Shown: positions 1-64,000, numbered from the stretch's first letter. The stretch is DNA of 64,000 nt from Bacteroidales bacterium (GCA_965230435.1 CBDDLB010000004.1:335292-399291); one strand, 5' to 3'. Made by a program: numbers and translations. Notes: a model not told the origin generated them from the letters alone.

Positions 1-1019
1 CCTGTACACACATAATCCAAATCGGAAGAATAAAGTCCATAATTACTTGGGCGTACTTTTCCTGGAACCTGTTCATGATCGCCAATAATCGTAAGGTAAG
101 ATGGTGGGATACTGTATGAATTATACCTTGTATGTACTGCCTCCTTTACTTTTTCATAAGTCCAAGAGCTACCCAAAATAATTTCAGTTCTGTAGCCCAG
201 TTGCGATTTCCACTGAGCCAATGTTTCAGCAGCCTCTGCAAAATCTGTTCTGGCAAGGATAAGGTAGTTGGGGTCTTTTGAATCGTAAGAACTCTCTGTG
301 TTATCAGTGTCTAAAACATCCTCGTTTATGATCACATCTTCCATTAACTCCAAATCCGAATTTCTCTTTGGAGCTTTACCACCATCATAACTAACAATAT
401 AAGTTATCTTTGAGTACACCCGTATCTTTTTTGTCACCGGATTGTACTGAACAGGAACTACCCTAACAGAAGAGAAATAATTTCCTCTGTATTCCAATGC
501 TTCCTTTAGCTTCACAATCCTCTTCGGAAAAAACTCATTGGTGCTGTAGGTTTTTTCGTCTTTAACAAACTCTACATTATCCCCTCCCTCTAAATCCACT
601 GGAGGAGCAAGAGTTGGATGAATGTTGAAATTGTCGTACTCAATGTATTCAACATCGACAATCTTAATCGTAGGATTTTTTGTTCCAAGCGTGGCCACCA
701 TATCGCTGTGGGCAGGCAGGGCAGGTTTGCCCACTTCGCTCATTTTTCCAAAACCCTTTACATGGATATACTCATACACATTTTTATCCATTCCAATAAC
801 ATCAGCTATATATCCTCCTGTGAAAGTATAGCTTAGTGTGGTAGAGTTTTGGGTTGAAGAAACTTTGAGTTTTGGAATGATTTCGTTCTCCGTAACATCT
901 GTTGGAGCATCAATTGCAGTTTTTTTCTTAACGCTCCTGAAAGATAAATACCTGTTCTGAGCATAAGAATAGCTACAAGCCAGTGTAGCAATTAACAAAA
1001 ATAATAATGTTCGTTTCAT
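1..1019 (-). CDS. Peptidase C25 (gingipain/PorU-like) family protein, N-terminal part; the gene runs off the left edge
   Basis: Not in the ORF track because there is no stop in the window. My translation from ATG (revcomp of 1017-1019) reads MKRTLLFLLIATLACSYSYAQNRYLSFRSVKKKTAIDAPTDVTENEIIPKLKVSS..., a signal peptide. In frame near the edge it reads ...YSIPPSYLTIIGDHEQVPG, resembling the IGDHxDIP block of C25 peptidases. Confidence 0.55.
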   Translation of the reverse strand, partial: MKRTLLFLLIATLACSYSYAQNRYLSFRSVKKKTAIDAPTDVTENEIIPKLKVSSTQNSTTLSYTFTGGYIADVIGMDKNVYEYIHVKGFGKMSEVGKPALPAHSDMVATLGTKNPTIKIVDVEYIEYDNFNIHPTLAPPVDLEGGDNVEFVKDEKTYSTNEFFPKRIVKLKEALEYRGNYFSSVRVVPVQYNPVTKKIRVYSKITYIVSYDGGKAPKRNSDLELMEDVIINEDVLDTDNTESSYDSKDPNYLILARTDFAEAAETLAQWKSQLGYRTEIILGSSWTYEKVKEAVHTRYNSYSIPPSYLTIIGDHEQVPGKVRPSNYGLYSSDLDYVCT

Positions 1020-1464
1020 AAAAAACAGTGATTTAGGATTAGTAGCCACAAGAGTAAAAGATTATTGTTTGTTCGAAGTGGAGATTCTTTGCAAATAAGT
1101 GGACAATTTCTTCACTGTTAGAAACTACAAGGTTTTCAGGACGTTAAAAACCTTAATAAATATTAAAGCGAGAAAAAAATAAATTTGATGACAATTTAAG
1201 TGCTGTAAATTGAGCAAAACAGAACCCATATAATCCAAAATGCCATTTAGGCTGAAAATAGATCTAACTTAATTTTATCAGGGTACTTACTGCTTAGTAA
1301 AATCACCAACAAATATCTCCAGAGCTACACTGAAGATTTCACAAAGTATCTTTGAGTCTTTTAATGAGGAGAATACAAGAATCTATTTTGCTTCGCAAAA
1401 CATAGAATAAGAAAAATGGCGTAATCTAAATCAATGATAGAATTTAAACTAAAGACAAACCTAT

Positions 1465-1536
1465 AAGGTATCATACCTATTTATTTTATACTTACTCTTT
1501 ACAAGTAACCAGCAACCTAGCACCAGAATAAATCTG
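1465..1536 (-). repeat. Copy 1 of a ~72-nt conserved intergenic repeat (other copies at 24280-24349 and 49764-49836)
   Basis: Shared core ACCTATTTATT.T...A.TTACT.CT.T.CAAGT.ACCA......TAG....AGAATAAATCT. It contains ATTTATT/AATAAAT and TTACT/AGTAA inverted pairs. It lies 40-110 nt downstream of the stop of minus-strand gene 1576-3366. Confidence 0.6.
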
Positions 1537-1575
1537 GATCAATTATGACAGAATACTTATGATATGCATTCTTAC

Positions 1576-3366
1576 TTAATTCAACTTGTCCCTATATTTC
1601 GATGGACATATACCCATTTCTTTAGAAAAACAACGGCTAAAATATTTAGGATCGCTAAATCCTACCATGTAACTAACCTCATTTATTATCAACCCTTTAT
1701 TTTCCAAAAGTTTGGCTGCCCGTTTCAAACGGACACTTCGTATATATTCGTTTGGAGACATCTTAACCTGCTCCTTAAGCCTTCTGTACAACTGCATTTG
1801 ACTAAGTCCCAACTTCTCTCCCAGCTCATTCTGTCCAAAATTGGGATCCGACAATTCCTTTTCAACAACTTTCTTTATTCTATCCATAAACATATCATCG
1901 AAAGTTTTTACTTCCGCATTTTCAGACCGCATCCTTAACTCTGCTTCCACAGCATCTCTAATCTGGCTGTTACGCTCCATGAGATTAGCTATTTTCAACT
2001 TCAAAAGTTCAACATCCAACGGTTTAATGATATATCCATCAATTCCTGCCAAATATCCCTCTTTCTGATCGTGTATTTCCGACAAAGCTGTAAGCAATAC
2101 AAATGGTATTGTACAATAAACAACATCATTTTTCAAAGTTTTACACAGCTCTACCCCACTCATTTCTGGCATCATCCAATCAGACAAGATCAAATCTATT
2201 GTATCGTTTCTCTTAATGTATTCCAGAGCTTCCTTTCCATTTGAAGCCTCTATCACATTGTAATCTTCAGATAAAATTTCTTTCAGGTACAGCAGTAAAT
2301 ATTGATTATCCTCTACCACTAAAACCGTCTTTCTTAATGCACACAGCCCTACCTCCCCATGCTCTACGCCCTCTTTTTTCGTGGATACCCCACCCGTAAT
2401 GTTCTTTTTTCCACACGCGACCTCCTCTTGGTTTATGTGTTCAATAGGTAAACAAACCCTAAAGCAGCTTCCTTTGCCTTCAGTACTTTCCACACAAATA
2501 GTTCCTTTCAATATCTCTATACAGTCCTTTGCTCGCGCCAAACCTAAACCCTCTCCCTCTATATTGGCTTTTGTGGACTTACCTACCTGATAATATCGGT
2601 CGAATACATACGGCAAACAATCCTCTGGAATTCCAACTCCAGAATCACATACCCAAAGCACGATATTCCCGTCTGAAAAAGACAATTCACAAATGATATC
2701 CCCCCCCTTAGGAGTGAACTTTATGGCATTAGAAACTAAGCAAGCCAAAATATTATTCAGCTTTTCAAAATCAAAATGACAGCGGAACTTTCGTTTTTCT
2801 GCCGAAAAGCACAACTCCAACTGTCTCTCTCCTGCCCTGCTCATAAATGCATTCACCGTTTTCCGGCATTCATTCACAATATCGCCTTGCCTCAGATTTA
2901 TCTGCCTATGCCTCATTTCCTGCTGTAGCTTATCTAAGGTTTTATTTAAAAGCTGCAAGATGTACTTTGAATTAATTTCTATCCGTTGCAATTCCGTAAA
3001 CATCTCTGTAGAAATCCTCCGCCTTCTAACAATGCAACTTAAAGCCCTATCTATCAACACTAAAGGCACTTTAATATCGAACAGTACATTGGCACATGTT
3101 TTCTGCTCAGAACATGTAAAAATACCACGCTCTTCTTTCACTTCTCGCAAATACTCCGATTGAGCCAACAACAGATCTGATTGAGTACTCAATTTTTGAC
3201 TTTGTCTTTCCAAATCCTGCTGTTGATTTTCGATTTTCTGGGCATACTCACAAACAAGTGCTTCTAGCTCTCGTGCTCTCCGCCTTACTTTGCCAAATCT
3301 AACTCCTACAACCAACAAGCAACAACCAAGACAACAAACGATTGATGTAAAAAAATAGGGTTCCAT
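1576..3366 (-). CDS. Hybrid sensor histidine kinase / response regulator with C-terminal AraC-type HTH
   Basis: 596 aa. N-terminal TM segment and coiled coil. HATPase_c-like blocks (NAIKFTPKGG, DSGVGIPE, GEGLGLARAKD). Receiver domain (VLVVEDNQ...LILSDWMMPEMSG...IIKP). AraC HTH (VGFSDPKYFSRCFSKEMGICPSKYR). Confidence 0.85.
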   Translation of the reverse strand: MEPYFFTSIVCCLGCCLLVVGVRFGKVRRRARELEALVCEYAQKIENQQQDLERQSQKLSTQSDLLLAQSEYLREVKEERGIFTCSEQKTCANVLFDIKVPLVLIDRALSCIVRRRRISTEMFTELQRIEINSKYILQLLNKTLDKLQQEMRHRQINLRQGDIVNECRKTVNAFMSRAGERQLELCFSAEKRKFRCHFDFEKLNNILACLVSNAIKFTPKGGDIICELSFSDGNIVLWVCDSGVGIPEDCLPYVFDRYYQVGKSTKANIEGEGLGLARAKDCIEILKGTICVESTEGKGSCFRVCLPIEHINQEEVACGKKNITGGVSTKKEGVEHGEVGLCALRKTVLVVEDNQYLLLYLKEILSEDYNVIEASNGKEALEYIKRNDTIDLILSDWMMPEMSGVELCKTLKNDVVYCTIPFVLLTALSEIHDQKEGYLAGIDGYIIKPLDVELLKLKIANLMERNSQIRDAVEAELRMRSENAEVKTFDDMFMDRIKKVVEKELSDPNFGQNELGEKLGLSQMQLYRRLKEQVKMSPNEYIRSVRLKRAAKLLENKGLIINEVSYMVGFSDPKYFSRCFSKEMGICPSKYRDKLN

Positions 3367-3778
3367 TTCAGAAGAGATATAAGCCTTAAGGACAAATACC
3401 CAGCAATTTCTGCCAAGTTCGCAGGTTTATTTAACTAGATTTACTTTGTACATTATCTATTACTCATCGATAGAATACTGCCTACTAAGTATGTGGTACC
3501 TAGTATTAGCAATAAGCACAGTACAAATATTCAATGCTGCGACAAACCTAAAAGCATCGTTCATTACTAACACATCTAGTTAACTAGATGAACAACGATA
3601 ACAAATGTAAATATAAAGACGTACTTCTAATAATAACACCCCTCAGAAATTACACCTGTCATAATTTTTCTTTAAAAAAATCTGGTTTTCAATAGTTAAG
3701 CAACTATTGAAACAACCCAAATCAGGGGCAAACACCAACACTCATAGAAGATAAATCAACAATAGAGCAACAATCCAA

Positions 3779-4798
3779 TCAAAAAACAAAGTTGAAAGAA
3801 ACTCTATAACTGAGTCCTCTCATGTTCCTGCTATCTTTGAAAGGAATAAAATAACCTATTTTATTGTCAAGCAGTATATACTTAGTTTTCAGCAGCTCCA
3901 GCCCTATAAAAGCACTCATGTACCAGCTCCTCCATTTACTATCCTCACTTGTTGCCAAAATATACCCACCGTTAAAACTCGAATAAAGGTTCATAGACAT
4001 TTTTGCCCCTCTTCCAAGATACCTCGAATAGAAATCCTGTCCCAGAGCAAACACAAACAATTCATCGATGTGTTTCTCATTGGCTTCTTTTTCAAAATCT
4101 TTGAATGCCCCTATCAGTCCATACGTTTTTCCTCGCGTGAACATGTATTTCAGAAAAACACCCTGATATACATCTGCACTGAAATCTTCTTTCGGTTTTT
4201 CTATACTCAGGTACGAATATTCAATACCGGGCATGTTCACCATAGAAAAGCGCGAATAATCTTCCGTTGGATTTTTCTCTTCGTAAACCTTTATGTGTAT
4301 TTCAAATCGTGCATGCTTATCTTTCTCCTTGTCTATTGCTTTCTGTTTGCGATGAATATTCTCGTCAATTTTTCTTATTTCCCGCCAGATACCTAAATAT
4401 TCGGCATGATCCTTTGTCAATGTTGCAATCAGCTTTTCATACTCTTCCTTTCTACTTTTCAGGTACAAAAGCTCGCTCTGCATCTCGTTCACCTTGCGCA
4501 AATAATTCTCAGAATTCACGGTTTGTTCATTCGGGTTCCCCCAACCTTGAGTTTTTTGAACAAAATCATCATACTGCTTTTTTGACAAATTGAAACGAAC
4601 ATCTATCGATTTCCGAGCTACATTCATCGAAGATACATCTATCTTGTGTTCCTGTAAGTAAGTATTCAACTTCTGCTTAAAAACTGACATATCCAGTACA
4701 TAATAAACCCGATATACCTTTGTCGTTAGGTTTTTATCATTTTGTCCCATTGCACTGAACAATATCAGTAAGAATAATAGGGTAATCTGTCCTTTCAT
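3779..4798 (-). CDS. Secreted or outer-membrane hypothetical protein
   Basis: 339 aa. Signal-like start MKGQITLLFLLILFSAMGQ, central Lys/Glu-rich coiled coil, beta-rich C-terminal half ending ...SYRVSFNFVF (aromatic terminus). Family not recognised. Confidence 0.45.
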   Translation of the reverse strand: MKGQITLLFLLILFSAMGQNDKNLTTKVYRVYYVLDMSVFKQKLNTYLQEHKIDVSSMNVARKSIDVRFNLSKKQYDDFVQKTQGWGNPNEQTVNSENYLRKVNEMQSELLYLKSRKEEYEKLIATLTKDHAEYLGIWREIRKIDENIHRKQKAIDKEKDKHARFEIHIKVYEEKNPTEDYSRFSMVNMPGIEYSYLSIEKPKEDFSADVYQGVFLKYMFTRGKTYGLIGAFKDFEKEANEKHIDELFVFALGQDFYSRYLGRGAKMSMNLYSSFNGGYILATSEDSKWRSWYMSAFIGLELLKTKYILLDNKIGYFIPFKDSRNMRGLSYRVSFNFVF

Positions 4799-4950
4799 AA
4801 CTTTTGGTTTTAGTGAGGTTTACTACATATACATTTAGCATTGCAACACGAACAACACTCTTGCGGCTACCATTTCTTAGTATTGGGTAGAAAATACGTT
4901 CTAGCAAAAAGGTCTATAAACTTAAATAGGCAAGCATATTTCTTCTCTAA

Positions 4951-4990
4951 AAATAATAAAAAATGCAGTGCCCTAGCCGGACACTGCATT
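4951..4990 (-). terminator. Intrinsic terminator downstream of frr
   Basis: 9-bp stem AATGCAGTG (4962-4970) / CACTGCATT (4982-4990) with an 11-nt loop. An A-run lies on the plus strand just left of it, which is a T-run after the hairpin on the minus strand. Confidence 0.65.
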
Positions 4991-5035
4991 AGTTTATAAA
5001 AAGATAAGAAAGCTTAAGTGAAGCCTAGCTTCAAA

Positions 5036-5599
5036 CTAAACTGTCATTACTTCTTCCTCTTTGGCTTTAATATGATCTTCAATATTCTTGTTGTATTTAT
5101 CAACCATTTTCTGAACTTCTGCCTCAGCATCCTTAGCAAGATCCTCAGAAAGTCCGTCCTTTTGCATTTTTTTCACCTCATCGTTCGCTGTCTTACGAGC
5201 CGAACGAATACTGATGCGTGCTTCCTCTCCCTCGTGGAGTACCTGCTTCATAAGATCGCGACGGCGTTCCTCTGTCAGTGGTGGAACATTAATGCGAACC
5301 ATCTCCCCGTTGTTTTCCGGGTTAAAACCAAGGTTGGCATTCAAAATTGCTTTTTCAATAGGTGCAATCATGGCTTTCTCCCAAGGCTGAACCGTAATTG
5401 TGCGCGCATCTTGCGTACCCACGTTCGCGACTTGGTGTAGTGGCGTCATCGATCCGTAGTAGTCAACCATAACCCCTTGTAACATAGAAGGCGATGCTTT
5501 TCCAGCGCGGATCTTTACCAATTCTTTTTCTAAATGTTCGATGGCGTGCTCCATGCTGTCTTTTGCCATCTCCATAATCATATCTACGTCCTCGTTCAT
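5036..5599 (-). CDS. frr: Ribosome recycling factor
   Basis: 187 aa with the classic RRF sequence over its full length (...LEKELVKIRAGKASPSMLQGVMVDYYGSMTPLHQVANV...PPLTEERRRDLMKQV...). Confidence 0.95.
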   Translation of the reverse strand: MNEDVDMIMEMAKDSMEHAIEHLEKELVKIRAGKASPSMLQGVMVDYYGSMTPLHQVANVGTQDARTITVQPWEKAMIAPIEKAILNANLGFNPENNGEMVRINVPPLTEERRRDLMKQVLHEGEEARISIRSARKTANDEVKKMQKDGLSEDLAKDAEAEVQKMVDKYNKNIEDHIKAKEEEVMTV

Positions 5600-5827
5600 A
5601 ACGCTTAGTTTTGCTGTTATCTACTACAAATATAGAATTATTGAACAAAGTGGAGGGTATTTCCTTCCTTCAACCAACAGTAATATTCATAAACACCAAG
5701 AATATAAAATCGAGATGCAAGGCTCCGCATTTCTACCAATAACTAATAAACCAATAAACTAATGACCAATTAATTTTCAAAAAAACTACCTTTGCAAACG
5801 CTAAAACCGTAGCAAACCGCAAATTAC

Positions 5828-7012
5828 ATGATTGAAAGAAAGAAAGTTAAAGAACGTACCGTTCTGGTGGGCATTATTACCCCCGAACAACCTTTAGAAA
5901 AAGTACAAGAATACTTGGCAGAACTAGAATTCCTTGCCAAAACTGCTGGTGTGGAAACCGTTCGCCATTTTACACAAAACCTACCTGTTGCTAATCCAAA
6001 AACCTTCGTTGGATCTGGTAAACTTCAAGAAATCAAGACTTTTATCACAGCAGAAGATGTCCCGATGGTGATCTTCGACGAAGAGCTTTCGCCTTCTCAG
6101 CTACGGAATGTGGAGCGCGAACTGGAAGTGCATGTAATGGATCGTACTGGCCTCATCCTCGACATTTTTGCTCAGCGCGCACGTACAGCACACGCAAAAA
6201 CGCAGGTAGAACTTGCCCAATACGAATACATCCTCCCACGCCTTACCAGAATGTGGACCCACCTAGAGCGCCAACGAGGAGGTATCGGTATGCGCGGACC
6301 TGGTGAAACCGAACTTGAAACAGACCGCCGTATCATCCGCGATAAGATTTCGAAGCTTAAGGAAGACCTGAAGAAGATCGACAAACAGATGGCCACCCAA
6401 CGCAAAAACAGGGGGCGCATGATCCGCGTTGCTCTTGTTGGCTACACCAATGTTGGTAAATCTACCATCATGAACATGCTTGGCAAATCTGAGGTTTTGG
6501 CAGAGAATAAGCTTTTTGCTACTCTTGATACCACAGTACGCAAGGTGGTAGTAGACAATCTGCCTTTTCTATTATCCGACACTGTTGGTTTCATTAGAAA
6601 ACTGCCGCACGGTCTGGTAGAGTCGTTCAAATCTACATTGGACGAAACCCGCGAAGCTGACATTCTGCTTCATGTTGTGGATATCTCCCACTCCAGTTTC
6701 GAAGATCACATAGAAGTGGTAGACCGCACCCTTCGTGAAATAGGTGCTTCCGACAAACCAACATATCTTATCTTCAATAAAATTGATGCCTACACCTTCG
6801 AAGAAAAAGAGGAAGACGACCTAAGTCCCAAAGAGCAAAAGAATTTTTCTTTGGAAGAACTTAAGCAAAGCTACATGGCAAAAACCAATGCTGAATGCAT
6901 TTTTATTTCGGCATTGCATAAAGAAAACATAGCTGAGTTCAAACAAAGACTTTACGACCATGTAAAGAAAATTCATGTAACGCGATATCCTTACGACAAG
7001 TTTTTATATTAA
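5828..7012 (+). CDS. hflX: GTPase HflX
   Basis: 394 aa. HflX-type N-terminal domain, then G1 GYTNVGKST, G3 DTVGF and G4 NKID. Confidence 0.92.
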   Translation: MIERKKVKERTVLVGIITPEQPLEKVQEYLAELEFLAKTAGVETVRHFTQNLPVANPKTFVGSGKLQEIKTFITAEDVPMVIFDEELSPSQLRNVERELEVHVMDRTGLILDIFAQRARTAHAKTQVELAQYEYILPRLTRMWTHLERQRGGIGMRGPGETELETDRRIIRDKISKLKEDLKKIDKQMATQRKNRGRMIRVALVGYTNVGKSTIMNMLGKSEVLAENKLFATLDTTVRKVVVDNLPFLLSDTVGFIRKLPHGLVESFKSTLDETREADILLHVVDISHSSFEDHIEVVDRTLREIGASDKPTYLIFNKIDAYTFEEKEEDDLSPKEQKNFSLEELKQSYMAKTNAECIFISALHKENIAEFKQRLYDHVKKIHVTRYPYDKFLY

Positions 7013-7116
7013 GTAGATGTGCTAATATAAGCGACACTTTTAGTTTTTTCACTACGCTGAATATTAGCACAATGCTTTTCCTAATAAATAGCACCACATG
7101 CTTAAAACTATTATTT

Positions 7117-7290
7117 TGAATACCCAAATTCAGAAAACACAGGCCGCCGATCACTTTAAGTGATCTCTGACCTGTACTAGGAAAGATTGCCCACTCCGGG
7201 GCGCTGTTAACGTTAGTTTTCCTGAGCTTACGAAAACGCCCCGAAGTGGGCAATCTTTTCCTGCATAGTTAAAACATATCGTTTGATATG
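7117..7290. repeat. Copy 1 of a ~170-nt structured element (candidate ncRNA); copy 2 at 35449-35612
   Basis: Small hairpin GATCACT-tta-AGTGATC (7149-7165). Long stem GGAAAGATTGCCCACTCCGGGGCG (7180-7203) / CGCCCCGAAGTGGGCAATCTTTTCC (7237-7261). Loop contains TTCCTGAGCTT. Same order and orientation as copy 2, with compensatory substitutions in the long stem. Confidence 0.6.
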
Positions 7291-7797
7291 TGACTGGCTA
7301 CGCTTAGATAGGGCAAACGCATAAAAATATTACCTCCTGAAAACCAAAGGTTTTCTAATAAAAGGCAAAGCCTTTTGACTCACCACCTGAAAAAAGGAAG
7401 ATATTTAGCTCCTGAGAAACTCGATCATTATTTATCAACAATAAAAATTAAGTCCAAAAATGGACGCATGAAAATAAAAGAAAAGTTTCCAACAATTATT
7501 AAGCGGATTTCTAAGAGTATAAGAAATTCTGAGTTTGATAAATGCTTTAAGTAACTAGGCTTATGTCTTGGTGATTATTATTGATTCTATTCTTAATAGT
7601 TGTCCTTTTTTCTTTAAGTGACTGACAAAAGTTTTTAATTTTAATCAATATTGAGTATAGTGTAAAAGAAGAACTTAGAATAAAACGAATAATATTTGAA
7701 TAATTTTTAGTCAAGGTACAAGATGTTCAATACTCAGACATAAAAGGAAGTAAGGATTAGAATTAAGGAACCTATCTAATACAAAAGTTAATATAGA

Positions 7798-8310
7798 ATG
7801 ATTTCAATACGAAAATGTAAAGTTTTTATTTTTAGAACGGTAAAGCAATTTAGATTAAGTAAAAGTGAAATAGAAACATTAAAATTTCTAGAATCTGAAT
7901 TCCCTAATAATGTAGATGTATCTACAATTATAAATTGTGTTTTTATTGGAAAATATAACGAATCACTTTATGAAGTATTGGAATATCTTGTACATAGCGG
8001 TTGCATAAATGCACTAAGAGATCCACGTACGAGTGAACCGTCATGTTATCATATAACATCTCGTGGAAAAAAATGGCTGAAATCTACGCTTATTTATCAG
8101 CGGATATTAACGCCTATTACTGTCTTAAAATTATATTTACAGAGGGTAACTTTTTTCTATACAAAAGAAGACAAACTGATGGTTCAGTTTCAAAATTTTA
8201 GAATTAGATATGCGGATATATCTTATGAAAACTTCCCAAGTGTTTCGACCCCTATATTCCTAGAGTATTATTTTAATTTTTCTAAAAAAGTGTTGATCAC
8301 CGTTTTATAG
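7798..8310 (+). CDS. Hypothetical protein
   Basis: 170-aa ORF in very AT-rich DNA with no motif recognised. The only support is the strong hairpin plus T-run immediately downstream (8331-8400). Confidence 0.3.
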   Translation: MISIRKCKVFIFRTVKQFRLSKSEIETLKFLESEFPNNVDVSTIINCVFIGKYNESLYEVLEYLVHSGCINALRDPRTSEPSCYHITSRGKKWLKSTLIYQRILTPITVLKLYLQRVTFFYTKEDKLMVQFQNFRIRYADISYENFPSVSTPIFLEYYFNFSKKVLITVL

Positions 8311-8330
8311 GGTAATCAGATCTGAAATGA

Positions 8331-8400
8331 AAAGTTATTTCCGAAATATTTTTTTTGCTTTTAGAGGAGCAAAAAATATTTCAGAATAACTTTTTTCTCT
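8331..8400 (+). terminator. Long-stem hairpin followed by a T-run (candidate terminator)
   Basis: AAAAGTTATTTCCGAAATATTTTTTTTGCT (8331-8359) pairs with AGCAAAAAATATTTCAGAATAACTTTTTT (8368-8396). The loop is 8 nt and is followed by TTTTTTCTCT. Confidence 0.5.
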
Positions 8401-8505
8401 ATCTCCGATCCCATATCCATTTTGTTATAGCTTTATCCTTTCTCTTAAAAATGAACGTTTTCCCTATTGAATGACAAAACTTCCTTTGTGTTTTTACTGG
8501 TCAGT

Positions 8506-9363
8506 TTATGCAACATCCTTACGGAATATGACCTGATGTTTTGCCGACTCCCATTTTTCCTGTGGCGTATTCCATTTCAGGCCTCCGTGCAATCTTTCAT
8601 TATTGTAAAACTGTCTGTACCTATTAAGTATCTGCTGTATCTGCCCAAAAGTACGGTACTCGAACCTGTCAAATATTTCACGTTTAAGGATGCCGTGATA
8701 AGCTTCAATATGGGCGTTTTCCTCGGGTGTCGCAACATGTGTGAACTCCTGTCCCACACCGATAAGTTCAAGATACTGCCTCACGTCAGAGGCTATGAAC
8801 TGACTTCCGTTGTCGCTCCTGATGACAACCTGTTCAGGGTATTGATACTCTTCCAGAAGCTTCTCAAGGCAGGTAATCACATCCTTTTTCTTTACCGAGA
8901 ATGCTAACAGGTCTGTCAGTATCTTTCTGGTAAACACATCAATCACTGAAAATAGGTATGCGTTCTTACCTTTCTCTGGTATCCATACCATCTTTATATC
9001 CATTTCAAGACACTGGAACGGGCGTTGGGCCTTAACTTTCCTGAACCTTACAAACTTACGGCCTTTTCTGTCTGCCATGATCCTGTTGCTGGTCTTTAAC
9101 AGCCTGGCTTTCTTCATGATCCTGTACACCTTTTTATGGTTGATCCGGTAGCCGTCCCGTTTAAGGTAGGCCGTGACAACTTTATAGCCACAGTCCAGAA
9201 ATTCATATTTCAGGAAAAGCCCTTTTATGGCCAAGACCACTTCTGCTTCCTCGACAGACCTTTTCGCATTATGCAGCGTGTATTCACTGGGCTTTCGCCC
9301 CTTACGTCCTGTTTTTTCACGGTAATAAAACGTACTTTCGCTCATTCCCGCATATGCGATCAC
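8506..9363 (-). CDS. IS3-family transposase OrfB (DDE/rve integrase core)
   Basis: 285-aa ORF. It shows ...WIPEKGKNAYLFSVIDVFTRKIL..., ...IRSDNGSQFIA... and ...YNNERLHGGLKWNTPQEKW, typical rve-domain blocks. Confidence 0.9.
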   Translation of the reverse strand: MIAYAGMSESTFYYREKTGRKGRKPSEYTLHNAKRSVEEAEVVLAIKGLFLKYEFLDCGYKVVTAYLKRDGYRINHKKVYRIMKKARLLKTSNRIMADRKGRKFVRFRKVKAQRPFQCLEMDIKMVWIPEKGKNAYLFSVIDVFTRKILTDLLAFSVKKKDVITCLEKLLEEYQYPEQVVIRSDNGSQFIASDVRQYLELIGVGQEFTHVATPEENAHIEAYHGILKREIFDRFEYRTFGQIQQILNRYRQFYNNERLHGGLKWNTPQEKWESAKHQVIFRKDVA

Positions 9364-9404
9364 TTGACTAAGGCTACATTTGCGCTTTGCTGCGACCTTG
9401 CGGA

Positions 9405-9716
9405 TCAGATCTTTCTTGGATCCGATGTCCCAAACTTTTTTTTTAACAGTTCCCGTTGAACTTCAAGTTCAACCTCTTTATCTGCTAGTAGTTTACGCAA
9501 TAATCGGTTCTCCTCTTCGGCTTCCTTAAGCTCTTTGCTTCGGTTGTCGTAATTTACTTTTAGGCCAGCTTCGCCCTGGCTGTCAAACTTCTTTTTCCAG
9601 TTGTAATAAGTAGCCGTGCTAACATTGTGTTTGCGGCATACCTCCACAACGTCTCCGTTTTCTGCCTCTTGAAGTATTTCCAACTTCTTTGATGCTTCCC
9701 ATCTCTTACGTTTCAT
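9405..9716 (-). CDS. IS3-family transposase OrfA (HTH)
   Basis: 103 aa: MKRKRWEASKKLEILQEAENGDVVEVCRKHNVSTATYYNWKKKF..., followed by a leucine-zipper-like segment. Confidence 0.9.
   Translation of the reverse strand: MKRKRWEASKKLEILQEAENGDVVEVCRKHNVSTATYYNWKKKFDSQGEAGLKVNYDNRSKELKEAEEENRLLRKLLADKEVELEVQRELLKKKFGTSDPRKI
9436..9444 (-). other. Programmed -1 ribosomal frameshift site of the IS3 element
   Basis: The minus strand reads CTG TTA AAA AAA AAG. Shifting -1 in the A-run gives ...KVWDIGSKKDLIRKVAAKRKCSLSQVIAYAGMSESTFYYREKTG, which runs directly into OrfB. Confidence 0.75.
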
Positions 9717-9770
9717 GATGCTAATTTACTTGTTTGAAATTTTATAATTTCACTCCAAGCATTTAGGGGG

Positions 9771-11162
9771 CTAAGATACTCTATTAGTCCCTGAGATATT
9801 AATAAATTGTATACTTGTACTACTTGATGCTTCAGAATCTAGATTAAAGACTAGTTCTGTATAAGTTGAATCACTACTGCTATCAAATGCTGTCCCTTTA
9901 CCTCTAAGGACGATGGAGGAACCATAGTTAGTATTATTATTATTATAATAGCCTAGGCTAATGGTTTCTCTGAAATAATAAGTGCCAGATTTAAATTGAA
10001 TAACAACAGGGCGATTAGTAGCTGATTTCAAAGCCCATGCTTCATTTATTTTTGCTCTAAGGTTATCATCATTATTATTGTCATCTGGTTCATCCATTTC
10101 AATAATGTGCTCGAAATTTGATGGTAATTTCTCTCCACCACGATATCCAGCATTCTCCCAGTCAAATTTTTTGTTTTCAGGAATTGTTTTTACAAAGGTT
10201 AATGGAGTATGTAGTTTATAGGTTAATACATTTCCAGAATTTTGGTAACTCCAGACCTCTTTATTACCATCTGAAGCTATCATGTCATCTGTATTATCCC
10301 CGTCAATATCATTAAAATATACAGTTCTATTGATACCATCTCTTAGAGTATTAGTAATTTCATAATTAAATCTTGCTCCATCTGACTCAAATAACCAAAG
10401 CTTTTTACCGTCTATTGAGTTACCGATTAGAACTAAATCAAATTTATTGTCTTTACCGGCATTTGAGTTTACAAATTTCACATCTTTCCATGCACTACCT
10501 GCAATATTGGTGTAGGCTAAATACTCAAATGTTGAACCTGTAGATTTACAAGTCCAAATTCTTTTGTCTTCACCGTAGTTTTGAGTAAGGATCAAGTCTT
10601 CTTTTCCATCTCCAGTAATGTCAGCGAAATATTCATTCTTTGGATTTCCTGAAGTTATTAATGAATCAATCAAAATAAAATCGCCGTTTAATTCATATGT
10701 ATAAATACTTTTGTTCGTTCCTTCATCTTTGACAAGAATTAGTTCATATTTCTCATCATCATTTATATTTGCGAAATGTTCCTTAGCACCAGACATGTTT
10801 TCAAGTAATGTATGTCCGATATAGGATATCTCATCTGGCAATATTTCAAAAAACCATAGGTGTTTATCATTTCCTTCATTTAAGAACTTAACAAGGTTTA
10901 CCCTTCCGTTACCATTTACATCTGCTACATCATAACTATCAAAATTAGAACTACCTTTAAAGTCAAAATCATTTAGGTATGTAAACTTCCATAGTTTTTC
11001 TCCTGTGTAAAATTGTTTGATTTTAATATCTTTTTCATTCTCAACAGTAATTGAAAGAATATCTGCCTTTGAATCACCATTAATGTCTTTAAAAAATAAG
11101 TCTTGTGCACTTAAGTTAATTATTGGTATTAACCAAAATGAAATAGTAAGAATTTTTTTCAT
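9771..11162 (-). CDS. FG-GAP/VCBS-repeat secreted protein
   Basis: 463 aa. Signal peptide MKKILTISFWLIPIINLSAQ. Repeated Ca-binding-like DxDxDG motifs (DINGDSKADIL, DVNGNGRVNLV, DITGDGKEDLIL, DIDGDNTDDMIA). The C-terminal ~100 aa look like the start of a beta-helix. The ORF stops 14 nt from the IS3 end, so it may be incomplete. Confidence 0.75.
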   Translation of the reverse strand: MKKILTISFWLIPIINLSAQDLFFKDINGDSKADILSITVENEKDIKIKQFYTGEKLWKFTYLNDFDFKGSSNFDSYDVADVNGNGRVNLVKFLNEGNDKHLWFFEILPDEISYIGHTLLENMSGAKEHFANINDDEKYELILVKDEGTNKSIYTYELNGDFILIDSLITSGNPKNEYFADITGDGKEDLILTQNYGEDKRIWTCKSTGSTFEYLAYTNIAGSAWKDVKFVNSNAGKDNKFDLVLIGNSIDGKKLWLFESDGARFNYEITNTLRDGINRTVYFNDIDGDNTDDMIASDGNKEVWSYQNSGNVLTYKLHTPLTFVKTIPENKKFDWENAGYRGGEKLPSNFEHIIEMDEPDDNNNDDNLRAKINEAWALKSATNRPVVIQFKSGTYYFRETISLGYYNNNNTNYGSSIVLRGKGTAFDSSSDSTYTELVFNLDSEASSSTSIQFINISGTNRVS

Positions 11163-11254
11163 TGTTGAATTATATTATGAATTAGTACATTATGCGAATT
11201 AAGGGTTAGAAAAAGTCATAACACTCTAAAGGTTAATTACTTAAATTTGTTTAT

Positions 11255-11406
11255 GGCTGTAGTCTGGAAAATGACTGATGTTGTAATATTCAAAAAATGA
11301 ACACATTGCACATGATGTTTGTAATGTTTTTCTGACTTATCCTTATGGATTCCTATGAATTTAGGAATAGGATCGTCAAAAATCAGCATAATTCCAGACT
11401 ACAGCC
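11255..11406. mobile_element. 152-bp MITE with IS1595-like termini
   Basis: Perfect 15-bp terminal inverted repeats GGCTGTAGTCTGGAA (11255-11269) / TTCCAGACTACAGCC (11392-11406). It is flanked by the direct 8-bp repeat TTGTTTAT (11247-11254 and 11407-11414). There is no ORF inside. The ends resemble the IS at 12487 (GGCTGTGTTCGG). Confidence 0.8.
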
Positions 11407-12486
11407 TTGTTTATTTGCTTAGTTTCAGTAACTTAATGTTAGTATTGACGTTAAAGTTCATGATATGATCCCAGAAGGCAAAGACGATTTATTGATAGCA
11501 ATCTATTTTTATATTTGGAAAAATTCCTTAAGCTAATTTTGAAATCGCTGTTTCTTCTTTTTTATTTTCTCTGGATACTTGTATCTATTATAGATAAGCA
11601 CTTAGCCTTATTAAGCAAAAAAGATTCAGAAGGTGATGATTTGCTTACATATTATATTTTTACTAAAGTCATTTTTTAAAACATATGTTAATTTGGTTTG
11701 ATAAAACTGTCTCTGGATCAGAGTTAGGGGATTTGAGTTTGCAATATCAACAAGTAAGACCAGAGTTTGAAAACGTTGAAAAATGGATCGAGAAAGTATT
11801 GTAAATACTAGTTGATCTGATTAAGTGTAAAACGAATTTCACATTTTTTGGTATGAATTTAACCTTCCCTTGATGATGGACAGTATATATAACAAAATAA
11901 GTTTCACGTACAGGTCGGAATCGTATATAAAAATCGAACTTGAGCAGTTGGCTTATTTAGACACTCCAGAATTACAAGTGCAGGTTGCAGGACAGCTGTT
12001 AAGGAAATTGGCTGGAGTAACCTGTTCCCCAACGGATAAAGAAAATGAATTGGATCTTTTTATAAAAGATGAACTACATAGGTTTTGGCAGACTTATCTG
12101 GATGTGAAAAACCCTCAAATAGGAGTTGAAATATTAGTGAACGATATTCATTTCGAGAAAGGAAAATCGTTTGATATTGTGAAGTATGCTTTAGGCAAAG
12201 CTTTTTACAATTTGCTTGCACTGAGGTTTAGTGAATGTTCTTTGAATATTAGCTTAGACAGGTGGGATAATCAGTTTTTCTATGAACCAGATGTAATCAG
12301 AAAACGACTTTCCCATTTTAAGTATAATTATCAGAAGAAAGTTGTATCAAACGAAGTTAAATCCATCCGTTATTTTATTGGACATGATGTAGGCCGAGGC
12401 GAAATAGATATGGTAATGTGGCAAATTCATTCTGGTCGTTTTATCATAGACCTTCCCGAAGAGAAAGTCTCACGCTTAAACGGAAT

Positions 12487-13654
12487 GGCTGTGTTCGGGT
12501 TGATTGTTGCTTGCTTTTTTTGTAATTTACATAAAAAAAGCAGATGGACAAATTAGACGAAATCAGAGCTCTTTTTGCAGACCTATCACCTTCCGATAAA
12601 AATAGTTTACTTGATGAACTTTATTTATGTACAGAAGAACTTGAACTGACAGGCAATACAGTTTCCCATTGCCCTCACTGTGCCTGTGAAAAAATGAGCA
12701 AATACGGATTCAGTAAAGGAGTTCAACGCTATAAATGCAGTGGTTGCGGCCGCACTTTTACAGAAACTACCGGTACTGTATTACATGGACTTAGAGACAA
12801 GGAGAAATTTTTAAAATTTGCCTGCCATATGCTAGAGGAAGATTATACCCCTCTTCGCAAAATGGCGGGTAAGTTTCAGATACACCTTGAGACAGCATTC
12901 GAATGGCGTCACAAGGTATTGGTATCCATACCTGAGCTGGATGAACGGTTTGAAAAGGAAACGGAGCTGGATGATTTATGGTTCAGGTACAGTCAAAAAG
13001 GAAGAAAAGGACTTGAGTTTTCCAAGGTGAGAGGGGGAAGTAAAAAAAAAGGGGATAATGAATACAGTGTCAAGCTGGTTGCTGCAAGTGATGGGGATAA
13101 GTCCCAGTTCAAAGTAACCAGGATCGGTCGCATAAGTGCTGCGGATTTACAACAGACAGTAGGGGATAAATTTAGCAAAACAGCCTCTTTAGTTTCGGAC
13201 AAACACCCCAGCATCGCTTCATTTGCAAAAAATAACAGGCTTGAACATACAACTTTCAAAGCCAGTGAACATACAGATGAAAATGGGAAAGGTGTTCAAC
13301 TGATAAATAACATCGCAGAAAGAATAGACACATTCATTAACAAAAGGTGCAAAGGAGTAGCGACTAAGTATATCCAGTCATACGCCAATTGGTTCAAATA
13401 TAAAGAAGATGCTAAAAAGAACCGGCTTGAGGATTTCTTATCCAGTGCACTCAAAAACAAGAATGGCTGGAAAGTGTTTGCTAATATTGAGAAAATCTAC
13501 AAAAAGTTCATCAACAACCATTCTCAGCGAACATATAGGTGCCCAACTGTAGATAGATATAAGGCGAACAACTGGGAGCAAGAGCAGGCAATGCAATATG
13601 CTTTTTTTTGATCAAAGTCAATTTTTATTACCAACATTAAAGCCGAACACAGCC
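12487..13654 (+). mobile_element. IS1595-family insertion sequence
   Basis: Imperfect ~24-bp terminal IRs: GGCTGTGTTCGGGTTGATTGTTG (from 12487) versus the revcomp of CCAACATTAAAGCCGAACACAGCC (ending 13654). The 8-bp target duplication AACGGAAT lies at 12479-12486 and 13655-13662. It carries a single transposase ORF. Confidence 0.85.
12544..13611 (+). CDS. IS1595-family (ISXO2-like) transposase
   Basis: 355 aa. N-terminal Zn-ribbon CPHCACEKMSKYGFSKGVQRYKCSGCGRTF, followed by a DDE-type region. The size, 8-bp TSD and IRs fit IS1595. Confidence 0.75.
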   Translation: MDKLDEIRALFADLSPSDKNSLLDELYLCTEELELTGNTVSHCPHCACEKMSKYGFSKGVQRYKCSGCGRTFTETTGTVLHGLRDKEKFLKFACHMLEEDYTPLRKMAGKFQIHLETAFEWRHKVLVSIPELDERFEKETELDDLWFRYSQKGRKGLEFSKVRGGSKKKGDNEYSVKLVAASDGDKSQFKVTRIGRISAADLQQTVGDKFSKTASLVSDKHPSIASFAKNNRLEHTTFKASEHTDENGKGVQLINNIAERIDTFINKRCKGVATKYIQSYANWFKYKEDAKKNRLEDFLSSALKNKNGWKVFANIEKIYKKFINNHSQRTYRCPTVDRYKANNWEQEQAMQYAFF

Positions 13655-14434
13655 AACGGAATTATTTGGGGGCTGAATTATGCATATGATATTTATCGCG
13701 AAGAAGTAGAAGAGCCTGTAGGTATTTTTCTGGAACTTATCCCCACTTGTGAAAGAACAGGCTATAAAGATAAAGCAATGGCATATGCAGCCGCAATGTC
13801 CCTTTGGGAACTTTTGGGATTCTCACCTAATGAGGGTATTTACTTCGATGAACACGAAAATTTTTATGGAGGCAGTGAAGAAAAAGGTCATTTCAATTTT
13901 CCAAAACACAAAGAATGTCCTCCGAGGGCTAACATACATTATCATGAACTATTCACTAACGAAGAGCAGTTCTTCGAAAGAAGATGGTCGAGCCTTACTA
14001 TGAGGGGAATGCATAACCCATTGGAATATATGCAGCTAAAAGATCTAATTGTTTTAGATTGCAAAAAATACGTGAAACCAGTTGCCGATTACATTAAAAA
14101 AATTCATTTGTTTTTAGAGGCCAAGTTGTATCGGCGTAAATAAAGCTAAAAGTATTTATAATGAGTGGTTTATGTTTGATTTTAAAATGGGCTTAATTTG
14201 CAATATTTTATCATTAATCAGGAATTTATAATTCCACTTTACGAAGTTAACGTTTAAGCTGAAAGCGTTTCAATTTCATCTGCTTTCTTAAAGTCATTGG
14301 TTAATTGGGACATCGGTCATTAAATCTGTCTAAATACGGAAAGCCAATCACAGAAGTTTTTTTTGAAAATCAATAGTCCAGTTTTCTGCACAAACTTCAG
14401 AAAGTAAAGATAATATCGGAAATGAAGAAATAAT

Positions 14435-14986
14435 ATGACGTATTCAGATAATGATCTCGAGACAATATTAAAAAAGGCACTTAAGGATAATAGATGTAAA
14501 TTGAATATCTTTAATTTCGAAATATCTATACTTCCTGATTTAATTTATGAATTAGTCGACTTGAAGGAGTTGATCATTTCGGAGCCTATTTTTTCCCTTT
14601 CCAAAGAGATACGAAAACTTAAGCGACTTAGAGCTTTAGATTTACTAAATACCAATATAGAAGAATTACCTCCTGAAATTGTTTCTTTAACGAACTTGAA
14701 GCGTCTTGTTTTATCAGGAAGTCCTGTTCAAAGAATTCCTGATAACATTCATTTACTCAAAAATATCAGACGGCTAGATTTGTTAGGAACTAAAGTTGAA
14801 GAAATCCCTTTTAATATTACTCGGATGAAGGAGCTACAACATCTTAATATTGCGCATAGTAATATTAAGGTAATTAATGAAGAGGTAGTATCAATGCCAT
14901 CTTTGACCACTATCTATATAGATCGGACACAAGCGGAACAGAATAGCACTTTAGAATTGAGAAATATTGTTAAGGTAATAATTTAA
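14435..14986 (+). CDS. Leucine-rich-repeat protein (candidate immunity or cassette gene)
   Basis: 183 aa made of tandem ~23-aa LRRs (LRALDLLNTNIEELPPEI, LKRLVLSGSPVQRIPDNI, IRRLDLLGTKVEEIPFNI, LQHLNIAHSNIKVI). Confidence 0.8.
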   Translation: MTYSDNDLETILKKALKDNRCKLNIFNFEISILPDLIYELVDLKELIISEPIFSLSKEIRKLKRLRALDLLNTNIEELPPEIVSLTNLKRLVLSGSPVQRIPDNIHLLKNIRRLDLLGTKVEEIPFNITRMKELQHLNIAHSNIKVINEEVVSMPSLTTIYIDRTQAEQNSTLELRNIVKVII

Positions 14987-15052
14987 AAAATTGCCTTCGT
15001 GGATTCATCCATCTCTCTTTCTATTGAATTTTTCCTAAGTATATTACTTACT

Positions 15053-15547
15053 ATGAAACACACAATACAAATCCTATTTCAGCAATTTATCCAGCTTGGT
15101 TCTAGCAGAAATTATCTAAATGAAAAGCAAAAACAGCTATTGTTGCAATATCGAGAAAATAACCCTTCTATTTGTGGTGAAGATGAGCTGATTCTGGAGG
15201 ATTGGCTAAAAACCAAGCAGAACCTTTTTTTTATAGTAGAGTTGATATTAGTTGTTAAAACTTTACAGAAGAAGTTACTGCCTCCTCTGGTATTTTGGGC
15301 ACTTGATATACAGGATCACGACTTCGATAGAAGAATTATGGAGGTTTGTGTACGGATCTTTGGTTTCAAAGAGGTAGATGATTTATTATTTACTGTTTTT
15401 AAAGAAGGTGATGATGAACAAAAAACGAAAGTAATCCAACTACTTTACCATGTAACAGATGAGTCATACATTTGGGACGAGGCTGGAGGTTATTATGATG
15501 AGTTAGGTATTTGTCAACAATGTGATGAAAATCAAGATTTCTTATAG
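15053..15547 (+). CDS. Hypothetical cassette protein
   Basis: The ORF-track entry 14999-15547 begins at GTG. The first ATG (MKHTIQILFQQF...) is at 15053. No motif recognised. Confidence 0.5.
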   Translation: MKHTIQILFQQFIQLGSSRNYLNEKQKQLLLQYRENNPSICGEDELILEDWLKTKQNLFFIVELILVVKTLQKKLLPPLVFWALDIQDHDFDRRIMEVCVRIFGFKEVDDLLFTVFKEGDDEQKTKVIQLLYHVTDESYIWDEAGGYYDELGICQQCDENQDFL

Positions 15548-15743
15548 GCCATAGTCGTATCTTTTTTTGAGACGAAGTGTCAGAACCTAAAGAAAAGTAT
15601 TTGTTTAATGTTTCGGGAATTTGAATTGAGAGATGATTTCTCAATAGAATTTAGTACCGCAGTAAAAAAACTAAAGGCTGGTTGCCGTGAACAAAGTTGA
15701 TGCGCAAGATGGCTAAAAAATGGAAAGAGTAGAGATTCTGCAG

Positions 15744-15831
15744 ATAACGATATTGAGTTTAGCTACAAATTATAATGTAAAGTTCAGAGATAAGTTTCAA
15801 GGCAGATTTTCACTACAAGTAACAGGGGGGG
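15744..15831 (+). repeat. Cassette-junction repeat, copy H (degenerate right half)
   Basis: ATAACGATATTGAG...TTATAATGTAAAGTTCAGAGATAAGTTTCAAGGCAGATTTTCACTACAAGTAACAGGGGGGG aligns with the right half of copies A-D. Confidence 0.6.
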
Positions 15832-15980
15832 CAAAAAATGACTCTTGATAAAATAGGAACTGATGTCGAAATTCGATATAGTTATGACTACCCTGATAGC
15901 TATGGATCTACAAGGGAATTGCGTGAGAAACCGATCAAACAGTGACAGGCTGATTTTGAAAAATTTAAATAAGAATATTT

Positions 15981-16475
15981 ATGGAAAAGCTAGCTTGTTT
16001 AATAAATTTGAGTTCTTCTTTAGAATTTGTTAAAAAGTCTGTACCAGAACTGTATGTAGAACAATTAGGTAAAGAAAATGTATATGTTTTGTCTAAAATT
16101 GGCTTGCCCAGAAAAATATTAGATTTTTCATTTGATAATAAGCTAGGGGTGAAAGAAGAGTGTTTGATTTTAGGGCATTGGGGGGAAGAACCTGTTATAT
16201 GCGATATGAAACTAACAGCTATTTATGCCGGCAGCTCCCATTTTTATTTAGCCAAGTCTGTGATGAATTTGTTATCCCAACTTTTAACTATAGAATATTT
16301 TTGGACAAAAATAGTTGGTGAAAATAAGTTTGGGAGTTACAGAGAGAATTTGAAACTCTATGCATCTTTTCTAGAGAAAAGCCTGTTGGAAATAGATAAA
16401 GATTTACTAAAGAATGATAATTCTTATTTCTGGGGAGCGATGATAGAGGATATTGAACATGGTATCGTTGAGTGA
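15981..16475 (+). CDS. Hypothetical cassette protein (immunity-like)
   Basis: 164 aa, cytoplasmic-looking. The stop codon directly abuts repeat copy A. Any resemblance to SUKH-type immunity proteins is an unverified impression. Confidence 0.5.
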   Translation: MEKLACLINLSSSLEFVKKSVPELYVEQLGKENVYVLSKIGLPRKILDFSFDNKLGVKEECLILGHWGEEPVICDMKLTAIYAGSSHFYLAKSVMNLLSQLLTIEYFWTKIVGENKFGSYRENLKLYASFLEKSLLEIDKDLLKNDNSYFWGAMIEDIEHGIVE

Positions 16476-16652
16476 CCCCCCCGATTAGAAAAGCAAAAAC
16501 AGCACTGTTCCACAGAGCGTTAGCCTGCGACTACGGTTGATACCATACAATCCAACAATTACGATATTGAGCGTAGCCACAGGCTAGCGCTCAGCTATAA
16601 TGTGAAGTTTAAAGATAAGTATTGAAGTCGCTTTTGCTACAAGGAGCGGGGG
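16476..16652 (+). repeat. Cassette-junction repeat, copy A (full length)
   Basis: C-run at 16476-16482. Inner inverted-repeat arms at 16515-16536 and 16571-16592. Right end ...GCTTTTGCTACAAGGAGCGGGGG (to 16652). Confidence 0.85.
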
Positions 16653-16828
16653 ATTTGGAAAATTATGAGGAAGGTTTCATTCCTGGGCCAATAAGTAAAA
16701 TTATTGGGGAATGGTGTCACAATAACATAGTGAATTTGAACTTAAAGTGGTGTAATTATAGAAGAAATATGAATGGACATTGGTTTAAGGTTGATTGAAT
16801 ATTTCACAATTGAATAAACCCTTATTCA

Positions 16829-17953
16829 ATGAAAAAAAAAATAACTTTCAAAAGCTCAGCAGATTTTCAAGGTTACAGTTACTCTATTGTTGTAGATATT
16901 GAGTGCCAAGATAAAAAGCAATCTGAATCGGAAAAGAAGCAAAATTTTTCAGTATGGCTAAATGAAAAGCCATGTTCTGACAAAGATGGGCTTTTTCAAA
17001 TTCATTCTGATTTTTCGAGAAGTACTATTGGCCAAAGGGCAAGCTTGATTTCGATACATATAGTCCGTCCTCAAATAGAAAACCATTGGGGAACATTTAC
17101 ATCACAAAAAAAACTTTTAAAGTATGCTTTAAACGAAATATCGAACATCTTCACTGGCATAGTATCACCTTATAACTTTTTTGACCCTTATTCTTCTTTA
17201 TCAGGAGAAGCAAACAGTCTTCTCAGGTATAAAGAAAAGGAAGCCAATGTAATCGTATCTGAGTACGGAATCGGCGAAATTGAATTCCATAGAGGAGGTG
17301 TAAAACTGTTAATCCAAGAACGAGAAGAGCCAGGTTTGGATGTTTTTTTTACACCAAATAGCTTTGTCAAAAGAACGCCGGAGTGGTACAAGAAGTTAAT
17401 GCAATGCAATAATATTCAAGAACAGCGTTTTTTTTACAAAAAATTCAGAACCCCAAACAGATGCGTGTTTCAGGATATGGCAATACAGGGTATCACTTAT
17501 GCTTACGAACAGTATGTGAAAGAATTTCCTGAGAAGAAAAAACGGGGGCTTTGGGTTAACGTCATTGATATACCTGTCTTTTCTGGAACACAGCCAGAAA
17601 TGGCTCTTCTGGCAGCTTCGAAAGCTTTTTTCCAGGCTGTGGACTTTGAACATAGTCAAACTGTATACTTTGACAAAGAAACAGAATGCATTATCGCTCC
17701 AGGTTACCGAAAAACAATTCCTGCACCTTCCGGTTTTGCTTTAGAACTAATTTCTAATTATCCCTATCCTGAAAAAGAAAATCCATACATTGGTTGGACA
17801 TACGATCAGTTTCTTCAATGCAAGCCAAGGTTATTAACTAAAGACAAGAAAATAAAAAGATATTTACTAGAAGTAATAAGTGCTATTACTAAAGAATTGG
17901 CTGTTTATCATAAAATTGAAAAGGATAATTCTGGTTTTCGGTTGGGTAATTAG
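16829..17953 (+). CDS. Hypothetical protein, intact paralogue of the IS-split gene at 11870-14143
   Basis: 374 aa. Alignable blocks: AIQGITYAYEQYVKEF vs GIIWGLNYAYDIYREEV; ALLAASKAFFQAVDFEHSQTVYFDKE vs AYAAAMSLWELLGFSPNEGIYFDEHE; LKYALNEISNIF vs VKYALGKAFYNL. Confidence 0.65.
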   Translation: MKKKITFKSSADFQGYSYSIVVDIECQDKKQSESEKKQNFSVWLNEKPCSDKDGLFQIHSDFSRSTIGQRASLISIHIVRPQIENHWGTFTSQKKLLKYALNEISNIFTGIVSPYNFFDPYSSLSGEANSLLRYKEKEANVIVSEYGIGEIEFHRGGVKLLIQEREEPGLDVFFTPNSFVKRTPEWYKKLMQCNNIQEQRFFYKKFRTPNRCVFQDMAIQGITYAYEQYVKEFPEKKKRGLWVNVIDIPVFSGTQPEMALLAASKAFFQAVDFEHSQTVYFDKETECIIAPGYRKTIPAPSGFALELISNYPYPEKENPYIGWTYDQFLQCKPRLLTKDKKIKRYLLEVISAITKELAVYHKIEKDNSGFRLGN

Positions 17954-17962
17954 AATATTATC

Positions 17963-18120
17963 ACCCCCATGGCAGTGTTCCGCCGAGCGTTAGCCTGTGG
18001 CTACGCACGATACCATGCAATTCAACAATTACGATATTGAGCGTAACCAAAAGCTAACGCTCAGCTATAATGTGTAGTTTGAAGATAAGTATTGAAGTCG
18101 CTTTTGCTACAAGGAGAGGG
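17963..18120 (+). repeat. Cassette-junction repeat, copy B (full length)
   Basis: CACCCCC...GAGCGTTAGCCTGTGGCTACGC-loop-GCGTAACCAAAAGCTAACGCTC...GCTTTTGCTACAAGGAGAGGG. Confidence 0.85.
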
Positions 18121-18222
18121 AGTAAGACTATAGATAAGTTTGATCCTGCTGTATTTAAAGAATTACAGAAGTATTATTTAAAAATGATGAAGTTACATGG
18201 TAAATATTATCTTAAAAAATAA
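18070..18222 (+). CDS. 50-aa ORF starting inside repeat copy B (orphan module or small peptide)
   Basis: The ATG sits in the repeat's TATAATG. Product MCSLKISIEVAFATRRGSKTIDKFDPAVFKELQKYYLKMMKLHGKYYLKK. The first ~16 aa are repeat-encoded and the rest is unique. It is below the ORF-track length cutoff; the translation is mine. Confidence 0.3.
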   Translation: MCSLKISIEVAFATRRGSKTIDKFDPAVFKELQKYYLKMMKLHGKYYLKK

Positions 18223-18231
18223 ACTTTGGAA

Positions 18232-18657
18232 ATGATGAATAATAATAAATCTGGATATTGGGCTATTGCTATGATTATTACTTTAACAATTATATCCACG
18301 ATTGTAATGGAATATTTTAGAGGAACTCTTAAAGAAAATCATAAATACACAGTAGGAAAGACCGTTAAGTTTATTTATCCAAGAAATGGTACTATCATAA
18401 CTTACCAGTATCATGTTGAGGGCAAACTGTATACAGGAGAATTGGGAGTGAAACGAGATTATGCCTTACTTGAAAGATGTTTCATTGTTATGTTTAATCC
18501 CGATCACCCTTGGGTTTGTAAATTTTTAATTGACAAAGAGGTAATTGATACGGTTGTTCCTCCAAGTCTAGGTTGGGATTCTATTCCGCCAAATATTTTA
18601 GTTGATACCCCCCGCTCACAGCACACCTACAAGGAGCGGGGGGCTCCCAGAAAATGA
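18232..18657 (+). CDS. Small membrane protein (cassette gene)
   Basis: The ORF track starts at TTG 18226 and the first ATG is at 18232. TM helix YWAIAMIITLTIISTIVM. The last ~15 codons are encoded by mini-repeat copy E. Confidence 0.55.
   Translation: MMNNNKSGYWAIAMIITLTIISTIVMEYFRGTLKENHKYTVGKTVKFIYPRNGTIITYQYHVEGKLYTGELGVKRDYALLERCFIVMFNPDHPWVCKFLIDKEVIDTVVPPSLGWDSIPPNILVDTPRSQHTYKERGAPRK
18608..18643 (+). repeat. Cassette-junction repeat, copy E (36-bp mini derivative, ends only)
   Basis: CCCCCCGCTCACAGCACACCTACAAGGAGCGGGGGG. This is the left end joined to the right end and forms a 10-bp GC hairpin. Confidence 0.7.
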
Positions 18658-18748
18658 AAAGCATAACCTTGATGTCCTATGGCGGTGGGAAGGAGCTGTT
18701 TTAATACCAGTGAGATCTTGTTCATGATCCTGCTAGTTGAGTGTTTGA

Positions 18749-19123
18749 TGTTTTGCAGGAGCAGTTGCGGCTATACCTGGCGCTGTATTTGGAGCAGGTA
18801 CAGCAGGTGGATATATTGCTTTAGCTGGTATTGCCAATGGAGTTGATGATATGATAGAGGCAGCTGGTTTTAATAATAACAAATCTTTAACGGTTAATTT
18901 AGCTTCGTTAATTGGTGATGCCCCCGAGCTTAATGAAGCGGTTGCAACCTCTATAAAAACTGTTGGTACTATTATTACATTAAGAGACGGAGTTTTCTCA
19001 TTGCGTAAAGTTTCTGTAGCACCTACTACTAATGTAGTTGTCATTGGAACTGTAATAGGTTCTTCGAACGATCTAAGATCATTTATAGATTTAGCAAAGG
19101 AAATATCTTCTGATGAAAAATAA
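18749..19123 (+). pseudogene. Start-less toxin fragment with a Gly/Ala-zipper membrane segment
   Basis: The frame is open from the stop at 18746-18748: CFAGAVAAIPGAVFGAGTAGGYIALAGIANGVDDMIEAAGFNNNKSLTV... The first ATG comes only at 18851. The Gly-zipper resembles the TM region of the 33096-35228 effector. The 131-aa minus-strand ORF here looks like its antisense shadow. Confidence 0.45.
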
Positions 19124-19204
19124 TCCATTTAAGTTAAATAAACTTGATTATCTTGTCTTGTATTGAAAATGATACAGGTCAATTAATACTATTTTTACTG
19201 CCAT

Positions 19205-19393
19205 ATGAAGAAAAAAGGCGAAATATTCTTTTTATTATTTTTTCTCATCCTATGTGTTGATGTTATGTTGGGACATTTATATATTAGATATCCACACTTA
19301 TATAGTATTGTTGTAAGATTATATTTTGTTCCAATAGCACTTATTATTTATAATATACTACATCACAGAAATAAAAATTTATTTTCTACCTAA
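19205..19393 (+). CDS. Small two-TM membrane protein
   Basis: 62 aa and strongly hydrophobic (IFFLLFFLILCVDVMLG, YFVPIALIIYNIL). Its position after the toxin fragment suggests immunity. Confidence 0.4.
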   Translation: MKKKGEIFFLLFFLILCVDVMLGHLYIRYPHLYSIVVRLYFVPIALIIYNILHHRNKNLFST

Positions 19394-19400
19394 TTATACA

Positions 19401-19775
19401 GTGAAAGTATTTAAAATTATCTTTTTGTGTATGTTTTCTTTAGGGCTAGTGTTAATAACAATGCAATTTACTTATTGGAATAGAGGACAGGAAATGAATA
19501 AATATTGGGTAGGAGTAGTTATAGAGCAGGATTATACGTTAGATACAGTTCGTGTAACGAATGGCTTTTTGATAGAAGAAACAGGAACAAAATCTTTGGT
19601 CAAAGAGAAGATTGCACAAATTTCGTACTGTATTCATGGCGATACAGTTGATAATGCATTCATAGTTAAACGAGGCGAAACAATTAACAAAGGTGATTCT
19701 GTGGTCATAAAAATATCCGCCAAGTTTCCTACTCTTTTTCAAGTTGTTGATAACATAAATAATAAAAAAAGATAA
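19401..19775 (+). CDS. Small membrane-anchored protein (cassette gene)
   Basis: 124 aa with an N-terminal TM or signal anchor KIIFLCMFSLGLVLITM. Confidence 0.5.
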   Translation: MKVFKIIFLCMFSLGLVLITMQFTYWNRGQEMNKYWVGVVIEQDYTLDTVRVTNGFLIEETGTKSLVKEKIAQISYCIHGDTVDNAFIVKRGETINKGDSVVIKISAKFPTLFQVVDNINNKKR

Positions 19776-19808
19776 TAATGACATTGATGTATATAGAGCC
19801 TTGACATA

Positions 19809-19920
19809 CCCCCTCGCTCAGCGAAGTAAAAAACAGCACTATTCCACAGGCTAACGCTCAGCTATAATTGTGAAGTTTATAGATAAGTATTGAAGTCGCT
19901 TTTGCTACAAGGAGCGGGGG
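19809..19920 (+). repeat. Cassette-junction repeat, copy C (inner hairpin deleted)
   Basis: CCCCCTCGCTCAGCGAAGTAAAAAACAGCACTATTCCACAG|GCTAACGCTCAGC...GGAGCGGGGG. The deletion lies exactly between the two CCACAG motifs of the hairpin arms. Confidence 0.8.
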
Positions 19921-20043
19921 AGAAATATTATTAGAAAAATTTCAAGAATATGAAGTTCGTCATTTTAAACGTACTGTTATTGAGGTCGATAAGAAAATTC
20001 TCTTAGGTTTCAATATAAAAGTTAAAGTAAGACCAATAACAAA

Positions 20044-20508
20044 GTGATGATAGATATCAAAATAACTTTCCTTACAACATGCAAAGATGATGTTCAATTC
20101 TGGCAAGACTATAAGGAGATTGAAGAATGGCTAATTGATTTATATGAAATACGCCCCTCTTTTTCTTTAAATGTAGAAGAACTTAGAGAAAAAAATAACT
20201 TTTTGTTTTACCCAGGTTTTGTGTTGCCAGAAAAGTATATGGTCTATTTAGATAGAATCTTTTTTTTTAGAACCCCAGAAAACGTTACGCTCGAAAATGT
20301 AATTGCTAGGAATCATCCTAAAAACGCAATGTACACTTACCCGAGGTTCTTTGGCCGAAGATGTGTTGCAAGTAAAATTGGACTTGAACATCTAGTAGCT
20401 AGTGCAAGTAAAAATTGCTATATCTGGGATGATTCGTATGATAACTTGATAGACATACTAATACCTTACCTGTTAGCATACAAAAATATGTTTCTTTCAA
20501 ATATATAG
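20044..20508 (+). CDS. Hypothetical cassette protein (immunity-like)
   Basis: 154 aa with GTG at 20044 and ATG at 20047. The start overlaps the stop of the repeat-C-derived frame (AAGTGATGA), suggesting coupling to an upstream orphan module. Confidence 0.55.
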   Translation: MMIDIKITFLTTCKDDVQFWQDYKEIEEWLIDLYEIRPSFSLNVEELREKNNFLFYPGFVLPEKYMVYLDRIFFFRTPENVTLENVIARNHPKNAMYTYPRFFGRRCVASKIGLEHLVASASKNCYIWDDSYDNLIDILIPYLLAYKNMFLSNI

Positions 20509-20562
20509 GCTGAGTTATGATATTGTCATCAGATTTGAATTTCTATTGGGTATAGAAGTACT

Positions 20563-20727
20563 CCCCCCGCTCAGTGAAGTAAAATCCGTTGAGCGTTAGC
20601 CTGTAGCTACGATCGATACCATACAATTCAACAAGTACGATATTAAGCGTAGCCACAGGCTAACGCTCAGCTATAATGTGGAGTTTAAAGATAAGTATTG
20701 AAGTCGCTTTTGCTACAAGAAGCGGGG
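20563..20727 (+). repeat. Cassette-junction repeat, copy D (full length)
   Basis: CCCCCCGCTCAGTGAAGTAAAATCCGTT-GAGCGTTAGCCTGTAGCTACGA-loop-GCGTAGCCACAGGCTAACGCTC-AGCTATAATGTGGAG...GCTACAAGAAGCGGGG. Confidence 0.85.
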
Positions 20728-20921
20728 TGACAGGATCAGGGACAGCTAAAGGAATTCGTAAATTAGACACTTACGATAAGAAATCACTTGTTGTTAAGGG
20801 AAAAACTATTAAGGTTCGAAAGATTGAACCTCCAGTACCATCTCGTTTCATTGTAACATATGATGCGAGGAGAACAACAAGAGAAAAATTACGCGTTTCT
20901 CCAGAGTCAAGAACTTATTAA
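20676..20921 (+). CDS. 81-aa ORF starting inside repeat copy D (orphan module or small protein)
   Basis: MWSLKISIEVAFATRSG (repeat-encoded) followed by the unique basic tail VTGSGTAKGIRKLDTYDKKSLVVKGKTIKVRKIEPPVPSRFIVTYDARRTTREKLRVSPESRTY. Confidence 0.35.
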   Translation: MWSLKISIEVAFATRSGVTGSGTAKGIRKLDTYDKKSLVVKGKTIKVRKIEPPVPSRFIVTYDARRTTREKLRVSPESRTY

Positions 20922-20954
20922 ATATTCTGACTGTTAGACTAATCTAAAAACGCA

Positions 20955-21563
20955 ATGGGACGTAAAGAAACTCAATTTTATGTTGAATGTATTCTGATGT
21001 ATTATGTTATGTATCATTATCCTGACCAGATTGAAGAAATTGTTCCCGATACGATCATTGATAGACTTGATGAGTATGCTAATATATCCGATCAGTCAAT
21101 AGGGTGGTTGGCGTTTAAAAAATTTGACCCAGAAAATTTGATCTGGCTTAAATCTGATTTTAGTGCCAACTCTTTTATTAGAAAAAAAGCGAAATATGTA
21201 AATTTATTTTATGAACATTTCCGAGATCAGAGCCATAAAGATTTTGAAGGAGAGGATATCGCTTATGTTTTATTCTTCTATGAAAATGGTTTTCTAATCC
21301 ATATGTATGAAGTTTTTGATACAATAGTATCTTCCTCTGAATATGGAGAACTTGGCAATCGATATCTTCAAATAAAGCCTGAATTCGATAAATCTAAGAA
21401 TTGGCTTGTAAATGAAAATGAAAATCTAAAAAGTCATCATTTACCCAAAGCACAGCTAGCTGAGTTGGAGGCAAGGTCTTTGGAAGCCAATCAGAGGTTT
21501 GAGAAGATTTGGCGTGAAGTTGTTGCTGATACAACAAAAGAGATATGTGAAAAATTCACATAG
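20955..21563 (+). CDS. Hypothetical cassette protein (immunity-like)
   Basis: 202 aa, acidic and cytoplasmic-looking, no motif recognised. Confidence 0.55.
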   Translation: MGRKETQFYVECILMYYVMYHYPDQIEEIVPDTIIDRLDEYANISDQSIGWLAFKKFDPENLIWLKSDFSANSFIRKKAKYVNLFYEHFRDQSHKDFEGEDIAYVLFFYENGFLIHMYEVFDTIVSSSEYGELGNRYLQIKPEFDKSKNWLVNENENLKSHHLPKAQLAELEARSLEANQRFEKIWREVVADTTKEICEKFT

Positions 21564-21972
21564 GTATAACAATGGTTTAGAATGTCTGCTTTTCTCAAAG
21601 TAAGTAATACAGGTTTGGGCGTGTAGCCAGATACGTTTAGCAGCTTTGGTAGTTGTTGATTCACTTCGGCGAGCAAGGGAATTTTGTTATACATACGTTT
21701 TTTGATTTAGTCATTTTTTTGTAATTTACAATACTTGATAATGTGTAATATTTGAATTAATGATAACAGAAGAAATGAGTTTAGCGTATGCACGATTGAT
21801 CAAGATGGAATTTGTTTGATATTTTTAGAGTCACCAGTAGATTGTATTCTATTCTATGATTATGAGGTGTTTGAAGAAACGCTAGATAAAATATTGGCCG
21901 TATGTGCCGAAGAATCTGAAGTGCCTAAGAAGATGTATATTACAACTGATATTGGAGGTGAAGCAATAATAA

Positions 21973-22227
21973 ATGTATGTAGCAAAGATTGAATCAGATA
22001 TTACAATGCTAGAGTTTGATTGTGATCGTATTGATGCATTGTACTTTGACGTCAAGATTACAACTTCAGATTCAATAAATTTATGGTTTACTTTGTCTGA
22101 TAAGAAAACATCTTATTGGGTAAAGCAACTGATTAAGGCCTATCGGCAGGAAGAAAGAGTTTTATACATATTCGATCAGGCGACTAATGAAATTCAGGAC
22201 TTATCTTTTCAGATAAATCCTTTGTGA
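21973..22227 (+). CDS. Hypothetical small protein, possibly the 3' part of a frameshifted gene
   Basis: 84-aa ORF. A 78-codon start-less open frame (21756-21992) overlaps its 5' end in another frame. Confidence 0.4.
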   Translation: MYVAKIESDITMLEFDCDRIDALYFDVKITTSDSINLWFTLSDKKTSYWVKQLIKAYRQEERVLYIFDQATNEIQDLSFQINPL

Positions 22228-22254
22228 AAGGATAGATGACAAATCATATAATCT

Positions 22255-22280
22255 CCCCCGCTCAACGAAGTAAATCCAGC
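22255..22280 (+). repeat. Cassette-junction repeat, copy F (left end only; marks the array boundary)
   Basis: CCCCCGCTCAACGAAGTAAATCC, after which similarity stops. It lies 27 nt after the stop of 21973-22227 and just before the esterase gene. Confidence 0.6.
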
Positions 22281-22354
22281 CCCAGCTTCTACATAATTTT
22301 ACTCTACCATTGCGTTATCTTTGCTTGGTCACATCACTCATAAAACAGGAACCA

Positions 22355-23146
22355 ATGAGAAACACTCTACTACTGATTTCCTTATTCATATTTTGTACTG
22401 GAACAGCTCAAAAACAATGGGTACTCGCTAGCAAACATCTCGCGAAACAAGATACAGTATGGCTTTTCTGTCCAGAAAACAAAAAGGAGAAGCAATTGTG
22501 GCCAACCATAATCCTCCTGAATGGCTACGGTGGAAATCATAAACAATGGGACAGTCTGCTCGACTTACAAAAAATGGCCGACGAATACGGATTCGCATTT
22601 ATTTGTCCAGATGGTCTGATCGATTCGTGGTACTTCAATAGCCGTAACAAACAAGGGAGCAATTACGAAAGTTTCTTTTTTGAAGACCTTCTCCCCACTC
22701 TTCTTAAAGATTTCCCTGTTGACCCAGACAATTTATTTATCGACGGCCTAAGTATGGGAGGACACGGGGCAATACGCTTTTTTCTAAAAAAACCGCATCT
22801 GTTCAAAGCAGCGGGTAGTACAAGCGGGGTTTTGGATTTGAAATGTTCCGGTCTGCGAAATACAAACCTGAAAAAGCACTTGGGGACTTACAACAGAAGC
22901 ACATGGAATTCATATACTGCAATAGGTAATTTGAGACGATGTACTACGCGAAAAAAGCCATTGATTATTGATTGTGGTCGGCAAGATCATCTGATTTCGT
23001 GCAACCGTAGTTTTGTGAAAGAAGCTCTGGGACTAGGCTATAATATCACCTATATTGAGCAGGAAGGGAAACACAACCGTAAGTATTGGAAGGAGAATTT
23101 TTATTTACACTTAGCCTTTTATAAGAAGTTGGTAGGGGAAAATTAA
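22355..23146 (+). CDS. Secreted esterase (esterase D / 'putative esterase' alpha/beta hydrolase family)
   Basis: The ORF track starts at TTG 22310. The likely ATG is at 22355 (MRNTLLLISLFIFCTGTAQ, a signal peptide). Nucleophile elbow GLSMGGHGA. Confidence 0.75.
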   Translation: MRNTLLLISLFIFCTGTAQKQWVLASKHLAKQDTVWLFCPENKKEKQLWPTIILLNGYGGNHKQWDSLLDLQKMADEYGFAFICPDGLIDSWYFNSRNKQGSNYESFFFEDLLPTLLKDFPVDPDNLFIDGLSMGGHGAIRFFLKKPHLFKAAGSTSGVLDLKCSGLRNTNLKKHLGTYNRSTWNSYTAIGNLRRCTTRKKPLIIDCGRQDHLISCNRSFVKEALGLGYNITYIEQEGKHNRKYWKENFYLHLAFYKKLVGEN

Positions 23147-23200
23147 TGAACAAGCCTGCACAGGTTCAATCATAGCGTTTCCAACAATCACCCCATATAA

Positions 23201-23229
23201 AATAAAAAAGCAGCTCACTCTTGAGCTGC
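23201..23229 (-). terminator. Intrinsic terminator of 23307-23633
   Basis: GCAGCTCA-ctct-TGAGCTGC stem-loop (23210-23229), followed on the minus strand by a T-run. Confidence 0.7.
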
Positions 23230-23306
23230 AACCCTAAACAATCAGTATTCACTATTTACTAACCTGATAATCTGAAACACTATTTACTATAACCCTAAAT
23301 ATAGTC

Positions 23307-23633
23307 TTATTTAATTTTTTCTATCGCCTCTGCGTAAACAGTTTCCCCTTTTGCTGTTACCTTTAGGAAGTACTGCCCTGCGTTTAGCTCTGAGATATCG
23401 AAACCGATAGAGCTTTCTTCTCTTACTACTTCTGAATGAAGAAGACCGAATGTTTTGTCGTAAATCTTAACACGAACAGTTTCTGACTCAACCTCACCAA
23501 CCTCTACTGTTACAAGGTTATATCCGTTGTGTTCTACTTTTACGTTTGCTTTAACGGCAGGCTTTACGTTCTCTGCAACTGCTACATTCAATGCTAAACT
23601 TATAATGGCGAATAATATGGCTAACTTTTTCAT
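23307..23633 (-). CDS. Small secreted protein with T9SS-type C-terminal sorting domain (copy 1)
   Basis: 108 aa. Signal peptide MKKLAILFAIISLALNVAVA. C-terminus ...LNAGQYFLKVTAKGETVYAEAIEKIK resembles Por_Secre_tail. Confidence 0.65.
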   Translation of the reverse strand: MKKLAILFAIISLALNVAVAENVKPAVKANVKVEHNGYNLVTVEVGEVESETVRVKIYDKTFGLLHSEVVREESSIGFDISELNAGQYFLKVTAKGETVYAEAIEKIK

Positions 23634-24279
23634 TGTTATCTTAATTTAGGGCAACCCTAAGGCTGCGTGATTTTAGTTTTGGTTGATCTGTCACTCAGTT
23701 TGTTTCCTGATGACGATGCAAACATACGACAGGTTTCTGCGTTTTGAAATGTATAATCTGTGAACTGTCGGATTAAAGGTGGGAATTGTAATTTTATTAC
23801 TGTGAATTGCACATGAACTTTTCGGGAGACATCAGGCGTCATAATAAGCTGTATGTTAAATCAATAGAGATGTAGCAGGTCTGTTGTATTTTCTACTTTC
23901 TTACCCCCATTCAGAACTACAAGTAATCTAATCTGAACCAACCTTCGAATCTGCCATAATTATTCTAGCACTACAAATGCCAATTTGTTTTGATGTAATA
24001 TTGATAAGTAAGATGGAAGAAATGACCTTCTGGAGTTCTGTTCCCGTTAATTCAAACTCAAAATAGTATTTGTGAGTAGTTTCGTATCTGAACTAAATTG
24101 TTTTTAAAAACTACAAGATTAAAGCCTTTGGGTTCATTCTTTGATTTTGTCAAAGATCAATTCAAACTTCTTTAAATTGAGAATTGCTGTGTATTAATTG
24201 ACACTCTTAAATAGCCGCTAAATACTGACTTCAAACACAAATTAAAATAGCAATATAAATCAACACTCATTTGTAAATA

Positions 24280-24349
24280 AAGTCGCGTACCTATTTATTC
24301 TGGACTTACTTCTTTCAAGTAACCAATCAGTTAGGCTAGAAATAAATCT
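24280..24349 (-). repeat. Copy 2 of the ~72-nt intergenic repeat
   Basis: AAGTCGCGTACCTATTTATTCTGGACTTACTTCTTTCAAGTAACCAATCAGTTAGGCTAGAAATAAATCT. It lies in the ORF-free spacer between the duplicated T9SS genes. Confidence 0.6.
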
Positions 24350-24687
24350 TATTTATTTTTATCGGGAACTTAGAAGGGAAAGAAATGATGGAGAGAAGAA
24401 GTTGGTTGTCTCTTAAATAGTGTTTTGTACGCAATTAAACTACAAATCTTGAATTCATTGTAACGGCCCAATGATTTTGTTTTTCGATGCCTGATTGATA
24501 CAATAAAAAACATCCTTATCCGAAATCAATATTCAGGTTCATAATGATTTACTAAGTAAAGCTGAAAAAAAGTAACTTTGGTTTTCGTTGCACTGCGGTC
24601 GTCCAAATCCTCACTTACTCTATCCTGTATTGAACGCCTTGCGTGCCCTAACCGAAATTATTTCTTATACTTTACTAACCTATATAA

Positions 24688-24716
24688 AATAAAAAAGCAG
24701 CTCACGCTTGAGCTGC
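24688..24716 (-). terminator. Intrinsic terminator of 24795-25121
   Basis: GCAGCTCA-cgct-TGAGCTGC (24697-24716) plus a T-run on the minus strand. Duplicate of the terminator at 23201-23229. Confidence 0.7.
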
Positions 24717-24794
24717 AACCCTAAACAATCAGTATTCACTATCTACTAACCTGATAATCTGAAACACTATTTACTATAACCCTAAAATATAGTC

Positions 24795-25121
24795 TTATTT
24801 AATTTTTTCAATCGCCTCTGTGTAAACAACTTCTCCTCTTGCTGTTACTTTTAGGAAGTACTGTCCAGCATTTAGCTTTGAGATGTCGAAACCAATAGAG
24901 CTTTCTTCTCTTACAACTTCTGTATGCAGAAGACCGAATGTTTCGTCGTAAATTTTAACACGAACAGTTTCTGACTCAGTCTCACCAACCTCAACTTTAA
25001 CAAGGTTGTATCCGTTATGTTCTACTTTTACGTTTGCTTTCGCAGCTGGCTTTACATTCTCTGCAACTGCTACATTCAATGCTAAACTTATAATGGCGAA
25101 TATTATGGCTAACTTTTTCAT
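24795..25121 (-). CDS. Small secreted protein with T9SS-type C-terminal sorting domain (copy 2)
   Basis: 108 aa with 10 differences from copy 1 by my alignment. The flanking UTR and terminator are also duplicated. Confidence 0.65.
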   Translation of the reverse strand: MKKLAIIFAIISLALNVAVAENVKPAAKANVKVEHNGYNLVKVEVGETESETVRVKIYDETFGLLHTEVVREESSIGFDISKLNAGQYFLKVTARGEVVYTEAIEKIK

Positions 25122-25652
25122 TGTTATCTAAATTGGTGGCAGCCCTAAGCTGCGTGATTCTAGTTTTGGTTGATCTGTCGCTCAGTTTGTTTCCTGATGA
25201 CGATGCAAACATACGACTGCTTTCTTCTTTTTTAAATATATAATTTGTGAACTGTCAGATTGAGGGGGTGAATTTCAATTTTAATACTGTGAATTGCACA
25301 AGACTATTATTTCACATAGCCAACACTCTCCTACTATCTATTTTTACACATTGAACCCCCAAGAAGATAGGGTTGCAATAGTCTAAATTCATTTTTGACT
25401 GGAAAATTAGACTCAAAAGAGGGGGGGCACGATAAAAAAAAGAAAAAAACAAGATGGTAAATTAGAGGAGTTCTACTTAAATTCCAGTCTCATGTCTTAA
25501 AACAAGTAAATAAAAATGCATTAGTAATGCCACACATACTGAGATAGAAAAAAGGCTATCCCAGAACAGAACAGCCTTTAATTCTTTCGCGGAGATAAGG
25601 TCGTAAACCTGTTTATTTTAGTTTTGTGTTCTGCAAGTATACTGAAGTGATT

Positions 25653-25913
25653 TTAGTTTTCGGTTTTTCTGCACATCTGAAATAACCGCATAACGGTGAA
25701 AGGATTGTAGCTCATAGTGTAAACTATGGAAAATATTTCTGAAAATAAACCGAATCGCATAGCGATGGCATTTATAATCAATATCATCAATCCGCGATTC
25801 GGGACAGGTGTGGCTTTTTCTTTACAGGGATCCACATCCCTGCCTACTCTTCTATAAAATCTGGATGAGTTATATTCATAATCATTTTGCACACTCCTGT
25901 AATGTTTTTCCAT
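25653..25913 (-). CDS. Hypothetical small protein (possible immunity partner of 25986-26723)
   Basis: 86-aa ORF with ATG at 25913, 72 nt downstream of the toxin-like gene. It has a hydrophobic stretch LMILIINAIAMRFGLF. Support is weak. Confidence 0.3.
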   Translation of the reverse strand: MEKHYRSVQNDYEYNSSRFYRRVGRDVDPCKEKATPVPNRGLMILIINAIAMRFGLFSEIFSIVYTMSYNPFTVMRLFQMCRKTEN

Positions 25914-25985
25914 AAAGGTTTACAGCACCATGCTCTGTTATTAACCAGTGCATATCCGAACGCGTTGTTACCACGTCAGCTCTCA

Positions 25986-26723
25986 TTACTGATTCAATCT
26001 TTCTGTCTTCTCTTGTACTGTCAATTCACCTACTTTAGTCTTTGGTTCCTTGACCTTTTTAGGCTTTTGGGGGAGTTCTTGCCTAAGTGCATTATTGCCA
26101 GAAAGAGTTTCATAAGCCTGGTTATATGCACCAACATCATTCAGATCCGATTTAATTGTAGTATTTGGCAATAATTTCTTTCCTTTTTCCTCTGTATAAG
26201 GATCCCATTCGCGGACTTCACAAGCAAAATTCGCTCTAGCCTCTTTTATGCTTGGATTTGCATCTACCTCAACCTTATAATATACAGGTTGTCCCTGCCA
26301 TACGAACTTTTTCACAGCATTCTCTACATAACCCAAGTGGTCGCTGTTGGCTGCTTTTGTGATGGGGTATAAATTGTAGTTCATCGCACTTCCACCCAAA
26401 TTATCGTTCCATAAATGTCCCTTAACAAGGCCTCCCCCATTGATTCCCCATCTCTGTCGTATGGCAGTCATCATTTTATCTTGCGATTTGTTAAGGTTCG
26501 CACTTTGTCCCCTAGGAACATCCAATGGATCGATACCTACTTCCATTGTATCTCCAACATTTATTTTTCCAGTTCCAAAATCATAGGTCTGATCAGTGTG
26601 TTTATAGTATTTTGTCTTTCGCTGAAGTGTTTGGTTGGAATCCTTTGAGCTCCGTTTTTCGGTAACACTAGGTAAATCGTTTACAAATTGAAGATTCTTT
26701 TTTTCATCTGCTTTTTCGTACAT
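25986..26723 (-). CDS. Leader-tagged effector with HNH/EndoVII-like (GH...N...E) C-terminal domain
   Basis: The ORF track gives 25986-26831 (GTG start). An internal ATG at 26723 gives MYEKADEKKN..., matching the leader of the other effectors. The C-terminal ...VKGHLWNDNLGGSAMNYNLYPITKAANSDHLGYVENAV... resembles beta-beta-alpha-metal nuclease toxins (unverified). Confidence 0.55.
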   Translation of the reverse strand: MYEKADEKKNLQFVNDLPSVTEKRSSKDSNQTLQRKTKYYKHTDQTYDFGTGKINVGDTMEVGIDPLDVPRGQSANLNKSQDKMMTAIRQRWGINGGGLVKGHLWNDNLGGSAMNYNLYPITKAANSDHLGYVENAVKKFVWQGQPVYYKVEVDANPSIKEARANFACEVREWDPYTEEKGKKLLPNTTIKSDLNDVGAYNQAYETLSGNNALRQELPQKPKKVKEPKTKVGELTVQEKTERLNQ

Positions 26724-27044
26724 AAGTGAATTTGCACCTCCACCTTTTCGGTTATTCTTTTTTATTCTTGGTTCTTTGAACATATCCCGACTCTGTTTTA
26801 AGCACGTAGTGCTATTTATTATGATCAACACTGTTCTATCTTTCCAGCATAATGACAGCCCAAAAGTAAATGAATCGCATAGCGATGTTGTAGAAATTAA
26901 AACTCCATCACTACACGATTCCTTTTGATTTTAAACCATCAGGAGTTATTAATTATTCATTAACCATCTTGTGTTGGATATATGCTAGTTTTTAATCAAT
27001 TCCCGTATTATGTTCAATAATGTAAAGCTGTCGCTTTGAGATAA

Positions 27045-30000
27045 TTAAAATATCTGCTCCTCTACTTTTCCAGCTAAGTCTTTTACTGTATCTATAACAT
27101 TTATTTCTGGGTAAGTGATTTGCAAATCGTCAAAAGATAAATTAAAAGGTTTACCCTGTTCGTAGTGTACTGGGAGAGCTATGCCAAATTCCATATCCGA
27201 TCCCCATGCAAATGATTTGAGATTGTGCCTCCAAGATTTCTCAAACCAACCTAAACTACCTTTGAGTATGGCATTTATGTCAAATATGAACTGAGGGCTC
27301 ACGGTTATACTCGCTAAAGCATCCAAGGTTAATCCCGTTCTTGGACTCCAGTTTACTTCTGCCTGTGCAAGGGCTTCTGCATTCACTCCTAATGTACCCG
27401 CCAACTCGATGCCTCCTGTAACACTAGCGATTCCAGCACTAACACCTGCGGTAAGAGCTGCAGAAAGGGATAGCCCAGCATTTGCTGGTACGACAAACTG
27501 TCCGAATCCATGTATGCTGGCATTTTCTGGATGGCTAGGGTTGAAGGTGCCTTCAGCAAACAGTTCTCGCAACTGACCTGGGCCAACACCAGCAAAACAG
27601 CTAAGTTCGCCGCTTATCTGTGCTACTAACCCAACATTTGTAACACCAAGTGGTATGGCAAAAAGAGGTATCTGTATACTTGGCGGTCTAAATATTGTTC
27701 TATTAAATTCGTAACGCTTGAACAAGTCCATACTCTGAGGCAGTCCTATTTTTCCATCCACTTCAATTTCTGCATTAGGCAATATTCTAGCCCCTACCGA
27801 AGCCTCTAACCAAGGAGCAAGGCGCATGGCAAGCATACCGTCGCCATAGAAAGTGAATTCTTTTTCTTCCCGGCCTTTAGTAGCTCCAAGTTTTATTCTT
27901 CCGCTAAGAATACCCTTGTCGTATTGAGCAGATCCTTCTAAGGTCATATCTCCGTTGTCGTAGGCTACCAACAGGCTGGTATCGATACCTGGTATGTCTG
28001 GTGATGCTGTTCCTACGGCCGATATGTTAAAACCAGCCTGTCCATTCGTTTTGGAAACCCGTACAGAAATCTCCCCGCTTTTTATTCCTTTAATGTTTTT
28101 GGAAAGACCGAAATCACCTTGCAGATAGAATCCACTTTGATTAATTCCTCCAGATATGGCTCCACTTTCTACCCCTGGGATGTTTAGCTCAGCATGTGCT
28201 TCTGCCGAAAAATTACTTGCACTTGCATTTGCTGTAATGGTGGCATTTTGTATCCCCAGTATTGTGCCATCCGGTATTTGGGCAGTTCCCCCGATCGTTA
28301 AAACCCCATTGATATAGCTAACTGTGAGAGTTGAGTCAACACCAGGGATATCCAGTTCTGCACTACCCGAAGCTGATACGCTAACTCCCTCCTGCTCTGC
28401 TTCTTTCGAAATGCGTACCGCTACTTTTCCACTCTTTATGCCTGGGATATTTGAGGCAAGACTGAAATCGCCTCCTAATGAAAATCCACTATTACTCACC
28501 GCCCCAAATACATCGCCCTGTTCCAAACCAGGTATTCCCAGTTTAGCCCTTATCTCTGCTGAGAAATCTGTTGCATTACCAGAAGCGACAATGACGGCAT
28601 TTTGAATTCCTGGGATTTTTCCTTCTGGTATTTCAGCAGTACCACCAATTGTCAGTTGTCCGTCTTCGTATGTCACCTCAAAGCTTGAGTCAACACCTAG
28701 AATATCAAGATTCACAGCTCCTTTAACAGCTACAGTTATATCTTGCCCCGCTTCTTTTGAAATCACGACATTGGCCATTCCATTCTTAATGCCAGGGATG
28801 CTTTGAGTAAGCTGCAAATTACCCTGCAAAGCAAACCCACTTGCGTTTATTTCTCCCGATAAGGTTCCCTGCTGAATGCCGGGAATATCTACAACAGCAT
28901 TTGCCTCTGCTAAAAAACTGTTTGGCCCTGCTGTACCAGTAATTGTAAAATCTTTAATTCCTGGTATTTTACCCTCTTTTATTTTTAAGGTGCCTCCTAT
29001 CAGCAAAAATTCCTGACTATAATCCAAATCAACGCCTGCCATTTCAAAGAAATCGTTATCGAAACTTACAGAAGCGTTAGTTTCACTAACAGCAAACTCT
29101 ACTCCTTGTAGCTTACCGCCAACATTCCAAGATCCGTTTTCGTATGCAACTGATACTCTTTCATCTTTTGCTCCTGTACTCGGTACAGCCGTGCCTGAGA
29201 CTGCCAGATCGAACCCTTCCGCTCCTTTTTCTTTGGTAATACGGACAGACACATCTCCTTCTTTTATACCTGGGACATTCCTACCTAGTTTGAAATTGCC
29301 CCCAAGGACAAATCCTTTGTCGTTTATTATCCCTAATAAATCTCCTTGTTTTACTCCCGGAATATCAACCTTTGCAGTCACCTTAGCTGAGAAACCATTT
29401 TCTCCTATAGAGGACTTGATGGTTGCTTTTTTAACGCCTGGTATTTTCCCCTTACCTATTGTAAGTTGAGTTTTTGCCTCCAGAAATCCTTTTCTAACAT
29501 CTACACTGGCTTCTGCAAGTTCAAAGAAATGGTTATCGAAACTCACCGCAGCCTTACCATCTCCAACTTCAAACTCCACTCCTGCAATTTCACCCCCTAC
29601 TGTCAATGAGCCGTTGTTATAGCCAATCGACACATTGGATTCTTTCCCATTTATTTCTTTTACTGCATTACCTGAAGCTGAAACATTGAACCCCTCCTGT
29701 TCTTTTGTTTTGGTTACGTTCACGGTAACATTTCCGCTCTTAATACCAAGCGTTTGAGGATCGAGATCGAATGTGCCACCCAAAGCAAAGCCATTGTTAT
29801 CTATTGCTCCAGAAAGAACACCACTAGCTATGCCAGATATCGCAACATTTGCTTTTGCCGTTGCTGAGAAATTGTCCGCACTTGCATCTGCTGTAATGGT
29901 CATCCCCTGTATTCCTGGGATAACGCCATCTGATATATCTGCTGTACCTCGGATCATCAGAAGTCCGTTTTCGTAAGCAACAGAAAGGTCTGCATTAACT

Positions 30001-31112
30001 CCAGGAAAATCCAACTGAGCGCTTCCCGTAGCTGAAAAAATAAACTCTTCTTTCTCTTTAGTTATATTCACAGCCACGCTTCCGCTCTTAATACCGGGAA
30101 TGCCCTGCGCAAGGTCGCAGTTGCCGCTTAAAGCTAAACCATTGTTTCCCAATTTTCCCGATAAGACTCCATTTGCCAGTCCCTTTATATTTACTTTTGC
30201 GGTTGCCTCTGCGGAAAAGTTGCCTGCACTTCCTTTAGCTGTGATTGTTGCTCCTTGTATTCCCGGAATTGTCCCCTCCGGTATACTAAGCGCCCCCTTA
30301 ATCATCAGTTTGCTATTTTCATAAGAAACCGAAAGATTAGAATCGATACCTGGGAAATCGAACTTAGCTGCTCCAACTGCCGTAGTTATGAAATTTCTAT
30401 TCCCTTTTTCTTTGGTAACCTTTACGCTAACATTTCCACTTTTTATCCCTGGAATATTCGGACTAAGATTGAAGTTCCCAGTTAGAACTAAGCCATTGTT
30501 ACTAATGCTTCCAGACAGAACACCATACTCGATCCCAGATATATTGACCTCAGCATCCACAGTGGCTGAAAATTTACCGCCTCCAACTTTTCCAGTAACC
30601 GTGGCATTTCTTACCCCTGGTATTATACCATTCTGTATTTGAAATGTGCCTCCTACTTCCAAAAACCTTTTTCTAGCTTGGATGTTGACATTGGCAAACT
30701 CGAATAAATCGTTATCAAAACTTACTAAAGCTTGGTTTTCCTGCACATCCAACGTAACTAACGGTTGAGATTCTGTATCCGCATTCGATCTGGTAGAGGG
30801 AACTGTCGAATGATTTCGATCGGTGTCCGCTGCCCTGTTCTGAATTACAGCATTACCTGTTGAACCTCTTTCTAAGTTCATGTTACGGTGGCTATGTGAA
30901 ACAGGATTATGAGTAGATAATGAATGGTTATTCGTAAATGTATTATTATTCGAATTACTATTCTGTTGATTGGAGAATTGACTCTCGGAAGAGCCGCCAA
31001 GTGTGTCAACCGTCCTTCGCTGAGTATTCATTGCTGAACGGTTTTCCCTAGAACTTGAGCTATTCGACCGACTTTTATTCTTCTTTTCTGATTTTTCTAC
31101 TTGAGCATACAT
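27045..31112 (-). CDS. Giant leader-tagged repetitive protein (1355 aa)
   Basis: Starts MYAQVEKSEKKNKSRSNSSSS. About 9-10 diverged ~110-aa repeats with recurring IPGI[KQ]xG/A..., FSAE/A, GVLSG...NNG[FL]AL.G.F.L and VSYENG.L.I.G motifs. The unique C-terminal ~330 aa contain a Gly/Ala-rich hydrophobic region. Confidence 0.8.
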   Translation of the reverse strand: MYAQVEKSEKKNKSRSNSSSSRENRSAMNTQRRTVDTLGGSSESQFSNQQNSNSNNNTFTNNHSLSTHNPVSHSHRNMNLERGSTGNAVIQNRAADTDRNHSTVPSTRSNADTESQPLVTLDVQENQALVSFDNDLFEFANVNIQARKRFLEVGGTFQIQNGIIPGVRNATVTGKVGGGKFSATVDAEVNISGIEYGVLSGSISNNGLVLTGNFNLSPNIPGIKSGNVSVKVTKEKGNRNFITTAVGAAKFDFPGIDSNLSVSYENSKLMIKGALSIPEGTIPGIQGATITAKGSAGNFSAEATAKVNIKGLANGVLSGKLGNNGLALSGNCDLAQGIPGIKSGSVAVNITKEKEEFIFSATGSAQLDFPGVNADLSVAYENGLLMIRGTADISDGVIPGIQGMTITADASADNFSATAKANVAISGIASGVLSGAIDNNGFALGGTFDLDPQTLGIKSGNVTVNVTKTKEQEGFNVSASGNAVKEINGKESNVSIGYNNGSLTVGGEIAGVEFEVGDGKAAVSFDNHFFELAEASVDVRKGFLEAKTQLTIGKGKIPGVKKATIKSSIGENGFSAKVTAKVDIPGVKQGDLLGIINDKGFVLGGNFKLGRNVPGIKEGDVSVRITKEKGAEGFDLAVSGTAVPSTGAKDERVSVAYENGSWNVGGKLQGVEFAVSETNASVSFDNDFFEMAGVDLDYSQEFLLIGGTLKIKEGKIPGIKDFTITGTAGPNSFLAEANAVVDIPGIQQGTLSGEINASGFALQGNLQLTQSIPGIKNGMANVVISKEAGQDITVAVKGAVNLDILGVDSSFEVTYEDGQLTIGGTAEIPEGKIPGIQNAVIVASGNATDFSAEIRAKLGIPGLEQGDVFGAVSNSGFSLGGDFSLASNIPGIKSGKVAVRISKEAEQEGVSVSASGSAELDIPGVDSTLTVSYINGVLTIGGTAQIPDGTILGIQNATITANASASNFSAEAHAELNIPGVESGAISGGINQSGFYLQGDFGLSKNIKGIKSGEISVRVSKTNGQAGFNISAVGTASPDIPGIDTSLLVAYDNGDMTLEGSAQYDKGILSGRIKLGATKGREEKEFTFYGDGMLAMRLAPWLEASVGARILPNAEIEVDGKIGLPQSMDLFKRYEFNRTIFRPPSIQIPLFAIPLGVTNVGLVAQISGELSCFAGVGPGQLRELFAEGTFNPSHPENASIHGFGQFVVPANAGLSLSAALTAGVSAGIASVTGGIELAGTLGVNAEALAQAEVNWSPRTGLTLDALASITVSPQFIFDINAILKGSLGWFEKSWRHNLKSFAWGSDMEFGIALPVHYEQGKPFNLSFDDLQITYPEINVIDTVKDLAGKVEEQIF

Positions 31113-31873
31113 ATCTTTTCATTAATGGTTGATTTTTTTCTTGAAACTTAAACTGGTAGTAGTATTTGGGGGAATCTATCCTGTTCAGTTTTTCTGAACT
31201 GTGGTAAATCCACGAGAAACAATTAATTAACAAGCCACCGTATTTGAGGTAGGACAGAAAGATGAAGTTTTTCAATCTCAGCCTTAGCGAAGAAAAACGG
31301 TGGCAGTGAGGTGTTGATCTGTAAATGATAATTCGTAATGTTTTATTGAAGTACAACTACCGTAATCCTTTTTCTTTGAAATCAAAGAGTTAAGTAACGT
31401 GTAAAAACGGTTTCGGTTAAGGCATTCAATACAGGAACGTGCTGCTGAATTAACCTCCTTAATTTGACTACATACTGGTTATCAGGAGTAAACCAATTTA
31501 TTATTCCCTTATTCGTTATCCTAGATACACTTTGCTGCAACTTTAGTCATGATCGTTGCGTTTTATTTTCAGCTACCAGCTAGCAATGTGAGGAAGAGTT
31601 TTTTTCTTGTTACAAATCCCCACATGGTAGTCTTACGTCTAATAATTTGAGGATAACAAGTCCACTCCATAAAAAAGCAGATTGAATAAAAACAACTTGG
31701 AGGCAAAAAAGTTAGCTTAAATAGGCCTTCTTGCTTGAATACCTTAATACAATTGTCACTTTTTGAACCGACATAACGTTGATATACAATACCGTTCATA
31801 ATAAATAACACCACGTGCTTAAAGAAGCAGTTAGAGAGAATAAGCTCCATTAATTCAAATTAAACTTTTAATT

Positions 31874-32599
31874 ATGAGAACATTAGCCGTCATTTTCATT
31901 GCGCTTACAATATTTTCTTGCGAAATATTAGATGAGCAATTGGAAGAATTGAATTTAACAGAATCTGAAGTAGCACAAGGACTACGGGAAGCCTTAAGAG
32001 TTGGTACAGATAGTGCAACTGTTCAACTGGGACTTGTGGATGGTTATTACCGAGATGAAGTAGTAAAAGTATTACTCCCTCCAGAAGCCAATGTGATTGT
32101 AGAAAATGCCTCTGTGATTCCCGGCGGAGATGCTTTAATTGAAAAGGTTATACTGAACATTAACCGTGCTGCAGAAGATGCTGCAAAAGATGCTGGCCCT
32201 ATCTTCTGGGGAGCAATAACAGATATGACCATTACGGATGCATTTAATATATTAGAAGGTGAAGACAATGCAGCCACAGAATATCTTCGCTCGTCGACTT
32301 ATGATGGTCTATTTTCTTTGTACAACCCTAAAATAGAAACTTCTTTGAACAAAGATATAATTGGGGGCGTTTCGGCAAATGAGTCTTGGTCCGAATTAAC
32401 AGGACTATGGAATGATTATGCAAACTCTTTTATTGGAAAAGGATTGGGACACAAACCAATAAACACCGATCTTGATGCCTATTTAACAGAAAAGGCGTTA
32501 AACGGCTTATTCCATAAAATTGCAGAAGAAGAAAAAAACATCAGACATGACCCAATTGCACGGGTGAATGATTTGCTGAAACGGGTGTTTGGAGACTAG
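31874..32599 (+). CDS. DUF4197-family lipoprotein
   Basis: 241 aa. Lipoprotein-like signal ...ALTIFSCE. GLREALRVGTDSATVQLG...DEVVKVLLPPE matches my memory of DUF4197. Confidence 0.7.
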   Translation: MRTLAVIFIALTIFSCEILDEQLEELNLTESEVAQGLREALRVGTDSATVQLGLVDGYYRDEVVKVLLPPEANVIVENASVIPGGDALIEKVILNINRAAEDAAKDAGPIFWGAITDMTITDAFNILEGEDNAATEYLRSSTYDGLFSLYNPKIETSLNKDIIGGVSANESWSELTGLWNDYANSFIGKGLGHKPINTDLDAYLTEKALNGLFHKIAEEEKNIRHDPIARVNDLLKRVFGD

Positions 32600-32725
32600 C
32601 ACACTGTAGAGACAAATAGACTGTGCCTCTCTCAGTCTACTTTGGTATTGGGAGGGCATAGTCTTTACATTTAGTTAAATGCAAAAAGTTAGCTCTTAAA
32701 ACTTACCTGTTGGTTCAACAGCTCT

Positions 32726-33055
32726 TCACCCAACAAATACTTCATGAAAAGGTTCTTTTTGCAAAAGGAGTAATCGGTCGAGGAGACTCTGCGCCCTAGT
32801 TCGTACGGAAGAATAAGCAAGCTTGGTGCGGCTCAGTTTCTCAGTTTCAAAAATAAAAATTTCTAATTCCCTTATAACCATCGGTAAATCTTCCCGTTCC
32901 AGTACAATCCCCTCTTCGAAATGGGGCAACCATTCTAATTCATTGGCGCGAATGATTGGTTTCCAGAAAGATAGAAATACTCCTTGAGTAGCTATAGGCT
33001 GATCCTCAACATCCTCTTTCCCAACATCCTTAGTTATCAATAACACTACAGACAT
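32726..33055 (-). CDS. Candidate immunity protein of the 33096-35228 effector
   Basis: 109-aa acidic cytoplasmic ORF, 40 nt downstream of the toxin gene on the same strand. Confidence 0.5.
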   Translation of the reverse strand: MSVVLLITKDVGKEDVEDQPIATQGVFLSFWKPIIRANELEWLPHFEEGIVLEREDLPMVIRELEIFIFETEKLSRTKLAYSSVRTRAQSLLDRLLLLQKEPFHEVFVG

Positions 33056-33095
33056 GCATTTTTACTTTTGATGTTTTTTGTGTTCGAAGAATTCT

Positions 33096-35228
33096 TTAAT
33101 CTTCATGTTTTTCCTCTTTAATGGAGTCTCCATTCGGTATTGGAGGTAGAACCGGACGCAAACCAAACTCAACTGTAAATTTCCAGCCTGGGAAATTTGT
33201 CTTCAGAACAGCTATTTCTGCAAATACGGCCGCTTGAAGCGCTGGACTGTTGCCATCTAGCTTAAAATGGATGTGTTTGATTCCTTGAATATCGGTTAGA
33301 TTTGGCACACTGTAATCTGCTCCATTAGCTGCCCGGGTAGACGATGCCCGTGACAAGTTATTGATCCTTGTTGTGCTTTTTCTTGTAATTTGTTTTTGAG
33401 CCCATTGCTGTGCCGTCTGCGCAGGACGTCCTGTTCTTGGATTGACACGGGACAACCCCGAAGCTGATTTGTTCTCGATAAACAATGAATTCCGCATGTC
33501 AACACCATCAAACTCCCCAAGTGGACTGCCATTGGAATCGACATACTCTACACCACGGGTAATACTGTTGAACACATCCATAGGGCGACGTAGGGGGGCT
33601 TCTCCGGAACTAAATCTGCGCACCCGTTCTGTTAACCACTGTCCAGATTTAGTTTCGCCCATCGATTTACCCATCCTAGAATTTCGCAAAGCGCTCATTC
33701 CCTTAGCTAAACCAACACTTGCTGCATACATCACAACAGCTTCGAGTAAATTCCCAATAAGAACTCCAATTGCATCTGCAAATTCCCATGCTGCCTGGTC
33801 AATTTTCTCTTCGTCGCCGTTGGCATTCCAAACCGTTCCAAAGAAAGTAGCAAATGCAGCGCCCGTTTCCCACAGCGCCTGACCTACCCATGCAATCAAC
33901 ATACCCAAACCTAGCCATTCCAGTATAACCATACCAACTTCGAAACCAGCCGCTGCTCCCGGTGCCGCGCCAACACCTCCAGCAAGAGCGCCCAGTCCTG
34001 CTCCAATAGCTGTGGAAACAGCTAGAATAGCGATAGCAGCTATTACCATCAATGCAAGGGAAACCAGCACATTAACCAAAGCCTCTTCTACATGGCGCGC
34101 TATAGCCTGAGCCATATATTTTGTTGAGGCTTTTATTGCAGCTTTAATGTCCTCCAGCCTCTGAGCCATATTCTCGACAAATTCCGCTAAGCCTATGTCG
34201 TCCATGGCTTCGTAAGAAATTGATCCCGAATTGACAAGACCTTTCATACCATAAGCAAATGGTTGGCTGGGAATCCAAATTAAATCATCTGCATCAAAAC
34301 GAACCTGCTTCCAACCATCGGTGGTATCTGGTACATCCTTTTTATTTAACTTTCCAAGAATATTTACATAGAACCGAAGATCCTGCCCCCAGTCATCTGC
34401 CTTGTCTCCATAATATTTTTCCGCAATGGCTATTGCTGTCCCTTTTCCCCCAGCTTCTACTTTATGGAGTTTGGCATTCGGCTCGGGAAGGTGAGTCCAA
34501 ATGTATGATTTGGCTACATAACCCATATCTCCATCTTCGGTGGTGATATAATACCAGTCCCCAGGGAATTCCTTAACTACATAGACAGTGGTATTAAATG
34601 ACAAATCTTTAATTTTATTATCCGTATTTGTATCGGGTGAGCTCCGTAATCGTAGCTGTGGGGTTCCAGTCCAATTCACAATACCTATTTGGTCTACTTC
34701 GGTGCCTCCACTGGGGATACTCTGTTGGGTGTCTTCCTGTAGTTGAAGTACCCCACTATTCGCCACAGTCTGATGCTCTTTCATATACCATGGGGAAATC
34801 ATTTCCTTTTTTGGTTCTATGCTTTCGCCTTCTTTCAACTGTAAAGGAGATGAAAGAGGGCTTATATGGTGATCTGTTTTCAGAGATTCTGAATCTAAGT
34901 GTCCATCATTGTTTTGCACTTGGTCATATGAACTCAATTGGCAAGGCTCATCAGAATTAACCCCTTGTTCCTGAAAATCAATCAATCCCTCATTATTTTC
35001 TTTCCTCTGCAAGAGAGATTCAACTGGGGCTGTTTTTGAAGACAAAGACATTTCGCTCTGCATGCGTGAACTGTTGTTAATCACCTCTTGCATATGGCAG
35101 ACCCACAAATTCTCTGGCCGTTCGTCCATTATACGACTAGTTGGAATTTCTCTACTTTTTCCTTCGAAGCCCTTACTTGCTTGAGATCGACTTTTATCTT
35201 TTGATTCTTTTTCTACGTACTCGCCCAC
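33096..35228 (-). CDS. Leader-tagged effector: SH3b-like + membrane Gly-zipper + PD-(D/E)xK-like C-terminal domain
   Basis: 710 aa with a GTG start ([17 protein letters not shown] leader). SH3b-like LRLRSSPDT...[32 protein letters not shown] region [43 protein letters not shown]... C-terminus [20 protein letters not shown] has a D...ExK pattern. Confidence 0.7.
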
Positions 35229-35448
35229 GATTTTTTCTTTTAAAGATTATAGGTTCGTAAAGCGAAGTCAAAGTCTTCGCCCAGCAGCTGGAATTGTTTG
35301 TACTATTTTCAGATAAAAATAAACGTATTAAATATTATAAACAATCATTTTTAGAGTTAACATCCTATTTAAAAGATAATAAGTTATTGCTTAATTTAAA
35401 AAACAAGCGTGTGTTTTTCACTCTATACTTTTATTATGACTATCGTGT

Positions 35449-35612
35449 TGAATACCTAAATTCAGAAAACAAAGGCCGCCGATCACCTTAAGTGATCTCT
35501 GACCTGCGCTAGGAAAGGCTGCCCACTTAGTAACATCAGCCTTCCTAAGCTTTCAAATGTGCTCCGAAGTGGGCAGCCTTTCACTAGCATAGCTAAAAAC
35601 ATATCGTTAGAT
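35449..35612. repeat. Copy 2 of the ~170-nt structured element (candidate ncRNA)
   Basis: TGAATACCTAAATTCAGAAAACAAAGGCCGCCGATCACCTTAAGTGATCTCTGACC...GGAAAGGCTGCCCACTT...TTCCTAAGCTT...AAGTGGGCAGCCTTTC...CATATCGTT. Collinear with copy 1. AT-to-GC changes occur on both stem arms. Confidence 0.6.
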
Positions 35613-35614
35613 CA

Positions 35615-36034
35615 TTATCGATAAGTATTTATACCATCTTGTTTATATCCCTCACAGTAAGTTTCAATTTTTCTTAAAGACCTTGGTAGCTTTTCTTTGT
35701 TCACATCATACCATTTTTCCCACTTTAATACATCTTGCTGTGTGACAGTCCGCCAACCAATAAAGTTTATATCGCCTCCCGATTCAATATCCGTTAGGTT
35801 CTCTAAGAAGCATACCGAATAAGGAAGATGGTATTGTCCTGTATAAACAAAATTCGTATCATGCATGATAATATTAACATGCTTTGTAACAAAACTAAGA
35901 TGTTTCTCAATCTCCAATTTCACATAAGTGTTCTGAATAGGTTCAGCAGACGAGCAAGAAATTTCCAAAACAATGAATGCTCCTATTGTGAGTAGGTTAA
36001 TACGGTAAAATCGTAACATTTGTAATATTTCCAT
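35615..36034 (-). CDS. Exported small protein (orphan immunity-like)
   Basis: 139 aa. N-terminal signal or anchor LLTIGAFIVLEISCSSA (lipobox-like). Confidence 0.5.
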   Translation of the reverse strand: MEILQMLRFYRINLLTIGAFIVLEISCSSAEPIQNTYVKLEIEKHLSFVTKHVNIIMHDTNFVYTGQYHLPYSVCFLENLTDIESGGDINFIGWRTVTQQDVLKWEKWYDVNKEKLPRSLRKIETYCEGYKQDGINTYR

Positions 36035-36158
36035 TTGAAATGGTTAACATTACCAGATATTTTTGTCTACCAATCATATATGCTGTTTATAGACTTTATC
36101 ATCGCTCATAACAAAACCTAAAAACCTTTTTTATGTTTTTAGGGCAATTCATTTAAGG

Positions 36159-36629
36159 TTACAGATTTCCAACTTTCTTTAGTAAAAACAAATCAGAATC
36201 ACTAATTCCAAATTGTACATACAAGCTATTTGATAAAACATTATTTCTTGCAAGAGGACTATTCTTGACATTATTATAAAAATTGTCAAAACCTCCATGA
36301 TCATCAAAAGAGTGTATATTTAGACCTATTTTATCTAAAAAAAAACGAGTAGCATTCGTATGATTGACTAAAAAAAAGATAAGACTATAATGCCCAACTA
36401 AATTCAGATCTTCCAGATCATTCACGATATCAATCCAATCATCTTCCGATAGTTTTATTATCGTTTTATGTAAGCTTAGTAATAGTTTAATAGAGAGTAA
36501 CGTAGGATAGTTATCTAGAAAATACGATAAAAATTTTTTCTTATCTATTTTTTCTAATGTTATAGCTACATTCCGAAAATCAGGAATTAGATGATTAGCT
36601 TTTTCGTGCATTGCATTTCTAATTTCCAT
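36159..36629 (-). CDS. Hypothetical protein (orphan immunity-like)
   Basis: 156-aa cytoplasmic ORF, no motif recognised. Confidence 0.5.
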   Translation of the reverse strand: MEIRNAMHEKANHLIPDFRNVAITLEKIDKKKFLSYFLDNYPTLLSIKLLLSLHKTIIKLSEDDWIDIVNDLEDLNLVGHYSLIFFLVNHTNATRFFLDKIGLNIHSFDDHGGFDNFYNNVKNSPLARNNVLSNSLYVQFGISDSDLFLLKKVGNL

Positions 36630-36749
36630 TGAAGCTTCAACTGAATATCATTTCATCAGGCAGCACAACTGCCCCATTATTAGTTATATACACTCAAACT
36701 CACCTTTGCATCATGTATTGTTAGAGTGTAGTGTTCAGGATTATTATCA

Positions 36750-36990
36750 ATATTGCCGTCAGCCATAGTTACCTATACAACTTTGGACAGCCCGACAGGC
36801 TATTTTTCGCCTGATAGGTTCACCGTTTGACAATGAGAATAGCGCCTCTATAAGATTTACGAAGTGTCCGACTTTATACAGATAGCTTAAATTTACTTAG
36901 GGAATTATGAATTGCAAATTGGCTTGCGCCTGAAAACCAGCACATAGCCAAAATAAAATAGTCAATTATTTATTTTATAATCCCTTATTG
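36750..36990 (-). pseudogene. Remnant of an effector 5' region (leader/promoter repeat plus a decayed start)
   Basis: 36901-36990 matches 61719-61797, the region immediately upstream of effector 60716-61693. Where that gene has ATG TAT AAA CAG GTA, this copy reads CTG TAT AAA GTC (minus strand, codon at 36879-36881) and stops after ~50 codons. Confidence 0.5.
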
Positions 36991-37111
36991 ATTCTTCATT
37001 CCTTTTTCTTCTAAAAATTTATCAAAATATGTAAAGAAATTATTCAACGCATTTGATTCGTCCTGAGAATAAAATAATTCTTTCCCAGCCTCTGGTATCA
37101 TCTAAATTATA

Positions 37112-38136
37112 GATCGTGTTAACCATGTAATGCTATTTGTTTATTATAGTCCGTGATAAAATATTTAATCGCCCCAATATGGTTGTCCAGTTTTTTAGAA
37201 AATGAGAGCGTCTGTCTGACCAACCTGCTACAACGTTGCCTGAGGGTGTTGTTAAAGCGTTCGATGTGGTTGGTAAACCTTGACTTAAATGACTTATTAA
37301 TAGGGGTATGCTTTTCCTGTGGTATCACATTCTGATACGCTTTATAAGAATCGGTGAAGAACATGAAGTTCTCTTTAAAATATTCCGGGATACTGTCCCA
37401 TAGTTTCCAGGCCGACTCTTGACTTCTGTCCCCGATATGGAACCCGATTATCTGTCTGTCAATTACATTCATGGCCAACCAGATCCACTGCTTATTGCCC
37501 TTATTATCAACGAAGCTCCATGCTTCATCGGCCTCACATGGGGGCATGAAGAAAAGGATGGAATTTTTATCGTCAAGGATATGGTGCGAGAAGCTGTCGT
37601 TGGGCAGGCCTGCCTCTTCCTGTTCCAGATCAAGCCCGGGACAGGTATATTCCTGTAAGTCTTCAATTTGATCACACTGTCCTTCTGGTATGAACTCATG
37701 TTCCATACCCGATTTTTCGTTGTTTTCCAGGAGATTATATATTTTCTCATCCAGCTTTGCGTCCGAATAATTTTCAACAGATTCCATATCAATAATAACA
37801 TTCAGGTTGTCAGGAACTTCTTTGTATACTTCTCTGATAAATTTCAACAGCCATTTAAGGCTGATGTGCACACACCTACAGATACCCCGCAGGGAAATGC
37901 GTTCCAGTAACAGTGACTTTACAAAGCTCTTATCCTCTTCTGATACAAGCTTTTGTTCCGGATTTTCAACAAATTGACGGCCGCATTCAAGACAGTAGTG
38001 ATTCTGCTTTCCATTGTGAATATGCCCGTTCAGTTTTATATTTTTACTTTGGCAACGCGGACACAAAAGATGATCTTTGTTCATGATCACAAAAGTAAAA
38101 TTCTTGATTAGATAGCATTACATGGTTATCACTACC
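37112..38136 (-). mobile_element. IS1-family insertion sequence
   Basis: ~26-bp IRs: GATCGTGTTAACCATGTAATGCTAT (from 37112) versus the revcomp of ATAGCATTACATGGTTATCACTACC (ending 38136), i.e. GGTAGTGATAACC... The 8-bp direct duplication AAATTATA lies at 37104-37111 and 38137-38144. Confidence 0.85.
37119..38090 (-). CDS. IS1-family transposase (single fused ORF)
   Basis: 323 aa. InsA-like Zn finger CPRCQSKNIKLNGHIHNGKQNHYCLECGRQF plus HTH, then an InsB-like DDE region (...WIWLAMNVIDRQIIGFHIGDRS...FFTDSYKAY...). Confidence 0.85.
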   Translation of the reverse strand: MIMNKDHLLCPRCQSKNIKLNGHIHNGKQNHYCLECGRQFVENPEQKLVSEEDKSFVKSLLLERISLRGICRCVHISLKWLLKFIREVYKEVPDNLNVIIDMESVENYSDAKLDEKIYNLLENNEKSGMEHEFIPEGQCDQIEDLQEYTCPGLDLEQEEAGLPNDSFSHHILDDKNSILFFMPPCEADEAWSFVDNKGNKQWIWLAMNVIDRQIIGFHIGDRSQESAWKLWDSIPEYFKENFMFFTDSYKAYQNVIPQEKHTPINKSFKSRFTNHIERFNNTLRQRCSRLVRQTLSFSKKLDNHIGAIKYFITDYNKQIALHG

Positions 38137-38326
38137 AAATTATACCTGTCCTGTAGCCATTTGCTAAAATCATTCAATAAATCCATCCCAACCTCTTCCT
38201 CTTCGTTTCTGAAATACCAGCCATCAATGAATGATTTTAAGCATGAGATACTTTTACTGCTTATGTACATTGCAGGCCTTGGCCTGATCATATTTATTAA
38301 TTCTATAATATTCATCTATAATATTT

Positions 38327-38617
38327 TTAAAAGTTAGTTCCTGTGATAGAGTGACCGCTTGGAGAAAACAAATCGTTCATCCAACCTTTGAAATCTGTTC
38401 CTTGTGGATTTAGATTATCAAAGACTGTATCTCCAACTTTTATAGCCTTATGTGTACCATTCTTTGAAATATTATCACCTAATTTATAACCCCCTGACTC
38501 CTTGTAGCAAAAGCCACTCTGATACTTATCTCCATACTTCACATTATAGCTAAGCGTTAGCTTGTGGCTACGCTCAATATCGTAATTGTTGAATTGTATG
38601 GTATCGAGCGTAGCCAC
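38327..38617 (-). CDS. Orphan toxin-like module whose 5' half is the junction repeat (copy G)
   Basis: 96-aa ORF with a GTG start inside the repeat's hairpin arm and an in-frame TAG two codons upstream. ...DTIQFNNYDIERSHKLTLSYNVKYGDKYQSGFCYKESGG is repeat-encoded. It is followed by the unique tail YKLGDNISKNGTHKAIKVGDTVFDNLNPQGTDFKGWMNDLF. A C...H...D papain-like arrangement is possible but unverified. Confidence 0.45.
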   Translation of the reverse strand: MATLDTIQFNNYDIERSHKLTLSYNVKYGDKYQSGFCYKESGGYKLGDNISKNGTHKAIKVGDTVFDNLNPQGTDFKGWMNDLFSPSGHSITGTNF

Positions 38618-38645
38618 AGGCTAACGCTCAGCGGAGATGAAGCCA
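38490..38645 (-). repeat. Cassette-junction repeat, copy G (inverted orientation, variant without the internal TGA)
   Basis: The revcomp reads CTCCGCTGAGCGTTAGCCTGTGGCTACGC-loop-GCGTAGCCACAAGCTAACGCTTAGCTATAATGTGAAGTATGGAGATAAGTATCAGAGTGGCTTTTGCTACAAGGAGTCAGGGGG. Confidence 0.8.
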
Positions 38646-38859
38646 AATATTGATGCGGTCATGAAACTGGTCTAGCAAGTAGGTGCTACCGTAGGTTATC
38701 TCTTGGGAGAGACTATAAGAAGTACTGAAAGACTCTGGGATACTAAAAAGGTTTAATTGATATATGCCCTACTTGATACGGATAAGTCGCGCAGCTTGTA
38801 CACGATCGATGCTCCATTGGCTTCTGTAAAAAACCGACTGACATACAAAAACCTTGCAT

Positions 38860-39135
38860 TTCTGCAAAACTGGCTAATTTTCTGGCTTTAATTTATGACC
38901 ATGTCCAGTATCATGGTTACTGAACTGCATGGCACCTACCGAAGTAACAGACTATCAAACAGCAAAATAGCACTATCATCAACTTCTTGAGTGAAGGCAT
39001 AAAACCACTGCTGAACAAATGAGGCTTATCCAACAGCTTGACGAAGACAATAAACAAACCATCTTTAAACTCATTGACAAGATGCTTACCAATAAAAAGT
39101 TTAAAGACTTCTTCAATAAAAGATTGCTGGTTTGT
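38860..39135 (+). pseudogene. Possible decayed XRE-type HTH regulator remnant
   Basis: Plus-strand pieces in different frames: ...LANFLALIYDHVQYHGY*, ...KIALSSTS*, and MRLIQQLDEDNKQTIFKLIDKMLTNKKFKDFF. The last resembles the C-terminal tail of Bacteroidota XRE-family proteins as I remember them. Confidence 0.25.
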
Positions 39136-39138
39136 AAT

Positions 39139-39774
39139 TTAAGAAGTTTCTACAGGCTCAAAAATACAACCTTTTATATCAGCAGCCTCTAAAGCTTCTT
39201 TTGCTACTTCAGATACAAAGATTTCACTAGCTTTTTCCTCTATTCTAAAAATGGGAGGAAAACCATTCTGTGCTTTTTTCAATACTAATTTATTGATATG
39301 TCCCACTGGTAGAATAAAATCCTCTTCATATTTTGAGTTTTCATAGTCAAACGCCTTCAAATAGGACATTATTTGAACTATTTTATATTCTGTATTTACT
39401 GGAACTTCAGGTTTTAAATTATTACTAGAGTCGAACAATTCATCGAAATATGTATCACTTATCATTACAACAGGAATTAAGCGAATATTAATTTCACCTA
39501 AACTACTTATTATCTCTATCATCCTGTCACTTAAAACAGGCACCATAAGGCTTGTCAATGGATAATCATATTCTGGTATTAAATTAAAATTTGCTTGCAA
39601 ATAAATTTGTTTTGGAAAATCAAAAGCCCTTGTACTGATAATATCTGCACCAAATTCATTATCATTCTTAAAAGGCAAATGAAATGCGTCTTTTTCAGGG
39701 TCACCTGAATGATTAAAATCCCAGTTAAGTTTATATACTTCTCCCATTGTTAATTTAATTTTCGTGATTTCCAT
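39139..39774 (-). CDS. Candidate immunity protein of the AHH nuclease effector
   Basis: 211-aa cytoplasmic ORF that overlaps the 3' end of the toxin gene by 25 nt. Family not assigned. Confidence 0.55.
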   Translation of the reverse strand: MEITKIKLTMGEVYKLNWDFNHSGDPEKDAFHLPFKNDNEFGADIISTRAFDFPKQIYLQANFNLIPEYDYPLTSLMVPVLSDRMIEIISSLGEINIRLIPVVMISDTYFDELFDSSNNLKPEVPVNTEYKIVQIMSYLKAFDYENSKYEEDFILPVGHINKLVLKKAQNGFPPIFRIEEKASEIFVSEVAKEALEAADIKGCIFEPVETS

Positions 39775-42700
39775 CCTTTCAGAATACTCCCAGCTCTATT
39801 TTCTATAGTCGTAACAACCTGTTTCAAAACATCTTCTGGCACTTTATCCAAACCGGGATAATTCTTCTTAAGAGCATTCGTATACTCATTAATAACTTTA
39901 TTTAACTCAACATCATAGTTTGGGTGACTTCCAGAATGTCTTGGTAACTCTTTTGTAACTCCAGTTACCGCATCCTCATCAGTCTTGGATAAATACCGAC
40001 CATTACTCTTTCTGTCAATATCATATAAACCTCGTTTAATAGCTTCCTGATGAAGTGGACTATCTCTAACAACATTATCTGGAACGAGATGATGAGCTTC
40101 GTGATTCTTAGCAGGAGGATTTCCAAGATTTTTCCTTAATTTCCCAGACTTACTTATTCTTTGTGAACCTGTGTATTTAACAATATTCCCATTGTTATCT
40201 ACAGTTAAACGTGTTGGGGTCCTAGGATCACTTGTGTTTTTTCTCCTTATCCTCTTCTTTCCACCTCGAATGTAAAACTGAAATCCCTCGGGAGCCTCTT
40301 TTAAATCATTAATATTTTTACCAATCAAGTTATCAACTTCATTGGTATTTGATGCTTTCCAAGTCTTATTCCCACCTACAACCGTTATTGCATCTGATGG
40401 GTTTCCTGAGGAATCTTTTTTATAAAGGTAATCTAAATTTTTAGACTTGCTACCAGAATCATCAACCTCCATGAGCAATACCGTAGCATTAAACTTTCCC
40501 CAGAGTTGAATTCTAGTCCCCTTCTTCTCAAACCACATCCGTTTAAACTTAAACCTTTGTAGGATACGCTCTCTCAGATCACCGAAGCTCTTTGCGCCCT
40601 TTCCTACTTTGCCCCGAAGTGCCACGACCAGTTTTGAGTTCTTAATCTTGGCAATGCCCTTTTGAACCACTCCCTTGGAGGCACTTACACCCCGCTTTAC
40701 AAAACCGCGTGCCTTTGTCAGTCCTTCGAGTACTTTTGTGCCAGTTTTAGTTGATTTTAAAAACCTTTTGAACATTTTACCCATCAATGGTAAAATCTTA
40801 TCCATAAAGAACTCCGAAACAATGATAGCTAAAGCTTTAGCTAAGGACTGAGCTGCTTTTCGGGGATCTCCATTCCATGCGTACCTGACATAGTCCTCAA
40901 TAGACTCGTATGCATTAGAAATTGCTTTTGCCCCAAAATAATAGGTCATGGCTTTAGCAAGAATGTTTACAGCAAAAGCCAGTCCTGCCCCTCCAGTAAA
41001 AAATGCAATAGCTCCAGCAGCTATTAATGCAGTTGTTAAACCCGCAATAATCCACCCTTTGTATTGCTGCCACATCACCTGGATACCAGTCAGCATTTGT
41101 TTTCCCATAAATATAAGACGTTGGCCTACGCTCAAACGGCCTGTCTTCGTGATAAGTGCCTCTTCTGACAACTCTTGATTTGGAACAGTTGTTTCGGATT
41201 CTTGGGGTGATGGTTCCTGTGCCCCTGCTTCCTGTACTGGCTGTAGCATTTGCTCCAAATAATAATCCAGCTTTTGCTGATCTGTCATATTGCGCCAATC
41301 TGGATCACTTCCTCCTGCTACTTCTGTTTCTTGCTGGTTAGCTATAACATCGGGAGTTTGAAGTGAGCCAGATGAAAAGGTATCGTTCAAAGTTGTCATA
41401 TTGAATCCAGCTTCATAAGCAGCCGTAGCCTGAAAATCTTCAGTGGTAACCCCTTCAGATCCGGCACCTCCCAAATCCATTTCTTGTCCATCCTGTAAAA
41501 TAGACAATTGATTCAGAATCGTTGGTTCCAGATGAATTGCTGGGTTTGGATCAATGATCACATCTTCATCACTTAGCTCTTGCTTAGTTAACAACTCCTG
41601 AATGGCACTAGAAACTGTCGCTGTGGTCTCATTAGTTTCTAGATTGACCTGTTCCTTCTCTTCCGTTATTCCCATTGCCTTTGCCCAGGCATCCTCCTGT
41701 CCTAAAGGAACTTCAAAGTTGGGAAGGGGCTGGCTTGGATCTCCCCCAAGTGATTCTTTGGCCAGTTCACTTGGGAAAGCAAGTGGAGAAAGGGCTATTC
41801 CCTTCAAAAGATTGACCAGAAACGATAATACCTTCAATATCGCCAATGCAATCACCTTCAATGCATCTATCAACAGGTTATAAAAGGCCTGATAAGCGGC
41901 CAAGATTGAATCCAATACCGTCCCAAGGAGATCCAACATTGCGCTAACGGTCTTTTTTAGTCCTTCGGCTAAAGTGTTAACCACCTGCGAGGCTATCGAC
42001 ACCGCTTTATCAATCAATGCATTGAACTTCTGTCGAAGTTTAGGAAATGCAGCCAGAACCACATTAACAAGTCCTTTAAGTACCTGTCCAAAGGATTGAA
42101 TCATTCCGGTAATCACATTACGGGCTGCATCAATGAGATTATTGGCGAGTTTCTTAGCTCCCTCAACAATGTTTTTCACCACTTTTCTAAGCCCATCAAA
42201 CAAGGCATTAATACCTTCCTTCAGCTTGTTAAATAAATTTTTAGTTGCATCTACCGCACGGTCGAACCAGCCTTTTTTCTTGGCCTCGTCCTCTCTATTT
42301 TGGGCTTCCTTTTTGGTAATAGCTATTTGTTCATCAGTCTGCTTTTGTGCTTGGCTGTAAGTAGTAGCTACCTGAGTATCGGTTTCTCTTACTTTGGCTT
42401 CAATGCTGGCATCAACCTTTGCCTTTTCCGCAACAGATTTATTGGCAAACTCTTCTTCAATGGCTTGATTCTCCCTCTGCCAGTCGGCCCTGTAAGCTGA
42501 TACTTCGGCTTGCGCTTGTTGCTGGGCTGCTTCCTGATTTTCTTTGACTATTTGAGTTTCAGCACTGATTTGTGCTTCGGTGTTGGCTCGTTCCTGCTGC
42601 TCCTGAACCTTCATCTTTTCATATTCGGCAGCTTGTTTGGCCTTTTCGGGTGCCAGTTGCTTATCTAGATGAGCCTGAGTTCCCGCATCAAAACGATCCT

Positions 42701-43814
42701 TTATTTCTGGAGGAATGGGCGGGAGATCTTCTTCCAACGAAGAGGGAGCCTGCACAGGTGATAATTCCACAGAAGGGGACAAGGTTTCGGGCGATACCTG
42801 TGGGAAAATATCGTTTTCCCCTCTAGATACCAGACTGGCTGCATCGCTGTTGGCTTTAAAAGCTACCACCTCATGACTTGATGTTTCTAGGTTGGACTGG
42901 TTCTGGACTGGATTGGCCTGACCTGATAAATTCACCTTTGGTGGCTGCCCCATTTCGACATTGAAAGGATCGGTGGTTAGAAGTGCCTGCTGACTTTCTT
43001 CATGAACCTGCTGTTGTTCTTTTTCTCCAGAGGGCAACTGAATATCTAAATTGATTTTTGAGGAAATTGTAGGTAGAGTTTCCATTTTTTCCACCACCTG
43101 TCCTGCCCCTTCTGTCTTAGCTGGCAGCCCAGTTGGTTTAGGGATTTCGGGAAGGCTACTTTTCAGGGAACTCTTTTCATTATCGTATGCCTGCTGAACA
43201 TCATTTGTTGACTGCCCCAGTTTGTCTACAAAACTGATCGGTTTTAGATTGGTGAGCCCATCAAAATATTCCTGACTATTTCCTGTTGGTAGATTGACTG
43301 TCTCCTGTTCTTTCGCAGGCTCAGTATCCAGTTGAGAGCTAGGGACTGATTCAACTATCTCTGGTTTTTCCTGTGTCGTTGAGGACACTACACCCCCAAG
43401 TTTGGTATTTTCCCTTTCTTGCCCTTTTTCTTTTTCCCTTTTAACTGAAATCGGTTTCTCTTCGCTTCCTTTTTTGACGACATCCGCGATTCCATTTTCC
43501 CCTGCTTGTTTTCCATGTTCTTCTTTCTGGAGTGCAGACTTGTTCTCTTGTCCTGAAGCAACACCACTATCAGTCCCTTGTTCATTGACATGTACTTTTG
43601 ATTGGTCTGGATTATCCGGGTTGTGATGCTCATTTACATCATTCATATTCAGACCAGAAAAATTCTCAACTCCCAGCCCCGATTGATCGGGCATGTCTGT
43701 TTTACTGACTCTTCGTTGCTTTGCTTTCCCCCGCTTGGGCTGAAATGCATCTCTACTGGAAGCCGCACCTCTAACTTTAGGCTTTCTGCTATTTTGTTCC
43801 TTTTCTTTGTACAT
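39750..43814 (-). CDS. Giant leader-tagged effector with degenerate DUF4157 region, TM segment and C-terminal AHH (HNH/EndoVII) nuclease domain
   Basis: 1354 aa. Starts MYKEKEQNSRKPKVRGAASSRDAFQPKR. ENFSGLNMNDVNEHHN aligns with the DUF4157 start of its neighbours but the HExxH is missing. Long Gln/Glu/Ala coiled coil. TM WIIAGLTTALIAAGAIAFFTGGAGLAFAV. NHEAHHLVPDN (AHH at 40089-40097) plus RHSGSHPNY. Confidence 0.8.
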   Translation of the reverse strand: MYKEKEQNSRKPKVRGAASSRDAFQPKRGKAKQRRVSKTDMPDQSGLGVENFSGLNMNDVNEHHNPDNPDQSKVHVNEQGTDSGVASGQENKSALQKEEHGKQAGENGIADVVKKGSEEKPISVKREKEKGQERENTKLGGVVSSTTQEKPEIVESVPSSQLDTEPAKEQETVNLPTGNSQEYFDGLTNLKPISFVDKLGQSTNDVQQAYDNEKSSLKSSLPEIPKPTGLPAKTEGAGQVVEKMETLPTISSKINLDIQLPSGEKEQQQVHEESQQALLTTDPFNVEMGQPPKVNLSGQANPVQNQSNLETSSHEVVAFKANSDAASLVSRGENDIFPQVSPETLSPSVELSPVQAPSSLEEDLPPIPPEIKDRFDAGTQAHLDKQLAPEKAKQAAEYEKMKVQEQQERANTEAQISAETQIVKENQEAAQQQAQAEVSAYRADWQRENQAIEEEFANKSVAEKAKVDASIEAKVRETDTQVATTYSQAQKQTDEQIAITKKEAQNREDEAKKKGWFDRAVDATKNLFNKLKEGINALFDGLRKVVKNIVEGAKKLANNLIDAARNVITGMIQSFGQVLKGLVNVVLAAFPKLRQKFNALIDKAVSIASQVVNTLAEGLKKTVSAMLDLLGTVLDSILAAYQAFYNLLIDALKVIALAILKVLSFLVNLLKGIALSPLAFPSELAKESLGGDPSQPLPNFEVPLGQEDAWAKAMGITEEKEQVNLETNETTATVSSAIQELLTKQELSDEDVIIDPNPAIHLEPTILNQLSILQDGQEMDLGGAGSEGVTTEDFQATAAYEAGFNMTTLNDTFSSGSLQTPDVIANQQETEVAGGSDPDWRNMTDQQKLDYYLEQMLQPVQEAGAQEPSPQESETTVPNQELSEEALITKTGRLSVGQRLIFMGKQMLTGIQVMWQQYKGWIIAGLTTALIAAGAIAFFTGGAGLAFAVNILAKAMTYYFGAKAISNAYESIEDYVRYAWNGDPRKAAQSLAKALAIIVSEFFMDKILPLMGKMFKRFLKSTKTGTKVLEGLTKARGFVKRGVSASKGVVQKGIAKIKNSKLVVALRGKVGKGAKSFGDLRERILQRFKFKRMWFEKKGTRIQLWGKFNATVLLMEVDDSGSKSKNLDYLYKKDSSGNPSDAITVVGGNKTWKASNTNEVDNLIGKNINDLKEAPEGFQFYIRGGKKRIRRKNTSDPRTPTRLTVDNNGNIVKYTGSQRISKSGKLRKNLGNPPAKNHEAHHLVPDNVVRDSPLHQEAIKRGLYDIDRKSNGRYLSKTDEDAVTGVTKELPRHSGSHPNYDVELNKVINEYTNALKKNYPGLDKVPEDVLKQVVTTIENRAGSILKGWKSRKLN

Positions 43815-43922
43815 AATGGGATTTTACTATTTAATTATCAGCACAATCTTCATGGGACTAGGGTAGACACACCCAAATGAAAACTGAAGGTTTTCTCAGA
43901 AGACGAAGCCTTTCAGCTCTTT

Positions 43923-44316
43923 GTCTTGATTAATGAAGGATTAGGGGCAGTTCGTTGTTTGAAAATCATGAACTATCTGCCGATTTTCATTACCCCTCGC
44001 AAATGAATTTGAAAGTATTTAAATCACTTATTTTTAGTATGTTTTCATTCTGGACTAAACAAGTGTATCATTATAAAAGCGGTAGAAGTGCTCAATATTC
44101 TTATTTCGCAGCTCTCTCATCAATTCTTTTGAATCTGTAATAGGCCGCAACAGATTGAAACAATAAAACACTTATTGCTAGCTATATATCTAACATCGGG
44201 ATTCTGAAATAAGGATGACGAAAATTAGGTGTAGGTTCGTTTAGCCAGATAAGTCCATACTCTGTGAAAAAGCGTAGCTACAGCACCTAACAGTTATTCT
44301 ATAATCGGAGTTATAC
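43923..44316 (-). repeat. ~390-bp non-coding repeat upstream of effector 39750-43814 (copy alpha)
   Basis: Aligns with 45184-45580 (GTCTTGATTAATGA.GGAT.AGGGGCAGTTCGTTGTTT.AAAATCATGAACTATCT.CCGATTTTCAT...). Similarity weakens in the distal half. Confidence 0.7.
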
Positions 44317-44452
44317 TATGAAAAGCAAGAGAGGGGGAAATTATTAAAGTTGTGAGGGAGAAGAAATAAAATACGTTCCACTGCGAATGAAAACAACACT
44401 TTCTCATCTTCAAAAGAAGCCTCATTTCTTTTCAACTCAAGGTGGTTCCAAA

Positions 44453-44869
44453 TTATTTATTCAATACTTCAGCCCATTTCTTTTCAATTTCTTCCCTTTC
44501 TTCAAAGTTATACTCTATTTTTCCGTTAGATTTTAATTCTACGCTCAGACCATTCCATTTCTTATCAGCAATTATATTCCGATCATACTTCAAACATAGA
44601 ATGACATGCGCAAAAACGAATTTTTTTTCATCATTTAGATAACTTAACATTTGGCTATCACCATCCTCTGGATAATTGTTCCTAAAATCAATAGCCTTTT
44701 CTGATAAAACAGGAAATAAACCAACAAACGAGCCTTCCCATTTTACATCGTGATTGGAGAAATCGTATCCTTCATTCATTTTGAATGCTTTTTTTGTTTT
44801 TGAAGAAGAAGTGCAGCCCATAAATAAAGCCACATAAAGCATTGATATTGCAATGGTAGATTTTAACAT
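44453..44869 (-). CDS. Lipoprotein (immunity-like)
   Basis: 138 aa with lipobox LYVALFMGCTSS. Confidence 0.55.
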   Translation of the reverse strand: MLKSTIAISMLYVALFMGCTSSSKTKKAFKMNEGYDFSNHDVKWEGSFVGLFPVLSEKAIDFRNNYPEDGDSQMLSYLNDEKKFVFAHVILCLKYDRNIIADKKWNGLSVELKSNGKIEYNFEEREEIEKKWAEVLNK

Positions 44870-44943
44870 ATCTAGCTGTCTTTAGTTAATCCCCCACTCA
44901 GAAGAATTCACAACATTATTATTTTTTATCACTAATGTAGTTA

Positions 44944-45177
44944 TTACTTCCGCTCCATTTTGTCTACATAAGGAATTTCAACAGTAAGATCTATTGTGCC
45001 ATCTGGATTTACTTTTTGAGAAACAGGGGTGGCAGAACCTTGAGTATAAGCATGAGCTTGCACTGCTGCTGATTTAGCGGAATTGTAGTGCACTTTTACA
45101 TCATCCATACTCAAACCAGAAAGGCTCTCAATTCTGATTTCAATTGGTCGAACATGCCTGTTTTTGAAACCTTTCAA
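44944..45177 (-). pseudogene. 5'-truncated, frameshifted DUF4157 effector remnant
   Basis: ...ESLSGLSMDDVKVHYNSAKSAAVQAHAYTQGS matches the neighbouring effectors, but the MYKEKKK leader and HEAWH motif are absent. The upstream DNA aligns out of frame with ...NTGMPDQLKSEVESL... Confidence 0.7.
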
Positions 45178-45183
45178 GTTCCT

Positions 45184-45580
45184 GTCTTGATTAATGAGGA
45201 TGAGGGGGCAGTTCGTTGTTTAAAAATCATGAACTATCTTCCGATTTTCATCAGCCCTAGCGAATGAATTTGAAATTATTTCAATCGCTTGTTTTTAGTA
45301 TGTTTTCATTTTAGGTTAAACAAATGTATCATAATAAAAGCGCCAAAAGTTCTCAATATTCTTATTTCGCAGCTCTTTCGTCAATTCTTTTGAATCTGTA
45401 GTAATACACAATAGAGCAGAAAGACAACAAAAAGCTCATTATTAGCTACTCATAAAATATCAGAATTCGAAAGTAAGGATAACAAAAACCGGGTATAGAT
45501 TCGTTTACCCGCATAAGTTCACACACTACGAAAGAACTTATTTACAACACCTGACAATCATTCTACAATCGGATTTATAC
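45184..45580 (-). repeat. ~390-bp non-coding repeat (copy beta) upstream of the DUF4157 remnant
   Basis: See 43923-44316. Confidence 0.7.
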
Positions 45581-45704
45581 AGCAATAGAGGAGGAATTAT
45601 TAAGAAATAGGAGGAGCATTTTCCTCCTCCTTCATTCTCAACATTCGAAATATTTATGGAATATTCGTTTTTTAGCTTTAGCATTTTTTCATTTTCTCAA
45701 AATA

Positions 45705-46007
45705 TTAATCTACCAAGACATTAAAAGAATATAAAAGAAAGAAAAATACAATTATACCAAATAAAGAAAACAATAAATTTCGTTTTGAAATCTTAAATAA
45801 AAGGGGAATTAGTAAAGGAAATGCTCCTCCAATAGCGCTAAAAATTTTATTCTGATTCAGGAGTTTATCTACCCAGGTTCCAAATAAAAACCAATGATTA
45901 CCAGAATAAAAATAATTATTATAAAGAAGAAGTCCCAATACTAATAAACAGATCGCAAATGAAATAGTTACACATATAATAGGCAATATTTTTTCTATAC
46001 TCTTCAT
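45705..46007 (-). CDS. Small polytopic membrane protein (candidate immunity)
   Basis: 100 aa with three hydrophobic helices. It starts 3 nt after the stop of effector 46011-47531. Confidence 0.55.
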   Translation of the reverse strand: MKSIEKILPIICVTISFAICLLVLGLLLYNNYFYSGNHWFLFGTWVDKLLNQNKIFSAIGGAFPLLIPLLFKISKRNLLFSLFGIIVFFFLLYSFNVLVD

Positions 46008-46010
46008 ATT

Positions 46011-47531
46011 CTAAGAATTTGGAAAATAATGAATTAGTATTGCATCTGTATTCATAGAATTCCATACATTCCGACCATACCATGAAGGCCTTGCGTCTAC
46101 AGCAGATGTATCAGATGGGCCTAAATTATATTCTGAAGCAACGACTCCTACAGCATTTTGGTTTGTCGCGAAATCTCCTTTTGTTAATGTAGGAAATCTG
46201 TTGGCTCTATTTTTTAAAGTGGTCAATAGTCTTGCTGCCATTAAAATATTAGATTTAGGCCACCTTAAAAGCTGATAAATGGTAGCTTTTTCATCAGCAC
46301 TCAGCGCTTCAAAGTTTGCTTCAGTCAGATTCCTAGTAGGTTGTCTATTTCCAGGCTCCTGATCTATCCAAGGCGTTGCTCCTGTAACCATCGCGGCAGT
46401 ACTAAGCCGTATTTGTCCTACCCCAATCGACCTGTCTACTACTTGCCAAGGATACAACCAATTTTCTCTTTGCAATTCGCCAATGGCTTCCCCTACTCCT
46501 TCAATCTCACTTTCACGTCCCTCCTTTGGTCTATTAAACACCTCAATAAATAAAACCGAAGCTAAAAAAAGTGGGGTTATTCCATTAGAGCCTGTACTAT
46601 TAGCAGCATCAATTATATAAGTTCTAAAATCATTAATAAGTTCCCTGTAGGTTCTAGCTTCATCGAGAGAGGACGAGCTTAAACTAGTAGTTAAAAAACC
46701 ATCTTCAGGAACGACTGCCTGTTTCATAGAAATTGAAGTTGCAGCTGGCTCACCATCTCCCAAAACAGAAACATTAACTTCGTAATTTCCTGGTATATTC
46801 GCTTCAAATCTTGTCTCTGGTTCATTAGTAGTTACCTGAAACACTATATTTCCAGAAGTTAAATCAGTAATAGTCCATCTGTAAGTTATTTCTGTGTCAG
46901 TTGCCCATAATTCGCTCCCATGTTGAATTAATTCAAATCTTGGTTCAGATCCAACTACAATAGGAGATGATAAATCACTTATCAAGTGACGTGTATTACC
47001 AGTTGAAGATTGACCAAACTCTTCACCTTCTGTCTGCGTCTTTTGCAAAATTGTTTTCTGGCTAACAGTATCAAGTTTCTTCTGGACAGTTGAACTATTA
47101 AATGAACCAGAAGAAGAATTGGCCTTAGCCCCCATAACATCAGCCTCCTGCTCAAGACTTTTACTGTCGTTGATGCTTACCCCGTTGTGTTCCGTTGTTG
47201 GCTTTACACGCCCCTGCTTTTGTTGTACCACGTGCCATGCTTCATGAGCAAGGTGTTCTTGTTGCCCTGGAGCAATGTGGATGTCAGAACCTTGAGTATA
47301 GGCATGAGCCTGCACAGCGGCGGGTTTAGAGGAATTGTAGTGCACTTTTACATCATCCATATTCAAACCGGAAAGACTCTCAACTTCCGATTTTAATTGG
47401 TCGGGCATGCCAGTATTGTTGGCACGCCGCTGCATTGGTTTTATTCTCTTGGGCTGAAATGCCTCTCTGCTAGAAGCTGCTCCTCTAACACTAGACTTTC
47501 TGCTATTTTGCTTCTTCTTTTCTTTATACAT
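46011..47531 (-). CDS. DUF4157 effector with Ig-like middle domain and lysozyme/transglycosylase-like C-terminus
   Basis: 506 aa. The first ~150 aa are nearly identical to 48130-49386 and include HEAWHVVQQ. The C-terminal ...FIEVFNRPKEGRESEIEG...DRSIGVGQIRLSTAAM... is suggestive of a muramidase fold (unverified). Confidence 0.75.
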   Translation of the reverse strand: MYKEKKKQNSRKSSVRGAASSREAFQPKRIKPMQRRANNTGMPDQLKSEVESLSGLNMDDVKVHYNSSKPAAVQAHAYTQGSDIHIAPGQQEHLAHEAWHVVQQKQGRVKPTTEHNGVSINDSKSLEQEADVMGAKANSSSGSFNSSTVQKKLDTVSQKTILQKTQTEGEEFGQSSTGNTRHLISDLSSPIVVGSEPRFELIQHGSELWATDTEITYRWTITDLTSGNIVFQVTTNEPETRFEANIPGNYEVNVSVLGDGEPAATSISMKQAVVPEDGFLTTSLSSSSLDEARTYRELINDFRTYIIDAANSTGSNGITPLFLASVLFIEVFNRPKEGRESEIEGVGEAIGELQRENWLYPWQVVDRSIGVGQIRLSTAAMVTGATPWIDQEPGNRQPTRNLTEANFEALSADEKATIYQLLRWPKSNILMAARLLTTLKNRANRFPTLTKGDFATNQNAVGVVASEYNLGPSDTSAVDARPSWYGRNVWNSMNTDAILIHYFPNS

Positions 47532-47744
47532 GATTGAATTCTATTACTTAATTATTACTACAATCTTCATGCTACGATACTATCGAAAAAAAACACACTG
47601 CATGAACTTTCTTCGCTCAGGCATTTTAGTATAACATTTAGGCTAAAAGTCTATTAAATGAACTTCATCTTTTAAAACAGACTATTTATTGCCATGTATT
47701 ACAATAAAAAGAATAGCCAAAATCTACGTCTAGTGACAATAGAA

Positions 47745-48137
47745 TTAAAAATTTGGCTGATCTTTCATTATTATATTATGGTTTGCATCAAGTTCAACAG
47801 CAAAACCCAAACTTTTATTTCCAAATGCATCTCTATGTTTATTGATCAAGTTATGATCCTCAATTATTGGTATAATTCTTCCTGTTGAAAGTTTAATAAA
47901 TTGTCCTGTAGAAGGAAGTGTTCCATGACCAGAATAAGAAACAGAATGAAAGTAGATCATAAAACCATTCTGTAAAGTATCAATATCTGCACGAATATAG
48001 TAATCAGCACATTTTTTAAACCAGCTTAAATGTACTTCACTATGGCTGATATCCAAATCCAATATAATATTATTGTTTTTTTGCTGGCAACCAACAAAAA
48101 AAGCTCCTAACAGCATAATAAATAACACCTTACTCAT
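47745..48137 (-). CDS. Lipoprotein (candidate immunity)
   Basis: 130 aa with lipobox LLGAFFVGCQQ. It overlaps the effector stop by 8 nt. Confidence 0.6.
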   Translation of the reverse strand: MSKVLFIMLLGAFFVGCQQKNNNIILDLDISHSEVHLSWFKKCADYYIRADIDTLQNGFMIYFHSVSYSGHGTLPSTGQFIKLSTGRIIPIIEDHNLINKHRDAFGNKSLGFAVELDANHNIIMKDQPNF

Positions 48138-49386
48138 TCTTCAACGCATTTTGGTTTTCTAATTTGACTTGAGCAGCAAAGCGTAAAAGTTTGGGATAAA
48201 ACATTTGATTTTTCCCCTTCAAAAAATCCTCTGTCATGCCAAGCCATTTATTGTATTCAAGTTTACCTGTCCTAAACGAATGATATACTCCAGAAACATA
48301 TTTGAAATTAAATGCAACATTAGGCGCACGAAGTTCCTTTGCTGTACCTCCATCACGCCTATTTGCATAAGGATTAAAAGGAGTGTTGGTTTTAGGGTAT
48401 ATTTCTCCCACTTTAATGCCATTAGGGTGTGTATGAATGACATATAGAATCAACAGTGTTTCTTCTGTATCCAAAAAAGCATTTGTTCCTGTTACAGACT
48501 TAGGCTCGGGGACGAAGGATAAATCATAATCGTTGTCACTATCATCCACCCGTCGCAAGTCAAGAGTCATTTTTTTTAAATCAAGAACAGCAACCGCCGA
48601 TTGCTCTATTCTTCCATCACCTATCTCTTTTTCGGGGTGACTGTCCTTCCACATCTCTCTAAATTGCTCTACGGTTATGTTAATCTTTACAGGTTCATTT
48701 TCTACAAAAATACGGTCACCTTTATCGTTTTCAACATGTTTAACCAGTTCACCGGATTTATCAAAAAAGAAATCATCAGGAGGAGTCAACGCAAAATCTC
48801 CTTCCCTTTGAACAACATCACCAGTTGTTCGCTTTTGTAGAGTAGCTGTACTCACCATTTGTTGAAGTTTTTTTTGCTTTTCAACCTCAGACCTATTGTC
48901 TTCAAAATTAGCCAACTGCATCACATCATTTTTTTTCGGAACAGTTGAACTACTAAATGAACCAGAAGAAGAACTTGCCCTAGTCCCCATAACATCAGCC
49001 TCCCGCTCAAGACTTTTATTGTCGTTAATGCTTACTCCTTTATATTGCATTGTGGGTTTTACCCGCCTCTGCTTCTGTTGCACCACGTGCCATGCCTCAT
49101 GAGCGAGATGTTCTTGTTGTCCTGGAGCAATGTGGATGTCAGAACCCTGAGTATAAGCATGGGCTTGCACTGCTGCAGGTTTAGAGGAATTGTAGTGTAC
49201 TTTTACATCATCCATATTCAAACCGGAAAGACTCTCAACTCCCGACTTTAATTGGTCGGGCATACCAGTATTGTTGGCACGCCGCTGCATTGGTTTTATT
49301 CTCTTGGTCTGAAATGCCTCTCTGCTAGAAGCTGCTCCTCTAACACTAGACTTTCTGCTATTTTGCTTCTTCTTTTCTTTGTACAT
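48130..49386 (-). CDS. DUF4157 effector with JAB/MPN-like C-terminal domain
   Basis: 418 aa. Starts MYKEKKKQNSRKSSVRGAASSREAFQTKR. DUF4157 block ...DVKVHYNSSKPAAVQAHAYTQGSDIHIAPGQQEHLAHEAWHVVQQ. The C-terminal ...LILYVIHTHPNG... resembles the JAMM HxH motif (unverified). Confidence 0.75.
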   Translation of the reverse strand: MYKEKKKQNSRKSSVRGAASSREAFQTKRIKPMQRRANNTGMPDQLKSGVESLSGLNMDDVKVHYNSSKPAAVQAHAYTQGSDIHIAPGQQEHLAHEAWHVVQQKQRRVKPTMQYKGVSINDNKSLEREADVMGTRASSSSGSFSSSTVPKKNDVMQLANFEDNRSEVEKQKKLQQMVSTATLQKRTTGDVVQREGDFALTPPDDFFFDKSGELVKHVENDKGDRIFVENEPVKINITVEQFREMWKDSHPEKEIGDGRIEQSAVAVLDLKKMTLDLRRVDDSDNDYDLSFVPEPKSVTGTNAFLDTEETLLILYVIHTHPNGIKVGEIYPKTNTPFNPYANRRDGGTAKELRAPNVAFNFKYVSGVYHSFRTGKLEYNKWLGMTEDFLKGKNQMFYPKLLRFAAQVKLENQNALKNE

Positions 49387-49763
49387 GATTGCATTTCACT
49401 ATTTAGTTAATATTACAATTTCCATGCTATAATGCTATCAAGAAAGATATAGAGCATGAACTTCTTCTCTCAGAGATTATTGGGATCATGAAATTAATAA
49501 TCAGCTAGATGTTAATTGTTCAAGAACAAACTAGCGTTTTGTTAATGGTTATTAGTTAACGTTCTGGTGAGGAAATATGGTTTTGCCCGACATTCTAAAG
49601 ATGAAACAACACTAGTTTATATTAAGCACCAAGTGCTATTTAATGTTACTTACACGATGATCTAAAATTTCTATTAATCAAACATTTAGACAAGTACACA
49701 ATATAAAACACTACAACACATCGACTTACCTTCTTTGATTTTATTGTGCCTTATAAAATGAAT

Positions 49764-49836
49764 AAGGTATCTGACCTATTTATTTTGGATTTACTTCTTA
49801 CAAGTGACCAGCTATTTAGCACAAGAATAAATCTAG
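49764..49836 (-). repeat. Copy 3 of the ~72-nt intergenic repeat
   Basis: AAGGTATCTGACCTATTTATTTTGGATTTACTTCTTACAAGTGACCAGCTATTTAGCACAAGAATAAATCT. It lies 30-100 nt downstream of the stop of 49866-50312. Confidence 0.6.
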
Positions 49837-49865
49837 CTTAATTAAGGCCGACTGCTTATCTAAAA

Positions 49866-50312
49866 CTATTCAGCATAGATTTTTGAATTCTTAGGAGCAG
49901 GAAACTTACCTTTTCCATTAAAACTAGATGTTGATGACGGTTGTGGCCCTGTAGAAGTGGGGACTTGCGCTGGTGTGTTTACTGTAAATTTCGCATCGAA
50001 CTGATCTCCCTTTGTAATAACCTTCTTCTTTGAGTCTTTTGTTTTACTGGTTTTTTGGGAAGAACCCAGGTCCGTTATTTCAAGTATACCTGCTCCAGGA
50101 ATAGGGTGACTTGGAAGCATATAGCCGCAATTTAGCTTTATCTTTTTCTCGTCTCCTTCAAGACAGATTTTTGCATTGATACCCTTTGCCTTTCCACTGG
50201 CCTTTATTACAGTTGTTGGGATGGGCGGAATAAAGATTACTGGCGAAAAGGTCGATGGATCGAAAAGAACAGTATCGTTATCTATTATTATCAGTTGTTC
50301 TGAACTAGGCAT
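49866..50312 (-). CDS. Hypothetical eCIS-associated protein
   Basis: 148 aa with no signal peptide and a Pro/Ser/Thr-rich tail. It is the last gene of the structural block before the effector genes. I do not recognise the family. Confidence 0.5.
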   Translation of the reverse strand: MPSSEQLIIIDNDTVLFDPSTFSPVIFIPPIPTTVIKASGKAKGINAKICLEGDEKKIKLNCGYMLPSHPIPGAGILEITDLGSSQKTSKTKDSKKKVITKGDQFDAKFTVNTPAQVPTSTGPQPSSTSSFNGKGKFPAPKNSKIYAE

Positions 50313-50509
50313 GTTTTTAATTATTAGTTGAGAATTCTGTTAAGGTGGCTTTTTTCACTTGGAGTTATTTACCATTGTAATTCAGCAATTTAACAAGTTA
50401 ACAGTTCCACTTAATGTTAAAAAAAAGACTGTAGGCTTTCCAGAAAGGCTGAACCTTTCCAAAAAACCTTCAGTCTTAATTTGAACTTGTTTTCCCTATT
50501 CTTATGGGT

Positions 50510-53500
50510 TTAACTTTGTCCTTCTGTTTTACCAGATGTGTTCTCTTTTGTTTTCGGAGTTGTGCTTGTTTTGGCTTTTGGCTTTGCAGGTGTTGTTTTG
50601 GCTTTGGTTGTTCTGCTCGCCGTAGCCTTTGTTGCAGTACCTGCTTTAGTTACAGTACCTGTTTTTGTTGTAGTGCCCGCTTTTGTTCTAGAAGCTGCTG
50701 ATTTTGCTGGTTTGGCCGCTCCCTCTAGAAGTTTAATCCTTTCTGAAAGCTCTTCAACTTTATCCAATAACAGTTCCCGATCTCGCTCCAACGACTCCAA
50801 TCTTGGAATCTGGTTGTAGCTGGCTCCGTTGATCAGAAGTTCTCCTTTTATTTCCACTTTGTCATCAGAAACAACAACTGTGCTTTCATTATCATCAACT
50901 CCAATTCTCAATTCCTTCCTGCTATCGTTATATTCCAGCCAAGCTGAATTTGCACCTCTTTCCTCATTAGCGTTTCCAAATGTGATCTTATTTTTCAGCC
51001 TTAAATCACCTTCCACATCTAGTTTAGCAAGAGGATTAGTGGTACCAACACCAACATTTCCAGAATTTACTATTGTAAGGGCATGAACATTAGATCCGTA
51101 CTGGTCCGGTTGTGCTACAAAGAAGTTATTCAAAGAGGCATCGGTTCCGATAGACCATTTGGAAATGTTTGCTTCACCAAAACCAAAACCAATTTGATTG
51201 TTAACCCGCATGCTGCTGTACACATCCAGCATTGATGTATCATTTGTACCGATCTTCACATCGCCTTTCTCTACAACTAATCCGAAGTGCTGTACCCCTA
51301 CCTTGTCGTTATCATAGAACTTTGGATTGATATGCAGAGCGGTAAGTGTATCATTATTTTCAGTAGCCTCTATGTCTCCATTCACATACAAGTGGGTTTT
51401 GGATTTAATTGCACCGAAACCAATCTCTCCTTTCGAAGAAAATTCCATTACGTCTTTGCCCTGTCCTTCTATGTTGCGAATAATAGAAAGTTGTCTTTCG
51501 TTACCTGCGTCGAAAATAATTCTGTCCTTAAGCTTTATGTCTCCATTTACATCCAACTTTGCTTCAGGAGTATTTGTGCCGATACCTACCCTATCTGTTC
51601 CATTTTCCTCAACCTCTCTCAATGGGCCTTTACTCACTGGTACGAAGACATATCCATCTTCCACTCCAGGAATATCCTTATGAAAAACGTGTATGTTTGT
51701 CTGACCTGTAGACAGGTTGGTTTTAATGTTGGATAAAACAATCTCAATTACTTCATCTTCGTGTATTGTATTCTCATTTGGTCGGATCAGCACCAGCTCA
51801 ACACCATGTGCAGTCTTTACCGATTGTGCTGGTTCAGAATCCACAGAATCTTCAGATTTATGCGAAGCCATCACCCCCCACCCATTTTCATCGGCAAGGT
51901 CTGACACTCTAAAATCTATTCCCTCGCTAGTAAGTCCATTTCTGTCGTAAGAAATCAAGAACTTAGAGACAGTATGTGTTTGTCCGTATGAATTGAAGTG
52001 CATTGCTTTGCCCTGCATATTCTTTATTTGCAGCCTTAGTTCATTTGCGGATTTTCCATCATTCAGAACAGTATCTGTACTAACAAGACCAATCTGCAAC
52101 ATGGACATCACCTCCGTTTTATCCTTATTAGGATCGCAGGTTGTAACTTCCCCCTTTATACACGGGTCTGTCCAGTTATAGATATTTCCGTGAACATACA
52201 AATCGCTATTGATCTCAACTCCAGTTCCTCCACTAAAATATGCAGAACGTCCGTCTCCTTCGTTTCGCACTTCCAATGTGGTTCCGTTACCTTTGTTTTC
52301 AATTCTCACCAAAGGTTCCATCTCAAAATCACCATCAATGTTCACCGTACCCAAACTTAGGCGGTCGAACATGCTTCCCATAGTTATTATGCCAGACGGA
52401 TTCGTATTATCCTCTCCCTCTACCGAATCATTCTCTTGATAACTACCATAGATACGGTACTTAGTTTCAATAATAGTCCTGTTTAGTTCTACTGGCTTTT
52501 TGCCTTCCAGATTTTCAATAACAAGTACTATTGTTTCGTTGGGCTGTAGTTGGATATCTCTCTGGGCTGCAACGAAAATAGCTACAGAATGGTCGTTCCG
52601 GTCTCCCATTTTGTGTTCTTTTACCGCATCACATTTCCATCCGTACTCAGACTTTTGCGATAATTGGATGGCCGACAGTTTTTTTGCCTCGTCTGCTAAA
52701 ACGCCTTGAGGAAAAACCAATTTGAAATGATAGTTACCCTCGTTAGGGTTTTCATTTGCCTTGGTTAAATTCACCAACTGACCAGAGATGTTTTTAATCT
52801 TTACCTTTAGGTCGTTGTTTCTCTTTAAATGAAAAATGGTTTCCAGTTGATTTTCGTGATAAAAATCGGCTGCGTAATGCGGATTCATATCTAATTCTTC
52901 TGGAAACATCATGTTGTCGATTGCAACAAGATCTGCCAATCTATATTTCCAGAATTCATACAACTGAACACGATAATTATCTATACGCAAGCGCGATATG
53001 TACCCTTTAGATTTTTTGGCAACAACAACCAAAGGGTGTAACTGAACTGCAACGCTCTCAGAAACATTTGCAGCTCCCTCCTCTGCAACATTCTCAAATT
53101 GGAGCGGTGCATTTTCTTCGTGATTTACATAAAGGCGCACCCGATAGAAAATATTATCGCCACTTAGTTTCTCAAACACCAATGCAATATGGTGCCATTG
53201 ATTAAGCTCCAAGTTTTTTTCTGCGCGGGCTATCTTTCCATTAACCTTAATTTTTAGTCTTCTCCCATCTTGACCAAATATAAAATGATCATCGCCTTGA
53301 GTTTGTTCCAGAATGGATGTTAACCCTTTATTAGCTGATTCCGGTTTATACCAAAAAGAAAATGTTCTGGAAAGTGTGTCCTCAAAACCATTCGATAGAT
53401 TAATTTTCAGGTGGTTCTCCTCATTGAGATCCATGTGTAAGCAATCGCCTACTTCAACATCTGGAAAAAGGTTTGCTGTTCCAACGATCACTGCGTGATT

Positions 53501-54223
53501 GTCCAAACCTGAACTGTCGTAAAAATAAGATACACTTGCATTGGTAGAAATTTCATCCAACAACAGGTGTGCTTCGTTTTTTTCACTCTCCTCAATTATA
53601 GGCTGTTCCGGTTCACCATCTCCACCAAGGATAGAGAAAGAAAACAATTTGATGTCTGCTATTTCCCCATAAAACTGGTGGCACTCTGGGTAATTATTAT
53701 AACCATTGGTACAGTTCTGAGGACAATCCGTATCGTTGAAAGCTCCGAAATGCATTACCTGACTAACGGACGTTGATTTGCCGAATATCTCCCTAAGACT
53801 TAGCACAACGCGATGATCGTTGTCGTACATTTTTGTACGGACAAATCTTTTCCCATCTTGTATAATGGAAGCCAGTTCTACACGATACCATTGGTTTTCC
53901 TGTATTTGCTCTTCTGTGTACAAACGATGGCACGATTCTCCCCCCAAATAAACTGTATTATTTGAATAAATCCCCATCTCTACAAAACAGTGCTGTCTAA
54001 ATAATCTGAAATGATGGTACTTGTCGTTCAGTTCACTAAATTTCACCCAAAAGGATACCGAATATTCTTTTTCTAACTCTAAATCTGTGAGTTCTATTTT
54101 TGCAGTTGTAAACCTTTCTTCTGGCATATAACCCAATGGGGTTTTCTCTTTTTCTGGGGATAAATCAATTTTAACAGGATTTCCTACAATTTCACCATTT
54201 TTGTACTTTGTTAATTGTGCCAT
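50510..54223 (-). CDS. LamG-repeat / tail-fibre-like giant protein (Afp13-like candidate)
   Basis: 1237 aa. At least three LamG-like blocks (..FWVKF...NQWYRVEL.., ..FSFWYKP...NQWHHIALVFEK.., ...). Repeated fibre motifs GIGTNTPEAKLDVNGDIKLKD and VGVGTTNPLAKLDVEGDLRLKN. A coiled coil and a Lys/Thr/Ala-rich tail. Confidence 0.7.
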   Translation of the reverse strand: MAQLTKYKNGEIVGNPVKIDLSPEKEKTPLGYMPEERFTTAKIELTDLELEKEYSVSFWVKFSELNDKYHHFRLFRQHCFVEMGIYSNNTVYLGGESCHRLYTEEQIQENQWYRVELASIIQDGKRFVRTKMYDNDHRVVLSLREIFGKSTSVSQVMHFGAFNDTDCPQNCTNGYNNYPECHQFYGEIADIKLFSFSILGGDGEPEQPIIEESEKNEAHLLLDEISTNASVSYFYDSSGLDNHAVIVGTANLFPDVEVGDCLHMDLNEENHLKINLSNGFEDTLSRTFSFWYKPESANKGLTSILEQTQGDDHFIFGQDGRRLKIKVNGKIARAEKNLELNQWHHIALVFEKLSGDNIFYRVRLYVNHEENAPLQFENVAEEGAANVSESVAVQLHPLVVVAKKSKGYISRLRIDNYRVQLYEFWKYRLADLVAIDNMMFPEELDMNPHYAADFYHENQLETIFHLKRNNDLKVKIKNISGQLVNLTKANENPNEGNYHFKLVFPQGVLADEAKKLSAIQLSQKSEYGWKCDAVKEHKMGDRNDHSVAIFVAAQRDIQLQPNETIVLVIENLEGKKPVELNRTIIETKYRIYGSYQENDSVEGEDNTNPSGIITMGSMFDRLSLGTVNIDGDFEMEPLVRIENKGNGTTLEVRNEGDGRSAYFSGGTGVEINSDLYVHGNIYNWTDPCIKGEVTTCDPNKDKTEVMSMLQIGLVSTDTVLNDGKSANELRLQIKNMQGKAMHFNSYGQTHTVSKFLISYDRNGLTSEGIDFRVSDLADENGWGVMASHKSEDSVDSEPAQSVKTAHGVELVLIRPNENTIHEDEVIEIVLSNIKTNLSTGQTNIHVFHKDIPGVEDGYVFVPVSKGPLREVEENGTDRVGIGTNTPEAKLDVNGDIKLKDRIIFDAGNERQLSIIRNIEGQGKDVMEFSSKGEIGFGAIKSKTHLYVNGDIEATENNDTLTALHINPKFYDNDKVGVQHFGLVVEKGDVKIGTNDTSMLDVYSSMRVNNQIGFGFGEANISKWSIGTDASLNNFFVAQPDQYGSNVHALTIVNSGNVGVGTTNPLAKLDVEGDLRLKNKITFGNANEERGANSAWLEYNDSRKELRIGVDDNESTVVVSDDKVEIKGELLINGASYNQIPRLESLERDRELLLDKVEELSERIKLLEGAAKPAKSAASRTKAGTTTKTGTVTKAGTATKATASRTTKAKTTPAKPKAKTSTTPKTKENTSGKTEGQS

Positions 54224-54456
54224 GTTTTTGTTTTTTGTTATAAATTTAAAATATCGGATTTCTTTATTCGGAGTTGTTTCGTACAGTATGCCACAATGCA
54301 GCAGCTATCAAAGTGTTACAACACCTGTTTGTTTGATTTTTATTATTTTTCTTGATTTTTTCAACACAGGCATAAACCTATGTTCTTTTTAAAGTGGAAG
54401 GAATTCCTTCAGTTTATCTATAGCATTGGTGATAAAACACCTGCTGTACCATTTTT

Positions 54457-55791
54457 TTAGAGCAGTACACCCTCTTTAAGTAATTCCTTATGTACAGCAT
54501 TGTTAATATCGGCCAGTCCCAATTGATTGCGTCCGTGTTTTATCGCCTGCAACACACACGTAAACACAGCATTGTTGATCACAGCTCCAGAAACGTCGTA
54601 GCGGTTTGCCAGTTCGGCCATGCTAACATCTACTTCTGGGAGAATAGATGCTGGAAAAGCACTACGCCACAAAGCCTCACGTTCTTTTTCTCCTGGCTTT
54701 GGAAAATACACAACCGATTGGAAGCGCCGTAGAAAAGCCTTATCAATGTTCTCTTTGTAATTCGTAGCCAGAACAACCATTCCGTTGAAACTCTCGATCC
54801 GTTGAAGTAGAAAGGCTACGTCTTGATTGGCATTTCTGTCGTTGGAGGTGTTAACCTCGGTGCGCCTTGAGAAAAGGGCGTCTGCTTCATCGAAAAAAAG
54901 GATCCATTTCTTATTTTCAGCTCTATCGAAGATTTTTGCTAAATTTTTCTGTGTTTCCCCAATATATTTCGAAACAATGCTGGACAGATCTATCCTGTAT
55001 ACATCCCGCCCTGCCGTTTTCCCTATCATTGTTGCCGTAAGGGTTTTTCCTGTGCCGGGAGGGCCATAAAATAAGGCCCGGTATCCTGGTTTAAAACGGC
55101 GGGCAAGCTCGGGGTCTTGAAACATCGCACCGTTATACTCTAACCAATCCTGTATCTCGTTGATCTGTGCTTTTGTGGTACTGTTAAGAATTACTTCTTT
55201 CCACGTTAGTTCCGAAGTGATGAGCCTAGCTGGAAAATCGGGCCTAAACTCTTGTATTCCCATTTCTCCTGTGATAAAATAGCTTAAAAACTCTTGAGTT
55301 ACTCCCAAACGCCTATCGATCAGGTTCTGTTTATGATTGGATATTTCTTGTGTGAACACTCCATCTTTTATGAAAAAATGTGAGTCTGCAAATAAACTCC
55401 GATAGGCTATGGATTCGTTGAAGCGCCCTGCCGTTAGTATAAATATGGCAGTGCCTACTGTTGGAACAAAACCATTGTGGTTGTCGTCTATAACTCCACT
55501 AAATTCTGTGAATGGCCTATCGTACCGTTCGTTTCTTACAAAGAAAACATCCAACATCTCTGGTTTGACTTCGGGAGCTAGAGCCAGAATGAGCACCAAA
55601 CGCTCTTCTGCTGTTAGACGATGCTCCTCAATAAAACTACCATATGCACCTTCATTGCCCAATACGGGCGGCATTGGTACTTTAGAAGTGGTATCTTTTC
55701 CTTCTAAGTAAAATGCAAGAACATTGTTAATCACCTGCCCCAGCCATAATAGTTCTTTCTTTAAGCATTCGGCATGTATTTGTGTTTCCAT
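54457..55791 (-). CDS. AAA+ ATPase (eCIS Afp15/Pvc15-like)
   Basis: 444 aa. N-terminal non-ATPase domain, then a single AAA+ module with Walker A GPPGTGKT and Walker B ILFFDEADAL. Confidence 0.85.
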   Translation of the reverse strand: METQIHAECLKKELLWLGQVINNVLAFYLEGKDTTSKVPMPPVLGNEGAYGSFIEEHRLTAEERLVLILALAPEVKPEMLDVFFVRNERYDRPFTEFSGVIDDNHNGFVPTVGTAIFILTAGRFNESIAYRSLFADSHFFIKDGVFTQEISNHKQNLIDRRLGVTQEFLSYFITGEMGIQEFRPDFPARLITSELTWKEVILNSTTKAQINEIQDWLEYNGAMFQDPELARRFKPGYRALFYGPPGTGKTLTATMIGKTAGRDVYRIDLSSIVSKYIGETQKNLAKIFDRAENKKWILFFDEADALFSRRTEVNTSNDRNANQDVAFLLQRIESFNGMVVLATNYKENIDKAFLRRFQSVVYFPKPGEKEREALWRSAFPASILPEVDVSMAELANRYDVSGAVINNAVFTCVLQAIKHGRNQLGLADINNAVHKELLKEGVLL

Positions 55792-56300
55792 TTATTGAAA
55801 TTTTATTGAAACGTGTTGCTTTTTTGACATTCCCCGCAACTAAGCAGCGAATTTTCCCAAAAAACTTTACAGATAATTAGGGGTTCATTGGGGTTTGAAA
55901 ATTTTAAAACAAGAGAGATGTAAGTCAAGTATATATCTGAAACATGTGATGCTCTTTTTGTCTCAAGAGTTGTCTCAGTTTTGGGAGAAAATAAAGTAAT
56001 AAGGTTTGATGATGGTATTATTTCTGATTCTACTAAGGTTCAATTTCTTTGGATAAGGTTCTGTTCATGAAAAACTTGTCCATTGAAGGAAAACTGTTTT
56101 TTTTGAAATCAAACCATAACCAGACTGAACCTCATTTTTTTCTATTTAATATCCGGCCTTCGTTCAATAGCTTTTCAATAGCCTTTGCAGCTTTCAAATG
56201 GAGCCTTATGTTCATTGAAAATCTAATTTATTAACTGTTATGATCAACCTTCCTCTATCTGGTATTTTTTCGCTTGCCAAATTCATAACTAATAATTCTC

Positions 56301-64000: not shown

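Follow-up and report, generated by a model that had tools for sequence, protein, structure and literature searches.

Several described systems come close to the locus reported here. The rAID-1 (recombinase-associated acquired interbacterial defense) clusters of Bacteroidales are defined by an XerD-like tyrosine recombinase at their 5' end, and their genes have counterparts in established immunity families (Ross et al., bioRxiv 10.1101/471110; PMC12247911). In the T6SS clusters of Vibrio cholerae, immunity-gene arrays result from sequential effector displacement (PMC5361080). We describe an array that resembles known orphan-immunity arrays and whose cassette junctions carry an element that, judged by sequence comparison, is new and without relative in the collections searched. 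The census of this element covers one 64-kb window (the whole stretch of DNA analysed) of a 1.67-Mb contig from one genome. A T9SS sorting domain and a gingipain-type protease place the host in the Bacteroidota, and its genome is a poorly sampled one that carries an eCIS.

The repeat family comprises eight copies and one weak piece in the window, and seven of the eight lie within 6.5 kb (Table 1). The seven copies of the first-pass annotation are all present, and the profile search that it proposed yielded an eighth, copy G, beyond its range. The repeat has no match among genome contigs, metagenome contigs, viral contigs, plasmids or phages. The full copies A, B, and D share 86-89% identity over 149 nt (nhmmer E 1e-58 to 1e-65). 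The family is not a product of chance, since matches to its ends far exceed expectation: the 16-mer right end occurs five times at ≤2 mismatches, as against 0.08 expected at ≤3 mismatches, and the C-run left end has 10 matches where 1.0 is expected. Left ends were said to begin 0-55 nt after a stop codon, and indeed they follow one by 0 (A), ~10 (B), 33 (C), 54 (D), and 27 nt (F).

The junction element is discrete, non-coding and 165-180 bp long, and runs from a C-run with GCTCA through a variable left region, a hairpin, and a right arm of ~75 nt to GAGC and a G-run. Its terminal inverted ends are imperfect and ~10 bp long (CCCCCGCTC / GAGCGGGGG), and the hairpin has a 22-bp stem, perfect in the consensus, with a ~34-nt loop. 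Conservation is highest in the right arm (91-98% identity), which adjoins the downstream ORF. The folding energy of copy D is -66.8 kcal/mol for the plus strand, with z = -6.75, and -69.3 kcal/mol for the minus strand, with z = -7.3. Hairpin decay is one-sided, with 1-3 mismatches per copy and no compensatory changes among the copies, and the hairpin is lost at two of the six internal junctions (C and E) and is therefore not maintained at each junction. Rfam holds no match to the repeat.

Table 1. Positions in the 64-kb window of the repeat copies, the array ORFs and neighbouring elements (TSD, target site duplication)
Feature	Position	Strand	Remarks
True MITE	11255-11406		8-bp TSD
Repeat-free head of co-directional low-GC gene row	11870..15547	+	IS1595-split 364-aa gene, 183-aa LRR protein, 182-aa ORF
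IS1595-family element	12487-13654		8-bp TSD AACGGAAT
Copy H, degenerate right part (loop to G-run, 7 G)	15744..15831	+	nhmmer E 3e-18, alignment; 11-nt deletion; alignment shows no left end or 5' hairpin arm
Short ORF, 35 aa, putative toxin remnant	15838..15945	+	6 nt past H G-run; frame open 37 codons from junction
164-aa cassette ORF, immunity-like by position only	15981..16475	+	no family match; stop codon directly abuts copy A C-run
Copy A, full repeat	16476..16652	+	nhmmer E 9e-65; C-run, left region, 22-bp hairpin with ~34-nt loop, conserved right arm, G-run
Short ORF abutting A G-run	16653..16798	+	open 47 codons (repeat frame 2)
374-aa cassette ORF	16829..17953	+	
Copy B, full repeat	~17963..18121	+	nhmmer E 5e-58; left region shortened, 3 stem mismatches; internal ATG (18070) opens 50-aa ORF
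Short ORF abutting B right end	18121..18222	+	open 33 codons (frame 1, ..ATRRGS..)
141-aa ORF	18232..18657	+	N-terminal transmembrane segment; 3' end reads through mini copy E
Copy E, 36-bp mini copy	18608..18643	+	only two ends (CCCCCCGCTCA..CCTACAAGGAGCGGGGGG)
Decayed toxin-like remnant after E	18644..19123	+	open 27 codons from G-run, then 3 stops, then 124 codons, glycine-zipper-rich
Two small membrane-protein ORFs (62 aa, 124 aa)	19205..19775	+	after glycine-zipper remnant
Copy C, hairpin deleted between two CCACAG motifs	19809..19920	+	nhmmer E 1e-23; both ends retained; 1-nt insertion in TATAAT
Short ORF abutting C G-run	19921..20046	+	open 41 codons; stop abuts start of 153-aa ORF
153-aa cassette ORF	20047..20508	+	no family match
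Copy D, full repeat	20563..20727	+	nhmmer E 2e-61; best-preserved hairpin (1 mismatch / 22 bp); internal ATG (20676) opens 81-aa ORF
Short ORF abutting D G-run	20727..20921	+	open 64 codons
Last cassette	20955..22227	+	202-aa ORF, frameshifted ORF (~21756-21992), 84-aa ORF
Copy F, left end only, ~26 nt	22254..22280	+	..CCCCCGCTCAACGAAGTAAATCC; right edge of array, 75 nt ahead of esterase ATG
Small immunity-like ORF	37040..38315	-	80 aa rejoined, no family match; begins 11 nt past Tox-PL-2 remnant; split by IS1-family element
IS1-family element	37112-38136		8-bp TSD TATAATTT
Tox-PL-2 papain-fold toxin remnant after G	38327..38489	-	Pfam PF15643; C-terminal ~40% of domain
Copy G, hairpin and right arm, no C-run left end	38490..38636	-	nhmmer E 1.4e-46 and 1.1e-50
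Very weak degenerate match, hairpin/loop region	38885..38958	-	nhmmer E 1e-4; between Imm11 and copy G
Complete polymorphic toxin and Imm11 immunity gene	39139..43814	-	immediately upstream of copy G

Two partial copies break at about the same place: copy F, whose homology ends about where the hairpin would start, runs to ..AAATCC, and copy G starts at TCCGCTGAGCG. A shared breakpoint is expected at array edges if each cassette consists of hairpin and right arm, genes, and left end, in that order. It could also reflect hairpin-stimulated deletion, because the internal deletion of copy C likewise starts just 5' of the hairpin, at TTCCACAG. Loss of the palindrome between 6-bp direct repeats, as in copy C, is the outcome of replication slippage at a hairpin, and copy E looks like two deletions of this type, so that the earlier use of these derivatives as proof of recombinational activity was an over-reading.

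The layout of repeat, short ORF, and larger ORF is present, as had been described, at every copy with a right end. Directly at the G-run, 7/7 right-ended copies have a frame that stays open for 27-64 codons (under the null, the best of three frames has a median of 19 codons and P(≥34 codons) = 0.17 per copy), and the next ORF begins 0-81 nt past the short-ORF stop. The short ORFs are 5'-truncated coding remnants. The contents of the cassettes are mutually unrelated, not duplications, and the GC content of the array (0.32-0.36) lies below that of most other 2-kb bins of the window (up to 0.44). A search of the cassette ORFs against immunity families, suggested by the first-pass annotation, drew a blank: none matches Pfam, NCBIfam, PADLOC or PDB, or a known immunity family. 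The 374-aa ORF, the sole large cassette ORF searched in big protein collections, has no homolog among 5.8e9 proteins and is weakly similar to the IS-split 364-aa gene heading the array; the glycine-zipper remnant has none among 1.8e9 representatives. The AF2 model of the 164-aa ORF (pLDDT 40) is unusable.

Copy G ties the repeat to a toxin locus. The window carries bona fide polymorphic eCIS toxins with immunity genes, and copy G lies ~500 nt downstream of, and co-directional with, an intact pair in which the toxin has an N-terminal eCIS_core/DUF4157-like region and a C-terminal AHH nuclease and the immunity gene is Imm11. The remnant that follows copy G matches positions 64-102 of the 103 in the PF15643 profile (34 bits against a cut-off of 25; E 2.4e-8 and 3.5e-8), and as it retains only the C-terminal part of Tox-PL-2, the toxin gene was cut mid-domain. 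This cut, the open frames abutting the G-run, and the larger ORF after each of them together identify the cassettes as a toxin 3' remnant plus one or more immunity-like genes. The earlier comparison with an orphan toxin/immunity array gains from the Tox-PL-2 remnant and the AHH/Imm11 pair, but the larger ORFs are "immunity-like" by position only.

With confidence a little short of even, we favor an orphan poly-immunity array in which the junction element is a recombination substrate. The array would belong to the toxin arsenal of an eCIS-bearing Bacteroidota, each cassette being made up of a toxin-gene 3' remnant, whose cut falls at an arbitrary point (inside the domain where a judgment is possible), and one or two small genes in the position of a cognate immunity gene. 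One copy of the lineage-specific element would stand at every cassette junction and serve as the DNA substrate for addition, loss, and reshuffling of cassettes, either by homologous recombination among copies, some of which may arrive on incoming DNA, or by a site-specific enzyme encoded outside the window and acting near the 5' base of the hairpin. The downstream genes, if kept in this way, would protect the cell against toxins that it no longer makes. Counting against this reading are the decay and loss of the hairpin, the absence of a recombinase from the 64 kb, and the lack of immunity-family matches among the cassette ORFs.

The repeat might instead be a non-autonomous mobile element of an ordinary kind, such as a MITE or an ERIC or Correia-like sequence, that favors an AT-rich accessory region, the array layout being incidental or a result of recombination between element copies. 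It has the discreteness, MITE-like size, inverted ends, and internal palindrome of such an element; its indel decay and truncated derivatives recall old MITEs, and the genome is IS-rich, with IS3, IS1595, and IS1 and a true MITE within 64 kb. We nevertheless consider this reading unlikely. The target site duplications that the first-pass annotation took as the mark of a MITE were found at none of the copies, whose flanks we inspected, whereas the true MITE and both IS elements checked have 8-bp duplications. Moreover, 8/8 copies are co-directional with the flanking genes (two-sided p ~0.008 if insertions are independent), and with every right end abutting a 5'-truncated frame, insertion would have to hit the junction of immunity gene and toxin remnant each time. 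No copy lies in housekeeping or eCIS structural intergenic regions or elsewhere in the other ~50 kb of the window. The suggested check for a DDE gene did uncover transposases (IS3, IS1595, IS1), but all are unrelated to the repeat, and no IS in the window has ends matching it.

Less probable still, in our judgment, is that the repeat is a block displaced from a "master" toxin locus situated elsewhere in the genome, namely its 5' UTR with a conserved N-terminal leader or pre-toxin segment, the orphan modules having arisen through homologous recombination and the displacement of C termini, the classical route of the Rhs, CdiA, and MafB loci. The right boundary is sharp, with coding sequence directly after it, and the hairpin of copy G contains a GTG from which a 96-aa ORF passes in frame through the repeat into the Tox-PL-2 remnant. 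Across the right arm, frame 3 stays open in G and H, the two copies that diverge most, and encodes similar residues in both (YNVK[FY]xDK[FY]Q), where A-D carry TGA; in copies B and D, an ATG-initiated leader, M[WC]SLKISIEVAFATR[SR]G, is fused to the remnants. Stop codons in all three frames of the hairpin region are, however, common to all copies, which argues that the element is not a displaced coding block, and, with the repeat as reference, the downstream remnants occupy every one of the three frames (4, 1, 1 in the six copies with an assigned frame). Differences between H and A-D are not third-position-biased (3, 3, 4 by hand count), and those in the loop among A, B, and D are all non-synonymous. 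Nor is the left end a ragged 5' truncation, being a defined C-run; Tox-PL-2 is not cut at a domain boundary, and the block is part of none of the toxin genes of the window. We regard it as very unlikely that the element is mainly an expression module copied with the cassettes, although such a role can coexist with that of a recombination substrate. A very stable RNA hairpin behind each immunity gene would then stabilize the 3' end, mark a processing site or act as an insulator, and an outward promoter or leader would serve the cassette that follows. In favor of this are the high stability of the hairpin on either strand, the constant position of the element just past a stop codon and just ahead of the next ORF, and the location of the best-conserved arm beside that ORF. 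A TAGCCA-16-TATAAT match (10/12) in the 3' arm is directed into the cassette in copies A and D, and a reading of the sequence of G shows it there as well. The Bacteroidota primary sigma factor uses -33 TTTG and -7 TAnnTTTG, and in this Bacteroidota host TAnnTTTG occurs inside no repeat copy. There is also no U-tract after the hairpin, no terminator call on the repeats, and no Rfam family to which they belong; the hairpin is gone at two junctions, and the truncated toxin genes and half copies at the array edges are left unexplained.

Among known repeats, Correia/NEMIS, ERIC, and NIMEs are likewise intergenic elements of ~100-200 bp beside genes, with inverted ends and strong hairpin potential, and NIMEs separate silent cassettes in Neisseria. 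They occur as numerous scattered copies in either orientation, and Correia elements have TA duplications; the present repeat lacks duplications, is strictly oriented, and within the 64 kb is confined to toxin-remnant junctions. Integron arrays and CALINs (attC clusters without integrase) share with our array tandem, co-oriented, unrelated cassettes and an imperfect-palindromic repeat just past the stop codon. The high similarity among the repeats of our array recalls sedentary chromosomal integrons, and half sites at its edges fit a crossover inside the site. As the first-pass annotation had stated, however, the repeat is not an attC site. The hairpin GTTAGCC...GGCTAAC, on both strands, is the reverse of attC R''(RYYYAAC)...R'(GTTRRRY), and pairs over 22 contiguous bp with no extrahelical bases and no unpaired spacer at its center. 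The length of the element exceeds that of attC (57-141 bp), its bulk would be at the 5' rather than the 3' end of the cassette, and the 64 kb encode no IntI.

The V. cholerae arrays and Rhs/CdiA strings also keep effector 3' remnants with immunity genes in heterogeneous, non-paralogous modules, and the copy G module adjoins an intact toxin/immunity pair, as in displacement arrays. Those systems have no discrete structured junction element: the repeated block of Rhs and CdiA belongs to the coding sequence of the main gene and the CT domain stays whole, whereas the block found here is non-coding, with inverted ends and a hairpin, and the toxin is cut mid-domain. As for rAID-1, set apart here by description rather than by its motif sequences, membership falls away, at least within the window. 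Its recombinase stands at the 5' end, where our 64 kb encode no tyrosine recombinase, as previously noted, and no serine recombinase either; its genes belong to known immunity families, in contrast to those of our array; and the neighboring weapon is a T6SS there and an eCIS here. The ~170 bp hairpin element and the evident toxin 3' remnant at each junction also separate our array from rAID-1. Both consist of co-oriented short genes in a low-GC Bacteroidota region with conserved repetitive intergenic sequences, and both are read as a stock of orphan immunity genes that counter toxins delivered by contact or injection.

The first-pass annotation had described seven copies and derivatives of one hairpin-bearing element punctuating a row of plus-strand cassettes (array 1), and the repeat search, counts of its end motifs against expectation and folding all confirm them. 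The three full copies, A, B and D, are 86-89% identical across 149 nt. Four copies (A, B, C and D) have the 53-nt right arm in common at 91-98% identity, and the repeat search recovers six occurrences of the 16-nt right end and four of the left end. There are 5 matches to the right-end 16-mer at ≤2 mismatches, against 0.08 expected at ≤3 mismatches, and 10 to the C-run left end against 1.0 expected. The element is 165-180 bp long and runs from the C-run through a left region, a hairpin with a ~34-nt loop and a right arm to a G-run. Its ends are imperfect ~10-bp inverted repeats (CCCCCGCTC / GAGCGGGGG), and its consensus stem comprises 22 contiguous base pairs with arms 5'-GAGCGTTAGCC...GGCTAACGCTC-3', in which a GTT box comes first and an AAC box last, whichever strand is read. 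Folding of copy D gives -66.8 kcal/mol (z = -6.75) for the plus strand and -69.3 kcal/mol (z = -7.3) for the minus strand. Decay of the stem is one-sided, at 1-3 mismatches per copy, and 5 of 6 stem transitions keep G·T pairing on the minus strand, a proportion that is not significant. The hairpin is gone at two junctions; copy C is without it, owing to a deletion between two CCACAG motifs, and copy E consists of the two ends alone. Copy H comprises a degenerate right part from which 11 nt are deleted, and copy F is the leftmost ~26 nt alone.

A search with a model of the repeat, proposed at first pass and run here as an unfiltered nhmmer scan of the 64 kb with a profile built from A, B and D, revealed an eighth copy, G (E 1.4e-46), on the opposite strand. 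The scan also returned a very weak repeat piece at 38885-38958 and, beyond these and the known copies, no further copies in the 64 kb. A complete toxin/immunity pair lies ~500 nt upstream of copy G in the same direction. Its 1354-aa toxin resembles the window's eCIS_core/DUF4157 proteins at the N-terminus (blastp) and carries an AHH nuclease at the C-terminus; DUF4157 at a toxin N-terminus is a published marker of cargo of extracellular contractile injection systems (eCIS; PMC8213781). The Imm11 gene that follows is cognate to this intact toxin and is the sole immunity-family match. The stretch after the G-run of copy G, taken alone, matches Tox-PL-2 (PF15643) with 34 bits (cut-off 25, E 3.5e-8), the repeat-encoded part contributing nothing. 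Because the match covers only profile positions 64-102 of 103, we conclude that a papain-fold toxin gene has been severed mid-domain after G. A GTG in the 5' arm of this copy starts a frame that crosses the right arm and continues into the Tox-PL-2 remnant. A small ORF begins 11 nt after the remnant and is interrupted by an IS1-family element with an 8-bp duplication.

In all seven copies with a right end, one frame is open straight from the G-run, for 37 codons in H, 47 in A, 33 in B, 27 in E, 41 in C, 64 in D and 53 in G. The null for such composition has a best-of-three-frames median of 19 codons, with P(>=34) = 0.17, and since the frames open from the G-run exceed it, we read the short ORFs as coding sequences 5'-truncated by the repeat. 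After E, the same frame holds a decayed 124-codon glycine-zipper segment (3 stops), followed by two small membrane proteins. The remnants other than that of G have no family match in Pfam to E 10. The junction G-run varies from 4 to 7 G among copies, and a change of one G at the junction of A, B, C, D or E would join the open frame of the repeat to the remnant or separate the two; these length differences may be slipped-strand variation or may be meaningless.

A larger ORF starts 0-81 nt after each remnant, a spacing typical of toxin-immunity bicistrons. There are ~15 plus-strand ORFs between 11870 and 22227, and GC is 0.32-0.36 in the array versus up to 0.44 in the other 2-kb bins of the window. 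The larger ORFs are mutually unrelated, which rules out tandem duplication as the origin of the array, save for a weak similarity between the 374-aa protein encoded after copy A and the 364-aa protein at the array head (21% identity over 135 aa, pairwise E 0.001; common motif G[LI].YAY..Y..E...G..........AA......F....[IV]YFD). Judged from sequence, this similarity may be real, and the two proteins may belong to one family without known members. The 374-aa ORF has zero homologs among 5.8e9 proteins and the glycine-zipper remnant zero among 1.8e9 representatives, the homolog search with the G ORF was empty, and the array showed no similarity to the large toxins of the window. A single-sequence AF2 model of a cassette ORF had a pLDDT of 40 and was unusable.

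The first-pass annotation had likened the larger ORFs to immunity genes, and a search of the cassette ORFs against immunity families did not bear this out, with nothing matched in Pfam (E up to 10), NCBIfam, PADLOC or PDB. Because the larger ORFs match no family, we call them putative immunity genes from their position. Overall, the first-pass interpretation is partly supported. In the last cassette (21756-21992) a frameshifted ORF opens at an ATG near 21760, reaches a stop and resumes in another frame (..DGICLIFLESPVDCILFYDYEVFEE..), and an imperfect short inverted repeat, GTATAACAA / TTGTTATAC, is present at ~21565-21700.

An eCIS locus and its effectors occupy the minus strand from ~27 to 64 kb (see table); Laminin_G_3 proteins are also encoded there. 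The SH3_3 + DUF6861 protein and the 109-aa ORF after it may be another toxin/immunity pair. The two ~110-aa paralogs have a signal peptide and a weak match to a T9SS C-terminal sorting domain/DUF3244. A T9SS sorting domain and a gingipain-type protease place the host in the Bacteroidota. The closest homolog of the flanking esterase is just 64% identical, so the lineage is poorly sampled, and the array is absent from the esterase neighbourhoods of the closest relatives (64% and 53% identity). All three DDE transposases of the window come from ordinary IS elements that interrupted genes. Removal of the IS1595 element restores a single intact 364-aa ORF, and its transposase (12544-13611) was rejected as the array recombinase, the element being an ordinary gene-interrupting IS bounded by 24-bp TIRs and flanked by an 8-bp TSD. 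The TIRs of the MITE-like element at 11255-11406 resemble IS1595-type ends.

Features of the array and its surroundings (window positions)
Feature	Position	Strand	Remarks
IS3-family element	8506-9716	-	adjoins FG-GAP protein gene (9771-11162)
MITE-like element, 152 bp	11255-11406		28-nt TIRs starting GGCTGTAG; 8-bp TSD TTGTTTAT
364-aa gene, array head	11870-14143	+	11870-12486 + 13663-14143 once IS is removed
IS1595-family element	12487-13654		24-bp TIRs (GGCTGTGTTCGGG..); 8-bp TSD AACGGAAT
Junction G-runs	15825-15831, 16648-16652, 18638-18643, 19916-19920, 20723-20726, 38490-38494
Repeat copy A	16502-16650	+	full copy
374-aa cassette ORF	16829-17953	+	after copy A
Repeat copy B	17972-18120	+	full copy
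Repeat copy D	20578-20726	+	full copy
Two near-identical ~110-aa paralogs	23310-23645, 24798-25127	-	between esterase gene and eCIS effector region
Endonuclea_NS_2, weak match	25986-26831	-	next gene downstream of 1355-aa repeat protein
1355-aa protein	27045-31112	-	many ~90-aa repeats (..IPGIKSG..VSV..ISKE..); no Pfam match
eCIS locus with effectors	27045-63998	-
SH3_3 + DUF6861 protein, 710 aa	33096-35228	-	glycine-zipper-like transmembrane stretch; then 109-aa ORF
IS1-family element	37112-38136	-	323-aa transposase; TSD TATAATTT; splits ORF after Tox-PL-2 remnant
Repeat copy G	38490-38636	-	eighth copy
Imm11	39139-39774	-	after AHH toxin
eCIS_core fragment	44947-45219	-
Two eCIS_core/DUF4157 proteins	46011-47531, 48130-49386	-	156-aa N-terminus in common, 89%-identical
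Spike tip	49866-50312	-
AAA ATPase	54457-55791	-
CIS tape measure	56301-59978	-

The repeat is a discrete element bounded by two defined ends, each the inverted repeat of the other, and is present at every junction of a heterogeneous array whose cassettes have arbitrary outer limits and intact second genes; half copies lie at the array edges. Copy F keeps the left end to ..GTAAATCC and diverges after it, and copy G diverges upstream of TCCGCTGAGCG, so that both break within a few nt of the 5' base of the hairpin. The explanation we favour, to which we give somewhat less than an even chance, is that the element serves as the recombination substrate by which an orphan immunity array is assembled and reshuffled, through host homologous recombination or a site-specific recombinase encoded elsewhere. 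The recombining unit would run from hairpin and right arm through the genes to the left end, exchange taking place where the hairpin begins on its 5' side, and we prefer this explanation because the half copies at the edges fit such a unit. Campbell-type homologous integration would leave full copies at each edge, unlike the pattern here. The internal deletion of copy C likewise starts at TTCCACAG, just 5' of the hairpin, and palindrome-stimulated deletion could therefore be the source of the F and G breakpoints. A bolder proposal, which we hold to be improbable, is that the ~170-nt element serves as attachment site for a new cassette-capture platform, integron-like but unrelated to attC/IntI. 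A recombinase encoded elsewhere would then insert circular cassettes of toxin remnant plus immunity gene by crossover at TCC(N3)GAGCG, immediately 5' of the hairpin. The upstream edge (G and H) would be left with a half site of hairpin plus right arm, and the downstream edge (F) with one made of the left end.

Were the repeat instead a MITE-like element, which seems unlikely, its imperfect ~10-bp inverted ends, which are matched by no IS within the window, would be as expected, but copies A, B, C, D and E are flanked by no direct repeat that could represent a TSD, whereas three controls in the window (the 11255-11406 MITE and the IS1595 and IS1 elements) do carry TSDs. Moreover, all eight copies are co-directional with genes, and within the 64 kb the copies are confined to sites between a toxin remnant and the gene before it, with none elsewhere. 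In the three respects tested, TSD, orientation and location, the repeat is not MITE-like. We find it quite unlikely that the repeat is a displaced block of a master toxin locus. Copies G and H do keep a frame across the right arm open with similar residues, but A-D have a TGA in that frame, and no similarity links the repeat to any toxin gene of the window. The hairpin region has stops in all three frames that are common to all copies, including G, on which ground the hairpin half, and so the repeat as a whole, is held not to be of coding origin. The probability that the right arm was formerly a coding leader is low but non-zero, and we weight it low because the substitutions are without third-position bias and the downstream remnants occupy all three frames.

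There is a slim chance that the repeat is an RNA or expression module, a role compatible with that of a recombination substrate. The repeat shows no recognisable promoter: a sigma-70-like TAGCCA-16-TATAAT is present, but the primary sigma factor of Bacteroidota should not use such a sequence, and the Bacteroidota-type -7 motif (TAnnTTTG) is found in no copy. With no Rfam match at the gathering threshold or at E<=10, the repeat is not a described RNA family; the tRNA search was likewise empty.

Neither the exact right-arm 20-mer in genome or metagenome contig collections, nor a stem-based gapped pattern in metagenome or viral contigs, nor blastn against plasmids and phages gave a match to the repeat. 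A degenerate 25-mer fitting A, B, D and H had as its sole match a coding sequence in two Pedobacter genomes. This match (5869-5893; 412-436) extends over 29/30 nt inside an orthologous coding sequence (..FFKAYNVKFKDKY..) and reads like 'frame 3' of the repeat (..LSYNVKFKDKY); given its unrelated flanks, we judged it to be chance. The junction repeat appears to be lineage-specific, with no relatives detectable in the collections searched.

Orphan immunity arrays are thought to shape survival in bacterial warfare, and we know of no account of how their cassettes get captured, rAID-1 (recombinase-associated acquired interbacterial defence) included. The junction element is unusually legible: its ends are defined, its hairpin is large, and there are half copies at the edges and a copy behind an intact toxin/immunity pair. 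This anatomy, seen in a single 64-kb window of a single genome, is unusually suggestive and renders a capture mechanism testable. If the element is a recombination site, it would point to a second, attC-independent route to cassette arrays and would link immunity stockpiling to eCIS toxins, whose immunity genes are mostly unidentified (PMC8213781). The capture platform, if true, would let eCIS-bearing Bacteroidota stockpile defences. Should the element turn out to be a lineage-specific MITE, or else a displaced gene block, the locus would be an ordinary orphan-immunity string in an under-sampled lineage.

Among known systems, integron attC sites have the order R''(RYYYAAC)-L''...L'-R'(GTTRRRY), extrahelical bases, an unpaired central spacer and a length of 57-141 bp. 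The arms of the repeat, GTTAGCC...GGCTAAC on either strand, show the reverse of this order, its stem is 22 uninterrupted bp and the element is above the attC size range; box order, stem and length thus rule it out as an attC of an integron or CALIN, in agreement with the first-pass view. The absence of a tyrosine recombinase or IntI, also claimed at first pass, holds as well, since Pfam scans of ORFs of at least 120 aa (minus HflX and a few that overlap larger genes) and of a sample of leftover frames detected no Phage_integrase, tyrosine or serine recombinase domain in the window. A complete integron has IntI and attI beside its array, and the window has no IntI; a CALIN needs none. The rAID-1 arrays of Bacteroidales combine a recombinase with co-oriented short genes and conserved intergenic motifs (bioRxiv 10.1101/471110; PMC12247911). 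The resemblance to them noted at first pass extends to at least two co-directional downstream genes with lowered GC, but not to the tyrosine (XerD-like) recombinase, which is without counterpart in the 64-kb window, or to homology of the cassette genes with immunity families.

In displacement of the Rhs/CdiA type the repeated block is coding sequence akin to the conserved part of a full-length toxin, and the C-terminal toxin domain is complete, with its immunity gene next to it, whereas the repeat here has stops in three frames in its hairpin region and the sole identifiable remnant, that at G, is a partial Tox-PL-2 with a small ORF after it. The G cassette does match effector displacement of the V. 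cholerae type (PMC5361080), where remnants and immunity genes lie downstream of an active pair; array 1 has toxin remnants and a head without an intact toxin. The locus differs from displacement arrays in its structured non-coding junction element and mid-domain truncation. Although it departs from each of these systems in defining features that we tested, the locus appears to be an orphan toxin-remnant/immunity array that shares the logic of rAID-1, integron/CALIN and displacement arrays.
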